Source of the DNA: Ignavibacteriota bacterium
Lineage (GTDB): Bacteria > Bacteroidota > Ignavibacteria > UBA10030 > UBA6906
NCBI GenBank assembly: GCA_963801355.1
Contig: CAWDEM010000008.1
Coordinates: forward strand, 1,728,001 to 1,792,000
Length of the DNA: 64,000 bases
Direction of reading: 5' to 3'
Shown here: positions 1 through 64,000 of the stretch, piece by piece
How positions within the stretch are numbered: the stretch's first letter is position 1
Layout of the letters: each line of letters begins with the position of its first letter
Position numbers and translations under genes: made by a program
The notes under the pieces: generated by a model
What the model was told of the DNA's origin: nothing
Database searches by the model: none
The model's input: only the letters and a program-made list of their open reading frames with translations

Positions 1-76
1 AACGAGGGGCACAGTGCTCGTTCCAACTATCGGCATTGTGATGCTCTGCCCATGCATTGTGTTGGGACGGCACTAG
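1..76. mobile_element. MITE-like dispersed repeat, copy 1 (cut by window edge)
   Basis: 1..76 matches the reverse complement of 44076..44151 at 64/76 positions without gaps (first 27 nt identical). Ends in CTAG at 73..76, which supplies the LacI stop codon. Confidence 0.7.
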
Positions 77-1113
77 GGGTACTTCATGGAATTACCAACG
101 GTGGATTCACGGATGATCAACTCCACAGGGACGTGGGTAGTGATCAAGGTCCGGGTTTTCGACTTAATCATTTCCACAAGGCGAAGGACGGCGAGCTTCC
201 CCATCTCCTCCTTAAACACTCTCACGGTTGTGAGCGGCGGTTCGACGTGCGAGCTCATTTCTATGTCATCAAATCCCACAACGGCGATGTCGTCCGGGAT
301 TTTCATGCCCCTGTCGCGGAGGAAGCGGGCGCAACCGATGGCCATCGCATCGTTTGCCGCAAACACCGCAGTCGGGTGCTTATCCTGTTTCAAGATCTTC
401 GCCATTGCCTCCTCGCCATCGATGCTCCGGAGGCTTGGTTGATCGTGAACGATCAATGATTGATCGGGAAGAATGTTGCGTTCATGCATTGCATCCTGAA
501 AACCGCCGAACCGTTCAGCGATGCTCGGATGTCGGATATCTCCCGCAATGAATGCCACGGATCGGTGCCCTCGATCCAGCAGATGCAGGACCGCCGCGCG
601 CGCACCGGTCCGGTTGTCGATCAGGACGGCAGAGTGGAGCCGCTTCTTCGATTCATAGTCTACTAGGACAAGCGGCAACCCGAGCGCATCGATATAGTCG
701 ATCAGTTTTTCGGTCACTTTGCCGGCGATGATCACGCCGTCCACGTTCCGTTCGAGGAGAAATCGCGGGACATCCTTTGACGTGTTAAATGTTTTGCCGA
801 TGGTCGTGAGCAGGATGTAGTAGTTGTGCTTCCGGGCTTCGAATTCCGTTCCGAGGAAAATCTTCGTGTAAAAGGGTTCCGCTTGGGAGAAATGGTAGTC
901 GGAGAGGATGAAACCGAGGTTTCCGCTGGTTTGCGAGGCCAGGCCCCGGGCCGAACGGTTCGGGTGGTACGATAGCTCCTCGACAATTTTGCTGACCTTC
1001 TCGCGTGTTTTGGGGCTGACATACCCGCGTTTGTTAATGACAAGGGAGACGGTCGAGAGCGATAGGCCGGAGAGTCTTGCCACATCCTTGATTGTCGAGC
1101 GTTTCTTCTGCAT
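73..1113 (-). CDS. LacI family transcriptional regulator
   Basis: N-terminal HTH TIKDVARLSGLSLSTVSLVIN, hinge YHPNRSARGL, sugar-binding domain motifs FAANDAMA, VVGFDD, PPLTTV. Confidence 0.97.
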   Translation of the reverse strand: MQKKRSTIKDVARLSGLSLSTVSLVINKRGYVSPKTREKVSKIVEELSYHPNRSARGLASQTSGNLGFILSDYHFSQAEPFYTKIFLGTEFEARKHNYYILLTTIGKTFNTSKDVPRFLLERNVDGVIIAGKVTEKLIDYIDALGLPLVLVDYESKKRLHSAVLIDNRTGARAAVLHLLDRGHRSVAFIAGDIRHPSIAERFGGFQDAMHERNILPDQSLIVHDQPSLRSIDGEEAMAKILKQDKHPTAVFAANDAMAIGCARFLRDRGMKIPDDIAVVGFDDIEMSSHVEPPLTTVRVFKEEMGKLAVLRLVEMIKSKTRTLITTHVPVELIIRESTVGNSMKYP

Positions 1114-1117
1114 GGCA

Positions 1118-1135
1118 TCTCAAACCGCTTTGAGA
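1118..1135. promoter_or_regulatory. Probable LacI-type operator (secondary)
   Basis: TCTCAAACCGCTTTGAGA, near-perfect palindrome with central CG, just upstream of the LacI start. Confidence 0.55.
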
Positions 1136-1220
1136 CCAATCGCAGGAACACCACTGCAAATCTGGACTACATGGGCAATTCTTGGCTAAAGAGAGGTATT
1201 TCTGATCCCAATTTCACGAA

Positions 1221-1242
1221 AATATCGAAGCGCTTCGATATT
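1221..1242. promoter_or_regulatory. Probable LacI-type operator (primary)
   Basis: Perfect 22-bp palindrome AATATCGAAGCGCTTCGATATT with an AAGCGCTT core typical of LacI/GalR operators. Confidence 0.7.
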
Positions 1243-1409
1243 ACAGAAGTCCTGGGACAAAGTCAAGTGTTATTGGGAGCTAGTCCCGTAGTTTTTGGAG
1301 CTAATCCTTTAGATGGAGAGACGCAACTCCCCGGCGGGTTTCACTGTATACCAAGGAGGGGACGCAAGTGCGTTCATCCTCGCGACAAAAGAGGGCAAGA
1401 GGGACCTCG

Positions 1410-2531
1410 ATGACTGAACCAATACGGCAGGACCCGAAAATCTGGGGTACTCTCCGGGCCGACATGCAGCGCGGACATTTCTTCCGGAACGTCCGCGACG
1501 AGGGACGCGAAATCCGCGACTTCTATCTCACCGAAGAGAAACGCGACGCACTCGTCAAAATGTCGGCGGTCAAGCGTTGGTTCCTTGTGGCTTGGTGGGT
1601 CCTCAAAAGCATGTTCTTCAAGCTAACCCCGGTCAGACGAATACTCCTGGCGGCGGGAATTGTCTTGATTATCAGTGCAGGTGCCACTTTCTCCGACAAC
1701 AACGGCGGGGGAGCCTCACAGAATTTCGGAGCGAGTCTGTTCTTCGGGGTAACTGCACTCCTTCTTGTGCTTCTCCTCGAACTGAAAGACAAATTGCTCG
1801 CACACAGCGAGCTTCAGGATGGACGCGCCATCCAGCGCGCAATGCAGCCGGAATCCTCCCCCACCGTTCCCGGTTGGGACATCTGGTTATATACCTATCC
1901 GGCAAACGAAGTGTGCGGAGACATCCTCGATTTCTTTCCGTTCAACGGCAAGCACTACGGGATCGTCACGGGTGATGTCGCAGGAAAAGGATTGGGTGCC
2001 GCCCTTCTCATGGTGAAGATCCAGGCACTGGTGCGCGCCTTCGCCCCGGAGATCCCGGCCCTCACATCGCTCGCTGCAAAGATCAACGAGATTCTTCTCC
2101 GTGACAGGATACCTGCAAGATTTGCGTCAGTGCTGCTCCTCCAATTTGCCCCGGATTCGGGCACCGTCCGCTACCTGAACGCCGGTCACATGCCTCCCCT
2201 GCTTATCTCGGAAAACGGTCTTACGGAATTGGGCAAAGGTAACTGTGCAATCGGTCTCGCGCAGGACACAACGTTTGAGCAGAAGGAGCTGGAGATGGCT
2301 CCCGGTCAGACCCTCGTCCTCTATTCAGATGGCATTACGGAGGCCGAGAATAATACTCGCGAATCCTTCGGATTGCAGCGCCTCGAGACACAATGCAGAT
2401 CCGCTTCCGGACTCCGGGCACAGGCATTCGGTGAAAAACTCGTAGCCGGTGTTGCCGCGTTCGTCGGCGAGGAACGGCGCAAGGATGATATCTCGCTTGT
2501 GGTCCTCCAGCGCTCTCCATCCCTGACTTAA
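1410..2531 (+). CDS. Membrane-anchored PP2C/SpoIIE (RsbU-like) serine phosphatase
   Basis: Hydrophobic helices, then ARAIQ-like coil and motifs EVCGDILD, GDVAGKG, NAGHMPP, YSDGITEA, DDISL. ATG at 1410 follows a purine-rich RBS. Confidence 0.92.
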   Translation: MTEPIRQDPKIWGTLRADMQRGHFFRNVRDEGREIRDFYLTEEKRDALVKMSAVKRWFLVAWWVLKSMFFKLTPVRRILLAAGIVLIISAGATFSDNNGGGASQNFGASLFFGVTALLLVLLLELKDKLLAHSELQDGRAIQRAMQPESSPTVPGWDIWLYTYPANEVCGDILDFFPFNGKHYGIVTGDVAGKGLGAALLMVKIQALVRAFAPEIPALTSLAAKINEILLRDRIPARFASVLLLQFAPDSGTVRYLNAGHMPPLLISENGLTELGKGNCAIGLAQDTTFEQKELEMAPGQTLVLYSDGITEAENNTRESFGLQRLETQCRSASGLRAQAFGEKLVAGVAAFVGEERRKDDISLVVLQRSPSLT

Positions 2532-2533
2532 AA

Positions 2534-2586
2534 GTCTGACTTTTTTCCCAGACTTTTTACCTCGGCTTTTTCCCCAGGCTTTTTAC
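2534..2586 (+). repeat. Degenerate ~13-bp tandem array (4 units) upstream of RAYT
   Basis: gtctgacttttttc / ccagactttttac / ctcggctttttcc / ccaggctttttac; overlaps palindrome AAGTCTGACTT at 2532..2542. Confidence 0.75.
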
Positions 2587-2681
2587 CAACCGCAGTCGAA
2601 AATCGGACCTCCGGCAGGTAGTAACAGTACGGTCCGTTTGGACTCATATATGAAAACTCGAACGGCTATTGAAAATTCAGT

Positions 2682-3269
2682 ATGAATGTAAGAACAATTG
2701 ATTTGCGCAGAGAAAACGCTTTCTTCCACGCGCTCAATCGTGGTGTAGACCGTCAGCAAATCTTCTTTTCCCCCGCAGACTACCAATGTTTCCTTGACAT
2801 CCTGCAAAGATTCCTTGATCCGTCCACTGTGGTTCTTCTGGCGTTCGCGCTGATGCCCAATCACTACCATTTGATAGTTCATCAGCTATCTCCGTATGCA
2901 ATCAGCCACCTCATCAAACGCGTATGTGAACGCTACGTCAAGTACATCAATCGCAAGAGAAAGCGGGTCGGCCATCTTTTCCAAAGTCCTTATATCCCTA
3001 AGCTGGTTGATAAGGAATCATACCTACTCTATCTATCACGCTACGTACATCTGAACCCGGTCTCAGGTGGGCTGGTGAAATCGCCGGAGGATTGGCCATT
3101 CAGCAGCTGTCAAGCATATAGAGGAGGGATGCCCAACGGATTCGTGGACTCTCGTTTAATATTGGATCTTGCTGGCGGACCGGAGAGATACCAGGACTAT
3201 CTCCACAAACCCTTCGTGGAGTGCGACATGCCTCTTGACAAGTATTTGATTGACCGGGAATTCCTTTGA
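2682..3269 (+). CDS. REP-associated tyrosine transposase-like HUH nuclease (RAYT / Y1_Tnp)
   Basis: FHALNRGVDRQQIF start, HUH motif LMPNHYHL, GHLFQ, catalytic Tyr region SRYVHLNPV, PEDWPFSS. Confidence 0.93.
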   Translation: MNVRTIDLRRENAFFHALNRGVDRQQIFFSPADYQCFLDILQRFLDPSTVVLLAFALMPNHYHLIVHQLSPYAISHLIKRVCERYVKYINRKRKRVGHLFQSPYIPKLVDKESYLLYLSRYVHLNPVSGGLVKSPEDWPFSSCQAYRGGMPNGFVDSRLILDLAGGPERYQDYLHKPFVECDMPLDKYLIDREFL

Positions 3270-3308
3270 AACTGGAGCTTCCAAGATGTCCGGTCCAGAA
3301 TTCTCGAA

Positions 3309-3410
3309 GTCTCGGATTTTCCCCTGGCTTTTTTGCCTGACTTTTTTGTCTGACTTGTTTGTCTGTGTCTGACTTGTTTGTCTGACTTTTTTGTCAGGCT
3401 TTTAAGTCTG
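3309..3410 (+). repeat. 13-bp tandem array (about 7 units, consensus GTCTGACTTTTTT) downstream of RAYT
   Basis: gtctcggattttc / ccctggctttttt / gcctgactttttt / gtctgacttgttt / gtctgt / gtctgacttgttt / gtctgactttttt / gtcaggcttttaa. Confidence 0.85.
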
Positions 3411-3507
3411 GGTCTTGCTTTTCCAAACGCGGAGGCATATATTCATCCAACCCGACAATACGTGACATCGCTTCGCTAACCCAGACCCGTCATCCCGGCA
3501 ACCCTCC

Positions 3508-4920
3508 ATGGCAAACAGAACCCAGGCGTCAGCTGCAACTGTGGATGAGTTCGAACGCGAACCTGTCCCACAGAACAAACTCAAGGGCCTGCGCAGTTTC
3601 GTCGGCATGTACGCCGGCGAGCATGTTGCCGGCACGGAGTTCATGATCGGCCCGCTCTTTCTTGCGGCAGGCGTCAGCGCTTTCGACCTGCTCGTAGGGC
3701 TCCTCGTGGGAAACCTGCTGGCTGTCTTGAGTTGGGCGTTCATCTGTGCACCCATCGCAACAGGCGTACGCCTCACACTCTATTACAAACTCGAGAAAAT
3801 CTGTGGTACCCGATTGGTGATTCTCTACAACCTCGCCAATGGTTTACTTTTCTGTTTTCTTGCTGGAGCGATGATATCCGTTTCCGCAACGGCGGTCGGC
3901 CTTCCGCTGAACATGCCGATGCCCTCCCTCACCGATTGGCTGCCGACCAGCCTGGTCTGGGTTCTTGTTGTCATTGCCATCGGCACTGTTTTTTCGTATG
4001 TCGCAGCCAGAGGCTACGACGCAATGGTGCGTGTGGCAAACACCTCCGCTCCCTGGATGGTCCTGGTTTTCGCGGCCTGCGGCATCATCGCTCTGCGGGA
4101 ACTCGGGGTGACTTCGCTTACCGACTTCTGGAGCGTGGCGAAGGAGAGAATCTGGACCGGAGGAGATCCGATGCCAGGTCAAACCAAATTCACTCTCTGG
4201 CATGTGATCTTTTTCTCGTGGTTCTGCAACGCAGCGATGCATATGGGGATGGCCGATCTCTCGATCTTCCGCTACGCAAAGAAATGGCAATACGGATTTG
4301 CCTCAGCCGCGGGGATGTTTGTCGGGCATTACCTCGCCTGGATTGCGGCGTCACTTCTCTTCGCGGCACAGCTGGCGCGCAATCCGGCGGACACGACCGT
4401 GGCCCCCGGCCCCCTGGCCTACAACGCCGTCGGCATCGCCGGCCTGGTCTGCGTCATCCTCGCGGGCTGGACCACCGCCAATCCGACCATCTATCGCGCC
4501 GGCCTCGCCTTCCAGGCAATCTTCCGCTCAGCCTCCCGCATAAAGGTTACATGGGTTGCGGGGGCCCTCGCAACATTCGGTGCTATCTTCCCGGCGCTGG
4601 CGATGAAGCTGCTCGACTTTGTCGGGTTCTATGGAACGATTCTCATGCCGATGGGAGCAGTCGTTGTCGTGGACTACTACCTCCTCAAGAAATTCGGGAT
4701 GGTTTCGGACTTCGCAGAGCGCTCTCACCTTTTGTTCAACATGGCTGCGGGAGGCGCATGGATCATCGCCCTTGCCACGTGCGCCCTGCTCAATACGCTC
4801 GCGGGAGTGCAGATCTACTTCCTTGCGCTCCCCGGCTGGTTGACCGCCGGACTACTCTATCTTGTCCTCAGCGTGTTTGTTCAAAGGAACCGGACGCCAC
4901 TCACAACGGGGATTGCCTGA
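3508..4920 (+). CDS. NCS1 family (purine/cytosine permease-like) symporter
   Basis: 470 aa, about 12 TM helices, EFEREPV start, YAGEHVAGTEF, DLSIFRYAK, AGWTTANPTIYRAGLA. Confidence 0.85.
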   Translation: MANRTQASAATVDEFEREPVPQNKLKGLRSFVGMYAGEHVAGTEFMIGPLFLAAGVSAFDLLVGLLVGNLLAVLSWAFICAPIATGVRLTLYYKLEKICGTRLVILYNLANGLLFCFLAGAMISVSATAVGLPLNMPMPSLTDWLPTSLVWVLVVIAIGTVFSYVAARGYDAMVRVANTSAPWMVLVFAACGIIALRELGVTSLTDFWSVAKERIWTGGDPMPGQTKFTLWHVIFFSWFCNAAMHMGMADLSIFRYAKKWQYGFASAAGMFVGHYLAWIAASLLFAAQLARNPADTTVAPGPLAYNAVGIAGLVCVILAGWTTANPTIYRAGLAFQAIFRSASRIKVTWVAGALATFGAIFPALAMKLLDFVGFYGTILMPMGAVVVVDYYLLKKFGMVSDFAERSHLLFNMAAGGAWIIALATCALLNTLAGVQIYFLALPGWLTAGLLYLVLSVFVQRNRTPLTTGIA

Positions 4921-5120
4921 TGAGGAAGCTCTTTCTCGCACTCAGCGTCGCAGGTCTCATCCTCACGCTTCTCGCCCCACTTCTCGCGTTCGGCGGGACA
5001 ATCGACCACGACGCGGTCAAGCATATGATGATGGCGGGAATGATTCTCTGGTTCGCCGGAACTGTGCCCAAGGTCCGGGCTGGCAGGACCGGGAGAGCTG
5101 AGCGAGACATTGGTGGGTAA
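4920..5120 (+). CDS. Small two-helix membrane protein (66 aa)
   Basis: MRKLFLALSVAGLILTLLAPLLAFGG...MAGMILWFAG; ATG overlaps the permease stop (TGATG). Confidence 0.7.
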   Translation: MRKLFLALSVAGLILTLLAPLLAFGGTIDHDAVKHMMMAGMILWFAGTVPKVRAGRTGRAERDIGG

Positions 5121-5154
5121 GACATGCGTTTCAGAACGGGGCCGGTTGCCCGAC

Positions 5155-5178
5155 AAAAAACCTGGGCTTCTTCCCAGG
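5155..5178 (-). terminator. Rho-independent terminator of the hyf/ehr operon
   Basis: Minus strand CCTGGG-aagaag-CCCAGG followed by TTTTTT, about 20 nt after the last stop. Confidence 0.6.
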
Positions 5179-5199
5179 CTTCTTGCTCAGACGTTGAAA

Positions 5200-6069
5200 T
5201 CAGGGGTTTCTCTCAGGGTACCTGCCTATCGCCAGCAGGATTCCGTGCAGTAGCGCTTCCGGCCGCGGAGGGCAGCCTGGAATGTAGACGTCGACCGGAA
5301 CTGTCGTGTCGACACCACCGCACGACGCATAACTCTTCCCAAAAATACCCCCCCCAATCGCACACGCACCTACAGCAACAACAAGCTTGGGGTCCGGGGT
5401 CGCTTCATACGCCTGCCGCAGGGCGATCTCCATATTGCGTGTGACCGGTCCCGTCACCAGCAACATGTCGGCGTGTCGTGGCGATGCAACGAAGTGGATA
5501 CCGAAGCGCTCGATATCGTGCACGGGATTGTTCAAAGCGGTGATTTCGACCTCACATCCGTTACACGAGCCGGCATCAACCTCCCGGATATGCAGAGAAC
5601 CCCCAAAGCGTTGGCGGACTTTCGCTCTCAGTTGCATCCCGACGTCTTCCAGCATTTCCCCCGGTGAGGTCTGGTGGGCTTCCACTTCGACTACACGAGA
5701 GATTCCCTCCCTATTTACAGTGAAGCGCGCCCGGGTCGTCAACGCCGACTTGCGTACCGTCCCAAGCTCGAATTCCTGAGTCAAATGGATTGCCTCCGGG
5801 CACGTCGCTTCACATTCGCCGCAGAAGATGCAGTGGCCGTAATTGATCGACAGGAGCTTCCCGCCCGGTCCATCCGGTGCGGAAGCATTCTCAGTTTCCA
5901 CGGTGATGGCCCGCGTCGGGCACGCAGCAGAACACGTGTCGCATGCGTTGCAACGCGCGTAGTCGATCACCGGCTTCCCACGCAACCCCTTAGGCGCTTC
6001 AGCAATAGTGGCCGGATAGGAACTGGTCGCAACACCGGACGTCAGCACCCGTTTGAGTATCTTCAGCAT
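5200..6069 (-). CDS. hyfI: Fused 2x[4Fe-4S] ferredoxin (HyfH/NuoI-like) and small subunit (HyfI/NuoB-like) of a group-4 hydrogenase-related complex
   Basis: CNACDTCSAACP and CIFCGECEATCP, then GSCNGCEVE, SPRHAD, GACAIGGG, PGCPPRP. Confidence 0.92.
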   Translation of the reverse strand: MLKILKRVLTSGVATSSYPATIAEAPKGLRGKPVIDYARCNACDTCSAACPTRAITVETENASAPDGPGGKLLSINYGHCIFCGECEATCPEAIHLTQEFELGTVRKSALTTRARFTVNREGISRVVEVEAHQTSPGEMLEDVGMQLRAKVRQRFGGSLHIREVDAGSCNGCEVEITALNNPVHDIERFGIHFVASPRHADMLLVTGPVTRNMEIALRQAYEATPDPKLVVAVGACAIGGGIFGKSYASCGGVDTTVPVDVYIPGCPPRPEALLHGILLAIGRYPERNP

Positions 6070-6090
6070 AACCCTTCCATTACGTACTCT

Positions 6091-7686
6091 TCATCGGTCA
6101 TTGCCAGAATACGAAAGGTTGAAACTCTTATTGATGACGGGAAAATCCGGAACGATGTTGTTCTGTACCGCAAAAGTCAGCGCCCGCCAGTTGTGGAAGG
6201 ATGGGTCCGTGATCTTCCAGCGGAAGATGTTGCCGGATTTGTCCGTCATGACCCAATGGATGATTTCACCCCTCCACCCTTCCACGTACCCGAGTGCCTG
6301 CCGCAGAGGAGGAATCTCCGCCAGGTTCGTTATAATTGCCTCGCCGATGTGTTGATGATGCGCCTGGTCCAGCATCATGAAGGATTGCCGCACCTCGTCG
6401 ATGCGGACTTGCATGCGCGCGAGCACATCTCCTTCGTCGTGCCCGGCCACCGTGAAATGGAGATACGGATAGGCGCAGTGTGGATGATCCCGACGGAAAT
6501 CCCGGTCGATCCCGGAGGCCCTCCCTGCGAGACCCGTGGCACCGAGCCGTTCTGCGTCGGCGTGCCTCAGCACTCCCGTCCCTTCAAGCCGGTCCACCAC
6601 GGATGCGCTGGACATGACGAGATCAACCAGATTGCTGAACGAGCGTTCCACCTGCCCCAGTGTCTCACGTAACGCCTGGCGCCTGGCTGGCGAATCTTCG
6701 GGATCCCGGCGAACGCCGCCAACCGCTGCAAGACTCCTGAGCAGCCTGCTCCCCGTGAGGAGTTCGTTGAGGTGGAGGAGTTTCTCCTTCAGTTCCGACG
6801 CTGCGCCGGCACCTACGGCAAAACCCACATCGAGGAGTATTGCACCGACATCCCCGATATGATTATACAGCCGCTCGAGCTCCAGCAGGATGGTCCGGAT
6901 CATGACCGCCCGCTGGGGTATTTCGGCCCCGCTGAGCCGCTCGAGCGCTTGGCAGAATGCGAGGGCATGGGCAAAGGACGAATCGCCGGACACCCGCTCA
7001 GCAAGGAACACTGCGCGCCGCGGGTCCATTCCTTCGGCAATCTTTTCGGTTCCTTTGTGCGTATAGAAGAGCTGCGCATCAAGGTTGATGATCGGCTCGC
7101 CGGCAACGCTGAACCGGAAGTGCCCAGGTTCAATAATCCCCGCATGCACAGGACCCACCGGGATTTCAAAGACCCCTTCCCCCTCCACGCGCTTGAAATC
7201 AAATATCCCCCTGGCACGGGGAACAGGCCTCTTCAGGTCAACATCCTTCAGCATGGGGTGCACATCTTCGGGCCAGTCCGGGTGCGATGCCAGCGGGGAA
7301 ATATTCGGAAACGCGACAATCCCGAACCAGTCTTTGACCTCCCGCTCAAACCAATTGGCACCTTCGAGGGTTGGACTGATTGAAGGGACTTCCATGTGGC
7401 GGGGATCCACCGGTACCTGAAGGATCACGAAAAGATCCTTCTCCGGCACGGAAAACACGTAGTACAGAAACAACCGCCCGCTGAGCGTCCGCTCATCATT
7501 TGCCACGAGAGTCGTGAAATGGGCCCCCAGGTATTCCGTCAGCAGCGAGCATGTATCCGGCAGGGCCCTTAGCGATTCCTGCCGCAACGTGAGATACACT
7601 TCGTTTGCCGCGACCCCCTCACGGATCGTCACGCGATCGCCGAGAGATTCCGTGAGCGACGCAATATAGTCATGCATTCCGTTCAT
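6091..7686 (-). CDS. hyfG: Large subunit (HyfG/HycE, NuoCD-like) lacking Ni-Fe ligands (EhrL type)
   Basis: WFEREVKDWFG, GPVHAGIIEPGHFRF, YTHKGTEK, LELERLYNH, EGWRGE, DPSFHNW. Metal sites read ERVSGDS and NKSFNLSYSGNDR (no CxxC). Start taken at ATG 7686. Confidence 0.92.
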   Translation of the reverse strand: MNGMHDYIASLTESLGDRVTIREGVAANEVYLTLRQESLRALPDTCSLLTEYLGAHFTTLVANDERTLSGRLFLYYVFSVPEKDLFVILQVPVDPRHMEVPSISPTLEGANWFEREVKDWFGIVAFPNISPLASHPDWPEDVHPMLKDVDLKRPVPRARGIFDFKRVEGEGVFEIPVGPVHAGIIEPGHFRFSVAGEPIINLDAQLFYTHKGTEKIAEGMDPRRAVFLAERVSGDSSFAHALAFCQALERLSGAEIPQRAVMIRTILLELERLYNHIGDVGAILLDVGFAVGAGAASELKEKLLHLNELLTGSRLLRSLAAVGGVRRDPEDSPARRQALRETLGQVERSFSNLVDLVMSSASVVDRLEGTGVLRHADAERLGATGLAGRASGIDRDFRRDHPHCAYPYLHFTVAGHDEGDVLARMQVRIDEVRQSFMMLDQAHHQHIGEAIITNLAEIPPLRQALGYVEGWRGEIIHWVMTDKSGNIFRWKITDPSFHNWRALTFAVQNNIVPDFPVINKSFNLSYSGNDR

Positions 7687-7691
7687 TTTCC

Positions 7692-9164
7692 TCAACCCAT
7701 CAGGACAGCCACAGCATTCTGAATGCATTGCTGCAACGGGGGCGGAATGTACACCCCGAGCAGAAGAAGCGCCGCAAGCAGCACGCCAAGGAGGAAGAGC
7801 GACGCCGGGTCGGCATCGCCGCCCGTGACAGGCGCGGCTGGTGTTCCAAGAACCATTTTCGACGTGTAGTAGACAAACCCCACGAAGATGCTCACGACGA
7901 ACCCGATGAACAAAACCGATGGCACAGCCTGACCGCTCGCAAAACCCGCACTCACGATCGTCAACTCGCTGACGAACGCTCCGAACGGTGGCCATCCTGT
8001 GAGTGCGAAGACCCCGACAATGAGGAACGTTGCCGATACTGGGATGACGGTAATGGCTCCGCTCACTTTACGCATGATCTTCGACTTGTAGGCCAGGCGC
8101 ACGTTGCTGGCAGTCAGAAACAGCAGAACCTTGGCGATGGCGTTCACCAGCACGTGCAGCATCGCCCCGAAATACGCCAGCGGCGAGCCGATGCCCAGCG
8201 CAAAGACAATGATGCCGACGTGCTCGACACTCGAATACGCCAGCAATCTCTTGAAACTCCGCTGCACTAAGATGAAGGGCACGGCCATCCCCATGGACAC
8301 CAGGCCAAAGACGACGAAGAGTGTGGAAGCGTATCCGTCACCCAGCGCGGCATTCACGAGAATGTAAAAACGCATGAGCGAGTACAGCGCAACGTTCACC
8401 AGCCCTGCCGCCATGAGGGCACTGATGGGTGCGGGCGCTTCACTGTACGCATCAGGCTTCCATGTGTGCATGGGCGCCAGTCCGGCTTTCGTCCCGAACC
8501 CGACCAGTATGAAAATGAACGCAAGCTTGAGCACAGCGGGATCAAGTTCTTTGGCAACGCCCATGAGCGAGGACCAGTTCAAAGCGTTCCCCGCAGCCGG
8601 GACTACGTGCAGTGCCGAGAAATAAGTGAGAATGATGCCAAACAACGCAAGAGCAATGCCGACGGAGCAAATGATGACGTACTTCCACGCAGCTTCGATC
8701 GAGCTCTCCCGCTCGTAGAAGGCCACAAGGAGGGCCGTCGCAAGCGTGGTTGCTTCCGTCCCGATCCAGAGGAAACCCAGATTGTTGGAGATCAACACCA
8801 ACATCATGGTGAACAGAAACACGTTCAGGAGGAGATAATACAGCCACAACTGCCGGCCATCGACATTCCGGCTGCGCACTTGCCGGCGCAAGTAGCCGAC
8901 CGAAAAGAGCGCAACGACCAATGCACTACCGCAGACAATGACGGCAATGTACGCCGATAGACCGTCGGCGTACCACCACCCCTGCGGCGAACTGATGGTC
9001 TTGTGCTCCATGATCACCGACATCAACCACAACGCCGACAGGAACGTCACCCCGGCACTCATCACGGAGATCACCTCAAGGATTCTGCGTCTATGAAACA
9101 CAGCACACAGAACGCTGCCGGTGATCGGCGTGCCGATGAGGAGTGAGAAGAGAATGGTGCTCAA
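7692..9164 (-). CDS. hyfF: Hydrogenase-4 subunit F-like antiporter subunit
   Basis: EATTLATALLV, EAAWKYVIICSVGI, GFGTKAGLAPMHTWKPDAYSEAP, KRLLAYSSVEH. Confidence 0.92.
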   Translation of the reverse strand: MSTILFSLLIGTPITGSVLCAVFHRRRILEVISVMSAGVTFLSALWLMSVIMEHKTISSPQGWWYADGLSAYIAVIVCGSALVVALFSVGYLRRQVRSRNVDGRQLWLYYLLLNVFLFTMMLVLISNNLGFLWIGTEATTLATALLVAFYERESSIEAAWKYVIICSVGIALALFGIILTYFSALHVVPAAGNALNWSSLMGVAKELDPAVLKLAFIFILVGFGTKAGLAPMHTWKPDAYSEAPAPISALMAAGLVNVALYSLMRFYILVNAALGDGYASTLFVVFGLVSMGMAVPFILVQRSFKRLLAYSSVEHVGIIVFALGIGSPLAYFGAMLHVLVNAIAKVLLFLTASNVRLAYKSKIMRKVSGAITVIPVSATFLIVGVFALTGWPPFGAFVSELTIVSAGFASGQAVPSVLFIGFVVSIFVGFVYYTSKMVLGTPAAPVTGGDADPASLFLLGVLLAALLLLGVYIPPPLQQCIQNAVAVLMG

Positions 9165-9838
9165 TGCCGCAGGCTCCTGAGCGCGTCTATATTGATCGAC
9201 TCAAATGTCTTGTTGATGCGGAAGACAAACACACCAAGAATCAGCACCGCGATCAGAATATCAAAGAAAATCCCCACCTCGACGATGAGCGGCATGCCAT
9301 AGGTGATTGACAGGCCTGAGAGAAAGACCCCGTTCTCCATGGTCAGCAACCCGATAATCTGCGTGATGGCTTTCTTTCGCGTGGTCATGATGAACAAACC
9401 AATCAGCATCAACGCGATGGACACGGACAGAACGCGTGAGACAGCGGGGACCCCCGCCTCCTGCACGGCCAGGATCGACTGCGCCACAGAGTCCGCCACG
9501 ATGACCATGCCGCCGCACAGCAGGAGCGATACGGTAATGTTAATGCTGAATCCCACCTCTTTCTGCACCTGTATCCGATCGATCATCTTGGTCAGTACGA
9601 TTGGAATGGCAATGGCTTTGAGGACAATCGTCAGGACCGCAGCAATGAGGATATGCATTTCCCCGTACCCTACCACGACGAGCAACGCCGCGACGCCGAG
9701 AAAGGTCGATTGGAGGGCAAACAACCTGATATAGAATCCGAGGTTGCGACTGGAAACGATCAGGAATGCCGTCACAAGAATCGCCGCAGCACAAATATCG
9801 ATGAGCAAGCCGATGGTTTGAAGATGCGTGGGATTCAC
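9161..9838 (-). CDS. hyfE: Hydrogenase-4 subunit E-like membrane subunit
   Basis: FALQS, LKAIAIP, QIIGLLTMENG, GMPLIVEVGIFFD. GTG start at 9838 just after the hyfC stop. Confidence 0.88.
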   Translation of the reverse strand: MNPTHLQTIGLLIDICAAAILVTAFLIVSSRNLGFYIRLFALQSTFLGVAALLVVVGYGEMHILIAAVLTIVLKAIAIPIVLTKMIDRIQVQKEVGFSINITVSLLLCGGMVIVADSVAQSILAVQEAGVPAVSRVLSVSIALMLIGLFIMTTRKKAITQIIGLLTMENGVFLSGLSITYGMPLIVEVGIFFDILIAVLILGVFVFRINKTFESINIDALRSLRH

Positions 9839-9840
9839 AG

Positions 9841-10797
9841 CTATGCTCCAATGATGAAGTAGAGAATCAACGCGAGCAATGAAAGGATGAATGCCACCAT
9901 GAGGAGTTCGGGCACACGGAACAGACGCAGCTTGGCGTTCATTGATTCGACCACGGCAACGATCACAGCCAGCACGGTGGCTTTCAGGCAGAACGCACCC
10001 ACCCCCATGGCCAGGGCCCATGGCGACCACGTCCCTGCCATGCCGATGGGAAAGAACATGTTGGACAGCAGTGCAAGGAACACGACGAGCTTGATCTGCG
10101 ATGCCCACTCGACAAGCGCCAGGTAACGGCCCGAATATTCAAGGATCATCGCCTCGTGGATCATCGTCAGCTCCAGATGTGTTGCCGGATTGTCAACCGG
10201 GATTCGTCCTGTCTCGGCGATCATGACAATGAACAGACCGGCAAACGCAAGAAGATGGGCGGGATTCATCATCGACAGAGGCGAGGCGGACAGTCGCTCA
10301 ACCACGATGCTGAGATTCGTCGAGCCGGCGGTAACCGATGCGGTAAAAATCGCGAGCATCATCGCCGGTTCGACGATGGACGCAATCGACATTTCGCGAC
10401 TCGACCCGAGTCCGCCGAATGCACTCCCCGTGTCCAGACCCGCAAGGGCGAGGAAGAACCTGCCCAGAGCAAAGAGATAGATTACGGTGATGATGTCCCC
10501 CACCCAATGCAGGGGCACCGGGGTGATAACGGTCGGCACCAGCAATGCGATTACCAGCATAGACCCGAAGACCAGGTACGGCGTCGCATGAAACAGCCAC
10601 GATGCGACAGAGGAGACGACAATCTCCTTCTTGAAAAGTTTGGCGAGGTCGAAATACGGCTGGAGGACACTCGCGCCACGCCTGTTCTGGAACCGTGCCT
10701 TCGTTTTCCTGACGACACCGGTCACCAGCGGGGCGATGGCAAGCACCAGGATCAGGTGCGCAAGTGAAGCCGCTATCGTCGTGAGGATCTCGTTCAT
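9841..10797 (-). CDS. hyfC: Hydrogenase-4 subunit C / HycD (NuoH-like) membrane subunit
   Basis: KARFQNRRG, QPYFDLAKLFKKE, FGGLGSSRE, ETGRIPVDNPATHLELTMIHEAMILEYSG. Confidence 0.93.
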   Translation of the reverse strand: MNEILTTIAASLAHLILVLAIAPLVTGVVRKTKARFQNRRGASVLQPYFDLAKLFKKEIVVSSVASWLFHATPYLVFGSMLVIALLVPTVITPVPLHWVGDIITVIYLFALGRFFLALAGLDTGSAFGGLGSSREMSIASIVEPAMMLAIFTASVTAGSTNLSIVVERLSASPLSMMNPAHLLAFAGLFIVMIAETGRIPVDNPATHLELTMIHEAMILEYSGRYLALVEWASQIKLVVFLALLSNMFFPIGMAGTWSPWALAMGVGAFCLKATVLAVIVAVVESMNAKLRLFRVPELLMVAFILSLLALILYFIIGA

Positions 10798-12878
10798 CGC
10801 GCGAACAGGAGGAGTATCACGAGAGTAATGAAGATATACGCAAGATATGTCTGGATATGCCCGGTTTGAATTCTTCGCATCATACGTGCCGATTTCAGGA
10901 TAACACGACTGACCGGTTCATACAGGTATTTCAGAAACACCGATTCCGTCTTCAGCTCATACCTCATCTGTGGCTGGAAATACGGTGATGAGACCTCGGA
11001 GACTTCTATCTCGTGCGTCGCCCGGTAGATGCTCGAGAAGATCATCCGTATAGGCTTGCTGAAACCTGTGGCAGTATATTGCATCCGGGGTTCAAGTTTT
11101 TCCAGTCCGCACCCCCAGGTCATGGCAATGCGTTTGCGTAGTTTTCCACCGACGACAAATCCTATGCCGATCGGCACAAGCATGATGACCAGCAGCAATC
11201 CGGCGAGCACCGCGGGAGCAATGCTTGTCGATGTGCTCTGGGGAATGATCAGCATTCCTCCGTTGAGCGCAATCTGGCCGGAGATGTTCGCTCCCAGCAG
11301 CGAAGCAGCGAGCGGGTCCAACACCGACACAACCAGTCCAGGCGCCACGCCAAAGACCACGCACAGGATGGAAAGCAGCCCCATTGCGGCAATCATGGAG
11401 GGAGAGGACTCGTGGGCCCTTTCCGCATGTACGGAGCGCGGGAGGCCCAGAAAGGTTATTCCGAAGGCCTTGACAAAACAGGCGGCCGCGAGCGCCCCCG
11501 TCAGTGCAAGAAGGGCCACGGTGAGCGGGACAGCGATCTTGACTGTAAGGTCGGAGATCTGGAATCCAAGCAGGAGCGCCTGAAACGTCAGCCACTCGCT
11601 GACAAAACCGTTCAATGGAGGAAGGGCCGAGATCGCCACGGCGCCGATCAGAAAGAAGAAGGACGTCCATGGCATCTTCTTGACAAGACCTCCCAGGTCT
11701 TCGATATTCCTGGAATGTGTGGCATGGAGGACGGAGCCGGCACCCAAAAAAAGGAGCCCTTTGAATATGGCGTGATTCAAGACGTGGTAGAGGCCCGCGA
11801 TCAGGGCAATTGCGGCGAGCGGCTTGTTCCCCAGGGCCGCAAATAGCAGCGCCGCGCCAACGCCCATGAGAATGATGCCGATATTCTCGATGCTGTGGTA
11901 CGCCAGCAACCGCTTCAGATCATGTTCCATGAGCGCGTAAAGGACACCCAGCACCGACGAGGAAACTGCCACAACGAGGATCAGCACCCCCCACCATGCC
12001 GGAACATCCGGCCCGAGGAAATCGAAAAACACACGCACCATGCCGTAGATGCCGGTCTTGATCATGACGCCGGACATCAACGCCGAGACATTTGATGGTG
12101 CCGCGGGGTGCGCTTCCGGCAGCCAGATGTGAAACGGAATGATCCCGGCCTTGATGCCGAAACCGATTGTGGTGCAAAGGAAGAGGAGTGATCGGACAAG
12201 TGCGGGTATGCGTGACCCGGTATCCTTGAATGCTTCAAAACTGAATGATCCCGTGTACGTTTGGAGCGTCACAAACATCACGAGAAGAAAGGCGGTCCCG
12301 ATATGCGTCATCACTACATAGAGCCAGGCAGCCCGCCGGGCAACAGGCTCCTCGTGCTCATACGAAATCAGGAAATACGTCGTGAGCGACATGACCTCCC
12401 AGGCAAAGAGGAAGACTACCGCATGACCGGCGAGGACGACCCCCACCATCGACAGGAGAAACCCGTTGTACAGAAAAAGAAGTACGCCGACAGCATGTCG
12501 CGGGGACAGTTCTTTCGTATAGCCGAGCGAGTAGACCGACACGGCAACAGCAAGAAGTGAGATGATGCCGAGGAACAAGGCTGAGAGACCGTCTGCATCG
12601 AGTGTGAGCGACCCGAAAAGCAATGTCCGTCCCAGCTCAACGTGCAGGGGTGCGCCGGACAACAAAATTGTAAGCGAGAGGAGACAACCTGCGAGGGAGG
12701 AGAGCAACGCCAGCGTGAATCCGAGATACCGGGCGGCCGTGTTGAGCGCCGCACGGGAATTCGGAAACCGCCGCCCGGCGATAGTCAGCATCACCGGAAG
12801 CAGTGCTCCAAGAGAGTACCCAAGCACAATACACAGGAGAAGAAGCGACTCCAACGAGATCCCTTCAAGCGAATGCAC
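10794..12878 (-). CDS. hyfB: Hydrogenase-4 subunit B-like antiporter subunit
   Basis: WEVMSL, KAGIIPFHIWLPEAHPAAPS, KRLLAYHSIENIG, PPLNGFVSEW, WGCG...MQYT. Confidence 0.94.
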   Translation of the reverse strand: MHSLEGISLESLLLLCIVLGYSLGALLPVMLTIAGRRFPNSRAALNTAARYLGFTLALLSSLAGCLLSLTILLSGAPLHVELGRTLLFGSLTLDADGLSALFLGIISLLAVAVSVYSLGYTKELSPRHAVGVLLFLYNGFLLSMVGVVLAGHAVVFLFAWEVMSLTTYFLISYEHEEPVARRAAWLYVVMTHIGTAFLLVMFVTLQTYTGSFSFEAFKDTGSRIPALVRSLLFLCTTIGFGIKAGIIPFHIWLPEAHPAAPSNVSALMSGVMIKTGIYGMVRVFFDFLGPDVPAWWGVLILVVAVSSSVLGVLYALMEHDLKRLLAYHSIENIGIILMGVGAALLFAALGNKPLAAIALIAGLYHVLNHAIFKGLLFLGAGSVLHATHSRNIEDLGGLVKKMPWTSFFFLIGAVAISALPPLNGFVSEWLTFQALLLGFQISDLTVKIAVPLTVALLALTGALAAACFVKAFGITFLGLPRSVHAERAHESSPSMIAAMGLLSILCVVFGVAPGLVVSVLDPLAASLLGANISGQIALNGGMLIIPQSTSTSIAPAVLAGLLLVIMLVPIGIGFVVGGKLRKRIAMTWGCGLEKLEPRMQYTATGFSKPIRMIFSSIYRATHEIEVSEVSSPYFQPQMRYELKTESVFLKYLYEPVSRVILKSARMMRRIQTGHIQTYLAYIFITLVILLLFAR

Positions 12879-12958
12879 ATCTGCGGTGGAGGAAGATTTG
12901 AAGAATAAATATACGTATCTTCACGATATTACAAAAACGAACAGTTCCCTTCCTCCGT

Positions 12959-14098
12959 TCAGTCCTTCGGCTTCGCAACAACATCAATTGCCACGACAAC
13001 CCTCAGTGCCTTCCCCGGCGCGGTGAACAGGTTCTTTACCTCGTACGTAGCAGTCACGGGTCTCGCAAGCGTGAGAGAATTGCTCTGCGCGTGAACCATG
13101 AAGAGTGCCGTCCTCCCCGCAGAGAGCTCGATTTCAGGCGGGAACCATATACTCGAATCAGATTGTACCAGCACAAGGGTATATGGAAGATCTGAATGAT
13201 TGGTCACCCGCGACATCCCCGGTCCCTTCCCGGTCAGAGTAAAACTCTTGGTGCTGAAGGAGATCGATTTCTCGAATATTTCCTTCAACCACCGTTCTTC
13301 ACCGAACAACTCCTTCCCTCTCATTACAGCAGTCCGCCGCTCAAGAATGGCCTCCTTGATGGATTCCGCACTGCGCTCCCGCGCAAAGACCAGGGTGATC
13401 GGACGGAGCCGCTCTGGTTCCGTTCCGAACTCGAAGTCAATCGGCGCATGGCTGTCTGAATTCCCCAGCAGCGCGACGTTCTTCTCCAGACACCAGGCGA
13501 ACACGTCCGGGTAGTACTCAATGTGATTCGCGATTTCTATCCCTTTGAGGATGCCGCTCGAGAGAAGGTACGTGTGTTCGTCGTACCACCGGGAGATATG
13601 ATCGGGCTGCTGACCTCCCCATCCCGGATGATTCCAGAAAATAAGCGCCCCTTGTTTTGTGGCTTCATCCACGGCGTCTTTCCATGTCTCCTTCACCAGG
13701 GCATTGGCATCCTGTACAAAGATGGCATTCAGGTGTCCGGGAGGCATGGAGCGCGTGATTTCAGCCCCGGGTATGAGAATGAGCCCGGCAGTCGCGGCGT
13801 CCTTTTGCGCAAGTTTGAATGGAGCATTCCTGTCTTTTGAAACGTATTCCGACTTCGGCTGATATTCCAGATGGTCTGTCAGTGCGATTGCATCGAGTCC
13901 TCCGAGGACTGCCTCCTTCACGCGAAACGTGGGCCACACGTCGCCATCCGAGAAGACCGTATGCATATGGAAGTCGCACTTCAGCGTACGGTACCCCGCG
14001 ACATCCGGGATGTCTATTGTATTAATATAGGTCGTTTGTGGAAACGCAGCTGCAGAAAGGAGAAGTACGGCGGCGATGAGTACATGTCCCCGTGTCAT
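12959..14098 (-). CDS. Secreted PHP-domain phosphoesterase
   Basis: Signal peptide, then CDFHMHTVFSDG, TDHLEY, GAEITR, GHLN, WNHP, GNSDSH. ATG 14098 follows GGAGG. Confidence 0.88.
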   Translation of the reverse strand: MTRGHVLIAAVLLLSAAAFPQTTYINTIDIPDVAGYRTLKCDFHMHTVFSDGDVWPTFRVKEAVLGGLDAIALTDHLEYQPKSEYVSKDRNAPFKLAQKDAATAGLILIPGAEITRSMPPGHLNAIFVQDANALVKETWKDAVDEATKQGALIFWNHPGWGGQQPDHISRWYDEHTYLLSSGILKGIEIANHIEYYPDVFAWCLEKNVALLGNSDSHAPIDFEFGTEPERLRPITLVFARERSAESIKEAILERRTAVMRGKELFGEERWLKEIFEKSISFSTKSFTLTGKGPGMSRVTNHSDLPYTLVLVQSDSSIWFPPEIELSAGRTALFMVHAQSNSLTLARPVTATYEVKNLFTAPGKALRVVVAIDVVAKPKD

Positions 14099-14178
14099 CG
14101 ATTTCCTCCATAGTGCGGTGAAGAAGAACGGCGGGCTTACGTACACTTCAGGATCTGACTCCTGCATCACCCAGCATC

Positions 14179-14207
14179 AAAAAAAAGCCGGCACGCATCA
14201 TGCCGGC
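14179..14207 (-). terminator. Rho-independent terminator after the OmpA-family gene
   Basis: Minus strand GCCGGCA-7nt-TGCCGGC followed by T8. Confidence 0.85.
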
Positions 14208-14233
14208 ATTCCATCCACACACAGAGAGAATCC

Positions 14234-14908
14234 CTACTTGATCAATCCCTTCTCGGCAGCATCTTTCAGTTCGTCGTTCGCGTAGATCGCGATCTCAACG
14301 CGGCGATTCTGATTGCGACCTTCGACTGTGCTGTTATCGGCAATCGGTTGCTTCTCGCCGTAGCCAACCGCCTTGAAACGCCCTGCATCCACTCCAACAC
14401 CCGTGGCGTATCCGGAAACGGATGCGGCCCGCTTCTCGGAGAGCGTCTGGTTATATTCATCCGTCCCGGTGGCGTCGGTGTGGCCTTCCACAAGAACTTC
14501 AGTGTCTTTGTACTTGTTCAGAATCTTGGAGAGGTTTCCGATATTTGTCTTGGCTTTGTCGGTGAGATTTGAGGAATTCACGGCGAACAGGATACCAGAA
14601 TCGAATGTGATCTTGATCCCTTCCCCGATGCGTTCCACTTTCGCACCTTGAATATCCTTCTCAATTTCCTCTGCCTGCTGGTCCATATAGTTGCCGATCA
14701 GCGCACCGGCCGTCCCGCCGATTGCCGCGCCGATGATGGCTCCGACTGCGGTGTTCCCCGCTGCATTACCGACGAGGCCGCCGATGACGCCGCCTGCGGC
14801 TGCACCAATGGCACCTCCCTGGACCGCACTGCTTGTGCCGCAACCTGCACCCACAAGCGAAAGTGAAATTAAGAGCGCGAGCCCGGCCTTCATCCATGTC
14901 GTATTCAT
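14234..14908 (-). CDS. OmpA family lipoprotein with glycine zipper
   Basis: Lipobox GAGC, GAIGAAAGGVIGG zipper, EGHTD, LSEKRA, QNRRVEI. Confidence 0.95.
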   Translation of the reverse strand: MNTTWMKAGLALLISLSLVGAGCGTSSAVQGGAIGAAAGGVIGGLVGNAAGNTAVGAIIGAAIGGTAGALIGNYMDQQAEEIEKDIQGAKVERIGEGIKITFDSGILFAVNSSNLTDKAKTNIGNLSKILNKYKDTEVLVEGHTDATGTDEYNQTLSEKRAASVSGYATGVGVDAGRFKAVGYGEKQPIADNSTVEGRNQNRRVEIAIYANDELKDAAEKGLIK

Positions 14909-14976
14909 GTATGTCCTCCTCTAAGATGGTTCACTCACTTCGCCACATTACTCCGGACAGCTTGAATCGTTGAGAC

Positions 14977-15005
14977 AAGATACCGACTTTCCATCAATAC
15001 CACAA
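14977..15005 (-). promoter_or_regulatory. Possible sigma70 promoter of the OmpA-family gene
   Basis: Minus strand TTGTGG-N17-TATCTT, immediately after a C10 tract. Confidence 0.4.
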
Positions 15006-15058
15006 GGGGGGGGGGAAGTGAGTGGCAGCATCCCGCATCCATCACACCGGACAATCTC

Positions 15059-17164
15059 TCATCCTCCCAGATTCATCAGGAAGATGTAGAGCAAGATGAC
15101 AACCACGACCATCACCCAACACCCAATGAAGCCCCAGATGTCGGCTTTCGTGGGCTTCCAGAACTCCCAGTCCGTATTGGGAAACAACTTGCGTTGCTCC
15201 ACGATCTCGGGATGATCGATTGCCTCCCGCACCAGCCTGGCGTCCTCCACAGGGTCGGCGACGGTCGGGGTATGTACCGAGCCATAGAACTCACGAAGGA
15301 CTTTTTCAGAGTTCCGTCTGGTGACGAGACTTATTGCGAAGATCAGTATGAAGGGAAACACAATATCGAAGATGAGCGAGACCGTGGAAAGCTGGGGCTT
15401 GTTCATGGTCTCTACGGGGACTCCGAGCAGAGAACAGTAGTAGATCTGATTTCTGAAGGATCCTTTGCCGATCATCCGCGATGAGGGGTTTGTTTCGTCC
15501 TCCCGCACAACTTCGTCAAAATACACCGCCACCGGCGGCTGGACTACCCGTTTCTGAATCATCTGCCCCACCGAGTCAGCTTTGCCCAGGGCAACGTCTT
15601 CCTGAACGGCTCCCGTAGTGATCAAAAAGACCCGCTCGGGCGACTGCACTGTCAGGTCAGGATTGGCGCGTATGAAATCAAACATGGGCCCGACGGCAGG
15701 AATCACAGCAGTGGTCATGATCGACACCACCATCTGGATAACCACCGCCCGTGTTGTCAGTCTCCGCCAGAAATAGACCAGCCAGAGTCCCGGACCGATG
15801 ATCGTCCCGACCGAAATGACATTCTTGAGCAGCACGAAGATGTCATCCAGCCGCTGTGCAAAGAGTATCGAGCAGACAAGTACGATGACAATGACAAACC
15901 GCCCTGTGTTGACCTGTGTCCGCTCGGTCGATTTCGGCCGGAGAGGAAGAAGGATATTCTGCGTGAATGCCGCAGACCACTCGAGTGCAGCGGCTCCCTT
16001 GCTCGACATATTGCCCGCCATGATAGCGGCAATCATCAATCCCACAAAACCGGGCCCCAGGAGCTCCTTCGTCAGGACGCCCCAAATCATTGTGGGATCC
16101 GCGAGCTGTCCACCGAACAGGCCGACAGCGATGAGTCCGGTAAATGCCCAACCGATCATTACGAATCGTTTGGCAAAGGATCCAGTCACAAGCCCCACCC
16201 GGGCTGTCATGTCGTCTTTCGGTGCGCCGCCACTGGTGAAATTCTTCGGCGCGAAGCCGACCAGGTTTGCGGTGGCAAATGCGGCCACGAAATACCACGT
16301 GTACTCGCTGACCGAGGCGGAGCCGAAGAGATCGAACATGTAATCAGGTACCTGTGCATGCAAACCCGTCAGTCCCCCGAGCTTTATCAGACCGAGCGGA
16401 ATCATCGCAAACGAGAGGAACAAAATGAGGATCCCTTGTATAACATCGGTGAAGGCTACGGCGAAGAGTCCTCCCAGAATCGTGTAGGCACCTACGATCG
16501 CGGCATAGCTGAGGTAGAACCAATCGATGTGAAGGTAGGAGACGAACGACTGGAGCTCGTGACGCTTGTCTTTCTCCTGGAGGATACTGAGCTCCACTTT
16601 TTCCTCCGGGTTGAGCGGTACGGAGGCCTGCTGCTTTTGCAGCACCTGGTAGCGGTCGAAGTCGCGGATCGATTGCGCCTCCTCCTGGGTGTATTCCGTC
16701 GCCGGCTTTACCATCATGGCCTGCAGGGTCTTCCCGGTGATCACCAGGGCAAACGCTCCTCCGTACATGGCAACGAGGAGGGTATAGACCGCGAACAGCA
16801 TGCCGAGGTTCTTACTCTCAAACCGGTGCAGATACATATCGCCGGGACCTACGTACCGGGTGCGCTTCTGCAACACGGAGATGAACCAGTAGAACGGCGT
16901 AATGAACAGCGTGAGATTCTGGAACCAGAGTCCTGAGAGACCCTGGCGGTAGATCTCGCGGGTGACGCCTGCGGCTTGATCCGAGCTCGTGATCGAGCCG
17001 AAGCTCAGGAACGTCGAGAGGACCTTGCCGAAGCTGCGCCCCCCCTGATAGAAAGCGCGAGTGTTTACGATTTTCTTGCGTGCCCAGATGCCAATAAGAA
17101 CCATAAGGAGCAGGTAGAGGCCGATAACCAGCCAGTCGAGGTAATGGAGGCCGAAAATGGACAT
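15059..17164 (-). CDS. Sodium:solute symporter family transporter
   Basis: LDWLVIGLY start, FYQGGRSFG, IYRQGLSGLW, YTILGGLFAVAFTDVIQG, many TM helices. Confidence 0.9.
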   Translation of the reverse strand: MSIFGLHYLDWLVIGLYLLLMVLIGIWARKKIVNTRAFYQGGRSFGKVLSTFLSFGSITSSDQAAGVTREIYRQGLSGLWFQNLTLFITPFYWFISVLQKRTRYVGPGDMYLHRFESKNLGMLFAVYTLLVAMYGGAFALVITGKTLQAMMVKPATEYTQEEAQSIRDFDRYQVLQKQQASVPLNPEEKVELSILQEKDKRHELQSFVSYLHIDWFYLSYAAIVGAYTILGGLFAVAFTDVIQGILILFLSFAMIPLGLIKLGGLTGLHAQVPDYMFDLFGSASVSEYTWYFVAAFATANLVGFAPKNFTSGGAPKDDMTARVGLVTGSFAKRFVMIGWAFTGLIAVGLFGGQLADPTMIWGVLTKELLGPGFVGLMIAAIMAGNMSSKGAAALEWSAAFTQNILLPLRPKSTERTQVNTGRFVIVIVLVCSILFAQRLDDIFVLLKNVISVGTIIGPGLWLVYFWRRLTTRAVVIQMVVSIMTTAVIPAVGPMFDFIRANPDLTVQSPERVFLITTGAVQEDVALGKADSVGQMIQKRVVQPPVAVYFDEVVREDETNPSSRMIGKGSFRNQIYYCSLLGVPVETMNKPQLSTVSLIFDIVFPFILIFAISLVTRRNSEKVLREFYGSVHTPTVADPVEDARLVREAIDHPEIVEQRKLFPNTDWEFWKPTKADIWGFIGCWVMVVVVILLYIFLMNLGG

Positions 17165-17269
17165 GTATGATCACACCAGGAAGTTGCTGTTGTCACCCCA
17201 TCGCTAGAACCAATGGGGTTATGCGTCTGCTATCAACTATCTAAGACGGGAATGCTGTATGCCGACGGG

Positions 17270-19732
17270 TCACTTGTGACCCCCGGCATCCTCCGAGCCC
17301 AGGACGAGGTACGCGCCTTTGATTGCTTGTGTTCGCGCTTCGATGGTGGAAACACCGGCCGGCAAGGGCTGAAACACAATCCGCGCGACCCCCGAGGAGA
17401 ATTCAATAACACGGCTGCCTGTCGGCGTTCCAAGGTCTGCCAGCAAATGCCCGCGTCCCTCGGAAGTAAAGTAGACCCGGTCACGGGCGGAGAGGCAGAG
17501 CCGACCCTGTTTGTCGACCGCCTTCACTGTCACCAGGATGTTCCCGCCGGGGAGAGGCTCGCCAGAAAGCAGAAGCGCATTGGGCGATCCATGCCGTTGG
17601 TGAGTGTATCGAACGATGAGAGAGTCTTTGACTATTCCACCGGAACCGTCGGCGCCGGCAGCCTCTATCCGGTTTTCCCCTTCCGCAAATTGTACATCCC
17701 AGACTTGCCCTGAGGCCGGAAATACGCCTGGCATGCGGACTCTCTTGCCCTGACTCTTCCCGTTTACCGTGAGCAGGACCGTATCACAATTGCTATAGAC
17801 GCGCACCTGCCGGGATACCCCCCCGGGTCCTGCACGTTCAGTCCATGTGTGCGACAAAATGTAGCAGAAGCGGGGTGATTGTGTCCACCGGCTCTTGAAA
17901 ACATAGAACGCATCCTTGGGATTTCCTGCGCGGTCCATCACGCCTTTCTGGTTCACATAGGGGATCGGGTTCTCGGGCCGCAGGGGCGTCGCAAAGTCTT
18001 TGAAGAGCCACTGGGCGTTTCCGGCGAACCACGGAAGCCTCTCGCTGACGCACAGGTGCCAGTCCAGAAGATCCACCATGTAGCTCTCACTCCAGTCCCC
18101 GGTGTTGGCAATCTTGATTTCCCGTTTCCGGACAAAGGTGGAGTCCCAACCATCCGTCGTCGTATATCCGTTGCCATCAATGGGATTTTCGACGTGGCGC
18201 CCCACATGGCTGTCACCACCGTATTCCATATGGAGCAGCCTTGGGTAGAGTTTGCGCGCTTCCTCAATTGCACTTTCGTAGTTGGCGTAGACTGAACTGT
18301 ACCACCCCATCCAGATCGAAGGCGAGAACACATCAGGAATGCTTGCCCCCTCGGGGAACCTTCGCATGGCTGTAACTCTTTCCGGATCCAGCGTATGTGC
18401 GATGCCGTTCAACTCGCGGAGGAAGGCCCGTATCGAATCCACATTACCCCTTGTCGGAGACTCCGCATCGGATTCCACTTCATTCCCAATTGACCAGAGG
18501 ATGATGCTCGGGTGATTGAAATTCTGCAGGATCATCTCCCGCAACATTCCGCGTGCATTCTCTTTCCATTGTGCGCCCCCCACCCCTCCCCGGCACCAGG
18601 GAAGCTCATCCCATACGAGCAATCCCAGCTGATCGCAGAGCCGGTAGACTTCAGGGTCCTGCGGATAGTGGCCAAGGCGGACGAAGTTCGCCCCCATTTC
18701 CTTGATTCCACGGAAGTCTTGGCGCGTGATGCTGTCGGGCACCGCACCACCAAACCCAGCGTGGTCCTCATGCCGCTGTGTCCCCCGAATCAGAAGGCGC
18801 TGCCCATTGAGATAGAACGGTCCCCCTTCCTTGAATTCGAACCAGCGGTAGCCGAATGTTTCCCTCGCGACATCCATCACCTTGTCGCCGTCGCCGATGG
18901 AGACCTCGAGTGCATAGAGTTCGGGTGAATCAGGTGACCAGAGCCGGGGAGATGGAACTGCAGGGAGTGCGAGTGCATGATGCGACTGCCCGGCCGGCAC
19001 ATCGACGCGTCGATACAACGTTGCGACGGCATGACCTCCGTTCCCGCGAATAGTCGCCCTGACATCGAGGCTCAACGGTCGACCGGTAGCATTCGCGATC
19101 TGGAAATCGACGCGCGTATCGGCGCTCACGCTGTCGACCCGGGGGGTGTGAATCCGGACGTTCTCGACGGAGATCTTGGGCCGGTATTTCAGCCACACAT
19201 CGCGAGTGATACCACCACAGAGTACGAAATCGGAGAGTTGCGACGGGAGCAAGTCCTCGTCCATCACATTATCCGCGTAAACCACTATCTGGTTCTCCGC
19301 TCCAAACACGACAAAAGGCGTTATGTCGACATCAAAACCGACGTACCCGCCGACGTGGCCACCCGCTTGCTTCCCATTGACGTGCACATCAGCCTTCATG
19401 TTGACCGCTTCAAACGTCAGGATCACTTTCATCCCGGATCGCGAATCGGGGACAAACAGTTTTCTCGTATACATCCCTATGCCGCGTCTGTATCCCGGGA
19501 CCATGTCCACTGCGTCGAATGCATTCCATGTGTGGGGAAGAGTTACCGGCACCCCGGTCCCCATTTTCTCATCTAAGAGGAGGTATTCGGTGGTCGGGAC
19601 ATCGAGATATTTCCAGCCGTCATTGAGCAGAATCGTCGAGGAATCTCGACGGCCGGCAGGCTCCGCAGGTGCCTGGTGAATGACGAGGCCGAGCAACAAC
19701 ACCTGAGCCAGGGAACGGGCAGAGTAGTTCAC
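17270..19732 (-). CDS. Glycoside hydrolase family 2 (beta-galactosidase-like), secreted
   Basis: LPHTWN, FEAVN, GGITRDV, FYLNG, RHED, NFVRLGHYPQ, NHPSIILWSIGNE, MEYGGD. Confidence 0.94.
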   Translation of the reverse strand: MNYSARSLAQVLLLGLVIHQAPAEPAGRRDSSTILLNDGWKYLDVPTTEYLLLDEKMGTGVPVTLPHTWNAFDAVDMVPGYRRGIGMYTRKLFVPDSRSGMKVILTFEAVNMKADVHVNGKQAGGHVGGYVGFDVDITPFVVFGAENQIVVYADNVMDEDLLPSQLSDFVLCGGITRDVWLKYRPKISVENVRIHTPRVDSVSADTRVDFQIANATGRPLSLDVRATIRGNGGHAVATLYRRVDVPAGQSHHALALPAVPSPRLWSPDSPELYALEVSIGDGDKVMDVARETFGYRWFEFKEGGPFYLNGQRLLIRGTQRHEDHAGFGGAVPDSITRQDFRGIKEMGANFVRLGHYPQDPEVYRLCDQLGLLVWDELPWCRGGVGGAQWKENARGMLREMILQNFNHPSIILWSIGNEVESDAESPTRGNVDSIRAFLRELNGIAHTLDPERVTAMRRFPEGASIPDVFSPSIWMGWYSSVYANYESAIEEARKLYPRLLHMEYGGDSHVGRHVENPIDGNGYTTTDGWDSTFVRKREIKIANTGDWSESYMVDLLDWHLCVSERLPWFAGNAQWLFKDFATPLRPENPIPYVNQKGVMDRAGNPKDAFYVFKSRWTQSPRFCYILSHTWTERAGPGGVSRQVRVYSNCDTVLLTVNGKSQGKRVRMPGVFPASGQVWDVQFAEGENRIEAAGADGSGGIVKDSLIVRYTHQRHGSPNALLLSGEPLPGGNILVTVKAVDKQGRLCLSARDRVYFTSEGRGHLLADLGTPTGSRVIEFSSGVARIVFQPLPAGVSTIEARTQAIKGAYLVLGSEDAGGHK

Positions 19733-19787
19733 ATCGCTCCGTGCAGGGGCAATTGGCGGGAATGGAGCAATCGGGATTCCAGGTGGT

Positions 19788-19890
19788 TTACCACGACTCC
19801 TTGAAAAACGATGCGTCGGTGAAGTATGATTTCGCCAATTCTTCCAGCTTCTTCATTTCTTCGGGCGGGAGCGGCTCAAACTCCCTTTCA
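19788..19890 (-). pseudogene. 3' remnant of a lost gene, resembling an aldo/keto reductase C-terminus
   Basis: EREFEPLPPEEMKKLEELAKSYFTDASFFKESW* is protein-like, while the upstream frame is not. The family assignment is from recall only. Confidence 0.4.
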
Positions 19891-20257
19891 CATAACCCAC
19901 GTGTAAGGGAAAGTAGCGGATTTGGCGGGCATACGCAAGAAGAATGGCGTCCCGGCACACTACGCCGCACCCTACACCGATATTGTAACCCATACTGCAA
20001 CCCACCCTGTGACACCGCCGATTCCTTTTCCGGTTTTGTTATCGCCGGCACTCGCGTGCTGGCCATGGTTGGCGAACGAAACAGACCAGACTTTGACAAA
20101 TCGGTGACAATCTCCGGTTTGGCTGTTCGCATATTGGTGCCAACGCTGTCCACGGGGGCGATTGCGGCTGCGCCTTCCACGCGTCAGCGAGATCTGTTGC
20201 ATCGCAGCCAGACAATGAATAACTTCCGGCACCTTCTCTTCCATACAGGAGCCAGAC

Positions 20258-22141
20258 ATGAAAACGCTCAGGGCTCTTCTTCCAGCCGCCGTTGCAGGCA
20301 TTCTCGCCGCCTCGATGGCAGTCCTTCTCATTCCGGGTTGCAGCCTGATTGGACTCTTCATCGGCAGCGGGATCGATGTCGTGTCACAGGATTCCATCCC
20401 TGTCTACTCCTGGCGTATCGATTCAGTGTTGCGGACCCACAATGTCACCGTCCTTCTGAAGGACGGCAACACATATCCCGATATGAACGTCCAGGTGAGA
20501 ATAGACTCATTCCCGGCGTACAAGCAGCGATTCGATGCTTTCGTTGCGACGCACGATTTCCCGGCATCGTATCCAAAGGTTATGGACTCGGTCATTGTGA
20601 CGACTAGCTCCGGGACTACGCTCTCCGCTCAATTGCTAGCGTATGATTTCGGACGTCTCGTACTGAAGCGGGACACAGGGAGGCTTTTGAATCTCAGTTT
20701 TGGGGATCCCCACATAGTCACAATGGGTGACGGCAAGTTTGCGACGCTGGGCCTGCGAACCACTGTGCCCGAGAGCGGTGTCCCTCTCTTGAGCTCACTA
20801 GCGCTAGTTGACGCGGCGTCGGGCGTATGCATCCGCACGGTGTCTCCTTACGACATCCAGCGAATCGAACACAACGACACGTCGGATGCCGGAACGGCCG
20901 GGTTCTTGATAGGCCTCGTCGTCGATCTAACTGTGGTCGCCGTGGTGACCTCGAATACAGGTCCTAGCACACCTCCTCCCCCACCGCGCGGGCAGGGGTC
21001 TTGTCCTTTTGTCTACAGCTATGATGGAAAGTCCTACATCCTGGATTCCGAGACATTCAGCGGTGCAATCCTCAAGGGGCTTCAGCGCACCGACTGCGAC
21101 AGGCTCGAATATCTCGTCGATATAGACAATACAGTCAAACTTAAGATTGCCAACGATCTCTCTGAGACTCAGTACGTGGATAATCTGAAGGTTCTTGCGG
21201 TCGATCACCCGCTACACACCACAATCGTAGCACGATCGCCATTTGATTTCTACACGATTGCCGTTCCACATGGTCCGCGAAGCGCAGAGGACTTCCGCGG
21301 GAATGTGATTACCCGGCTTGTGGTGGCAGACGACACTCTCTCCTGGATCAGCAACCCGGCCGGCAGAAGCCCCGGTGATCCGAATTCGATCCGCGATGGT
21401 TTGACACTCCGGTTCGATCGGCCGCGGGGAGCCCGTCGTGCCAAAGTGGTGCTCGCGCTTCGGAACACGCCGTGGGCCCTGGAAATGGAAGCTCAGCTCC
21501 TCCGCTTGCAGGGATCCGATCTGGAGCGCTGGTACGATGCGATGAATTCAGATGCCGACATGCGCGATGGATTCATCGATGCGGTGAAACGTGAAGCGAT
21601 GCTGCATGTGCAGATGTGGGATGGTCGATCATGGAAGACACTCGACTTCGTCCCGTTCCCCGGTCCGTATGTGGAGAAATCCACCGTCGCAATCGCGGAT
21701 CTGCAAGGAACACCGGAGACCGAGTTGGGTATCCGTATTGAATCCACCGCAGGACTCTGGACAGTGAATTCCGTGCAGGTCGATTTCACACCGGATATTC
21801 CTGTACCGGTTTCAGAAGCCCTATGTGTCGGAGCCCGTGACAACCATGGCAATGATCTCAGGCAGTCGCTCTCTGGAATCGATGGAACATACTACGTGCT
21901 CAAGCAGGGGGACGAAGCAGAACTCGCATTTTCGCTTCCGGCCAAAAGAGCCGGAAGATCACGCTCGTTCTTCCTGCTCTCGAATGGCTACTATACCATG
22001 GACATCCCTTCTGCAGGAACCCCGCAACGTGAGCTGTTGGCGCGGCTTGGCTCCGAGCCGGGAGCTTTTGGCAAGTATACCACCGGCCTTTTCAATGCAT
22101 GGGCGCACAGGGCGACGAGGGAACCGGAGGATATCAAGTAG
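20258..22141 (+). CDS. Hypothetical lipoprotein with GSCPFVYSYDG domain
   Basis: AGGAG RBS, lipobox-like LIPGC, internal hydrophobic helix, PPPPP linker, then a long beta-rich domain. Confidence 0.8.
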   Translation: MKTLRALLPAAVAGILAASMAVLLIPGCSLIGLFIGSGIDVVSQDSIPVYSWRIDSVLRTHNVTVLLKDGNTYPDMNVQVRIDSFPAYKQRFDAFVATHDFPASYPKVMDSVIVTTSSGTTLSAQLLAYDFGRLVLKRDTGRLLNLSFGDPHIVTMGDGKFATLGLRTTVPESGVPLLSSLALVDAASGVCIRTVSPYDIQRIEHNDTSDAGTAGFLIGLVVDLTVVAVVTSNTGPSTPPPPPRGQGSCPFVYSYDGKSYILDSETFSGAILKGLQRTDCDRLEYLVDIDNTVKLKIANDLSETQYVDNLKVLAVDHPLHTTIVARSPFDFYTIAVPHGPRSAEDFRGNVITRLVVADDTLSWISNPAGRSPGDPNSIRDGLTLRFDRPRGARRAKVVLALRNTPWALEMEAQLLRLQGSDLERWYDAMNSDADMRDGFIDAVKREAMLHVQMWDGRSWKTLDFVPFPGPYVEKSTVAIADLQGTPETELGIRIESTAGLWTVNSVQVDFTPDIPVPVSEALCVGARDNHGNDLRQSLSGIDGTYYVLKQGDEAELAFSLPAKRAGRSRSFFLLSNGYYTMDIPSAGTPQRELLARLGSEPGAFGKYTTGLFNAWAHRATREPEDIK

Positions 22142-22162
22142 AACCCACGACAGGGTGCCTCG

Positions 22163-23536
22163 ATGATACGTGCGTTTTCTGTCCCCACGGTGAACGAAGA
22201 CTGCGCTCTCCCTACTCAAAGACCCGGGACGCCGCCAGCCCTGTCGTTCCCGAGCGGCTGGCAACTTGTGCCGGTTACACTCCGCTATGTAGCCGCAATG
22301 CTGGAATATGCCCTCCGGCGCAGCGGATATCCTCACTTCCGCTTGCGGTCACTTCTCACGCTGAAGCGAAAGAAACTCATTGCCATACGGCGCATTGCCC
22401 GGTTGGGCAGTCACTACTACGGGACAACGATGCGGATCCCGCGATGGCCTTCCCGTGCCTTCGACAGGATGGTTGCCAACGGCGGACTCAACATCGAGGC
22501 GGACATTATTTCTGAGAAGCATCAGATCGATTCAGCGATCCTGTCGATCACACGCAAATGCTCCTACGCATGCGAACATTGCTCCGATTCAGTCAATCGT
22601 CATGCCGACGATATAGTCCCCGTGCAACGCTGGATCCAGACGGTGGGCGAGCTCCAGGCAGTTGGCACGAGCGTTATCATCCTCTCCGGCGGTGAGCCAA
22701 TGCTCCGTTATCCGGCTTTGCTCGAGATTCTGGGCAGCGCAGACCTGAATCTTTCGGATTTCCATTTGCACACTTCAGGCGCGGGTGTGACTCCTGCGCG
22801 CGCCAAGGAACTGGCCGGAAAGGGGTTGGTCGCCGCGGGCATCGGCCTTGACTACCCGGATGCCGCGCGGCAGGATCAATTCCGCGGCGTTCAGGGCGCT
22901 TTTGCCGCCGCAGTAGAGGCACTCCGACTTTTCGCAAGTGCCGGCGTGTTCACGTACACAAACCTGTGCCTGCAAAAAGACCTCATCGCCGGCAATGGAC
23001 TGTATGCATATCTCGACCTGGCAAAAATGCTGAATGTGGGCAGCGTGCAGCTGCTTGAACCCAAGCCGTGTGGTAAGTATGCCACCCACCCGGCTGACGG
23101 GCTTTTCTCCGACGCAGACCGGACTGAAGTCATGAAGTTCTTCATCGATGCGAATCAATCGAAGCAATTCAAAGACTATCCACCCGTCGCCTACACAGCC
23201 TACTACGAGAGGCCGGAGAACTTTGGGTGTCTGATGGGTGGACTCTCCCATCTTGCAATTGACGGAAACGGTAATGTGAATCCCTGCACCTTCGTTCCTG
23301 TATCGTTTGGCAACATCATGAACGAGGGATTTGCCGAGGTGTATCGACGCATGCGCGGTGTAATCTCACGACCGCACTACGGTACGTGCGCCTCCGTCTG
23401 TCTGAGCCCGGCCCTTGCCCGCTACAGGTTGCAGAGGGGAGCTCAAACGGTGCACTATAGTCAGTTCAGGAAGGAATGGCAGGCGGTGTTCTCTCCATCA
23501 TTCACTGAGACCCATAATGCCTCAAAAAGTGCCTGA
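22163..23536 (+). CDS. Radical SAM protein with SPASM/twitch-like C-terminus
   Basis: CSYACEHC, SGGEP, GCLMGG...IDGNGNVNPCTF...GNI. Start codon uncertain. Confidence 0.9.
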   Translation: MIRAFSVPTVNEDCALPTQRPGTPPALSFPSGWQLVPVTLRYVAAMLEYALRRSGYPHFRLRSLLTLKRKKLIAIRRIARLGSHYYGTTMRIPRWPSRAFDRMVANGGLNIEADIISEKHQIDSAILSITRKCSYACEHCSDSVNRHADDIVPVQRWIQTVGELQAVGTSVIILSGGEPMLRYPALLEILGSADLNLSDFHLHTSGAGVTPARAKELAGKGLVAAGIGLDYPDAARQDQFRGVQGAFAAAVEALRLFASAGVFTYTNLCLQKDLIAGNGLYAYLDLAKMLNVGSVQLLEPKPCGKYATHPADGLFSDADRTEVMKFFIDANQSKQFKDYPPVAYTAYYERPENFGCLMGGLSHLAIDGNGNVNPCTFVPVSFGNIMNEGFAEVYRRMRGVISRPHYGTCASVCLSPALARYRLQRGAQTVHYSQFRKEWQAVFSPSFTETHNASKSA

Positions 23537-24755
23537 GGTAGTGGCCGAACTCTCCGTCGACGTCAACCGGCTGTTCCGGATGCCGTGGAAAACAAGCGAC
23601 AACGCGATGTCGTGGCTCGAGCCGACGCGCAAGTGCAATATCACCTGCGATGCCTGCTTTGCGATCAATGATCCTCTGAGCCAAAAAACTCTTGCGAAGA
23701 TCGAACACGAACTTGATACGCTGTTGAGGCTTCGCCGGACCGATGCCGTTCTCATCGCCGGCGGCGAACCCCTCACCCATCCCGACATCGTCGAGGTCGT
23801 CACGATGGTGAAGCGGAGGAAGGTCAAGGCGCAGCTGGTGACGAACGGCGTCGGGCTCGACGCACACCTCCTGCACAGACTCCACACCGCCGGTCTGTAT
23901 GGGATCACGTTTCATGTCGACAGCCATCAGGCTCGCCCCGGCTGGAAGGGAAAGAACGAACGGGAGCTCAATGTCCTCCGGCAACAGTTCGCCGACCTGG
24001 TGCGCACTGAGGGTAGGCTGGTATGTGCGTTCAATACCACGGTGTTCCCCGACACGCTGCACTTTCTCCCCGATATCGTTGAGTGGACAACCCGCAACAT
24101 CCGCGACGTAAGCGTCATGACACTCATTGCTGCAAGGATGCTCAGCCCCGACCTGCCATTCGAATTCTTCGCAGGTGGACGGAAGGTCGACCTCAAGGCA
24201 ATGGGTTTTTTCTCTGAGGTCCATCACGCAAACCTGACGACCATCGACATGTACCGGGAAGTGAAACGAGCGCTCCCTGATTATGAATTTGCCGCTTACG
24301 TTGGGGGGACTGCGATCCCCACATCGCTCAAGTGGGGAATCGCGTGCCGCGTGGGCAGCGGTAGACATTCATACGGAAATATGGGCCCGAGGTCTATGGA
24401 AATCCTCCAGAATGCCTATCACCTCTGGAACGGGTGCTATCTCTCGTATGCGCGGCCGGGATTGAGCCGTCAGGGTAAAGCGCTCCTGTTGTTTGGCCTG
24501 TTCGACCCCGAGGTGAGAAAGACTGCAAAGCATTACCTCCGTGCAATCGTCAGAAACCCGCTGCGGCTGTTCGAGCGGCTCTCAGTGCAGACCATCAGCT
24601 TGCTTCAACCCCTGGATATCCTGCCCAACGGAGAACAGGACAATTGCGATGGATGTCCGAACGGGACCGTCTGGCAGGACCGCATTGTCCCGGCCTGCCA
24701 GTTGGACAATTTCAAGAAGTTCGGCGGTCCGGTAACAATGGTTCCCCGTAGATAA
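23517..24755 (+). CDS. Radical SAM protein with C-terminal Cys motif
   Basis: CNITCDAC, AGGEPLTHP, VTNG, FHVDSHQ, C-terminal CDGCP...RIVPAC. Overlaps the previous gene by 20 nt. Confidence 0.9.
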   Translation: MPQKVPEVVAELSVDVNRLFRMPWKTSDNAMSWLEPTRKCNITCDACFAINDPLSQKTLAKIEHELDTLLRLRRTDAVLIAGGEPLTHPDIVEVVTMVKRRKVKAQLVTNGVGLDAHLLHRLHTAGLYGITFHVDSHQARPGWKGKNERELNVLRQQFADLVRTEGRLVCAFNTTVFPDTLHFLPDIVEWTTRNIRDVSVMTLIAARMLSPDLPFEFFAGGRKVDLKAMGFFSEVHHANLTTIDMYREVKRALPDYEFAAYVGGTAIPTSLKWGIACRVGSGRHSYGNMGPRSMEILQNAYHLWNGCYLSYARPGLSRQGKALLLFGLFDPEVRKTAKHYLRAIVRNPLRLFERLSVQTISLLQPLDILPNGEQDNCDGCPNGTVWQDRIVPACQLDNFKKFGGPVTMVPRR

Positions 24756-24762
24756 TCCTCCG

Positions 24763-26343
24763 ATGAATACCCGGGCTCCCTTTCACAGGATACTTCTCAC
24801 CACGATCCACCAGCCGCTCGGCATCGAGTCTCACAACTCTACCCGTAACATGCAGGCCGAAATGTACAACGCCCAGGTAACGCTCAGTCAGGGTGCATTC
24901 AGCATTCGGGCGGTATGTACTGGATGGGGACTGGAGTTCATTGCTGCCAATCTCAAAACCTCCACGACAGTGCTCCACTATCCCACCCTCCGGCGCCTCA
25001 AGAGCGAGTTGCACAAAGGGTATGACTTCATCGGGATCAGCTTTGCGATTTGTACGTATCCAAAGGCTGTGGAAATCTGCAGGCTTGTCCGCGACTGTGC
25101 CCCGCACACCAAAATCGTACTGGGCGGGTACGGAACGGTGCTGACGGAATGTGACCAGCATGCTGATTATGTCTGCCGCGAGGAGGGGGTGATTTTTTTC
25201 AGACGTCTTCTCGGTGAATCAGAGAACGACAAATTCACGCTGCCCGTCATCATCCGGAAGCTCAAGGTGTTATCGGTTTCCACCGGTCCCGAACTGATCG
25301 TGCCCACCGGCCTGGGGTGCTCCAGGGGGTGCGATTTCTGCTGCACCAGCCACTTTTTCAACAGGCGCTATTATCCGCTCGTCAGGAGCGGAAAGGAGAT
25401 ACATGATTTCATCTGTTCCGTGGATGTGGGCAAAAGCACCTACCGGGATGTCGGAATCATCGACGAGGACTTTCTTCTTGATCACTCCCGGGGTAGAGAA
25501 CTGGCGGAATGGAACTCCCGGGAATTGGAAAAACCCATTCTCTTTTCATGCTTGACTTCGCTTAAGAGTATCTCCCAGTATTCGACAACCGAACTGCTCT
25601 CCATGGGACTCGCGGGCGTATGGGTGGGGATTGAATCCAAGCAGGCAACCTACGGCAAACTGAAAGATGTCGACGTTGCGCGGACGGTGACCGACTTGAA
25701 GGCCAACGGTATAAGCGTGCTGGCATCTATGATCCTCGGTTACGATTGGCACGATACAAGCTCGATTGAGGATGACTTCCAGTACCTTCTCTCCCTCAAA
25801 CCGACTCTCAGCCAGCTGATGCTCTATAGTCCGTGTCCCCAGACTCCTCTTTACGAACGTATGCGCAGGGCAGGACGCATGCTGGAAGTCCCCTATCAAT
25901 ACTATGACGGATTCCATCTCCTCTTCACACACCCCCACTTCTCTTCCGGGGAGCTGGAGAGGCTTATCATGCAATTATTCGAGCGTGAATATGAGGAACT
26001 GGGTCCGTGCATTTTCCGCGTACTCGAAGTGCACCTGAACGGATTCGAGCAGTTGAGGAACGGCGAGAGAGTTTTGTTCCGGAGGCGGGCACGTGAACAC
26101 CAGCGGATGGCATTGGAGATCTATCCTCTTCTCCGCATGGGAATCAGCAAGGCGCCGTCGGGTCATGTGAAAGACTACCTGACAAGCTTGCGGGAACGGA
26201 TGGAGTCGCTTATGCGAATTCCCATATCTGCCCGGTATCTGCAGCTTGCCGTACCCTTTCTGTATCACTACACCGATTGGCATCAGAAACGCCCATACGC
26301 TCAACCGCGAGAGATCATCCACCGCTATCGTCAATCGGCGTGA
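24763..26343 (+). CDS. Cobalamin (B12)-binding radical SAM protein
   Basis: YDFIGISF...KIVLGGYG B12-domain pattern, GCSRGCDFC, IIDEDF, VGIES, SPCPQTPLY. Confidence 0.9.
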   Translation: MNTRAPFHRILLTTIHQPLGIESHNSTRNMQAEMYNAQVTLSQGAFSIRAVCTGWGLEFIAANLKTSTTVLHYPTLRRLKSELHKGYDFIGISFAICTYPKAVEICRLVRDCAPHTKIVLGGYGTVLTECDQHADYVCREEGVIFFRRLLGESENDKFTLPVIIRKLKVLSVSTGPELIVPTGLGCSRGCDFCCTSHFFNRRYYPLVRSGKEIHDFICSVDVGKSTYRDVGIIDEDFLLDHSRGRELAEWNSRELEKPILFSCLTSLKSISQYSTTELLSMGLAGVWVGIESKQATYGKLKDVDVARTVTDLKANGISVLASMILGYDWHDTSSIEDDFQYLLSLKPTLSQLMLYSPCPQTPLYERMRRAGRMLEVPYQYYDGFHLLFTHPHFSSGELERLIMQLFEREYEELGPCIFRVLEVHLNGFEQLRNGERVLFRRRAREHQRMALEIYPLLRMGISKAPSGHVKDYLTSLRERMESLMRIPISARYLQLAVPFLYHYTDWHQKRPYAQPREIIHRYRQSA

Positions 26344-26376
26344 ACAGATGCGAAAGCCCGGGGTCTGAAGGGTGCC

Positions 26377-27501
26377 ATGTCATTGATCATAAGAACAGTG
26401 CAGTCGCAGAGGGAGATGAAGCGCTTCATCCGGCTTCCGGGGATCATTCATGCTCATCATGCAGGGTGGGTGCCGCCGATCTATTCCGACGACAAAAGGA
26501 CATTCGATCCCCGCCGCAATCTGGCCCATGGTTATTGCAGCAGCATCTATGTTCTTGCCTATGAGGATGGCACGGTGGTAGGCAGAGCCGCCGGCATCAT
26601 CAACTGGCGCTACAACAGCTTCCGGGACTCACGCACTGCACGATTCGGCTACCTGGAATCCCCCCAGAGAGATGACGTAACCGCTGCATTGCTGCATCGC
26701 ATCGAAGCATGGGCGCGTGCGGAGGGCATGACAAGAATCGTCGGCCCGATGGGTTTCACCGAAGAGGATCCCGAAGGTTTCATGATTGAAGGTTTCGATC
26801 AGCTGCCCAACCTCTCGACGTATCACAACTTCCCATCGCTCCCGGAATCGCTTGAACATCTCGGCTACTCCAAAGAGGTGGACTATGTTGTGTACCAGGT
26901 GCCTCTGGCGACGGCACTGTCCGATACGTACCGGCAGATATACGAGCGGGTCCGCAGGAAAGTGGAGTTCACCGTGGTGGAATTCACGCGTCGCCGGGAG
27001 ATTGAACCCTACATTCGCCCCATCTTCCGGCTTATGAATGAATGTTTCGTCCCTATCTATGGATACTCACCCCTTGACGAACAGGAGATGGATCTGCTTG
27101 CCCGGCGATACATGCCGGTGGTGGACCCACGGTTCATAAAACTCGTCACAAATGCCCAGAGAGAATTGGTCGGCTTCATCATCGGAATCCCCAGCATTGC
27201 GGATGGCATCCGTCGCGCAAAGGGGTGGTTGTTGCCGTTCGGCATCTTCAAGATCCTGAGGGCACGGCGCCGGGCACACAAATTGGATCTCTACCTCGGC
27301 GGCATCAAAGGATCCTGTCGTGATCGAGGTGTCGACATCCTGCTCGGCTGTAGCATAATCGAGTCGGCCACAAAGGCGGGATTCGATTTCATGGATAGCC
27401 ACCACGAACTGGAGCTGAATGTGAAAATGCGTTCCGAGATGGAACGGATCGGCGGACGCATATACAAGCGCTACAGAATATTTCAGAAGGGCCTGGGATG
27501 A
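26377..27501 (+). CDS. YghO-like GNAT acyltransferase, bacterial ceramide synthase (bCerS)-like
   Basis: FIRLP...WVPPI...DPRRN, VVGRAAGIIN, RFGYLE, EAWARAEGM..IVGPMGF, GFMIEGFD, YKRYRIF. Confidence 0.8.
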   Translation: MSLIIRTVQSQREMKRFIRLPGIIHAHHAGWVPPIYSDDKRTFDPRRNLAHGYCSSIYVLAYEDGTVVGRAAGIINWRYNSFRDSRTARFGYLESPQRDDVTAALLHRIEAWARAEGMTRIVGPMGFTEEDPEGFMIEGFDQLPNLSTYHNFPSLPESLEHLGYSKEVDYVVYQVPLATALSDTYRQIYERVRRKVEFTVVEFTRRREIEPYIRPIFRLMNECFVPIYGYSPLDEQEMDLLARRYMPVVDPRFIKLVTNAQRELVGFIIGIPSIADGIRRAKGWLLPFGIFKILRARRRAHKLDLYLGGIKGSCRDRGVDILLGCSIIESATKAGFDFMDSHHELELNVKMRSEMERIGGRIYKRYRIFQKGLG

Positions 27502-28244
27502 CCGGAGAGAAACAGAGGTCGCGGTACCTGACAATCACGCTTTCGTTCTACGTGATATGGACTGCTCTGTTCATTGCTGAAGGATTCTACGTCGTCACCT
27601 TGCCGACAACTGATTTGTCGTCCTGGTTCGACAGGCATCTGCCGGTGGTGCCGGAATTTGTCTGGATCTACGTTCTCTGCTACGTGTTTCCGTTCACTAC
27701 CCTATTCGTAGTGTCCGATTGGCACCGTTTCAATATCGCCCTCCTGAGCATCACGATGTGCACATGTGTGGCTTATGTGTTTCACATCGCCATTCCCGTG
27801 GCATTCCCCCGCCCCACCCTGGGATCATCGCTATCGTCTCAAATGCTGGCATTCATTTATGACAACGACTTCAAACCGGGTGCGCAGAATTTCCCAAGCC
27901 TGCATGTTGCAATCGCACTAATCATTTACTTCACATGCCGGCAACAGGGCTTAGGTAAAACCGCGGAGTGGGCGATTCTCGCAATAGCATTGCTGATCGT
28001 CCTTTCCACTGTATTGATAAAGCAACATCTGGTCATTGACCTTGTCGGAGGAGTGGCCCTGGCGGTAGTCGTCTGGGGAGTCCTATCACGAGTCTATTGG
28101 CGTGCTGTTTTCGCGGAGGAAGAACCCCTCCATGCTTTGGCAACAATGACGAGGAGACTGGCCCCTCTGTATCTCTTTTCTGCAGGGTGTGTGATTGCGA
28201 CGGGAATAGCCCGGGCAATGATTACCGGTTCGCCCGGAAAGTGA
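27498..28244 (+). CDS. PAP2 superfamily membrane protein (Aur1/IPC-synthase-like)
   Basis: Multi-TM, FDRHLP, PVAFPRP, NFPSLHVA, STVLIKQHLVID. ATGA overlap with the GNAT gene. Confidence 0.85.
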   Translation: MTGEKQRSRYLTITLSFYVIWTALFIAEGFYVVTLPTTDLSSWFDRHLPVVPEFVWIYVLCYVFPFTTLFVVSDWHRFNIALLSITMCTCVAYVFHIAIPVAFPRPTLGSSLSSQMLAFIYDNDFKPGAQNFPSLHVAIALIIYFTCRQQGLGKTAEWAILAIALLIVLSTVLIKQHLVIDLVGGVALAVVVWGVLSRVYWRAVFAEEEPLHALATMTRRLAPLYLFSAGCVIATGIARAMITGSPGK

Positions 28245-28349
28245 ATTCCTCCCCTTTCGGGCCGAATTGCCGTTGTAACTCCATTCTTGCTTTCATCGTA
28301 TGTATATAATCTGTATCATATCTGACATTCCCAGAGGAGGCCATTCTTC

Positions 28350-31300
28350 ATGAAATCCACCCGAATTACACTGCTTCTCTGTTTCGTTGTGCTTGGACTG
28401 GTTCCTGCCAGCACGCTGGCTCAACTCGACGCGCGTATGATGCGCAACCCGCATGTGTCCCAGACACAGATCGTCTTCTCGTACGGCGGCGACCTGTGGC
28501 TCGTTCCGAAAGAAGGAGGCACCGCGGTCCGGCTCAGCTCCCCGAAGGGGGAGGAACTGTTCCCCCGCTTCTCTCCCGATGGCAAGTTCATTGCGTATAG
28601 CGCGGAATATGATGGGAACCTGGACGTGTACGTCATCCCGAGTACCGGCGGAGAGCCCGTCCGGGTCACTTCCCATGGCTACGCTGACCGCGTCGTCGCA
28701 TGGTATCCCGACGGTTCCCGGATCCTGTTCGCCTCGGCAATGGTCTCGGGGCGTCAGCGCTTCAATCAGTTCTTCAGCGTAAGTCCAAAGGGCGGCCTCC
28801 CCGAGAAGCTGCCGCTTCCGTATGGAGAGATGGCTTCCTTCTCGCCCGATGGGAAGAAACTCGCCTACACCTATGTGACACAGGCGTTCCGCACATGGAA
28901 GCGCTATCGCGGCGGATGGGCGCCGGACATCCATCTGTTTGACCTGGAGAAGATGACCGACGAAAACATCACCGCGAACATTGCCATTGACGAGTTCCCG
29001 ATGTGGCATGGTGATAAGATCTACTTCCTCTCAGACCGCGGACCCGAGCTGAGGATGAATGTCTGGGTCTATGATATCAACTCAAAGCAATCCCGCCAGA
29101 TCACTTCATTCAAAGACTACGACATCACATTCCCCGCATTGGGGAAATCGGAGATCGTGTTCGAAGCCGGCGGAAGACTCTATCTGCTGGATATCGCCAC
29201 CGAAAAGTCGCGCGAGATTCCGGTGAAGGTAGTTACAGATGAAATCACTCTGCTTCCCCGCATGGAGAACGTCAGCAAGCTGATCCGGAACTACAGCATC
29301 TCCCCTGACGGCAAGCGTGTGCTCATCGAAGCCCGTGGCGAGGTTTTCTCCGCGCCGGCGGAGAACGGCCCCGTGTTCAACCTGACGCGCAGCTCCGGAT
29401 CGGCCGAACGCTATCCTGCCTGGTCTCCCGATGGCAAGCGTGCCGCGTATTGGAGTGACAAATCCGGGGAGTATGAACTGACGTTGTACGATTTTGACAA
29501 ACGCTCCGAACGGTCGGTCACTTCCTACGGGCCCGGCTACCGCTACAACCTCTACTGGTCTCCCAATAGCGCGATGATCGCGTTCATTGACAAGGCAATG
29601 CAGATCAAGATCTATGACATCGAGAAAGATCGCACGGTCGACGTCGACAAGGAGAAATATCTCTACGAGGGAGGACTCATCGGTTTCAGCGTGAGTTGGT
29701 CGCCGGACAGCCGATGGCTTGCCTACGCCCGTGAACTTGACACCAGAAGCAGTGCCATCTGCCTCTACGACACAAAAGAAGCAAAGAGCACACAGGTGAC
29801 ATCCGGATATTATTCGGACATGCAGCCATCATTCGACCCGGACGGCAAGTACCTTTACTTTCTTACGAACCGGAACTTCGTGCCGGTCTATTCGGACATC
29901 GACGGCACCTGGATTTATCCAAACGCGACGGTCATCGCCGCCGCAACTCTGAATGACGATGTCCTCTCGCCCCTGGCCCCCAAGAACGACACACTCGCGG
30001 TAAGCGCCAAGGGAACACTGGAGAGCGACAAGGGGAAGAAGGACGAAAAGAAGGACGAGAAGAAGGACGAAAAAAAGGACGAAAAGAAGGACGAAAAGAA
30101 AGAGGAGAAACCAAAGGAGACCAAAATCACTCTGGCCGGTTTCGAGCAACGGGTCGTCATCCTTCCGCCCGCAGCAGGCAACGTCGGCAATGTGGCCGGT
30201 ATAACCGGAAAGGTTCTGTTCCTCCGAGTACCGAACACCGGTTCGGCCGAGAAGAAAAAAGCGTTGATCTACTACGATCTCGAGAAGCGCGAGGAGAAGA
30301 CCATCGTCGACGACATCGACTTCTTCGAGCCGAGCGCAGACGGAAAGAAGCTTCTGATCGGCAAGGGGACAAACGTCGCGGTGGTCGACATCGCGGAAAG
30401 TCAGAAGATGGACAAGAAGGTGCCAAACGGCAACCTTACGATGACCGTGGACCCGCGGGCTGAATGGAAGCAGATATTCAACGACGTGTGGCGGCTCGAA
30501 CGGGACTTTTTCTACGACCCGAACATGCACGGGGTAGACTGGGATGCTATGCGGACTCGTTATGCGAAGCTTCTGGAAGGTGCCGTTACACGCTCGGATG
30601 TGAATTTCGTTATCGGCGAACTGATCGCAGAGTTGAACGCTTCCCACACCTACCGGGGTGGCGGCGACCTGGAGCAGCCTGAAAGAATCAATGTCGGCTA
30701 TCTTGGCATCGACTGGGAACTCGCTAACGGAGCCTACCGGATCAAGAACATCGTTAACGGCGCCGCGTGGGACACGGAGGTCCGTTCATCGCTTTTGATG
30801 CCCGGCCTCAAGGTAAAACAGGGGGACTATATCCTTGCCGTTAATGGCGAGCCCATTGACGGCAGCCGCGCACCCTGGGAAGCATTCCAGGGACTGGCTG
30901 ACCAGACAGTCGAGCTGACGGTAAATTCCAAACCCTCCATGGATGGAGCCTGGAAGATTACGGTCAAAACCATGGCCGATGAATCGCGTCTCCGTAATCT
31001 CGCATGGATTGAGTCGAACCGGCGGCGCGTCGATGAAGCCTCCGGCGGCCGGATCGGGTACGTCTACGTCCCCAGCACGGGCACCGACGGACAGACTGAG
31101 CTCGTGCGTCAGTTCGCGGCTCAGTTCATGAAGGATGGAATCATCATCGACGAGCGGTTCAACAGCGGCGGGCAGATCCCGGACCGGTTCATCGAGCTTC
31201 TTGACCGGAAGCCCCTTGGATTCTGGGCTGTGCGCGACGGAAAGAACTGGCAGTGGCCTCCCATGGCGAATTTCGGCCCGAAGGTGATGCTCATCAACGG

Positions 31301-31646
31301 ATGGAGCGGCTCAGGCGGCGATGCGTTCCCCGACTACTTCCGGAAAGCGGGTCTCGGCCCCCTGATCGGTTCGCGCACATGGGGCGGCCTCATCGGCATC
31401 AGCGGCGCGCCGGCGTTAATCGACGGAGGAAGCGTCACGGTTCCGACATTCAGGCTCTACCAGCCGGACGGTACATGGTTCAAGGAGGGGCACGGCGTGG
31501 ACCCGGACATTTCTGTTCCTGAGGACCCGGCGAAGCTGGCAAAGGGAGTGGACACGCAATTGGAAAGGGGAATAGAGGAAGTCATGAAGACGCTCAAGGC
31601 ATCACCTTCCCCCTTCCCGAAGCAACCACCGTACGAGAAGAGGTAG
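28350..31646 (+). CDS. Tricorn protease homolog (peptidase S41)
   Basis: Signal peptide, FSPDG/WSPDG propeller repeats, ELNASHT, PDZ, DERFNSGG, SGSGGD, GSRTWGG, EGHGVDPD. Confidence 0.96.
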   Translation: MKSTRITLLLCFVVLGLVPASTLAQLDARMMRNPHVSQTQIVFSYGGDLWLVPKEGGTAVRLSSPKGEELFPRFSPDGKFIAYSAEYDGNLDVYVIPSTGGEPVRVTSHGYADRVVAWYPDGSRILFASAMVSGRQRFNQFFSVSPKGGLPEKLPLPYGEMASFSPDGKKLAYTYVTQAFRTWKRYRGGWAPDIHLFDLEKMTDENITANIAIDEFPMWHGDKIYFLSDRGPELRMNVWVYDINSKQSRQITSFKDYDITFPALGKSEIVFEAGGRLYLLDIATEKSREIPVKVVTDEITLLPRMENVSKLIRNYSISPDGKRVLIEARGEVFSAPAENGPVFNLTRSSGSAERYPAWSPDGKRAAYWSDKSGEYELTLYDFDKRSERSVTSYGPGYRYNLYWSPNSAMIAFIDKAMQIKIYDIEKDRTVDVDKEKYLYEGGLIGFSVSWSPDSRWLAYARELDTRSSAICLYDTKEAKSTQVTSGYYSDMQPSFDPDGKYLYFLTNRNFVPVYSDIDGTWIYPNATVIAAATLNDDVLSPLAPKNDTLAVSAKGTLESDKGKKDEKKDEKKDEKKDEKKDEKKEEKPKETKITLAGFEQRVVILPPAAGNVGNVAGITGKVLFLRVPNTGSAEKKKALIYYDLEKREEKTIVDDIDFFEPSADGKKLLIGKGTNVAVVDIAESQKMDKKVPNGNLTMTVDPRAEWKQIFNDVWRLERDFFYDPNMHGVDWDAMRTRYAKLLEGAVTRSDVNFVIGELIAELNASHTYRGGGDLEQPERINVGYLGIDWELANGAYRIKNIVNGAAWDTEVRSSLLMPGLKVKQGDYILAVNGEPIDGSRAPWEAFQGLADQTVELTVNSKPSMDGAWKITVKTMADESRLRNLAWIESNRRRVDEASGGRIGYVYVPSTGTDGQTELVRQFAAQFMKDGIIIDERFNSGGQIPDRFIELLDRKPLGFWAVRDGKNWQWPPMANFGPKVMLINGWSGSGGDAFPDYFRKAGLGPLIGSRTWGGLIGISGAPALIDGGSVTVPTFRLYQPDGTWFKEGHGVDPDISVPEDPAKLAKGVDTQLERGIEEVMKTLKASPSPFPKQPPYEKR
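30036..30107 (+). repeat. In-frame 12-bp tandem repeat encoding (KKDE)5-KKEE linker
   Basis: aagaaggacgaa units within the tricorn CDS. Confidence 0.9.
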
Positions 31647-31681
31647 GACTTCGAACCAGTCTTGACTCGGCCTTTCATGCA

Positions 31682-31713
31682 ACGATGCCCGCCGGTTCGC
31701 CGGCGGGCATCGT
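31682..31713. terminator. Strong hairpin between convergent genes (probable terminator)
   Basis: ACGATGCCCGCCGG-TTCG-CCGGCGGGCATCGT, 14-bp perfect stem; no clear U-tract. Confidence 0.7.
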
Positions 31714-31746
31714 CGTAACCAGTCCGCTGATCTTCACGTCCTGCCT

Positions 31747-34161
31747 TCAGAAGCGACTCTCTTCAAGCATTGTTACTTCGCTCCAACTCCCGTCCCGTTC
31801 GAACCGGATCGTCTTGATCTCGTATGGACTGAACTTCAGGATGGCGGAGACATTCGACCGCAACAGGCGAACGGAAGCCCTGGTCTCCTTTCCCACTACT
31901 TCCTGCAATCTCATGACCAGCGCCTTTGCATCCCAGGATCTCTTGCACGCGAGAAGCCTCACCGTCCCTGTCTCCAGGCCCATGATATCCTGCTGACCGG
32001 TGTTCTCATCTCCGATCGGGTAGTGGGCCAGAACATATGGAGGAGCGCTGATCCAGTCTGCAAGCCCTGCAACCCTCTCGAGTACTTCGGTCGTGTCACC
32101 GGCAATCAACACGACGCGAAATTCATGCACACCCTGGTCCATGTGCTTGAGGTGGCGCTGAACATTGACATCAAACGAATGTTCGTGGCAGTAGAGCGGA
32201 CTCCGCAACACGGAGAGCCTGACTTCTCCTTCAGAGAGATCGAAGCCATACTGGCCGCTGTTCACAATGCCGAGCGCGGTTGGTTTGCCCACAATGGTGC
32301 CCTGCAGCACCATCCAGCGACCTTGAATGTGTTCCTGCCCATCATGCGGCCGCACAATGGCCCCGCCCGGGACTTCGCAGAATGCATCGGATGAACGGAA
32401 CAGTGTCGGGATCGCGAGCTTGAGTCTCTTCCGTTCTTCGTTCCAGTAGACCCGCAACCTGAACTCCAGGAAGGGAAACGACGCGTATGCGATAGTACGG
32501 CAGACGATCCTGCTACGACCAGCTTCGAACACCGCCTCCGTGACTTTCTTCACGGGCCCGTGCTCAAGGGTCACGAATGATCCGGGAACAAACGAGAACG
32601 TCCCCAACACCGTGTGATAGCTCCACTCCTCCATTCCCCAGGAATCCGCAAGGTCTTCCACAAGCAATGCCTTCAGGGCTTCGCCTGCCAGGACCTCCCG
32701 CCCGCCACCCGCATCCAGATGTGTCACCAGTCCGGAATCGGAAGTCGCAAACTTCGCCATTGGCTCCGCAGCAGCGGACCGTATTGGGCCTTCATGCATT
32801 TCGATCCGGTAGTAGGACGCACCGATCCGGGGTAGCCTTGCATTGAAGCAGATCTTTCTGCGCCACTGATCCGGCAACAGCAGCGATTCCGCCGGTTCTT
32901 CCTGTACAGAAATCTCGGAACCGTCCAACGCAATGAGCCGGGCGTGCCAGACCCCGTCGAATTTCGGCACATGGTCTATCATATATTCGAGTTCCACGGG
33001 CACATCGGGCGCGCCCGGGTTCATGTTCAATACTGTGACCGGGATCTGGACTATTCGATGGCGACCTTTGAAGAAACCCGATATGGCCCCGAGACGAAGC
33101 CGTCTGGAAGTCTCGGAAGAACGTCCGTAGAGATCGAGCGCATCCTGTTCACCCGACTCAACCGAGGAACCGGCAAGGATGTCGTGGAAGTCGTTGAACA
33201 GATGGTCGCGCCATGCTTCGCGAATTTCCCCGGCAGGGTACTCTTGCCCCTCAACCCACCATGTCGCCGCACGCAATCCCTCCGTCTGCACCAATTCTCC
33301 GAGGTTCTGCTGCATCCTCCTCTTCAGCCGAGACATCGATGTGTAGCATCCGGTGAACACACGCTGCAAGTCCCCTTCGACAACGGGGAGCTCCGGAACC
33401 AACTCCCGGATCGCCTCATAGTACCGCTCGGTGGAGCTGTGGATGATCTCCACGCGTGTCTCCTGCTTCATAAGTCCCTGGATTTGCTCGAGTTCCCGGG
33501 CCGTGGCCCCTCCTCCGTGATCACCGAGTCCCCAAAAAACGGGCGTGTCGCGGTTGAATTTGAGGGCGATGTCTATACCAGCCTGGATCCGCTCAACGGA
33601 ACGGTCGTGGAACGTGTTGTATGCAAAAGGAATACGGTACACCGCGATCTCGGATCCGTCGACCCCCCGCCACCGGTAGAGGTCCGAGGGTAGTGAAAGG
33701 TACTTCTGCTCGGGACGCATATGGACGTACATCTTGTAGCCGGCCTTCAACAGAATCTGCGGCAGACCTCCGCTGTGGCCAAAGGAATCGAAGTTGTATG
33801 CCACCACGGGTCGCAGACCGAAATTCTCGGAGAAGAATTGCCGACCTTCGGCAATATGACGGATGATCGCTTCGGCTCCCGGCATATTCACATCCGGCTG
33901 CAGATCCCACCCTCCGGATATGCACCAGCGGCCTTCGGCCACAAGCTTCTGTATTTCCTTGAACAAACCCGGGTCATACTCCTCCACCCACCTGTAGAGA
34001 ATTGCTTCATTGTGATTGAACACGAACGACGGGAACTCTCGCAAGAGCCGAACGGCGATGCCGAATGTCGTGATGGCTTCAGCAGCACCTTCGTCCCACC
34101 GCCACTGCCAGACCGGGTCGAGATGAGCGTTGCAGATAAGATGGAGCACAGGTTTCTTCAT
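31747..34161 (-). CDS. Glycoside hydrolase family 38 alpha-mannosidase
   Basis: NAHLDPVWQWRW, DVNMPGAE, DSFGHS, GLGDHGGG, GCYTS, FHDILAGS. Confidence 0.95.
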   Translation of the reverse strand: MKKPVLHLICNAHLDPVWQWRWDEGAAEAITTFGIAVRLLREFPSFVFNHNEAILYRWVEEYDPGLFKEIQKLVAEGRWCISGGWDLQPDVNMPGAEAIIRHIAEGRQFFSENFGLRPVVAYNFDSFGHSGGLPQILLKAGYKMYVHMRPEQKYLSLPSDLYRWRGVDGSEIAVYRIPFAYNTFHDRSVERIQAGIDIALKFNRDTPVFWGLGDHGGGATARELEQIQGLMKQETRVEIIHSSTERYYEAIRELVPELPVVEGDLQRVFTGCYTSMSRLKRRMQQNLGELVQTEGLRAATWWVEGQEYPAGEIREAWRDHLFNDFHDILAGSSVESGEQDALDLYGRSSETSRRLRLGAISGFFKGRHRIVQIPVTVLNMNPGAPDVPVELEYMIDHVPKFDGVWHARLIALDGSEISVQEEPAESLLLPDQWRRKICFNARLPRIGASYYRIEMHEGPIRSAAAEPMAKFATSDSGLVTHLDAGGGREVLAGEALKALLVEDLADSWGMEEWSYHTVLGTFSFVPGSFVTLEHGPVKKVTEAVFEAGRSRIVCRTIAYASFPFLEFRLRVYWNEERKRLKLAIPTLFRSSDAFCEVPGGAIVRPHDGQEHIQGRWMVLQGTIVGKPTALGIVNSGQYGFDLSEGEVRLSVLRSPLYCHEHSFDVNVQRHLKHMDQGVHEFRVVLIAGDTTEVLERVAGLADWISAPPYVLAHYPIGDENTGQQDIMGLETGTVRLLACKRSWDAKALVMRLQEVVGKETRASVRLLRSNVSAILKFSPYEIKTIRFERDGSWSEVTMLEESRF

Positions 34162-34436
34162 AGATGATCAGTTCAATGGGGAAGGTTGAGTTCCGGACAC
34201 TTGGAAAGACCGTTTATCCGGATTCTACGGACAGAGAGACTCTGCGATGACAAAGAAAACTACAGAATAGCATATGGAGAATCAAGGCCACATTGGCCTC
34301 TGTCAACGTTTGCCTCAACTACTACAACTCCGATTATCAATGAGGCGACAACGGTCTTCAGGAACACTCCCGTATTGACTTTACGCTTCCCGACTGGTAT
34401 CCTCTATATATCGTACACATTATCCCGCCGGATACC

Positions 34437-35954
34437 ATGTCCCCACGCGTTGCATTTGACAATGAACGATACCTCGCCGAACAGAGCGCGGCTATTCTCG
34501 ATCGTGTCGCGAGGTTCGAGAATAAACTCTACCTCGAATTTGGAGGCAAGCTCCTGTTCGATTACCATGCTGCACGGGTTCTGCCGGGTTTCGACCCCAA
34601 TGTGAAGATCCGCCTGCTGCAACATCTGCGGGACAAGTCCGAAGTGCTTCTTTGCATCTTTGCCGGGGACATTGAACGGAGAAAGGTGCGTGCGGATTTC
34701 GGAATAACCTACGATGCTGACACACTCAAGCTCATCGATGATCTCCGCGAGAGGGGGATCAGCGTCACGGGAGTCATCATCACACGTTTTGACGGCCAGC
34801 CCTCAGCGCTGCTCTTCAAGAATAAGCTCGAACGGCGGGGCATCCGGGTCACCATTCATCGATTCACGAAGGGCTATCCGATGGATGTCGACACTGTGGT
34901 CAGCGATGCCGGGTATGGAGCCAACGAGTACATCCCGACAACCCGGCCTATCGTTGTCGTCGCGGGCCCGGGACCGCTGAGCGGAAAGCTTGCCACATGC
35001 CTTTCGCAACTCTACCACGAGTGGCGTCACGGTGTCCATGCGGGGTATGCAAAGTTTGAAACATTCCCCATCTGGAGCCTTCCCCTCAAACACCCGGTCA
35101 ACATCGCGTACGAAGCCGCGACGGCGGACATCAAGGATTTTAATCTGATTGATCCGTTCCACTTCGAGGCGTACAATCAGCCTGCAATCAACTACAACCG
35201 CGACGTCGAGGCATTTCCACTCCTCAGGCGGATCATCGAAAAGATCACCCGGAAACCTTCCTTTTACCTTTCACCCACCGACATGGGGGTGAACCGGGCG
35301 GGGTACGGCATTGTGAACGACGAGCTCGTGCGTGCTGCCGCAACACAGGAAGTGATACGCCGCTACTTGCGGTACGCGTGCGAGTATGCGATGGGCCTGG
35401 CCGATCAGGAAACCGTACAACGGGCAAAACTCCTGATGGAGGAACTCGGGGTCACAGCAGAAGACAGGAGCACCGTGCTTCCTGCCAGGCAAGCTGCCCG
35501 GGATGCGGAAAGCTGCGGAAAGGGCAACAACGGGGTGTATTGCGGAGCGGCCTTGCAGCTCTCTGACGGCACAATGATCACCGGAAAGAACTCTCCGGAA
35601 ATGCATTCATCTTCGGCACTCATTCTCAACGCAGTGAAGCAACTTGCGGGCCTTCCTCCGTCGCTCCATTTGCTGCCTCCTGCAACCATCACCTCCCTCA
35701 CACACCTCAAGCGGGAGATCCTGCAGCGCACGATGCTCAGTCTCGACCTCGAAGAGACACTCACGGCATTAAGTATCAGCGCGACGAGCGATCCGGCCGC
35801 CAATCTCGCGATCGAGAAACTCAAACAGCTCCGGGGATGCGAGGTGCATCTGACCCACATCCCGCCTTCCGGCGATGAGGCCGGACTTCGCAAGCTCGGC
35901 GTGAATCTCACCAGCGACCCTCAGTTTGTAGGCAATCTGCTGTTTCAGAGCTAA
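34437..35954 (+). CDS. DUF1846 family protein
   Basis: KLYLEFGGKLLFDYHAARVLPGFDP, GPGPLSGKLATCLSQLYH, YAKFETFPIW, SPTDMGVN. Confidence 0.92.
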   Translation: MSPRVAFDNERYLAEQSAAILDRVARFENKLYLEFGGKLLFDYHAARVLPGFDPNVKIRLLQHLRDKSEVLLCIFAGDIERRKVRADFGITYDADTLKLIDDLRERGISVTGVIITRFDGQPSALLFKNKLERRGIRVTIHRFTKGYPMDVDTVVSDAGYGANEYIPTTRPIVVVAGPGPLSGKLATCLSQLYHEWRHGVHAGYAKFETFPIWSLPLKHPVNIAYEAATADIKDFNLIDPFHFEAYNQPAINYNRDVEAFPLLRRIIEKITRKPSFYLSPTDMGVNRAGYGIVNDELVRAAATQEVIRRYLRYACEYAMGLADQETVQRAKLLMEELGVTAEDRSTVLPARQAARDAESCGKGNNGVYCGAALQLSDGTMITGKNSPEMHSSSALILNAVKQLAGLPPSLHLLPPATITSLTHLKREILQRTMLSLDLEETLTALSISATSDPAANLAIEKLKQLRGCEVHLTHIPPSGDEAGLRKLGVNLTSDPQFVGNLLFQS

Positions 35955-36040
35955 CGCCCGGAAGTCCCCGCATCTTACCCGTTGCGTGTGGCCGCTTCGT
36001 TTTGCACATTACCTACGCTTCGTGCCCCTGACCGTGTCTA

Positions 36041-36069
36041 TTGCATTCACCGGGACACTTGGGTAAAAT
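36041..36069 (+). promoter_or_regulatory. Possible sigma70 promoter
   Basis: TTGCAT-N17-TAAAAT, about 65 nt before ATG 36134. Confidence 0.5.
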
Positions 36070-36133
36070 CTTCTCTGATCGTCATTTATGTCGATCTGCA
36101 GCTCTTCGTAGTGCACTTATCCGGAGCAGGTCT

Positions 36134-36796
36134 ATGGAAGAACTCATGAAGTTCCTCGAATCGCTGAAGCAGTTCTGGTTGCAACTGGCTGTCTATGCTC
36201 CCCCGTTGCTCGCGGCGGTGGTCTTTCTCCTGGCGGGATTGCTGATCGCTAAACTCTTCCGCCGGGGAGCAATCCGCTTCTTCAGACTACTCCGCCTCGA
36301 TACTCTGGCGGAGAAATTGGGGATCGAGGATTTTCTGATCCGCGGAGGGATACAGTATACGACAGTGACTATCCTGGCCAATCTGATTTACTGGTTCATC
36401 CTCCTCACGGTGACGATGGCCGTGTTGCACAGTCTAGGGCTGCAGGGAGCGGCAGATTTGTTCAACAAGTTCCTTCTGTATATTCCGAACGTTGTGGTGG
36501 CTTTGATGCTGCTGATCCTCGGCTCACTCCTCGCCCGCTTCGTCCGTGGAGTCTCCAGCGCCTATTTGAACAATATTGGACTGGTGGGGGCGGAATTCCT
36601 CAGCATCATCGCGCAGTGGGCCATCCTCCTTTTTGCCGTCTCCGTTGCACTTGAACAACTTGACATCGGCGGCCAGACACTCGTATCCGGGTTCCAGATT
36701 TCCTTCGGCGCGCTCTGCCTCGCCCTGGCGCTTGCCTTTGGACTCGGTGGGAAGGAATGGGCGGCGAGCATCCTGGACAAGATGTTGAAGAAATGA
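36134..36796 (+). CDS. TM-helix repeat protein (MscS TM-1 like / CmpX-type)
   Basis: Two YxPxxxxA repeats (YAPPLLAA, YIPNVVVA), ALEQLDIG, ALAFGLGGKE. Confidence 0.85.
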   Translation: MEELMKFLESLKQFWLQLAVYAPPLLAAVVFLLAGLLIAKLFRRGAIRFFRLLRLDTLAEKLGIEDFLIRGGIQYTTVTILANLIYWFILLTVTMAVLHSLGLQGAADLFNKFLLYIPNVVVALMLLILGSLLARFVRGVSSAYLNNIGLVGAEFLSIIAQWAILLFAVSVALEQLDIGGQTLVSGFQISFGALCLALALAFGLGGKEWAASILDKMLKK

Positions 36797-36841
36797 GATC
36801 CTGCCAATAGAACCCTGAACCTGACGCGGACGGATCACCCG

Positions 36842-37699
36842 ATGAATATCATCGATTGCCACACGCACGTCAACAACTACCATCGTGAAGACGTCGAATC
36901 ACTGCAACAATGCTTGAACGACCTGCAGCGCGAAATGCGCCGGAACCGTATCGATATCGCCCTGGTCCTCACGTCATATAAGGTGGCACCCGGTCGCCCC
37001 TCGACGCGAGAGGTCGTCCGCGCCACACGGGACCTCACGAATGTCTTCATTGTCGCGGGAATCAGCTATCAGCATTTCTCCCCGGGACAACTCACGGAAC
37101 TGCGGGAGTACCTTCTCGACGGATCCGTACGGGGGCTGAAGCTGTACCCCGGCTATGAACCGTTCTATCCGGGAGACGAGAAATTGCAGGGCGTGTATGA
37201 ACTCGCGGCGGAATTTGGAGTCCCCGTCATGATCCATTCCGGCGACACCTTCACGCCGCAGGGGAAAGTCAAGTTTGCCCATCCTCTGCATGTCGATGAG
37301 GTGGCTGTCGATTATCCCGATGTCAACTTCATCATCTGCCACCTCGGGAGTCCATGGTTCCGCGACTGCATGGAAGTAGTCTACAAAAATAAGAATGTCT
37401 TCACCGATATTTCCGGTCTCGTCCTCGGTGATTTTTCGGACCGCTTCGAGGAGTTCATGCACAAACAAATTCAGGAAATGTTGGCGTACGGCGTTGAACC
37501 GGACAAAGTGCTGTATGGGACAGACTGGCCCATTTCATCCATGGAATCGTATCTGGAATTCATGGAAGAGCTCAGGATGCCAGAGAAAGACCGGCGCAAG
37601 ATCATGTATGAGAACGCCGCAAGACTCTTCAGGCTTCCGGGTGTCAACTCCACCTCCAATCTGAAGACTCTGCTCAAAGGGTTTACAGATCCGGTCTGA
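36842..37699 (+). CDS. Amidohydrolase family protein (Amidohydro_2)
   Basis: IIDCHTH, GLKLYPGY, PVMIHSG, ICHLG, TDISG, YGTDWP. Confidence 0.92.
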   Translation: MNIIDCHTHVNNYHREDVESLQQCLNDLQREMRRNRIDIALVLTSYKVAPGRPSTREVVRATRDLTNVFIVAGISYQHFSPGQLTELREYLLDGSVRGLKLYPGYEPFYPGDEKLQGVYELAAEFGVPVMIHSGDTFTPQGKVKFAHPLHVDEVAVDYPDVNFIICHLGSPWFRDCMEVVYKNKNVFTDISGLVLGDFSDRFEEFMHKQIQEMLAYGVEPDKVLYGTDWPISSMESYLEFMEELRMPEKDRRKIMYENAARLFRLPGVNSTSNLKTLLKGFTDPV

Positions 37700-37771
37700 A
37701 GACACTTCTGAAAGGATGTGCGAATCTAGGCATCCGCCGTCCGGCACTCATGCCGTTATGAAGAATCTCCG

Positions 37772-38989
37772 CTATTTGTGTTCATCCGCCGAATTGCTGC
37801 GTATGAATCCGAGGAGCGGCAGTGAGAAGAGCGACACTGCCGCCATGAAGAGAAACGCCACAGCGTAGCCCCACGTACCCTGCATTTTTCCCACTGCAAG
37901 TGCAGCCCATGCCTCACAACCATTCGTGGCTCCCATGAATGCACTGAACTGCGTGGCCCCGAGCCGCGGATCGATTGTGTCCATGAAGAGCGCATATGTA
38001 GCCGCGGTAAACATGCCGATAAACACGTAGAGCAGTGCCATGAGGACAAAAAGCATCGGGTGGTCGTCGGCCTCACTGGTCGCTGTCAGGACCGCGAGTC
38101 CGATGACGGCTCCCGCAATCAGCATCAACGTCAGCGCGACAGCACTGCGCCGATGCATCCTGTCGGCGAGGAATCCGCCAACGAGTGCGCCTCCCATCAT
38201 GCCCAGCACTGCGGGAATTGAGAAGAACAGTCCGACGTCCGATTGGCTGAATCCCTGATCCAGAAGGAATGGGCCGGCGACAGCCCCTACCGATTCGAAC
38301 GCCGCGCCACTGGTTCCGGCGAAGAGCAACACGAGCCATGTTGTCCGGCTGGCGAGTACAATCCTTATTCGGCCCACAAAATCCTGCACCCGTTGCCGGA
38401 ACAAGGCGGATGAAGGTTGGAGAGCCAGGGGATCCGGAGTGAGTAGGAGAAACGCCGAGGACATCCACGTTGCTGCAATCAAGAGAGGAACAGTGATATG
38501 CATCCCGGCACGGGATTCAATGAGCAGGACTCCCCCTCCCAGCAATGACCGGCCGAGGAGCATTCCGAACTGCATCCAACCGTTCAGCGATCCGCGCTCC
38601 CGGGATGGGATAACAGATATGGCGTAGGCATCGATGGCAGCGTCCTGCGTGGCCGCAAGCAGGGCGTGGAGAAACAGCAATCCCACGAGGAGATCTCGCT
38701 GCGCCTGGAAGTCCAGAAACAACAACGGCAGCAAGGTGATTCCCATGAAAAACTGGAGCGTTAGAATCCAGGCGCGGTATCCCCACTTCCGTGTGCGGCC
38801 GATGTCAATGACCGGAGCCCAGAGAAATTTGAACACCCAGGGAAGGACAAGGAGGGCGGAAAGGGATGCTGTGGTTTCGACGGAGACACCGGCCGCGCGC
38901 AGCTTTGTGGGCAAAGCCCACCAGATGAACCCGATCGGCGCGCCTTCACTGAAGTAGCATGCTGCAAAGAGAAGCTTCCGACTTCTCAT
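37772..38989 (-). CDS. MFS transporter, AmpG-like
   Basis: LPWVFKFLWAPVID, AATQDAAIDAYA, ATQFS; start overlaps the upstream stop. Confidence 0.88.
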   Translation of the reverse strand: MRSRKLLFAACYFSEGAPIGFIWWALPTKLRAAGVSVETTASLSALLVLPWVFKFLWAPVIDIGRTRKWGYRAWILTLQFFMGITLLPLLFLDFQAQRDLLVGLLFLHALLAATQDAAIDAYAISVIPSRERGSLNGWMQFGMLLGRSLLGGGVLLIESRAGMHITVPLLIAATWMSSAFLLLTPDPLALQPSSALFRQRVQDFVGRIRIVLASRTTWLVLLFAGTSGAAFESVGAVAGPFLLDQGFSQSDVGLFFSIPAVLGMMGGALVGGFLADRMHRRSAVALTLMLIAGAVIGLAVLTATSEADDHPMLFVLMALLYVFIGMFTAATYALFMDTIDPRLGATQFSAFMGATNGCEAWAALAVGKMQGTWGYAVAFLFMAAVSLFSLPLLGFIRSNSADEHK

Positions 38990-40530
38990 CAGCGAGGCTT
39001 CTTCAGACGGACCTCATAGAGGTCGGTCCGCCGGTCACGCCAGTTCAGGACCGTCCCGCTCTGCCGGTGGCGCTTGAGCAGTTCCAGGTCGATATCATCG
39101 ACGATCACTGTCTCGATGTTCGGGGTGGACTCGGCGATAATCGCGTCGCGTGAGAAAGGCAAGTCCGCCGGCGAAAAAATTCCCGATTGCGCATACTGGA
39201 CATCCATGTTTTCCACGGAAGGCAGATTCCCCACCGTTCCCGCAATGACAACATAGACGTGGTTTTCGATGCATCGTGCCTGCGCGCAATAGCGCACCCG
39301 CAGATATGCGTAACGTTCGTCGGTGGCGAAGGGGACGAAAATGATCTGTGCTCCCTTCTCCACCGCAAGGCGGCTCACTTCGGGGAATGCAATGTCGTGA
39401 CCGATCTGAATTGACACCTTGCCCTGGTCTGTGTCGAAGACTTCAAGTGCTTTCCCCGGTTCCACACCCCACCAGCGCTGTTCATCCGGAGTGATGTGCA
39501 GCTTGTACTGCTTGTTGATTGTGCCGTTGCGATGAAACAGATAGGCAATATTGTAGAGGTGACCTCCCTCCACGTTGAACAAAGAGCCGGCAACGATATT
39601 GATGTCGAACTTAACGGCAAGTTTGCTGAAGAGGTCGAGATACTGCGGCGTGAAGTCCGAAAGTTGCCTGACGGCAAGCCCGGGGCGAACCGGCTCCGCA
39701 AACGAAAGAAGCTGCATCGTGAACAACTCGGGAAACAGAATGAAGTCGCTCTTGTAGTCCCCTGCGACATCCACGAAATACTCAGCCTGCCGGGCAAACT
39801 CCTCGAAACTCTTGATCATGCGCAGTTGATATTGCACGGCACAAATTCTGACCGCTTTTTCCGCGACGAATATTCTGTGGACGTCGGGCTGGTAGTCGAT
39901 ATTCGTCCACTCCAGCAATGTGGCGTATCCCAGCGACTCCTTGTCGGGCTCTAGATAGGCTTTGAGAAGGCGCACCAGGACGAACCCGTTGGCAAGCTGC
40001 GCGGTCAGAACGGGATCGACCAGCTGCTTGTTCATTACCTTGTCAACATACTGGCGGGCGGTCATCTGGTCTTTGTATTTATGATAACCGGGTATGCGGC
40101 CACCAAGCACTATGCGCATCAGATTCTTCTCCCGGGCAAGCTTTTTCCGCGCATCATACAAACGGCGGGCAAGCCGCATACCGCGGAATTCCGGGTCAAC
40201 CATGATCTCGATGCCGTACAGCGTGTTTCCTTCGGGGTTGTGATTGCGAATGTACCCGGCATCCGCAATCTCCCGCCAGTTGTGCCAATCCGCGTACATG
40301 GCAAAATCGAGCATCAGACTGCTCGAAGATGCCACAATACTTCCGGCATGCTCAACACAGAGCTGCCCCTCGGGAAAAATCGTCAACTGACTCTCCATCT
40401 GCTCGCGCGACCAGGGCTTCATACCGGGAAAACATTTCAGCTGTAAAGCCACGATGCGGTCGAAATCTTCCAGACAAATCGGACGGACTACGATACTCCG
40501 CTCAAATGTGCTCAGATCGATGTTGGGCAT
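38989..40530 (-). CDS. Bifunctional GNAT acetyltransferase / carbon-nitrogen hydrolase (catalytic Cys absent)
   Basis: [33 protein letters not shown]; nitrilase [23 protein letters not shown]. Confidence 0.92.
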
Positions 40531-40591
40531 GGCGGCACCTCTTTATTGACTCCTCTGCACGGACCGGACCCGACCGATATGCATAACCGTT

Positions 40592-41419
40592 CTATTGCTT
40601 CACCAACTCAACCCTGCGATTCTTTGCCCGGCCTTCCTCCGTCTCATTGGTGGCAATCGGAGCATACGGGCCCACCCCGTACGCTTTGAGACGGGAAGCG
40701 GCGACGCCATGGTGGCGTTCAAGCGCCTGCACGATCGCTTCTGCCCGACCCTGCGAAAGCTTTGTGTTGGCTTCCAGACCCCCAACGTTGTCCGTGTGAC
40801 AGACCACATAGAGGTGCAAGCCGGCATCACCCTTCAGGAGCCTGGCGATTTCAGCGAGAGCCGGATCCGATTCGGGTTTCATTTCGGACTTGCCGGAATC
40901 GAAGGAGATGCCATACACTGCAGCGTGGCCGGTGGTCTTGAGATTGTTCCGGAGTGGGTCGGTGTCGTCAACGACGTCTTGTGGCACGGCTTTCTTCTCC
41001 ACGATGATGAGGCCATACTTCCCCGTAACCTCCGCCCAGACCTCGATCCATACGTCCTTACCGTTCCCGGGCAACCTGAACGTCTCGCTGTTGTTTTTCT
41101 GGTAGAGTACCGTACCCCCAAGTTGGGCGACGCGCGTCTCAATATTCCGGAGGATCTGCATCTCGCTCGGCTTGGATTTGAGGGTGGCCATCGGATAGTA
41201 CTTGATTTCCCAGTACTGCCCTTCCACCTGCAGCGTCTTCCCCTCATCGATGGTGAAGACATGCGCGTTGAATTCCTTCTCCACACAGCTGTGAATCCAG
41301 TAATCGGGCATACGGGGGAAAAGCGGGTGGTCTTTGCAGCCCTGGCTGTCTTTCTGCTGTGCAGTGATTTGTGTTGACAGGCACAGGATGCCCAGCAGGA
41401 CATACACGCATCTTTTCAT
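40592..41419 (-). CDS. OmpA family protein with N-terminal periplasmic domain
   Basis: Signal peptide, KDHPLFPRMP, YGISFDSGKS, CHTDNVG, LSQGRA, NRRVELV. Confidence 0.9.
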   Translation of the reverse strand: MKRCVYVLLGILCLSTQITAQQKDSQGCKDHPLFPRMPDYWIHSCVEKEFNAHVFTIDEGKTLQVEGQYWEIKYYPMATLKSKPSEMQILRNIETRVAQLGGTVLYQKNNSETFRLPGNGKDVWIEVWAEVTGKYGLIIVEKKAVPQDVVDDTDPLRNNLKTTGHAAVYGISFDSGKSEMKPESDPALAEIARLLKGDAGLHLYVVCHTDNVGGLEANTKLSQGRAEAIVQALERHHGVAASRLKAYGVGPYAPIATNETEEGRAKNRRVELVKQ

Positions 41420-41568
41420 CGACGGTCTCCCTGGCAATCAAAAGTTGAGTAAAGGGTGCAGAAAATGCAGAAGGAATGGAATCGTGCTTCTAGATGTTAC
41501 AACAGTGAAGCGGGATTGTCAAGAAGAGTTGTCGCCTTCCATGCCTCTGTGATCGCCGGAGCATAAAT

Positions 41569-42738
41569 TCAGTGCATGTCGGCTATGTCGTACTCGCCCA
41601 GTTGCAGAGGATATCGGCCGTGCTCGCGGAGGAGCCGGACGACATAGTCATAATTCTCCCCGGACACGTTGCTCGGCACCGAGTGGTCCGATTGAGGTAT
41701 GTACCCCCCGCCTTTTGCTGAGTTCAGTTTGCTGAGCACCATCTTCTTGATTTCGTCCTGTGTGCCATGGGCCCAGGTGATGACATCCAGATTGCCGCAG
41801 AACCCGATAGTGTGCCCGTACTGACGTCGCAATGCGATGACATCCATCCCTGCTTTGGCCTCAAGCGGGTTGTAAGCGTCCACCCCGATTTCGATGAAGT
41901 CTCCGAAAATTCTCCTCACGTTCCCGCATCCGTGATAGATGACGGGGAGTCCGTGGGAATGGCATTCCTCGACGATCGCTTTGACGACGGGTTTGAAGCA
42001 TCGCCGCCAGTACTGCGGGGAGAAGAATATATCCCTTGTGTACGCGACATCGCCCCAAATGACCATGCCGTCCAGCCTGCCCCCTGCCGCCTTTATCTGC
42101 GCTTGTGTGATACCCACGGCAAACTCGCCGATCCGTTCGATGAACTTCGCAACCTCGTCGGGATAGAGTCCTATCCAGAGCATCACATTTTCGGACCCGA
42201 TGATGCGCCACAGTGTCTCCTGCGCTTCACACACGCTGCCATACACGGCAAAATCCGGGTAGAGCGACTTCACGGTATCCAGCCATGGTGCCGAGTTTCT
42301 CGCAAAACCGTCCCCGACCCCGGCAACCTGGTTGTCGCCGGCACTGAAATATCGACGGGCGTCCCACGGATCATCGAACAGGAAGGACTCCATTTTCTCG
42401 AGCGTGTCGGTCTCGAATCTCAGAAAGGCAGGCATTGGATCGGCAAACTGCTTTCTGATCACCGCTTCAAATCCTGTGCGAAGAACCACATGGTCGGGTG
42501 ATTCCTCGAGCATCTGGAACTGCTTCACGTGCGGATCCATGTTAGGGACAGTCACCATCCAATCCAGGTCATAATACGCATAGATATCCGCATCTTTTCC
42601 CAGACCCAGTTCGCGACGCCAGCGATCGACAAAACTTCCCCAGAAGAAATCACTGACAGGCACCCGATCCGCCTCCTGGTGACGCAGAGTCCGGTTCATC
42701 CTCCTGACCTTTGCGTGACAATTCGGCGTCCGTTCCAT
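41569..42738 (-). CDS. Uroporphyrinogen decarboxylase (URO-D/MtaA-like) family protein
   Basis: ADRVPV, WGDVAY, YHGCGN, YNPLE, GNLDV, GGGYIPQSDHSVP. Confidence 0.88.
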   Translation of the reverse strand: MERTPNCHAKVRRMNRTLRHQEADRVPVSDFFWGSFVDRWRRELGLGKDADIYAYYDLDWMVTVPNMDPHVKQFQMLEESPDHVVLRTGFEAVIRKQFADPMPAFLRFETDTLEKMESFLFDDPWDARRYFSAGDNQVAGVGDGFARNSAPWLDTVKSLYPDFAVYGSVCEAQETLWRIIGSENVMLWIGLYPDEVAKFIERIGEFAVGITQAQIKAAGGRLDGMVIWGDVAYTRDIFFSPQYWRRCFKPVVKAIVEECHSHGLPVIYHGCGNVRRIFGDFIEIGVDAYNPLEAKAGMDVIALRRQYGHTIGFCGNLDVITWAHGTQDEIKKMVLSKLNSAKGGGYIPQSDHSVPSNVSGENYDYVVRLLREHGRYPLQLGEYDIADMH

Positions 42739-42900
42739 GGTGTTTTTCCGTGGGTTTAATGTGAGTCGTCTGCTGGAATTTCTGGAATCGCCTTGAGGAG
42801 ACTCCAAACCACAAGATCTGAAGAGCAATATAGGAGGGAGTCTGGTGAGTTACAACTCGTAAGCGACAGCGGATCCCTTCATGAGCGAAAGTGAATCCCT

Positions 42901-43551
42901 TTATAGGAGAAAGCGGATCCCTACCGAGACCGGCAGGATGATGGCCGAACGCGTCGCCCCTCCGATATACTTCACTACAGAAGGGAAAAACAAACCTGAC
43001 ATCTTCAGCGAGGCAGCAAGACCATCGTTAAAGATTCGCATATACTCTACTCCACCCTGCACACCGAAGCTCACCTCACCGAGAAAATCATAGGGGTAGG
43101 TCCGCCTGCCGTAGGTCTCCTCGCCATGCGCAAGAAGAAGGGCGGGACCGACTTCGAACCGGATGACATCAGGGCCGCCCACCATGATGTGCGGCCGAAT
43201 GAGTATGGCAAAGTGAACGAACGACCCGGACACGCTTATCGTGTCCCCTTTCTTCAATGCATATTCCTCCCATGCGCTGCCGTTCAGCGGGGAGTATCCC
43301 CCTTCGACGCCGAGGGTCCAACGATTGGCAATCCGGAAATCCAGGTCTCCCTCGAATGCGATGCTGGCGTCAAAAAGGTTGACGGATGATGATACCGGAC
43401 TATTCCGCCAATCGCCCAAAGGTTGGAAGTAACTTGCACGAAGCCCGAGGGAACTCCTCGCAGAGTCAGCGCCGGTCTGCCCCCGGAGGTCCAAAGGAAT
43501 TGCAGTAACGCAAAACAACAGCGCCGATATAGCAACTCTGTTTGCTCGCAT
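42901..43551 (-). CDS. Outer membrane beta-barrel protein
   Basis: Signal peptide, alternating beta-strand pattern, C-terminal VSVGIRFLL. Confidence 0.7.
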   Translation of the reverse strand: MRANRVAISALLFCVTAIPLDLRGQTGADSARSSLGLRASYFQPLGDWRNSPVSSSVNLFDASIAFEGDLDFRIANRWTLGVEGGYSPLNGSAWEEYALKKGDTISVSGSFVHFAILIRPHIMVGGPDVIRFEVGPALLLAHGEETYGRRTYPYDFLGEVSFGVQGGVEYMRIFNDGLAASLKMSGLFFPSVVKYIGGATRSAIILPVSVGIRFLL

Positions 43552-43565
43552 GGCCTCCCCCTGCA

Positions 43566-44042
43566 TCAATTCTGTTTCAGGTCAGACTGCGTGACCACCC
43601 ATTGGACTGGATCGGCTGTTTCCGTCACGGTCGCTTCCGTCGATGAATCGCAGTCGTTGCCCTGCTGATTGCAGGTGCTCGCGATATCTTCGGAACTCGT
43701 GCTGGTCCTGTGGTACACAATCTCGAACGATTTCGAGGCACTCCCTTTGACACCCTGGCCGGGCGAGTAGCGGACATCGACGACAATATTCGCGAATCCA
43801 TCCGCATTGTGGTTCACCACCGCACCCGGCGGGATGTAGACGGAGGGTTTGTTGTTGATCACAGCGTGGAGGTAGTAGGATGTTCTGTTCACCAGTGTGA
43901 ACGTCGCGCCCTCCGCGCCGAAGGAAAATGCGTAGGGCCAGAGAACGGCCACTCCCGCGATGACGTAGGACGCAGTCCGGATGCGTTGCCGCCAGACAGT
44001 ATTCCCGGCCGAATTCGCCGGTACGAGCCTGCTCTGTCCCAT
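43566..44042 (-). CDS. Hypothetical exported protein
   Basis: AGGAGG RBS, hydrophobic N-terminal segment, small beta-rich domain with a Cys pair. Confidence 0.65.
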   Translation of the reverse strand: MGQSRLVPANSAGNTVWRQRIRTASYVIAGVAVLWPYAFSFGAEGATFTLVNRTSYYLHAVINNKPSVYIPPGAVVNHNADGFANIVVDVRYSPGQGVKGSASKSFEIVYHRTSTSSEDIASTCNQQGNDCDSSTEATVTETADPVQWVVTQSDLKQN

Positions 44043-44075
44043 GTTCGCCCTCCTGTACCTTGACTCAGAGAGACA

Positions 44076-44182
44076 CTAGCGCCGTTCCAACAAGATGAAT
44101 GTACAGAGCATCACAATTTCAGTGGTTGGAACGAGCACTGTGCCCCTCGTTATAGTGAATCAAAGAGTTGGAGGGGCACTAG
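44076..44182. mobile_element. MITE-like dispersed repeat, copy 2 (107 bp, CTAG at both ends)
   Basis: Left CTAGCGCCGTTCCAAC versus reverse complement of right CTAGTGCCCCTCCAAC (13/16); two internal hairpins; homologous to 1..76. Confidence 0.72.
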
Positions 44183-44244
44183 CTTGTGGGAGTTATGATC
44201 GCAAAACATACCCTGAGTGTTGTCACGAAATCGTCAAGAATGCG

Positions 44245-46098
44245 TCACACATACCCCGCCGCCTGAAGCCGGAACAGCTCCGCGTAGCGCTGCTTCCGCT
44301 CCAGAAGCTGCTCATGCGTCCCATCCTCCTCAAGCTGCCCGTTGTGGAGCACAAGGATCCTGTCCGCCATCCGGACCGTCGAAAACCTGTGGGAGATAAG
44401 GAGCGCCATGCGTCCTTTCGTCAGGTCGCTGAACCGCTGGAAGATCTCATACTCTGCCCGTGCGTCGAGCGACGCCGTGGGTTCATCGAGCACGAGCAGC
44501 TGCGCATCGCGCATATACGCCCTGGCGAGTGCGATCTTCTGCCATTCGCCTCCGGAGAGCTCTATCCCACCCTCAAACCGCCTACCCACCATCTGATCGT
44601 AGCCCCCCGGCAGCCGCTCGATGACCGCGTCAGCAAGGCTCTGGTTCGCTGCATGCACAATACGCGGACGATTGTCAGCCTCTTCGATCAACCCGATGGC
44701 GATATTCTCCGAGGCGGTCATCTGATAGTGAACGAAGTCCTGAAAAATAACGCCGACATCGCTGCGAAGCTGCTCGAGGTTGTACTCGCGCAAGTCATGC
44801 CCATCCAGCAGTATCCGCCCCTCCGTCGGATCGTACAACCGCGTGACCAGTTTGATGAATGTTGTCTTGCCCGAACCGTTCTCCCCCACAAGCGCAAGAC
44901 GCTCGCCGGGCCGGATGACGCAATTCACGTTCCTCAGGGCCCAGCGGTCGCTCTTCGGATACTTGAACCCCACATTCTCCAAACGAAATCCTTCACCTAT
45001 GGGCTGCGGGAAGGGACGGGGATTCTCGGGGGATTTCACGCGGGGCTCGATTTCAAAGAATTCATACAGGTCGCTCAGATATAGCGCACCATCTGCAATT
45101 TGCGTGAAGCGTCCGAGGACCCCTTCCATCAGCGAGCGTAGCCGGCTGAACGACCCCGAGAGGAACGTCAGGTCGCCAAGGCTCAACTGTCCACTCACCG
45201 TTTTGAGAATGATAAGGATATAGGCGGCGTAGTAGCCGCCGCTTCCCACGATGGCCAGCACACCCCCCCAGCCGGCACGCCGGATGGAGAGGTCGATGTT
45301 TGCCCGCGTGAACCGGTCGGCCAGCGTCCGGTATCGCTCCCGGAGAAAGCCGGACAGGCCGAAGATCTTCAGCTCCTTGGCAGTCTCATCGCTTGCTCCC
45401 GCATAGCGCAGATAGTCCAGTTGCCTGCGCTCGGGCGTCCACCTGTGCATCAGGGCGTAGCTCCGCGCGTTGAAATGTGACTCCCCGAGGAATGCCGGAA
45501 CAAGTGCAACGAGCAGGAGCACGATCAACCAGGGGTTGAACGCTACGAGGCCGGCACCAAGCGCGATGATTGTGACGAGGTCCTGTACCTGACCGAACAC
45601 CTGGGACATGAGCACTACGCGGCCCGATGTCTGCCTGCGGGCCCTGTCCAGCCGGTCATAGAATTCCGAATCTTCGAAATGATACAGGTCGAGTCTGGCC
45701 GCATGATCCATCAGCTGGAGGGAAGTTGCATTCGAGAAGAGGTCACCCATGATGGCGTCGACCAGCGCGACGGCACGTCCGAGCAGGTCTGACACTACCG
45801 CAAGGCCAAACTCTGCGGCCACCAGCATCCAGAGGTGGCGCGTGCTCCCCGATGCGCCCACGAGCCGGACCACCTCGTCGATGATGAGTTTACCGACATA
45901 GAGCGACGCCAGGGGCAGCGTGGCCCGGATCCCCCTGAGAACCAGATTGGCCACGGTGAGGAGGGGGCTGACCTGCCAGACCCTTTTGAAGAATTCCGGG
46001 AGATGGCGGAATGCCGTCAGGCGTTCGCGCAATGATACGTCTTGTGCAGGGGGACCCTCGCCGCTGATGCCGCGTCCCGGTCCAGATGACTTTGACAT
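44245..46098 (-). CDS. ABC transporter permease/ATP-binding protein
   Basis: TM domain, GENGSGKT, LSGGEWQKIALAR, LDEPTASLD, SHR. Confidence 0.96.
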   Translation of the reverse strand: MSKSSGPGRGISGEGPPAQDVSLRERLTAFRHLPEFFKRVWQVSPLLTVANLVLRGIRATLPLASLYVGKLIIDEVVRLVGASGSTRHLWMLVAAEFGLAVVSDLLGRAVALVDAIMGDLFSNATSLQLMDHAARLDLYHFEDSEFYDRLDRARRQTSGRVVLMSQVFGQVQDLVTIIALGAGLVAFNPWLIVLLLVALVPAFLGESHFNARSYALMHRWTPERRQLDYLRYAGASDETAKELKIFGLSGFLRERYRTLADRFTRANIDLSIRRAGWGGVLAIVGSGGYYAAYILIILKTVSGQLSLGDLTFLSGSFSRLRSLMEGVLGRFTQIADGALYLSDLYEFFEIEPRVKSPENPRPFPQPIGEGFRLENVGFKYPKSDRWALRNVNCVIRPGERLALVGENGSGKTTFIKLVTRLYDPTEGRILLDGHDLREYNLEQLRSDVGVIFQDFVHYQMTASENIAIGLIEEADNRPRIVHAANQSLADAVIERLPGGYDQMVGRRFEGGIELSGGEWQKIALARAYMRDAQLLVLDEPTASLDARAEYEIFQRFSDLTKGRMALLISHRFSTVRMADRILVLHNGQLEEDGTHEQLLERKQRYAELFRLQAAGYV

Positions 46099-46123
46099 AA
46101 AGATCCTTGAAAGATCAATCCGG

Positions 46124-48707
46124 TTATTGGGCTTTCATCGCTCCCCAGTGAATCGCATTGAACAACAGTTTGAAAGTCGATTCCGTCTGGGCGCGTTGTT
46201 GGACGCGAAAGCCGAGCAGCACGATTTTCCCTTTTCCCCGGGTGAACGCCACAGCGGCCGCCCTGCGTTCCAACTTGTCTGCTCCGTCAATCCATCCGGA
46301 CATCAGCATGTCCTTTTCGTCATCCGGGTACCAGACAAGCACGTGACGCGTGACGTCCGCCGCCGGAGGAATCGTCCGAAATGCCATGCGCTGATTCACG
46401 AATGCGGCGATTTCTTGAGGCATGCCGTACGCCACGGGGTGGGTGGCATCAACGTATGCCCTGATGAGGGAGCCGGGACAATTGAATTCTTCGCGCTTCA
46501 ACTTCGCCAGCGCGTTCGCCACCGGTATGTTGAACTCATCGATGACAAAATCGCACGCGGACGCCAGCGCGACGAGCGTTCCACCCTGCTCGACAAACTC
46601 CTTCAGGTTCTTCACTCCTTCCTTGCCGATCCCGCCCGAATACTCCGGCGGAAAGTCGACGAAGTATTTTGACTCGCCTTCTTCCGGCTTCCGCTTCCCG
46701 TCCACAATCACGTCTTTGGAGATGTCCGGCAGGACGATAACATCGAAGGAGGCGGTGAGTTTCTTCTCCTTCATCTCTTTTGTGCTGATGCTCTGGAGCG
46801 GGAAACGATATTGCTCCAGCAGCCAGCGGGTCCAGCCTTCGTCCATGGAAGCCGTCCAGGGTTTGTACATGCCAAGCCGGAACCGCTGGAGCTTCTCCAG
46901 CGGGACGGCGATCGGCTCGCGAAGTCCGACGAGCCGCAGGCCGTAGGTCTTTGCGATCGCAGCAGGGTCTTTCACCTTCTCGAGCAAAAGGGCCCCTTTC
47001 ACAAATGTTTCGCCACCAACCTTGACATCGGCGGCGGTGAGACTCACACTTCCCTCCGCCTGCACCAGATCGTTGACCAGCCGCGATACCGCATTGCGCT
47101 CATGGGAAATGATAAACTGGCTGGCATCCGGATTCTCGACCGACCCCTGAGGAATGTCGGTCCCGTTTACCGGTCTGAGCGTGGCCCGTGCGTCGCTCCC
47201 CCGTGTGACCTTCTCAACGGTCACGCCCATCATCAGCGGGAGGGACCAGGCGGTGACGTCATATGGCGGAACGATGTCCGGACCTGGCACGGGTTTCACT
47301 TCTGGATACCGTTGCACGCCGAGCATCTCGTTGACGAATCGCGCCATCGGCTGGGCAGTCGGGATAAAGAAGGCGTTTTCCGTCTCGTGGAAGAGCACCT
47401 CGGCCCCGTTCTCACGCAGAAGATGCGCCAGATGTGCCGCTGAATGCGGATCCCGTTGATGCAGTGCAATGCGATAGAACAAATCCGACGAACCGAGCTT
47501 GACTGCATCGAGTGCCATTGAGGCAGCATCGCGGAGGATCTCCGCCCGATGGTCGGCGCATGCCTCGAGCAGCGCGTCAGAGGCTGCGCGCTCATAGTCC
47601 ATGATGTCACGGAGGCGCCAGACCCCGCCGGGCCACGGGTTCGGAAAATTCGCCTGCTGTGCGTATTCGATCAGTCCTTTGGTGTCTCCTCGCAGCTCTC
47701 CGGGGACGATGTCCACAGGAGTCGCCATCTGCGTCGACGCCGCTTCGGTCAGCAGGCCGCAGACGTTCTTCCAGCACGCGGTCCCCTCCCCTCCGCCCGG
47801 CCAGTACGTGTCGTACATCGCACCGTAGACCACTCCGGACTTTTGCTGCTCTTCGAGGCGCCACGCCATAAGCGTTCCGATATTATCCACAATCCGCCAG
47901 ACAAGGGGATGAACATTCAGCGCGACCGGATTCGTGTGGGGCGGAACAAAGAGCCTCGGTCCAGTCGACCCCATTTGGTGTTCGTCGAGCCAAACCTGCG
48001 GGTGCCATGTGTGATATGCAGCCTTGTTGACCGCCTGCGTCTCCTTCTGCGTCAGCATATACCAGTCACGGTTGTTGTCGTGCCCCACATACGGATGATA
48101 GAGCCAGGGCATCCGCCCCCCTTCGTATTTGGTCCCGACATACTTGCGGTACCAGTCGACAACCATTTGCTGGCCGTCGGGGTTAAGTGAGGGGATGAGG
48201 ACAAGAATGACCTCGTCGAGACGTCGGAGCGTCTCTGCATCCCGGGCAGTGACCAGATCGTGGGCCCACTCCATGAACATCTGTGTCGCACCGATTTCCG
48301 TTGAATGGCTGTTGCAGGTGACCAGCACGATCGTTTTTCCACTGCTCACCAGGTTCTCGATCTCCTGAGGCGCAAGTTCCGCGCGGGTCGGCGAGACGAC
48401 GGGCGATATCCTGGTACGTCTTCTTGTTCTTGACGTTCTCTTCGGACGAGATCACCGCGGCGATCAGATCTCTCCCCTGGGTCGTCGGTCCGAGGTGCTC
48501 CACCTCGATCCGTTTCGAAGATTTTGCGAGCGCGTCGAAGTACGATGCGATCTGGCCATAGTCTGCAAGTACCCGGTCTGCCCCGACAGTGAATCCGAGA
48601 AATTGCGTGGGACTCTGGATCTGGACCGGTTGTGCATGAAGCACGGATGCAACGACGGTCAGGATGGCAATGGTTCTGAGAACAAAAGACAGGCAGGGTG
48701 ATTGCAT
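46124..48707 (-). pseudogene. M14 zinc carboxypeptidase family protein, split by a +1 frameshift near 48377
   Basis: The signal-peptide ORF ends ...LADPRG. Removing one base restores LAPQEIENLVSSGKTIVLVTCNSHSTE, followed by NPDG, HDNNRD, DEHQMG. May be a sequencing error. Confidence 0.85.
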
Positions 48708-48729
48708 ATGGGTTCCTCTACTCAGAAGG

Positions 48730-48765
48730 AAAAAGTGAGCCCCATGCAAGACGGACATGGGGCTC
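48730..48765 (-). terminator. Rho-independent terminator after the T9SS-cargo gene
   Basis: GAGCCCCATG-9nt-CATGGGGCTC followed by ACTTTTT on the minus strand. Confidence 0.75.
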
Positions 48766-48790
48766 GGGGGAAAAGAGACGCGTGCTCGGT

Positions 48791-51502
48791 TTACTTGATC
48801 AAAACCATCTTCTTCAGTTCAATATACGGAGCACCGCCGGCGGTCGGGCGCGCTTCCATGCGGTAGAAATAGATGCCGCTGGCTACACGCATACCGCTAT
48901 TGTTCGTCCCGCTCCACACCACCTGGACATAACCTGCTGGACGCTCCTCATTCAGCAAGGTTACGACCTCGCGGCCGAGGGCATCATACAGTCGCAGGGA
49001 AACACTTGATGCGGTCGGCAGTCCGAAACGGATCGTGGTGGTGGGGTTGAACGGATTCGGATAGTTCTGCGACAGCGAGAACGATGTGGGCATCATGTCC
49101 ATTTCGTTCAGTCCGGTGATTGTGCCACGCACCAGGGTCACCGTCGCCGTATCGGCATTGTAGACGACCGGATTGGGGTCCTTCACCATAACGGACCATT
49201 TCAAAATAACAGAGTCTGCAGTTCCAAGGTAGGTCAGGAGCTGTTTCCCCGTGCGTACCAACAATGTGTCATGGGCAGAGTTCGCGGTTGGAACAGCGGT
49301 CTTTCCTATCGGCATCCATTGATAGGTAAGGACATCGCCGTTGAAGTCCAGAGCACTCTTCCAGCGGAATGTGACAACTTGTGCGGTGTCGTTCAAAACG
49401 ATCCGCGAGTCTTTGGCTGGCTCGAGCAATGCGAACTTTCTCAGCGGCGGGGCGTTGAATGGCGCGAAGTCAGCTTTGAATATGGGAGTAATCTGGTATC
49501 CATTGTTGTGCACGGTTGTCGAGGTTGTGAATTGTGATGCAACGCCGGTAAGCTTAACCGGGAAGGCGGGATATGTGCTACCCGGTACCTCGGTGTCACT
49601 GTCCAGACGCATAATGAGCGTATCAACGCCGTCCCAAATGTTCAGGTTTGCCGAGCCTCCAAGTCCAGGCCACCCTGCAGATCCAAAATCAAGTGGATGT
49701 GCGAGGGTAAGCTGAATCCGGCGGCTCTCATACAATTCCGGATTGGTCTTGAATTGGCCGATGGTCAGTGGAATGGCAGCAATCACATTCGCGGTATCAA
49801 TGACAACGATATCCGTTGCCAGATCCCTCGGGACGATCTCCGTCGTTCCTCTGTAGTAGTCGAGCACTCCTGTTACCATTACCCGGTAGCCCGGCCCGAT
49901 AGTCGGGGCACCCGTGAGGCCACTCTTGAAGATCTGTAAGCCGCCGGTGGCATCCTGGACGAAGTAGCCGAAATTCGTCGTCTGGATATTGACGGAGTTA
50001 ATCACGCCAACAACACGGAGAGTGTCACCTTTCCGGTCCGGTTGGCGGTCGAGGTTTGCATCAATGCGGGCCTCTCCGATGGAGACGAGATCGAAAAGGT
50101 ACCCCGGAGTAGTGATCGTCAACGTGTCGGAACTTGTGAGTGCATAGGAATTCGACCCACCCGGCGCAGCCACCAACACTACTTGCTCATTTGAATTCTC
50201 GAAATAAACCAGGTTCCCCACGGCGTCAGTGATGACACAGCTGCGCGCCGAAGATGCGTTGTTGTCCGGATCCGCCCATGCGATGGCCCGCGTTGGTTTG
50301 GCCGCGTCGAGATGCGTGAACGCATACAGACCGCTGACCTCCGTTGGTGATCCGGTGCCAACATCATGTGACAGATAGAGGATATCATCTGATCCACTTG
50401 TGGTCGCTCCATCCCAGAGCGCAAGTGTCACAGGATCACCATCAGCCATCCGTGAAGTCCACACAGTGTCCGCAAGCGTTTTTGGGAGGGATCCCGAGGC
50501 GAGGTTGAACTTCAAGACGCCTCGCGATTTCACCGGCAATGTCCCGATCGCGGAGTCTGCTCTGTAGATAACGTATAGGGAATTATCCTGTGCGATCTTG
50601 GCATCCCAGAAGAACAGCCTCTTCCCGAGGTAGGAACCGACGGTGACGAGTTTCTGGGGAACTGCAGTGTTGAACTTCTGTGTGCCGATCGCCACACTGT
50701 AGACAGCGCTGTCGCCTGTAACATAAAGGGTCTTGGCAGATCCTGTCCCACGCACATCCAATCCCTGGATTTGCATGCCATATGCGCTGGAATCGAAAAG
50801 TGCAACATTTAGTGTGTCCACATGAAACCGATAAATGCGACGGTCGGTGAGGCCGATGACGTATATGTAGCCATCCTGATCTGCAGTGGGCGAGAACCGG
50901 ATGCCGGGCGTTCCGGGGATGGTGACGCCGGTGGTCGCAACATATGCGGAATCAGGTTTGAATCCCCACTGCCGTCCATCCGCAGAATGCCGCACAAGGC
51001 CGGTTGCATACCCCCCACCACTGACGGCATAGATGAAACCAAACCAGCGCGATGCAGGATTCTTGATGCTTGTTATGCCACGCGTGAAGATGGAAGGTGT
51101 TGTCACTGAAACTTCCGTGTAGGATGCATATCCAGCATGGTATGCAGTCACCATGGCTTTGTACGCGCCGGCGCCAGCTGCCACTTTGGGCGCGGTGGCA
51201 CCGTTCCACATGATGGCGTTGTCACCAACAGAAAGACCTGTTTTTTTCACAGTGGCAACGGGTGAACCACCTGCTGCCGGAACAATCTGTACCATCACGG
51301 AGTCGGCAGCCTGATTCAGAACGAAGCGAATTGCTGCACCGGTGCCATCCGCAAAGCTTCCGTCGAAGGCAGCGGTGGAATAGTCCTGTGTTATGCGGAT
51401 GAACGAAGGGAAGACATCTGCTACGGTGGATTGTGTAGCCACGACGACGAGTGTGGCCAGAAGCGCGATAAGTAGAGACCTTTTGCGCATAAGCGGCTCC
51501 AT
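48791..51502 (-). CDS. Secreted multidomain protein with T9SS type A sorting domain
   Basis: Signal peptide, FlgD-like IMWNG, OB-fold-like FVQDATGG...GTTEIVP, C-terminal LSQNYPNPFNPTTTIRF...SGIYFY...KKMVLIK. Confidence 0.9.
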   Translation of the reverse strand: MEPLMRKRSLLIALLATLVVVATQSTVADVFPSFIRITQDYSTAAFDGSFADGTGAAIRFVLNQAADSVMVQIVPAAGGSPVATVKKTGLSVGDNAIMWNGATAPKVAAGAGAYKAMVTAYHAGYASYTEVSVTTPSIFTRGITSIKNPASRWFGFIYAVSGGGYATGLVRHSADGRQWGFKPDSAYVATTGVTIPGTPGIRFSPTADQDGYIYVIGLTDRRIYRFHVDTLNVALFDSSAYGMQIQGLDVRGTGSAKTLYVTGDSAVYSVAIGTQKFNTAVPQKLVTVGSYLGKRLFFWDAKIAQDNSLYVIYRADSAIGTLPVKSRGVLKFNLASGSLPKTLADTVWTSRMADGDPVTLALWDGATTSGSDDILYLSHDVGTGSPTEVSGLYAFTHLDAAKPTRAIAWADPDNNASSARSCVITDAVGNLVYFENSNEQVVLVAAPGGSNSYALTSSDTLTITTPGYLFDLVSIGEARIDANLDRQPDRKGDTLRVVGVINSVNIQTTNFGYFVQDATGGLQIFKSGLTGAPTIGPGYRVMVTGVLDYYRGTTEIVPRDLATDIVVIDTANVIAAIPLTIGQFKTNPELYESRRIQLTLAHPLDFGSAGWPGLGGSANLNIWDGVDTLIMRLDSDTEVPGSTYPAFPVKLTGVASQFTTSTTVHNNGYQITPIFKADFAPFNAPPLRKFALLEPAKDSRIVLNDTAQVVTFRWKSALDFNGDVLTYQWMPIGKTAVPTANSAHDTLLVRTGKQLLTYLGTADSVILKWSVMVKDPNPVVYNADTATVTLVRGTITGLNEMDMMPTSFSLSQNYPNPFNPTTTIRFGLPTASSVSLRLYDALGREVVTLLNEERPAGYVQVVWSGTNNSGMRVASGIYFYRMEARPTAGGAPYIELKKMVLIK

Positions 51503-51589
51503 GAGGTTATTGTGGGGATTCTGGGAGGTTGACCAATTAGTAATATAATCGCGAATTGAGAGGAGAAAGGCAAGTGCCCGGTCTGACTT

Positions 51590-52819
51590 TCACCGGTTCC
51601 CGCCGCCCAGCACTTCTTTGATCGCGCTGACTGCTCCGCCGATGTCTTTGATGCCCGACCAATTGTAAATGCACATGTACCTGCATCTTGGATCAGCCAA
51701 TGTGTGGTCGATGGCCTGGCGCCAGTCAGCTGAATCCTTTTTCTCCATAAGCATCCACTCGACAGCGGCCCAGAATGGCGCATCGCTTTTCTCCAGTGCC
51801 TTTTGCACACCCTTGTCTTTTGTGGCATCGCCCGCATACCTGTAGAAACTCCATCCCGGGCAGGAATACCGGTTCAACGCGGTTTCGTAGAGGAGCTCTT
51901 CGTCCTTCCAGCCGCCGACATGCGTGAATAACTTCTCCCGGGGCACCCCCAACCCGGCGGCCAACGAACAGAGGTCGTCGACATGCCTTCTGACAATCTC
52001 GGCAAGGTGAGCCTCCTGCAACAGCCCGGAGTCAGCCAGTTGGGCGGTTCTGACGGCTGCATAACCGATCGCGGTTACGCCTCGATCCGGCACCAATTCA
52101 CCTTTTAGCTCGGTTTGGGGATCCCGGCTTTCGGGCTGGTCCAGGCGCGCATTCCCATCGGGATAGTAGAATGAGTTCACTCCTATGGCACTCTCCCATC
52201 CCAGCTTGATCCCGATGAGTAGGGACTTATTTTCCTCAGGCAACCTCCCCCACCACTCAAGAATCAGGGGAATGAGGATTTTCATCTCATCGTGACACGC
52301 TTTGCGGTAAGGGGGACTCATAAAATTGGGAGGCGGCAGGACCCGGACTTGTTTCCCCCAGTTCCGCCAAGCGATTTTCATTGCATATTCGGGACCCCAC
52401 CCTGACCACTCGACATTCCACCTGTTCTGCGGGTCGTACCCGGGATGTTCCCGATCCCACCAATTCCACAGGTCGGGGCGGGCTTCCCACAATTGTTCGC
52501 CGTCAAGTTGTACGACGATCGGAATATCATGCTGCTCTGCAAGGGTGAGGAATTCAAGCAGGTGGGCCTTGCATTGATCCCTGGGCCCGTTGAGGTACGA
52601 GAAGATGGCACCAATACCCAGCCTCACATGGCCCGACGGCCTGTCTTTCGCCAATTCCCCGATCTGCTCAAACAGAGAGTCAGGCCGCTCACCGGGAATG
52701 ATGTTCAGGACAAGGTACTGCTCCCCCCCGCTGGCATCATAGAGGGCGAACAACACCAGCGTCAGACATGCGAATGCTGTCCCGAATGCTCGGCTGTACA
52801 ATCTGTGCCTTTCTTTCAT
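51590..52819 (-). CDS. Hypothetical secreted protein, glycoside-hydrolase-like TIM barrel
   Basis: 409 aa, signal peptide, Trp-rich (LWNWWD, VEWSGWG, AWRNWG), IKLGWE, WAAVEW, IYNW. Confidence 0.7.
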   Translation of the reverse strand: MKERHRLYSRAFGTAFACLTLVLFALYDASGGEQYLVLNIIPGERPDSLFEQIGELAKDRPSGHVRLGIGAIFSYLNGPRDQCKAHLLEFLTLAEQHDIPIVVQLDGEQLWEARPDLWNWWDREHPGYDPQNRWNVEWSGWGPEYAMKIAWRNWGKQVRVLPPPNFMSPPYRKACHDEMKILIPLILEWWGRLPEENKSLLIGIKLGWESAIGVNSFYYPDGNARLDQPESRDPQTELKGELVPDRGVTAIGYAAVRTAQLADSGLLQEAHLAEIVRRHVDDLCSLAAGLGVPREKLFTHVGGWKDEELLYETALNRYSCPGWSFYRYAGDATKDKGVQKALEKSDAPFWAAVEWMLMEKKDSADWRQAIDHTLADPRCRYMCIYNWSGIKDIGGAVSAIKEVLGGGNR

Positions 52820-53066
52820 TGTCGGATCAGGATGATCTATTCCTGAAGTCCTCCTTGCGTCAACGCTCTGGTCGAAATTGGGACTTCTCCCGCACTCAAG
52901 TATGAGGTTCTTGTGGTTTGCATCGACACGCTAGCAAATGGTAGAAATGCGAAGTGAGATAGTCAAGCGGTCGGGCGTAATGCGTTGGCCCCATGCCTTC
53001 GCCCCGTCACCAACGCACAACTGCGGACACTGAAAATCGATTGCCCGTTTCTGGAAATGGGGAAGC

Positions 53067-53149
53067 AAGTTGTCAACGGAGAGGCTGTACGGTGGAGTTG
53101 ACATAGAGTTGTCTACTGTGTATGTTACAGAAAAGCTGAAGTTGTCAAC
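53067..53149 (+). promoter_or_regulatory. Sigma70 promoter overlapped by repeated GTTGWCAAC palindromes
   Basis: TTGACA (53098) -N17- TATGTT (53121). GTTGTCAAC at 53069 and 53141, GTTGACA at 53097, GTTGTCTAC at 53108. Confidence 0.65.
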
Positions 53150-53164
53150 CATGTGGACGGTACG

Positions 53165-54208
53165 ATGAATACCAGAGCTGCTATTTTCAAGGCCCTGTCT
53201 TCCCGGGGGGAGGTTCGTTCGAGCGTTATCGCCCGGGAGGCAGGGGTTTCGCGTGCGTATGTTCATCGTATGCTCCAGCAGCTCGAAAATGAAGGAATCT
53301 TGAGACTAGTTGGCAAAGCTAACCAGGCCCGATATGTCTCCGCCGATCGGGGGAGCATTAGAAAGGCCCTCGCTGCACAGCCCACCTTTCACGCAATGTT
53401 GCGCAACGAGAAGCTCGAAGAAGACAGGATCCTGGATCGGATCAAGGCGGAATCCGGCATCTTCCAGGGCATGCATGCAAACGTGGCCCGGATCATTGAG
53501 TACGGATTCACCGAAATGCTCAACAATGCGATCGAGCACTCTCGGTCCCGGATGATCGATGTCCGCATGGCGCGGTCCGATGCAGTAGTCACCTTCTCAG
53601 TGCTCGACCGTGGGATCGGGATTCTTCGCAATATCATGCAGAAGCGGCACCTCAAGGATGAGCAGGAGGCCCTCCAAGATCTCCTCAAAGGAAAGCTTAC
53701 GACGGCACCCGACCGACACAGCGGAGAAGGAATATTCTTCACATCTAAAGTCGCCGATGGACTTGTGATCCGAACCTCCGACAAGAAGGTCCTTTTCGAC
53801 AACCTCCTCCCGGACGTTTTCGTGCGCACTGTGAAGTCCCGGCAAGGAACACAGGTGGATTTCTGGATTGCGCTGGCATCCAAACGAAAACTCGGGTCAA
53901 TCTTCAACCGATTCACAGGAGAGGAGATGAGCTTTGACAAGACCCGCGTCGGTGTCGCACTGTTCAAAGCGGGCACAGACTATGTCTCCCGTTCGCAGGC
54001 ACGACGTCTCCTTGCCGGACTCGAAGAATTCCGCGAAATCGAACTGGACTTCACCCGTGTGGAGGTCGTCGGCCAGGCTTTTGCCGACGAAGTGTTCCGG
54101 GTTTGGAGCCGCCGCCATACCGGCAAGGTTATCCGGGTTGTACATGCCTCTCCCGATGTCCAATTCATGATCTCCCGGGCACTGGCACAACCATCCCCGA
54201 AGACATAG
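53165..54208 (+). CDS. HTH + HATPase + STAS-like (DUF4325) regulator
   Basis: IAREAGVSRAYVHRMLQQL, TEMLNNAIEHS, DRGIGI, HSGEGIFF, GTQV, SRSQARR, LDFTRVEVVGQAFADEVFR. Confidence 0.88.
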   Translation: MNTRAAIFKALSSRGEVRSSVIAREAGVSRAYVHRMLQQLENEGILRLVGKANQARYVSADRGSIRKALAAQPTFHAMLRNEKLEEDRILDRIKAESGIFQGMHANVARIIEYGFTEMLNNAIEHSRSRMIDVRMARSDAVVTFSVLDRGIGILRNIMQKRHLKDEQEALQDLLKGKLTTAPDRHSGEGIFFTSKVADGLVIRTSDKKVLFDNLLPDVFVRTVKSRQGTQVDFWIALASKRKLGSIFNRFTGEEMSFDKTRVGVALFKAGTDYVSRSQARRLLAGLEEFREIELDFTRVEVVGQAFADEVFRVWSRRHTGKVIRVVHASPDVQFMISRALAQPSPKT

Positions 54209-54254
54209 CCCCTCACTGTCAGAAACCCTCGTCATACAGGCCGGAGGAGTCGTC

Positions 54255-55250
54255 ATGAAAGTCCTTTTTATCGGCGGCACGGGCAACATCAGCACATCGG
54301 TGAGCCTGGCTTGCATTGAACGGCGGATTGATCTGTACCTTCTCACGCGCGGGACGCGGCATGTCGATATCCCCGGGGCTCGACTGATCCGGGGGGATAT
54401 CAACAACCCAGGCGACATCAAATCGTTTCTTGAGGAGAACCGCTGGGACTCGGTTGTCGATTGGATAGCCTACACGCCGGAGGATATTGAAAGGGACATC
54501 GCGCTGTTCCGGGGCAGGACAGCCCAGTTCATATTCATCAGTTCCGCCTCAGCATACCAGAAGCCCCCCGTGCATCCGGTCATTACCGAGTCAACCCCGC
54601 TCTGCAATCCATACTGGGAATACTCGCGTAACAAAATCGCCTGCGAGGAACGACTGAACCGGGCTTACCGGGACGAAGGATTTCCGATGACGATCGTGCG
54701 GCCATCCCTGACCTACGACACGGTGATCCCCGTGGCGATCGGTGGTTGGACGGAATACACAGTGATCGATCGGATAAAGAAAGGCCAACCGCTTATCGTT
54801 CATGGCGACGGGACATCTCTCTGGACGGTAACGCACGCCGAAGATTTTGCGAAGGGATTTATCGGACTTCTCGGTCATCCGCAAACCATAGGGGAAGCGT
54901 TTCACATCACATCAGATGAGACACTCACGTGGGATCAGATTTACCGGAGGGTCGCAACGGCCGCGGGGTGCGAACCTCATCTGGTCCATATCCCCTCTGA
55001 CTTCATCGCGGGGTGTGAGCAGTCTCTCAGCGGAGGATTGCTTGGGGACAAAGCACACAGTGTTATTTTCGACAACAGCAAGATCAGGCGAATCGTCCCT
55101 GATTTCAAGGCGACGATTCCCTTCCATCTCGGCATCCGGAAGACACTGGCATGGTTTGATGCTGATCCTGCGCGCCGGATCGTCAAGAAGGAAACCCATG
55201 CAATGATGGACCGGATACTCCACGCCTACATGGGAAAAACATCCGATTGA
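54255..55250 (+). CDS. SDR / NAD-dependent epimerase-dehydratase
   Basis: GGTGNIS, FISSASAY, YSRNK, IVRPS, HGDG. Confidence 0.92.
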   Translation: MKVLFIGGTGNISTSVSLACIERRIDLYLLTRGTRHVDIPGARLIRGDINNPGDIKSFLEENRWDSVVDWIAYTPEDIERDIALFRGRTAQFIFISSASAYQKPPVHPVITESTPLCNPYWEYSRNKIACEERLNRAYRDEGFPMTIVRPSLTYDTVIPVAIGGWTEYTVIDRIKKGQPLIVHGDGTSLWTVTHAEDFAKGFIGLLGHPQTIGEAFHITSDETLTWDQIYRRVATAAGCEPHLVHIPSDFIAGCEQSLSGGLLGDKAHSVIFDNSKIRRIVPDFKATIPFHLGIRKTLAWFDADPARRIVKKETHAMMDRILHAYMGKTSD

Positions 55251-55395
55251 GGATCCTTCGGATCGCTGTCTTCTTGCTCCGGTTCCCCGGTCGATGCGTT
55301 GCCACGCAGATGTGCAGTCCTCTTCGTGAGATATCCCACCCGGCTTTCCGCCTTGACCTGCGAGTGCGATCTGTCAATGCCAGACGCCGCCCGGC

Positions 55396-56547
55396 TTACG
55401 GTGTATACTTTGCTATCGCATATCCTGAACGTGTGGAGCTGTATCCTACCAAGTACAGTGCATCACCCGCAACAACTGGGAAAGAGCCAAAGCCGGATGA
55501 CGACATGACGGAGGCCAACCACGATCCCGCGACCAGATCGTACTGGTATATGTCGACCCCGGAGAAGAAGAATATCTTCTTGTCAAACACCACTGCCTTA
55601 GGGCGGCCATCAAGATTTGCGAAGGGGATTTCGGGCATCGTCGTCCACGTATTGCCCACCGGGTTAAACCGCGCCATTTTGTTTGGCGTCTCGGTGCCTC
55701 CCAACACATAGATTTGCCCGTTGTAGGAAACCGCTGCAGACCAGGAGATTGCAATGGGGTAATTCGCGATCGATTTCCAGGTGTTCGTTGTTGCGTTATA
55801 TACTTGGCATGTGTTCAGAGGGCCACGGCCGCCCACAAAGTAGATGTCATCGCCGTTGACTGCCACGCCGGCTTCTCCCCTGCGATTGGCGGCAGGATAA
55901 TTCCCGGCACTCCATGTGTTCGTGACGGGTGTGTACACCATCCCGTCGTTCGCAAAGTAGTAGAGCTTATTGCTGGAAGCGACGAGATTTGACATGTACC
56001 CGCACGCGCACAGGGGGTTCCCCGTCAGACTCTTCTCAGCATAGGTGTTAGTGGGCAAGTCGTAGGCAATGAAGTGCTGCTGGGACCCTGTATTGTTAGG
56101 AGTTGCGAAGTAAATGGTGTTGTTCAACCCTGAGGCAAATTCCCAGCCTGTCGGGCCCGGGATCGCGATGGTATTGCCGTAGTAATCCCACGGAATGGGT
56201 ATCATGCCGATGCTGTCATAGGTGAGCGGAGCAGCAGAGGGAACCGTGATGGGTCCGTAGAAATTGTTGTACTTCGGCGCCTGGGCAGAGATCGTGTGGG
56301 CACCGACCGACAAACTCAATTGGAACTTACCATTGGCGTCAGCCGTGTCCACCTTTCCGCCAGCGCTGACGATCGCCCCCGGAACCTTCGTCGTGGTCCC
56401 CTGGCGGTAGACCGTTCCTGTCACCGTCGCCAACGCGCCCGCCCCCCCAGACGCTGGTTGTGTAGGAGCACTGTCCTCTTTTGAACAACCTGCCCATAAC
56501 AAAGCTGCTGACAGCAGCACAATGCCTGTACCCGTGGCCTGTTTCAT
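55396..56547 (-). CDS. Kelch-repeat lipoprotein with carboxypeptidase-regulatory-like domain
   Basis: Lipobox WAGC, VTGTV...DANGKF, Kelch repeats IYFVGG / IYVLGG / NTW. Confidence 0.85.
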   Translation of the reverse strand: MKQATGTGIVLLSAALLWAGCSKEDSAPTQPASGGAGALATVTGTVYRQGTTTKVPGAIVSAGGKVDTADANGKFQLSLSVGAHTISAQAPKYNNFYGPITVPSAAPLTYDSIGMIPIPWDYYGNTIAIPGPTGWEFASGLNNTIYFATPNNTGSQQHFIAYDLPTNTYAEKSLTGNPLCACGYMSNLVASSNKLYYFANDGMVYTPVTNTWSAGNYPAANRRGEAGVAVNGDDIYFVGGRGPLNTCQVYNATTNTWKSIANYPIAISWSAAVSYNGQIYVLGGTETPNKMARFNPVGNTWTTMPEIPFANLDGRPKAVVFDKKIFFFSGVDIYQYDLVAGSWLASVMSSSGFGSFPVVAGDALYLVGYSSTRSGYAIAKYTP

Positions 56548-56709
56548 GACTCTGTTTCCTCCAATGATAATAGAAGGTAACGCAGGGTCCAGCCCGAAGG
56601 TTCCCACGAAATGCCCGGTGGCCGGGCGCAGAGTCAACTTCGCCCTGATGTTGATTGGAAGTTCCCCATCAGTTACATTCTTCTATCACATTCTCCGAAA
56701 GGAAAATGC

Positions 56710-57456
56710 ATGAATCTCCGTGTGTCATTCGTGCTGAGCCTGTTTCTCTCTTCCTTCCTGCTTCCCGCTGTAGCGCAGCACACACAAATCGCACCGAACA
56801 CTCTCTCACCCAAAGAGCAGAAGCACGGCTGGCGCCTCTTGTTTGATGGGAAGACGATGAACGGCTGGCGCGGTGCCTACATGGATTCCCTGCCGGCGCG
56901 CGGATGGGAAGTGCGAGACGGCATGTTGATCGTCCAGGCCTCCGGCGGCGGTGAAGCTGCGTTCGGCGGTGACATTGTGACCGTCGAGGAGTTCAGCAAC
57001 TTCGAACTCACGGTGGATTTCAAACTCACCGAAGGAGCAAACAGTGGCATCAAGTACTTCGTGACAGAGCAGTTGCCCAAAACACCGGGCTCGGCGAAAG
57101 GACTGGAATACCAGGTCCTGGATGATGCAAAACATCCTGATGCGAAGATGGGCATCAACGGAAATCGTACGCTCGCCTCATTATATGACCTGATCCCCGC
57201 ACAACATAAGAAGCCCGCCCCGATCGGAGAATGGAATCACGCACGGATCCTCGTCAAGAAGGCTCATGTCGAACACTGGCTCAACGGCGTGAAAGTGCTC
57301 GAGTACGAACGAGGAGGGAAGAAATTCCTCGCCCACAAAGCTGAAAGCAAGTTCAAAGACCTCCCGGGGTTTGGCGAGGCAGAAAAGGGTCACATACTGC
57401 TTCAAGACCACGGGAACCAAGTGTTTTTCCGGAACGTCAAAATTCGACCTCTCTAG
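56710..57456 (+). CDS. DUF1080 (3-keto-disaccharide hydrolase family) protein
   Basis: [55 protein letters not shown]. Confidence 0.93.
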
Positions 57457-57471
57457 CAAGGACGCCGCCCA

Positions 57472-58322
57472 ATGAACCATCCATCCCGACGTGACTTTCT
57501 GAAGACTGCGGACTTACAGTCGCGGGCGCGACGGTGGTACCGCAGCTCTCCCGGGCGCATGCCTCCCCCGTTCCCATCGCCGCGTACCCGTTCCAGTTCG
57601 GCATCGCCTCGTACACCTTCCGGGCGTTCTCACTTGATCAGACCATTGAAATGACGAAGCGGCTCGGCCTGACGCATATGACGTTGAAAGACATGCACCT
57701 CCCGCTGAGCTCCACACCCGAACAGATCGCCGATGCGAGGAGGAAAATTGCCGGTGCCGGCCTGACGCTCATGTCCTGCGGCGTGGTCTATATGAACACG
57801 GAAGATGAGCTGAAGAAAGGGTTTGCCTACGCGAGGGCCACCGGACTTCCTATGCTTATCGGTGTTCCCGACAAATCCTTGCTGGGTCCTGCGGAAAGTC
57901 TGGTCAAGCAAACTGACATTGTTCTCGCGATACACAATCATGGCCCGACGGACGAACGGTTCCCGAGCCCGGAAAGCGCCTATTCGCTGATCAAGAACAT
58001 GGACAAGCGGATGGGATTGTGCGTGGACGTGGGTCACACACAACGGCTCGGATTGGATCCTGCTGAAGAGATCGAAAAGTTTGCGGACCGCGTCTTCGAC
58101 GTGCACATCAAAGACGTCACCTCGGCTGACGCAAAGGGCACGACGGTCGAAATGGGGCGCGGGGTCATCAATATCCCCCGTATCATGCGGGTGCTGAAGC
58201 AGATCGGCTATTCCCGCACGCTTCACTTCGAATTTGAGAAGGATCAGAAGGATCCGCTTCCTGGCGTCGCCGAGTCGGTCGGCTACCTGCGAGGAGTACT
58301 GGCGGCGGACTCACAAGGATAA
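57472..58322 (+). CDS. Tat-exported sugar phosphate isomerase/epimerase (xylose-isomerase-like barrel), frameshift near 57510
   Basis: MNHPSRRDFLKTA joins GLTVAGATVVPQL if one G is added. Motifs ASYTFR, AIHNHG, DVGH, VHIKD, FEFE. Confidence 0.85.
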
Positions 58323-58343
58323 GTGTGCCAAAGGAGCTGCACG

Positions 58344-59702
58344 ATGACTATGACACAGACACGACGGGAATTCCTCCGCAACGCCGCCGCCGGCGGCACG
58401 GCGATTGCCGCGGGCATCATCGGCACCGGCGCTCTCAGCTATAGCCGCATCCTCGGATCGAACGACCGTGTACGGGTTGGCATCGTCGGGTTTTCGGACC
58501 GCGCAAAGGCGACCCTGATTCCGGCACTCCTCGTTCACGCGAAGGAATTGAACTTTGAGATCACCGCGATCTCAGACATCTGGAGCCGTCGCCGGGAAGA
58601 AGGTGCGGCGTTCGTGAAACAGCTCACCGGCAAGGCGGTGACTCTTGCCCGGAACAACGAGGAACTGTATGAACGCCGGCTCGCCGATGCTGTGATCATC
58701 AGTACAGCGGACTTCCAGCATGCCCTCCATGGAGTGGAAGCGGTACAGGCCGGCGTTGATGCCTACATCGAAAAGCCGATGGCAGAGTCGATGACGGATG
58801 CGCGCACAATTCTCAAGGCGGTGAAGGCATCGAAACAGGTCGTGCAGATTGGCTCGCAGCGACGCAGCGGTGCGAACTACATAGCAGCTCACAAGTATAT
58901 CGCCTCGGGCAAGTTCGGCGCGATCACGATGGTGGAAATGACCTGGAACGTCAATCAGCCGGGTCGCTGGCGCCGCCCGAAGCTCGTCGCTGAGATTCAG
59001 CAAGGCGATACCGATTGGAAACGGTACGTAATGGGAAAAACTCACGATACATGGGATGCGCGGAAGTACATCGAATATCGCCTCTTCTGGCCGTATTCCT
59101 CCGGCATCCCGGGTCAATGGATGTCGCACCAGATCGATACGGTTCACTGGTTTTCCGGCTTGCGACGTCCACGGAGCGTGGTTGCGAACGGAGGCATCTA
59201 TGTGTGGAAAGACGGGCGCGAAAATGCGGATACGATGACCGCGGTGTTTGACTATGGACCACTGAACGATCCGGCTACGGGATTCCAGGTGTTGTATTCC
59301 TCCCGCATGCACAATTCCGCCGGAGGCGTCAAAGAGATCTATTTTTCCAATGCCGGCACACTCAATCTCGACATGAATGAAATCACGCCGGACGGAGGGC
59401 TGAAGGCTCCGCAGGCGGCGGAGATGGGAATGGCGCCGAATCTCCTCGAACCGATGACACTGGAATCAGACGAGCGGGTCGTGACGGAAGCTAATACCAG
59501 CGTGGATGGCATGAGTTCGGCGCATATGCGCAATTGGATGGAATGCATTCGAAGCCGCAAGACCCCGAATGCCGACATCGTGGCGGGCTACGACCACTCG
59601 GTCGCAGATGTCATGACGACGGCAGCTCTGCACACCGGCCAGCGGGTGACGTTTGATGACGCCACGCAAGAAGTGAAGGCGGGTGACACAATCTTCAAGT
59701 GA
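58344..59702 (+). CDS. Tat-exported Gfo/Idh/MocA oxidoreductase
   Basis: TRREFL, RVGIVG, TADFQH, EKPMA, QIGSQRRS, WMSHQID. Confidence 0.93.
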   Translation: MTMTQTRREFLRNAAAGGTAIAAGIIGTGALSYSRILGSNDRVRVGIVGFSDRAKATLIPALLVHAKELNFEITAISDIWSRRREEGAAFVKQLTGKAVTLARNNEELYERRLADAVIISTADFQHALHGVEAVQAGVDAYIEKPMAESMTDARTILKAVKASKQVVQIGSQRRSGANYIAAHKYIASGKFGAITMVEMTWNVNQPGRWRRPKLVAEIQQGDTDWKRYVMGKTHDTWDARKYIEYRLFWPYSSGIPGQWMSHQIDTVHWFSGLRRPRSVVANGGIYVWKDGRENADTMTAVFDYGPLNDPATGFQVLYSSRMHNSAGGVKEIYFSNAGTLNLDMNEITPDGGLKAPQAAEMGMAPNLLEPMTLESDERVVTEANTSVDGMSSAHMRNWMECIRSRKTPNADIVAGYDHSVADVMTTAALHTGQRVTFDDATQEVKAGDTIFK

Positions 59703-59766
59703 GGGACCTGCAACGAAGACAATGTCAGAAGGAGACTCACAACGATAAGTTGATTGAGGGCGCATT

Positions 59767-62358
59767 TCATTCAAATACGTTCTCGATGAGGACAAAGCGC
59801 ATTTTTCGGTAGCTCTCAGTGTAGGCGATCTCGCTGGCATCCCTGCTGACACTGAAGTAGGCACCCAGACCCGGGAATCTCCTCACCATCAGGTCCTTCC
59901 CGCCCGGCAGGGAAATATGGTGAAGCTCCGAGCTCCCAAGAGGGACATAATACAAATCGCGCATCCCCGGGGGAAATATCCCGTACGAGATCCCTCTGGT
60001 CAGTCTTCTTGTGTTTGCCGTCCTTGTTGCACTGAAGGCGGATCCCGCAGTTATCCACCAACCTTCTCTGCCGCTTCGCCAATCAAGCCCGACAACGTAC
60101 TTCCCTTGTAGCACTGGGACCGCCATCACTGAATCTTCTGAGATCTTCACCCCGCCGGGCTTATCGATAGCCCTCGTGTATGTGCCTGAAAATCCCCATG
60201 ATGCAAACTCCTTTTCACTGTACCAGGGAGAGTTTCCCCCTCTGCCCATAGCTCTCGGCTGGCCTGGGCTGTCAGCCTGAATCAGATAGACTTGCGAGGA
60301 ATCTTGGGGGTCGGAACCCCTGCGGGAATGGTATGTTATCCACTTCTCATCGGGAGACCAGAGTGGCGCGGATTTGTACAGAAGATCATCCGTCAACTTC
60401 CTGACGTTCCCCCCGTCTCTGTCCATCAAGTAAATGTTTCTCGCGGTGTTGATGGCGTCAACTTCTTGTGCGGGAAAAGCGATATACCGCCCGCTTGGTG
60501 AAATCGAGGCCAGCCCTCGTTCCCGTTCATCCACAGTGAGTTGCCGGATGGTGCCATCTTTGGTGCTGGCGATCTTGATCTGTCCGATGTCCTGGATTTC
60601 TGCGTACATCAGCTTGTCGCCATCCGGCGTCATGCCCAGGGGGACGTCAGGTCCGCTACCGCGGGTTACCCGAACAGGCTCTCCCCCGCTTGCCGGGATC
60701 ATCCAGATATTAACGTTGCCGCCCCTGTTCGATGAATAGAAGATATGACCTGTCCGGGTCCAGATTGCATCATCCGCAAATTTCTCATCACGGGTCAGTG
60801 GAAGGTCTCTGCCACTCTCAAGGTCACGGATCATGATCTCGGAGTGTCCCTGCGGAAAGTTCCTTGTCCATGCGATTGATTTGCCATCGGGCGAGTAATG
60901 GAATGCGAAGCGAATCCCGGGACTTGCTGTTATGGTGTCGGTGATCTCGATACGGCGATCCGATCCGTCCGGTTTGCAGCTCCACCACCGATTGATCGAT
61001 CGACCCGCCCTGAGATCCTCGTCGTGCAGATATCCGAACCGCTCCCCATCGGGCCTCCAGACCTGGTCGTAGCCATTGTCCACGACGACCCTCCCCGTCC
61101 CACCCAGCGAAGAAATACTTACGATTTCGTAAGGTTCCCGGGGAGCAGAGTGACGCGAATAGAGGATCGTGCCTGCATCCGGCGATAGGGCGACATTGAA
61201 TATGTGACTGCAGGAATCGTGTGTAATTCTTCGCGGTTGTCCCTGCGCAACGTTCATCATGTAGACGTCAAACTTGTCGCGATCATCTGCAGCGGGGAAA
61301 GCGATCCAGCTTCCATCCCGTGACATGCTGGCATAGGCAACATCCCGGAAAGGGAGTTGCAGGACCCGGAATTTCATCTCCGGATTGAGCCGAGGTGCAC
61401 GGGAGAGCAGAAGAACCGCGACGACCGCACACACAACTGCGATTGCACCGGACAGGAGAAAAGCGAGCCGCCGCTTTGAGCGACCCCGCGGATTCCCCGG
61501 AGGGACCATGGCCATCTCCCCATGGCGCTCGGGGAATCGCACAACTCTCGTGCTCTCCTTTTTGAGTCTGCGAAGGTCAATCACCATATCGTGGACAGTC
61601 TGATACCGCTCCTCAGGATCCTTTTCCAGCGCCCGGTTGACTACATGCAACAACTCCGACGGGGCATCCGGGAGAGCCTTCTGTAGCGATTCAGGCTCCT
61701 CGTTCACGATTGAATACATCATCGCCGCCTCGTGCTCTCCCCGGAAAGGCAGGTGGCCCGTCAGCATTTCATAGAGCACCACGCCGAACGAGAAAATGTC
61801 CGACCGGGCATCAGTTTCTCTCCCTTCAATCTGCTCCGGTGCCATGTATGCCAGGGTCCCAACGGTGCTCGATGTCTTTGTAAGCTTCAGTGACCCCTTC
61901 AGCCTCGCTAACCCGAAATCCATCACTTTTACCTGGTCTTTCGAGTTGACCATGATGTTGTCTGTCTTGATGTCGCGATGCACGATCCCTTTGCTGTGGG
62001 CCTCATGAAGTGCCTCACCGATCTGTATCGCGTAGCCGACCGCTGCCTGGATCGAGCGAACAGGCACCATCTGGCTGAGTGTCTTGCCATCGACATATTC
62101 CATCGCGATGAAGGGCTGGTCTTCAGCTTCTGCAATATCGTAGATGGTGCAGACGTTGGGATGGTTGAGGGCGGAGGCGGCCTGAGCTTCCTGCAGAAAA
62201 CGGGCCCGCTCGGGTTCGTGAGACTGGAGACTGTGGGGGAGGAATTTCAGCGCGACGGTACGTTTGAGGCGGGTGTCTTCTGCTTTGTAGACGACACCCA
62301 TGCCGCCTTCGCCGAGCTTTTCGAGGATCTTGTAGTGGGAAACGGTCTGGCCGATCAT
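59767..62358 (-). CDS. Ser/Thr protein kinase with TM helix and TolB-like (PD40) propeller
   Basis: MIGQTVSHYKILEKLGEGGMGVVY, HRDIKTDN, DFGLA, GTLAYMAPEQ, then SPDG-type repeats. Confidence 0.95.
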   Translation of the reverse strand: MIGQTVSHYKILEKLGEGGMGVVYKAEDTRLKRTVALKFLPHSLQSHEPERARFLQEAQAASALNHPNVCTIYDIAEAEDQPFIAMEYVDGKTLSQMVPVRSIQAAVGYAIQIGEALHEAHSKGIVHRDIKTDNIMVNSKDQVKVMDFGLARLKGSLKLTKTSSTVGTLAYMAPEQIEGRETDARSDIFSFGVVLYEMLTGHLPFRGEHEAAMMYSIVNEEPESLQKALPDAPSELLHVVNRALEKDPEERYQTVHDMVIDLRRLKKESTRVVRFPERHGEMAMVPPGNPRGRSKRRLAFLLSGAIAVVCAVVAVLLLSRAPRLNPEMKFRVLQLPFRDVAYASMSRDGSWIAFPAADDRDKFDVYMMNVAQGQPRRITHDSCSHIFNVALSPDAGTILYSRHSAPREPYEIVSISSLGGTGRVVVDNGYDQVWRPDGERFGYLHDEDLRAGRSINRWWSCKPDGSDRRIEITDTITASPGIRFAFHYSPDGKSIAWTRNFPQGHSEIMIRDLESGRDLPLTRDEKFADDAIWTRTGHIFYSSNRGGNVNIWMIPASGGEPVRVTRGSGPDVPLGMTPDGDKLMYAEIQDIGQIKIASTKDGTIRQLTVDERERGLASISPSGRYIAFPAQEVDAINTARNIYLMDRDGGNVRKLTDDLLYKSAPLWSPDEKWITYHSRRGSDPQDSSQVYLIQADSPGQPRAMGRGGNSPWYSEKEFASWGFSGTYTRAIDKPGGVKISEDSVMAVPVLQGKYVVGLDWRSGREGWWITAGSAFSATRTANTRRLTRGISYGIFPPGMRDLYYVPLGSSELHHISLPGGKDLMVRRFPGLGAYFSVSRDASEIAYTESYRKMRFVLIENVFE

Positions 62359-62475
62359 GGGGAACCCCAAGGGATTATCCACTATCCATGGATCTTGGGT
62401 AATTCGATCCCAACGGCACCGAGAACCAGGAGTACGGCACAATGATACGGCAGGAAAAATCGATAGTCAAACGAT

Positions 62476-63645
62476 CTATTCTGTGACGATTTCGATGATG
62501 TCCTCCAGCATGCGGTCAGGACACTTCCCATGCATGACGTTGATGATGACGGCTATGCTCACACCGTAATCCGGCAGATATGCCATATAGGCGGACGTGC
62601 CGATATTTCCTCCTCCATGTCCGTACGCCTTCTCCCCATTTGTTATCTTCTCCTTGAAGAGGAACACCCCCAGACCGTAGCCTTCGCACCAAGAACCTGC
62701 AGCGGCAGGATTGAAATCCAACATCTGATCCAATGACGCTCTTTTCAGGATCTTTCCGCCAAAGAGAGATTGACACCATACTGCCAGATCCTGGGCGGTG
62801 GTAAACACTCCTGATGATCCATATGTAATACTTTCGTGCGATGCCCTCGGAATGTATGTCAAATCCCTGATCGAGCCGTCCTTTTCAAAATTGTCTCCCC
62901 ACACATGCGCCAGCTGATCCATTGGAATATCCTCTTCCATCGAAAGGTACGTGTGTGTGAGTCCAAGCGGTTGCCAGAAACGCCGACGGAATTCTGTCGA
63001 GAGGGACGAACCGGTTGCCCGGGTTATGATCTGTGCAAGCAACAGGTAGTTCGTATTCGAATACCGGAAGCCCTTGCCCGGAGCGAAATGGGGATCTTTC
63101 AAATAGGTCAACACGACTTCCGGAGTGAAGACACTGTCACGATAGGCGATGAGGTCATCCCACAACTTCTGGTTCTCCCAGAACATGAAAACCCCGCTCG
63201 TGTGCGAGAGAAGCTGCCGGATCGTGATCGCGCCATCGATCTTGGGATGTGTCGGAAGCCATCTCTTCACCGGATCTTCCAGGGAGAGCAGTCCTTCCTC
63301 CGCGAGTCGGAGCACAAGGGCTGCGACCATGTTCTTGGTGATGCTGCCGGTGGCAAAGAGCATGTTTGGTTTCATGGCAACGGTATCGTGCGAGACACCT
63401 GCGCCTATGCAATGGACGGTTCCATCGCGCAACACGACTGCCGTGGATGCCCCCTTTACATCGTACTGTTGCAGCCGATCATTCAGAGCATCTCTCAACC
63501 GTTCGTCAAGTGAACGGACATCCCGGGAGCATGACGAGATGTAGGCAAGTGCTGAGGTAAGCAGTATGACGCCGAGTCTCGGACAGCAGACAATGGAAAA
63601 CCTTTCAAAGCAGTGACTCTTCCGTCGTTGTCGCTGGTTCTTCAT
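62476..63645 (-). CDS. Serine hydrolase, beta-lactamase / D-Ala-D-Ala carboxypeptidase (S12) family
   Basis: GSITK (SxxK), LLSHTSG, YSNTNY, YGLG, HGG; AGGAGG RBS. Confidence 0.92.
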   Translation of the reverse strand: MKNQRQRRKSHCFERFSIVCCPRLGVILLTSALAYISSCSRDVRSLDERLRDALNDRLQQYDVKGASTAVVLRDGTVHCIGAGVSHDTVAMKPNMLFATGSITKNMVAALVLRLAEEGLLSLEDPVKRWLPTHPKIDGAITIRQLLSHTSGVFMFWENQKLWDDLIAYRDSVFTPEVVLTYLKDPHFAPGKGFRYSNTNYLLLAQIITRATGSSLSTEFRRRFWQPLGLTHTYLSMEEDIPMDQLAHVWGDNFEKDGSIRDLTYIPRASHESITYGSSGVFTTAQDLAVWCQSLFGGKILKRASLDQMLDFNPAAAGSWCEGYGLGVFLFKEKITNGEKAYGHGGGNIGTSAYMAYLPDYGVSIAVIINVMHGKCPDRMLEDIIEIVTE

Positions 63646-63654
63646 TGCACCCTC

Positions 63655-63816
63655 CTACTCCGATTCCGGAATGACGCACCGGAAGCCGATCCAGTGGATG
63701 CGATTGGATGAAGGGGTCAGTCCCTTGCGATAGGAGGCTCGAACGTGCCAGCGGGGATCGTACACCATAACCATCTTATCCTTCTCGCGAACGAATGTGC
63801 TTCCTAACTTCTTCAT
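63655..63816 (-). pseudogene. Short ORF / remnant ending in an FGE-sulfatase-like C-terminal motif
   Basis: 53 aa ending VRASYRKG...RIHWIGFRCV; its stop overlaps the RBS of the serine hydrolase. Confidence 0.45.
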
Positions 63817-63898
63817 GAACCGCCTGGAGGACAGGGTGAAGAGTCCCCCGTGGGTGGAGAGGGACTTGAATTCAATGGTTGAATACAGGTGTACTTCG

Positions 63899-64000
63899 TC
63901 AGAACATCACCATCAGCGATGATAGAACAATGGCAACGCACACAGCGAGGTGTATGATAAATGCGTAGCTCCGGGCCTTTGCCATCTTCCTTGTATTCGT
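63899..64000 (-). CDS. Possible 3' end of a membrane protein running off the window
   Basis: Open frame ...KARSYAFIIHLAVCVAIVLSSLMVMF*; only 33 codons visible. Confidence 0.35.
   Translation of the reverse strand, partial: TNTRKMAKARSYAFIIHLAVCVAIVLSSLMVMF

Follow-up and report, generated by a model that had tools for sequence, protein, structure and literature searches.

An accessory gene island in an Ignavibacteriota genome encodes a candidate pathway for radical-modified, sphingolipid-like membrane lipids

CC_1154 is the N-acyltransferase of dihydroceramide synthesis in Caulobacter, and the available text of one report lists yghO as its homologue (PMC9386255). In Bacteroides, the AUR1 homologue BT_1522 is described in the accessible part of its report as needed for phosphoinositol dihydroceramide synthesis (PMC9246714). 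Radical SAM enzymes act on lipid chains in other systems. According to the available sections of the reports concerned, the archaeal tetraether synthase Tes (GDGT-MAS) has a total of three [4Fe-4S] clusters, two of them auxiliary (PMC13459092); Tes and Mss homologues of bacteria have been put forward as enzymes that make membrane-spanning lipids (PMC11868695, PMC13459092); and in archaea the C-C cross-linking radical SAM enzyme Gms (GMGT synthase) neighbours the B12-radical SAM methylase Gmm (PMC11214058, PMC13459092).

We analyzed a window (the whole stretch of 64,000 nt studied here) from an uncultured, anaerobic Ignavibacteriota bacterium, in which an earlier note had described five tightly packed, co-oriented genes. 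These five ORFs on the forward strand, hereafter rSAM1 (22163-23536), rSAM2 (23517-24755), B12-rSAM (24763-26343), GNAT (26377-27501), and PAP2_3 (27498-28244), were confirmed with junctions of -20, +7, +33, and -4 nt in this order, and a sixth gene absent from that note, encoding a lipoprotein-like protein (20258-22141, same strand), lies 21 nt upstream of rSAM1. All six genes are held in one indel block of about 8 kb (19953-28273) that is absent from the closest same-genus genome (G002), which carries conserved flanks (84-86% identical) on either side of the indel. In the left flank, an aldo/keto-reductase-like gene is reduced to a remnant of its final ~30 codons (19741..19884, reverse strand); the gene is intact in G002, where an ORF matches the C-terminal peptide of this remnant; blastn of G002:C62 against the window aligned up to 19884 and over 19881-19952. 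The left end of the block (19953..20257, forward strand) is a non-coding leader before the first gene without a counterpart in G002:C62; it contains only short, unconserved ORFs, and a sigma-70 scan of it scored no better than shuffles. The right end (28245..28273, forward strand) is set by the G002 homology that resumes at 28274 (blastn), and a Tricorn-type protease gene (28350-31646; Tricorn domains in Pfam) follows to the right of the block. No convincing precursor-peptide ORF was found upstream, and no alpha-oxoamine synthase (AOS) gene lies within the window, since the three copies detected by genome-wide tblastn all map to other regions; the earlier note had likewise seen neither a precursor peptide nor a serine palmitoyltransferase (Spt) here. 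A saccharopine-dehydrogenase-like gene is also missing from the window. The block is best read as an accessory island of two modules, A (rSAM2, B12-rSAM, GNAT, PAP2_3) and B (lipoprotein, rSAM1), which occur together in two genomes.

Hydropathy and alignment of the lipoprotein-like membrane protein of module B (20258..22141; 627 aa) revealed a signal sequence ending in ...LLIPGC, a second hydrophobic helix at about residues 210-235, a proline linker, and, at the C-terminus, a conserved domain starting with SCPFVYS(Y/F)DG. It matched no Pfam or NCBIfam family, and its look-alikes in the protein atlas are unnamed clusters that are most frequent in Bacteroidota. The adjacent rSAM1 (22163..23536) is a radical SAM protein (Pfam Radical_SAM: 59.9 bits) with a SPASM/twitch-type C-terminal region (SPASM: 26.7 bits, cut-off 21.5), an N-terminal extension of ~110 aa, a CX3CX2C motif (C133/C137/C140), and later Cys at positions 356, 375, 409, and 413. 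Its best NCBIfam match, AhbD (94.7 bits), is far under the cut-off of 500; in the PDB, PqqE and SkfB match it best by sequence. A lipoprotein homologue adjoins the rSAM1 homologue at all four full-length rSAM1 loci, two of which are distant from all module A genes, and rSAM1 is present in none of the 20 metagenome loci of B12-rSAM. The anaerobic sulfatase maturases show the pattern of a SPASM/twitch radical SAM maturase whose gene neighbours that of its protein substrate, and rSAM1 would most likely mature, or work together with, the membrane-anchored lipoprotein. Instead of belonging to a five-gene lipid pathway, as the earlier note had it, rSAM1 pairs with the upstream lipoprotein in a separate module.

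In module A, rSAM2 (23517..24755, forward strand; 412 aa) has its longest frame opening at 23415, and the ATG at 23517 was taken as the start. The protein matches Pfam Radical_SAM (44 bits) without a SPASM match, and 21 aligned homologues keep its CX3CX2C motif (C40/C44/C47), four more conserved Cys (C170, C377, C380, C394), and a C-terminal CDGC...C tail. Its AlphaFold model (pLDDT 90.2) has a GDGT-MAS/Tes-like fold: Foldseek placed 7tol first (E 1.5e-13, ~455 columns), VIA-align scored 7tom_A at Z 23.6 over 304 residues (rmsd 3.7; next entry Z 17.5), and a profile of the 21 homologues also ranked 7tol at the top (E 4e-15). The predicted fold is in line with the lipid-type radical SAM chemistry that had been suggested for this locus. 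The four extra conserved Cys would bind one auxiliary cluster. Because rSAM2 scores 58.4 bits against the NCBIfam Tes model (cut-off 450) and keeps only these four extra Cys, its chemistry may differ from that of Tes. A standalone rSAM2 paralogue (39-46% identical), without any lipid-gene context, is common in the family.

The 526-aa B12-rSAM (24763..26343, forward strand) carries a CSRGCDFC motif and an N-terminal B12-binding-like domain scoring 25.6 bits in Pfam, under the cut-off of 32.1. NCBIfam matches (HpnJ, the best, 47 bits; BchE 31 bits; PhpK 29 bits) are all far under their cut-offs, and the profile search gave no PDB match. No other gene of the recurrent core is as rare: among 401 genomes sampled from the phylum, only the one that contains the window has it, and it was used as the core marker. 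Orthologues (53-75% identical) were identified in 20 metagenome loci, two of which end before the upstream side; in all 18 assessable loci, B12-rSAM has an rSAM2-family gene no more than 1.5 kb away, and clusters contain one to four rSAM2-type genes. A window-type GNAT follows B12-rSAM in 8 of the 14 loci with enough downstream DNA, in diverse lineages. The conserved core is the rSAM2/B12-rSAM pair, joined in part of the loci by the window-type GNAT, and the five-gene set that had been taken as a unit recurs together nowhere in the searched genomes and loci. Additional genes vary among clusters. For example, saccharopine-dehydrogenase-like genes occur in 6 of the 20 metagenome loci, and Spt-like AOS genes in clusters L130, L134, L014, and G007, with Spt (CFB type) as the best NCBIfam match of the cluster copies (438-493 bits vs. 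about 370-394 for BioF). The genomes of G007 and L014 each encode a second Spt-like gene elsewhere, so their cluster copy is the extra one. In L126, a CDP-alcohol phosphatidyltransferase gene directly precedes rSAM2 and B12-rSAM (78% and 75% identical to those of the window) and there is no GNAT, and G005 has an analogous set comprising a YghO-like GNAT, three B12-type radical SAM genes, an AOS, a FemAB-like gene, and a PAP2_3 gene. Transporter, NRPS, and PKS genes are not consistently present in the clusters.

BLASTP, fold, and tree assign the GNAT (26377..27501, forward strand; 374 aa) to the tandem-GNAT N-acyltransferases of the YghO superfamily. It scores 20.4 bits with Pfam Acetyltransf_1 (cut-off 20.7), its model (pLDDT 88.9) has a tandem-GNAT fold, and the YghO likeness seen earlier holds over the full length of the E. 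coli protein (25% identity, E 3e-40). In the tree, it falls in a separate paralogous clade outside that of YghO and the Spt-linked GNATs (SH-aLRT 100), a position that the earlier note itself had named as refuting its reading, and the window GNAT is thus not the bacterial ceramide synthase (bCerS) as such. The genome does carry a candidate for the Spt that this reading calls for: a single Spt-like gene (G000:C8:997596-998981; 480 bits) lies ~750 kb from the window and is directly followed by a canonical YghO-type GNAT gene, and relatives of the cluster include some with Spt-like genes in cis. Both GNAT paralogues are present in all five other genomes tested. Given the co-existing canonical paralogue and the position in the tree, the amine substrate of the window GNAT may not be a sphingoid base. 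Its relatives are encoded at 447 genome loci and in most genomes the window-type GNAT is solitary among housekeeping genes, so its main role needs no radical SAM partner; among five genomes with a solitary copy, B12-rSAM is found in none and rSAM2-type genes in one.

The last gene of module A (27498..28244, forward strand), whose first 4 nt overlap the end of GNAT, encodes a multi-pass membrane protein of 248 aa identified as PAP2_3 by Pfam (52 bits, cut-off 27), hydropathy, and motifs. Across 12 sequences, PSLH and S-x6-H-x3-D (S170, H177, D181) are invariant and RP is nearly so. Only 28 relatives were recovered in a search of 5.8 billion proteins; L001/L127 carry an orthologue after the GNAT, and the clusters of G007 and G005 contain divergent PAP2_3 genes. 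A profile search of the PDB gave a single relative, the phosphatase PgpB (E 0.019). The PAP2_3 type bears out part of the former IPC-synthase-like label, but phosphatase and transferase roles are indistinguishable.

Module A is best read as a variant of a lipid pathway that recurs in anaerobic bacteria of the FCB group and Acidobacteriota. With moderate confidence, we regard it as an accessory pathway in which a sphingoid-type amine is N-acylated, radical C-C or methyl chemistry modifies the alkyl chains, and a phospho head group is added. The genes present, their homologies and folds, their patterns of linkage, and the indel are observations; the substrates, order, and reactions that follow are inferred. 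An Spt-like AOS would make a sphingoid-type amino-ketone or amino-alcohol, acting in trans from G000:C8:997596-998981 in this genome and in cis in some relatives, and the YghO-superfamily GNAT would N-acylate this amine. The GDGT-MAS-fold rSAM2 would then form a C(sp3)-C(sp3) bond, either within saturated alkyl chains or linking them (cross-link, ring, or tail-to-tail coupling), B12-rSAM would methylate or cyclise an unactivated chain carbon, and the PAP2_3 protein would transfer or trim a phospho head group. The earlier idea of an amide-linked lipid with radical-modified chains and a head group is partly supported by the GNAT, Spt, and fold data, but the bCerS identity, the five-gene set, and the inclusion of rSAM1 were not supported. 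No published description of such a pathway was found in the literature. The combination of a ceramide-synthase relative, a head-group enzyme, and radical enzymes points to an undescribed route that reshapes sphingolipid-like membrane lipids.

The five-gene ceramide pathway as originally drawn, in which the GNAT serves as the ceramide synthase, PAP2 as an IPC-synthase-type head-group transferase, and each of the three radical SAM enzymes as a tailoring enzyme of true serine-derived sphingolipids, now appears unlikely. Full-length YghO homology, the Spt-like genes in this genome and in cis in related clusters, the intact His/His/Asp positions of the PAP2_3 protein, and the requirement for BT_1522 stated in the accessible text of PMC9246714 all favour it; however, the tree places the GNAT outside the Spt-linked clade, a canonical GNAT sits right behind Spt (with both types in the five other genomes), rSAM1 goes with the lipoprotein and not with the lipid genes, and the five genes are together nowhere else among the genomes and loci searched. 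Similarly improbable is a diffusible or secreted specialised metabolite, instead of a bulk membrane lipid, as the product of a core of AOS, saccharopine-dehydrogenase-like protein, several radical SAM enzymes, and GNAT (e.g., an N-acylated radical-modified amino-ketone, an amine signal, or an antibiotic), with PAP2 as an unrelated phosphatase or a resistance/export helper. The patchy, island-like distribution (1/401 phylum genomes; closest genome without the block) and the variable rSAM2-type copy number are consistent with this view. Also in its favour, saccharopine/carboxyspermidine dehydrogenase relatives form C-N bonds. AOS enzymes also make autoinducers, and the NCBIfam alpha-hydroxyketone autoinducer synthase model scores 192-217 bits on the cluster AOS copies, but these score highest on Spt models. 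Moreover, integral-membrane lipid enzymes recur (PAP2_3 in four clusters, CDP-alcohol phosphatidyltransferase in one), the nearest fold to rSAM2 is that of a membrane-lipid enzyme, and the clusters lack a consistent transporter, NRPS, or PKS gene.

Still less probable, in our view, is that rSAM2 and B12-rSAM act as a pair on ordinary fatty-acyl or glycerolipid chains, for example to give membrane-spanning chains of the diabolic-acid type or chains with extra methyl groups, such as those proposed for brGDGT-like lipids, with GNAT and PAP2 as neighbours that share the acyl pool. This would fit the GNAT-free L126, where the closest orthologues of the pair accompany a CDP-alcohol phosphatidyltransferase, the 6 of 14 assessable loci without a GNAT behind B12-rSAM, and the membrane-spanning lipids proposed for bacterial Tes/Mss homologues in the available text of PMC11868695 and PMC13459092. 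Against it, the GNAT follows the pair in the other eight loci across diverse lineages and Spt-like genes join, and the 4-nt GNAT/PAP2 overlap and gaps of ≤33 nt argue for co-translation of a single pathway in the window.

Under the preferred reading of an N-acylated, radical-tailored lipid, module A resembles parts of several described systems. The Spt-bCerS-CerR pathway (CC_1154/E. coli BL21 yghO) shares with it full-length YghO homology, the same tandem-GNAT architecture, and the linkage of Spt-like AOS genes to the window GNAT clade (L014, L130, G007). However, the window GNAT belongs to a separate clade and co-exists with a canonical Spt-adjacent one, some relatives of the cluster carry a saccharopine-dehydrogenase-like gene, and the available published descriptions of the ceramide pathway contain no radical SAM partners. 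The likeness to the AUR1-type IPC synthase BT_1522, drawn from superfamily and motif positions, lies in a small multi-pass PAP2-superfamily protein beside sphingolipid-type genes that keeps the catalytic His/His/Asp positions, whereas the window PAP2_3 has a phosphatase, PgpB, as its sole PDB profile relative and belongs to a tiny family. By structure, rSAM2 (residues 14-404) comes closest to Tes/GDGT-MAS (PDB 7TOL, 7TOM), and both combine a radical SAM domain with extra Cys for auxiliary clusters; rSAM2 is shorter (412 aa vs. about 500) and its gene context is amide-lipid rather than archaeol. For module B, the sulfatase-maturase pattern is matched by a Radical_SAM + SPASM protein with an adjacent lipoprotein homologue at all four full-length loci, but the lipoprotein of the window (627 aa, membrane-anchored) falls outside known families and rSAM1 has only four Cys beyond the core. 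The Thermococcales Gms + Gmm pair, likened here by gene arrangement, also sets a lipid C-C radical SAM gene beside a B12-binding radical SAM gene, with both products modifying the same chains in the available descriptions (PMC11214058, PMC13459092), as rSAM2 and B12-rSAM adjoin in 18/18 assessable loci. In these descriptions, Gms combines SPASM/twitch and COG4001 domains and the Gms/Gmm substrates are isoprenoid tetraethers, whereas rSAM2 lacks a Pfam SPASM match.

ORF finding placed six tightly packed genes on the + strand of the window (20258-28244). The earlier note had described five of them as adjoining and co-oriented with short overlaps or gaps, and this was confirmed for the ORFs at 22163-28244 (junctions of -20, +7, +33, and -4 nt); its domain calls for these five also agree with the Pfam and NCBIfam results. 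They encode rSAM1 (22163-23536; Radical_SAM and SPASM domains), rSAM2 (23517-24755; Radical_SAM with a Cys-rich tail), a B12-type radical SAM protein (hereafter, B12-rSAM; 24763-26343; CSRGCDFC motif, and a B12-binding-like N-terminus at 25.6 bits versus a Pfam cut-off of 32.1), a GNAT protein (26377-27501; weak GNAT match), and a PAP2_3 protein (hereafter, PAP2; 27498-28244; 52 bits versus a cut-off of 27). The sixth gene, which encodes a lipoprotein (20258-22141), lies 21 nt upstream of rSAM1. The longest rSAM2 frame starts at TTG 23415; we took ATG 23517 as the start because it fits the N-termini of 20 homologues. A 288-aa GTG ORF (19741-20607) is most likely not a gene: it overlaps the lipoprotein gene and lacks a family match, and it also spans the opposite-strand remnant of an aldo/keto-reductase-like gene. 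Promoter and terminator scans gave counts no higher than those from shuffled sequences.

Comparison with the closest genome found (G002; same genus, 93% complete) implies that the six genes came or went as one unit. The GH2 protein and Tricorn-type protease of the window are 85% and 92% identical to those of G002, where 1.5 kb of a single contig separates the two genes. Using blastn, G002 matched window positions 17001-19884, 19881-19952, and 28274-31827 at 79–86% identity; because only these flanks aligned, 19953-28273 has no counterpart in G002. This genome carries an aldo/keto-reductase-like ORF at the site, the last ~30 codons of which remain in the window. At the thresholds used, rSAM1 and PAP2 homologues were absent from all four same-genus genomes, and the best rSAM2-family matches in these genomes were 38–40% identical, which is the level of a housekeeping paralogue. 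No mobility gene was seen at the block.

The B12-rSAM is rare, with one match (E ≤ 1e-40) among 401 sampled genomes of the phylum, that of the window's own genome (hereafter, G000). A metagenome scan using an alignment of three B12-rSAM orthologues yielded 20 loci (53–75% identity; L127 and L001 counted as one because they have the same match identities), at which genes were counted by tblastn with the window's proteins. An rSAM2-family gene lies within 1.5 kb of the B12-rSAM at all 18 loci with the upstream side present (L129 and L139 are cut). The pair is followed by a GNAT of the same clade as the window's (hereafter, window-type GNAT) at 8 of the 14 loci whose downstream side extends for at least ~1 kb (present: L127, L129, L130, L131, L132, L135, L136, and L139; absent: L126, L137, L138, L140, L141, and L142). 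A saccharopine-dehydrogenase-like (SDH-like) gene occurs at six of the 20 loci, a serine palmitoyltransferase-like (Spt-like) alpha-oxoamine synthase (AOS) gene at L130 and L134, with a weak fragment at L141, a window-type PAP2 at one locus, and rSAM1 or the lipoprotein at none. L130 contains an unbroken series of SDH-like, AOS, rSAM2, B12-rSAM, and GNAT genes, and L133 has three more rSAM2-type paralogues in tandem. At L126 (7988-11560), a CDP-alcohol phosphatidyltransferase gene is located directly 5' of the closest rSAM2 and B12-rSAM orthologues (78% and 75%), with no GNAT 3' of the pair. This locus also has a 2000-aa alpha-2-macroglobulin-like gene upstream. Three tandem rSAM2-type paralogues (~37% identical to the window's rSAM2) beside an SDH-like gene were seen at L158 (G064:C1:1326000-1345999) as well as at L014 and L133, accompanied at L158 by a further B12/DUF4070 radical SAM gene; such runs hold three to four paralogues. 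Genomes with the cluster family belong to anaerobes of wetlands, sediments, and digesters, among them Ignavibacteria-like bacteria and Aminicenantes.

A related cluster was found in a genome of the same family and a different genus (G007; 61% complete), comprising an AOS (460 bits on the Spt model), PAP2_3, rSAM2 (52%), B12-rSAM (60%), and GNAT (46%), with rSAM2-type genes (some split), rSAM1 (49%), and two lipoprotein homologues on the opposite strand. All six gene families of the window, together with an AOS, are therefore associated again in a different order. Another set, in G005 (L154; G005:C248:1-11546), is analogous and non-orthologous: one strand carries a radical SAM gene that is truncated where the contig ends, a GNAT resembling YghO, two radical SAM genes of the B12 type, an AOS, a FemAB-like/Acetyltransf_6 gene, and a PAP2_3 gene. 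The AOS of this set (592 aa, with a ~230-aa N-terminal extension) matched BioF best in NCBIfam (372 bits; Spt, 343).

The window's GNAT can be aligned over its full length with YghO of E. coli K-12 (25% identity, 377 columns, E 3e-40), and its AlphaFold model (pLDDT 88.9) is a tandem GNAT, both in agreement with its earlier description as YghO-like. No PDB relative was found by sequence; the best Foldseek matches of the model were MAB_4324, a clavulanate tandem GNAT, a glucosamine N-acetyltransferase, and MshD. YghO can be assigned to the bacterial ceramide synthase (bCerS) family because the accessible part of one study lists 'aca: CC_1154, yghO ECD_02850 ...' among genes on which dihydroceramide synthesis depends (PMC9386255). 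The GNAT family is large and conserved, with 1157 proteins at E ≤ 0.001 among 4800 candidates, the best 120 of which are 50–71% identical to the window's. A relative is encoded in 447 of 490 candidate stretches of species genomes, mostly in Cloacimonadota, Aminicenantes and other Acidobacteriota, KSB1, and Gemmatimonadota MAGs. Within the phylum, YghO-superfamily GNATs occur in 381 of the 401 sampled genomes, thus a phylogenetic profile of GNAT against Spt is uninformative there, and just four of the 401 exceed 450 bits with the window-type profile.

No AOS is encoded within the 64-kb window; an Spt-like gene, as an amide-lipid pathway would call for, is present elsewhere in G000. Three AOS genes were found in this genome, the best of which (C8:997596-998981) reached 480 bits with the CFB-type model of Spt (cut-off 640) and is directly followed on its 3' side by a YghO-type GNAT. 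This GNAT shares 33% identity with YghO (E 6e-73) and only 25% with the window's GNAT, and we refer to the clade containing YghO and such Spt-linked GNATs as canonical. At this locus (L124; G000:C8:988000-1007999), the Spt-like gene has a ~65-aa N-terminal extension, and the canonical GNAT, a class IV aminotransferase, and a universal stress protein gene follow it on one strand. A second AOS (best NCBIfam match BioF, 375 bits; Spt, 357) is located at L153 (G000:C8:1986000-2002000), co-oriented with genes for a DAGK/YegS-like lipid kinase, an AIR-synthase-related protein, and a 478-aa B12-type radical SAM protein; a paralogue of the 627-aa lipoprotein lies 2 kb upstream on the other strand. Elsewhere in the G007 and L014 genomes there is a second Spt-like gene (480 bits each), and the L001 genome and G000 each have one only.

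The earlier note called the window's GNAT ceramide-synthase-like and named a position outside the bCerS clade as a refuting outcome. A quick IQ-TREE search was run on 36 sequences (10 of the 120 best proteins, 25 GNATs cut from loci, and the window's GNAT), in which the canonical enzyme was represented by YghO rather than by Caulobacter bCerS. Seven canonical sequences (E. coli YghO, the Spt-adjacent GNATs of G000 and KSB1, and homologues in two Cloacimonadota and two Aminicenantes, the latter four being 20–36 kb from Spt or unlinked) split from the 29 others with SH-aLRT 100; the branches of YghO and of a third paralogue are long. The window's GNAT belongs to the 29 and, by the criterion of the earlier note, falls outside the bCerS clade: judged by sequence, this protein is a paralogue and not the canonical enzyme. 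Both GNAT types coexist in all five other genomes compared (two Cloacimonadota, two Aminicenantes, and one KSB1), and in the KSB1 genome the canonical GNAT lies 186 nt 3' of the Spt-like gene. The third, more distant paralogue is encoded on contig C4 of G000 (L151; G000:C4:1430170-1431288; 30% identical to the window's GNAT). It is located just 5' of histidyl-tRNA-synthetase-like and histidine/aromatic ammonia-lyase genes, and similar proteins (330–370 bits with the window-type profile) were seen in many genomes of the phylum.

Among the best 80 of the 447 GNAT loci, other genes of the cluster were found only at L001 and L014. L001 (a Bacteroidota MAG) is the sole repeat of the rSAM2-B12-rSAM-GNAT-PAP2 order in this set (70/69/62/50% identical), and L014 (Aminicenantes) encodes an Spt-like AOS (493 bits on the CFB Spt model versus 394 for BioF), three rSAM2-type proteins, the GNAT, and an SDH-like protein. 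GNATs of the window's clade adjoin Spt-like genes at L014, L130, and in G007. Most Aminicenantes loci have a lone GNAT between an RnfC-like gene and polA on the opposite strand; a PAP2 gene is located 3' of the GNAT at L005, and a DAGK-type kinase gene 700 nt after it at L072. AIRS-like and DAGK-like genes were also seen 3' of the window-type GNAT at L031 and L072. When five genomes with a standalone window-type GNAT were searched, the B12-rSAM profile matched none, and the rSAM2 profile matched one, with three tandem copies beside an SDH-like gene, far from the GNAT. The GNAT needs no radical SAM genes, and their absence from most standalone-GNAT genomes suggests that they are optional tailoring added to a base pathway.

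The rSAM2 motif CX3CX2C (C40/C44/C47) is invariant in 21 sequences, and another four conserved Cys (C170, plus C377, C380, and C394 in a C-terminal C-x2-C-x13-C) would suffice for one cluster. The accessible part of a 2026 review assigns to Tes two auxiliary [4Fe-4S] clusters (three [4Fe-4S] in total) and a rubredoxin domain (PMC13459092). The best PDB match of the rSAM2 profile was GDGT-MAS (7tol, E 4e-15, radical SAM core only; the next match was at 1e-9). The AlphaFold model (pLDDT 90.2) aligned with 7tol/7tom over ~455 columns (Foldseek E 1.5e-13, TM 0.56–0.59), followed by viperin with 251 columns; compared with representative structures, its best match was 7tom_A (Z 23.6, 304 residues, rmsd 3.7, model residues 14–404), and viperin was again next (Z 17.5). 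The predicted structure of rSAM2 thus has the Tes/GDGT-MAS motif and overall fold. We rejected rSAM2 as a Tes orthologue because NCBIfam NF045702 gave 58.4 bits, well below its cut-off of 450, and matched no more than the radical SAM core. An rSAM2 paralogue (39–46% identical) is common in the bacterial family, with rSAM2-family matches (E ≤ 1e-20) in 34 of 61 genomes including G000, and the variable neighbours of the standalone paralogue in G000 and eight relatives (MFS, CorA, POR, and others) gave no clue. In the B12-rSAM, CSRGCDFC is invariant in three orthologues. Pfam Radical_SAM had no match at E 0.01, residues 176–414 matched NCBIfam HpnJ, BchE, and PhpK at 29–47 bits, and the profile had no PDB match.

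PAP2 relatives are scarce: a search of 5.8 billion clustered proteins yielded only 28. In an alignment of 12 sequences, PSLH and S170-x6-H177-x3-D181 do not vary and RP hardly does, whereas the Lys that forms part of the classical first PAP2 motif is missing from all 12. A single-sequence search found no PDB match, and the only one obtained with the profile was PgpB (E 0.019). Given its profile score, C2 His, C3 His/Asp, and several membrane spans (about six hydrophobic segments), the protein is predicted to be of the PAP2_3/AUR1 type and may act as either a transferase or a phosphatase; we take PF14378 to contain AUR1. According to the accessible part of a published study, synthesis of phosphoinositol dihydroceramide depends on BT_1522, a bacterial homologue of AUR1 (PMC9246714).

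The remaining two genes of the block follow a different pattern. The 627-aa lipoprotein combines a signal that resembles a lipobox with a second helix and a proline linker, and its conserved C-terminal domain matched no known family in Pfam or NCBIfam. An Atlas search with the protein returned only unnamed clusters, mostly from Bacteroidota; these and a Por_Secre_tail match are consistent with an Ignavibacteriota/FCB-group genome. SPASM domains carry a seven-Cys motif. Based on its SPASM score (26.7 bits versus a cut-off of 21.5), rSAM1 is predicted to be of the SPASM/twitch type, and its four Cys after the core (356, 375, 409, and 413) fit a twitch-like half better than the seven-Cys motif. 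Homologues of rSAM1 (E ≤ 1e-40) occur in four of 61 genomes (twice in G000, in G007 and G013, and as a fragment in G015), and a lipoprotein homologue adjoins rSAM1 at all four full-length loci, including a second pair in G000 (C8:1125781-1128260; rSAM1 43% identical) away from lipid genes. The homologue matches in G013 (C8:412587-413933) and G007 (C5:10788-11930) include two and one in-frame TGA codons, respectively, which may fall within the genes (as selenocysteine or a frameshift) or in the extended N-terminal part of the match. We read the lipoprotein and rSAM1 as a separate module, probably a protein and its maturase-type enzyme, that shares an island with the lipid module in two genomes.

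We rejected a RiPP reading because there is no conserved small ORF upstream and no peptide-type neighbours were seen at related loci (the earlier note likewise saw no precursor peptide in the window); only the idea of rSAM1 as a putative maturase of the lipoprotein is retained. The lipid-tailoring interpretation of the earlier note holds in part: it gains from the YghO homology, the Spt-like gene, and the GDGT-MAS-like rSAM2, but loses from the position of the GNAT outside the bCerS clade and the pairing of rSAM1 with the lipoprotein. That the cluster joins sphingolipid-type N-acylation to radical SAM lipid tailoring is partly supported. From the homologies, folds, and linkage we infer a pathway in which an Spt-like synthase would make a long-chain amino-ketone, which, directly or in its reduced form, would be N-acylated by the paralogous GNAT. 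By analogy with GDGT-MAS, rSAM2 may then take hydrogen from saturated chain carbons and form a C-C bond, the B12-rSAM may methylate or cyclise, and PAP2 may handle a phospho head group. A bolder version, which we consider unlikely, is that in anaerobic bacteria of several phyla the GDGT-MAS-fold enzyme and the B12-rSAM act on the saturated chains of sphingoid-type amide lipids by cross-linking, cyclisation, or tail-to-tail joining, yielding membrane-spanning or ring-bearing 'bola-ceramides'.

If 'bola-ceramides' exist, they would be a new lipid class, the first case of radical SAM tailoring of sphingolipid-like lipids, and a possible source of orphan sedimentary biomarkers, with the paralogous YghO-type GNAT as the dedicated N-acyltransferase of this branch. 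The lipid-tailoring interpretation, if true, would also establish a second widespread YghO-type N-acyltransferase family, perhaps lumped with true bCerS in homology surveys, give bacterial GDGT-MAS-fold enzymes a testable substrate, and predict new lipid structures that geochemists can search for. The natural presence/absence pair of G000 and G002 and the compact four-gene core (rSAM2, B12-rSAM, GNAT, and PAP2) make it directly testable. The cluster family would link two fields hitherto apart, bacterial sphingolipid synthesis (Spt, bCerS, and CerR) and radical SAM tailoring of membrane lipids (Tes, Mss, Gms, Gmm, Grs, and Hpn). No description of the cluster was found in the freely available main texts covered by our literature search. 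The accessible part of the 2026 review of lipid-modifying radical SAM enzymes treats Tes, Mss, Gms, Grs, Gmm, Cds, HpnH/J/P/R, Jaw5, and ladderanes; in that part, no sphingolipid- or ceramide-acting enzyme is named and the word 'ceramide' is absent (PMC13459092). Among known systems, the nearest precedent for the rSAM2/B12-rSAM pair would, by analogy, be archaeal Gms and Gmm, gene neighbours that form a radical SAM pair according to the accessible parts of two publications (PMC11214058, PMC13459092).
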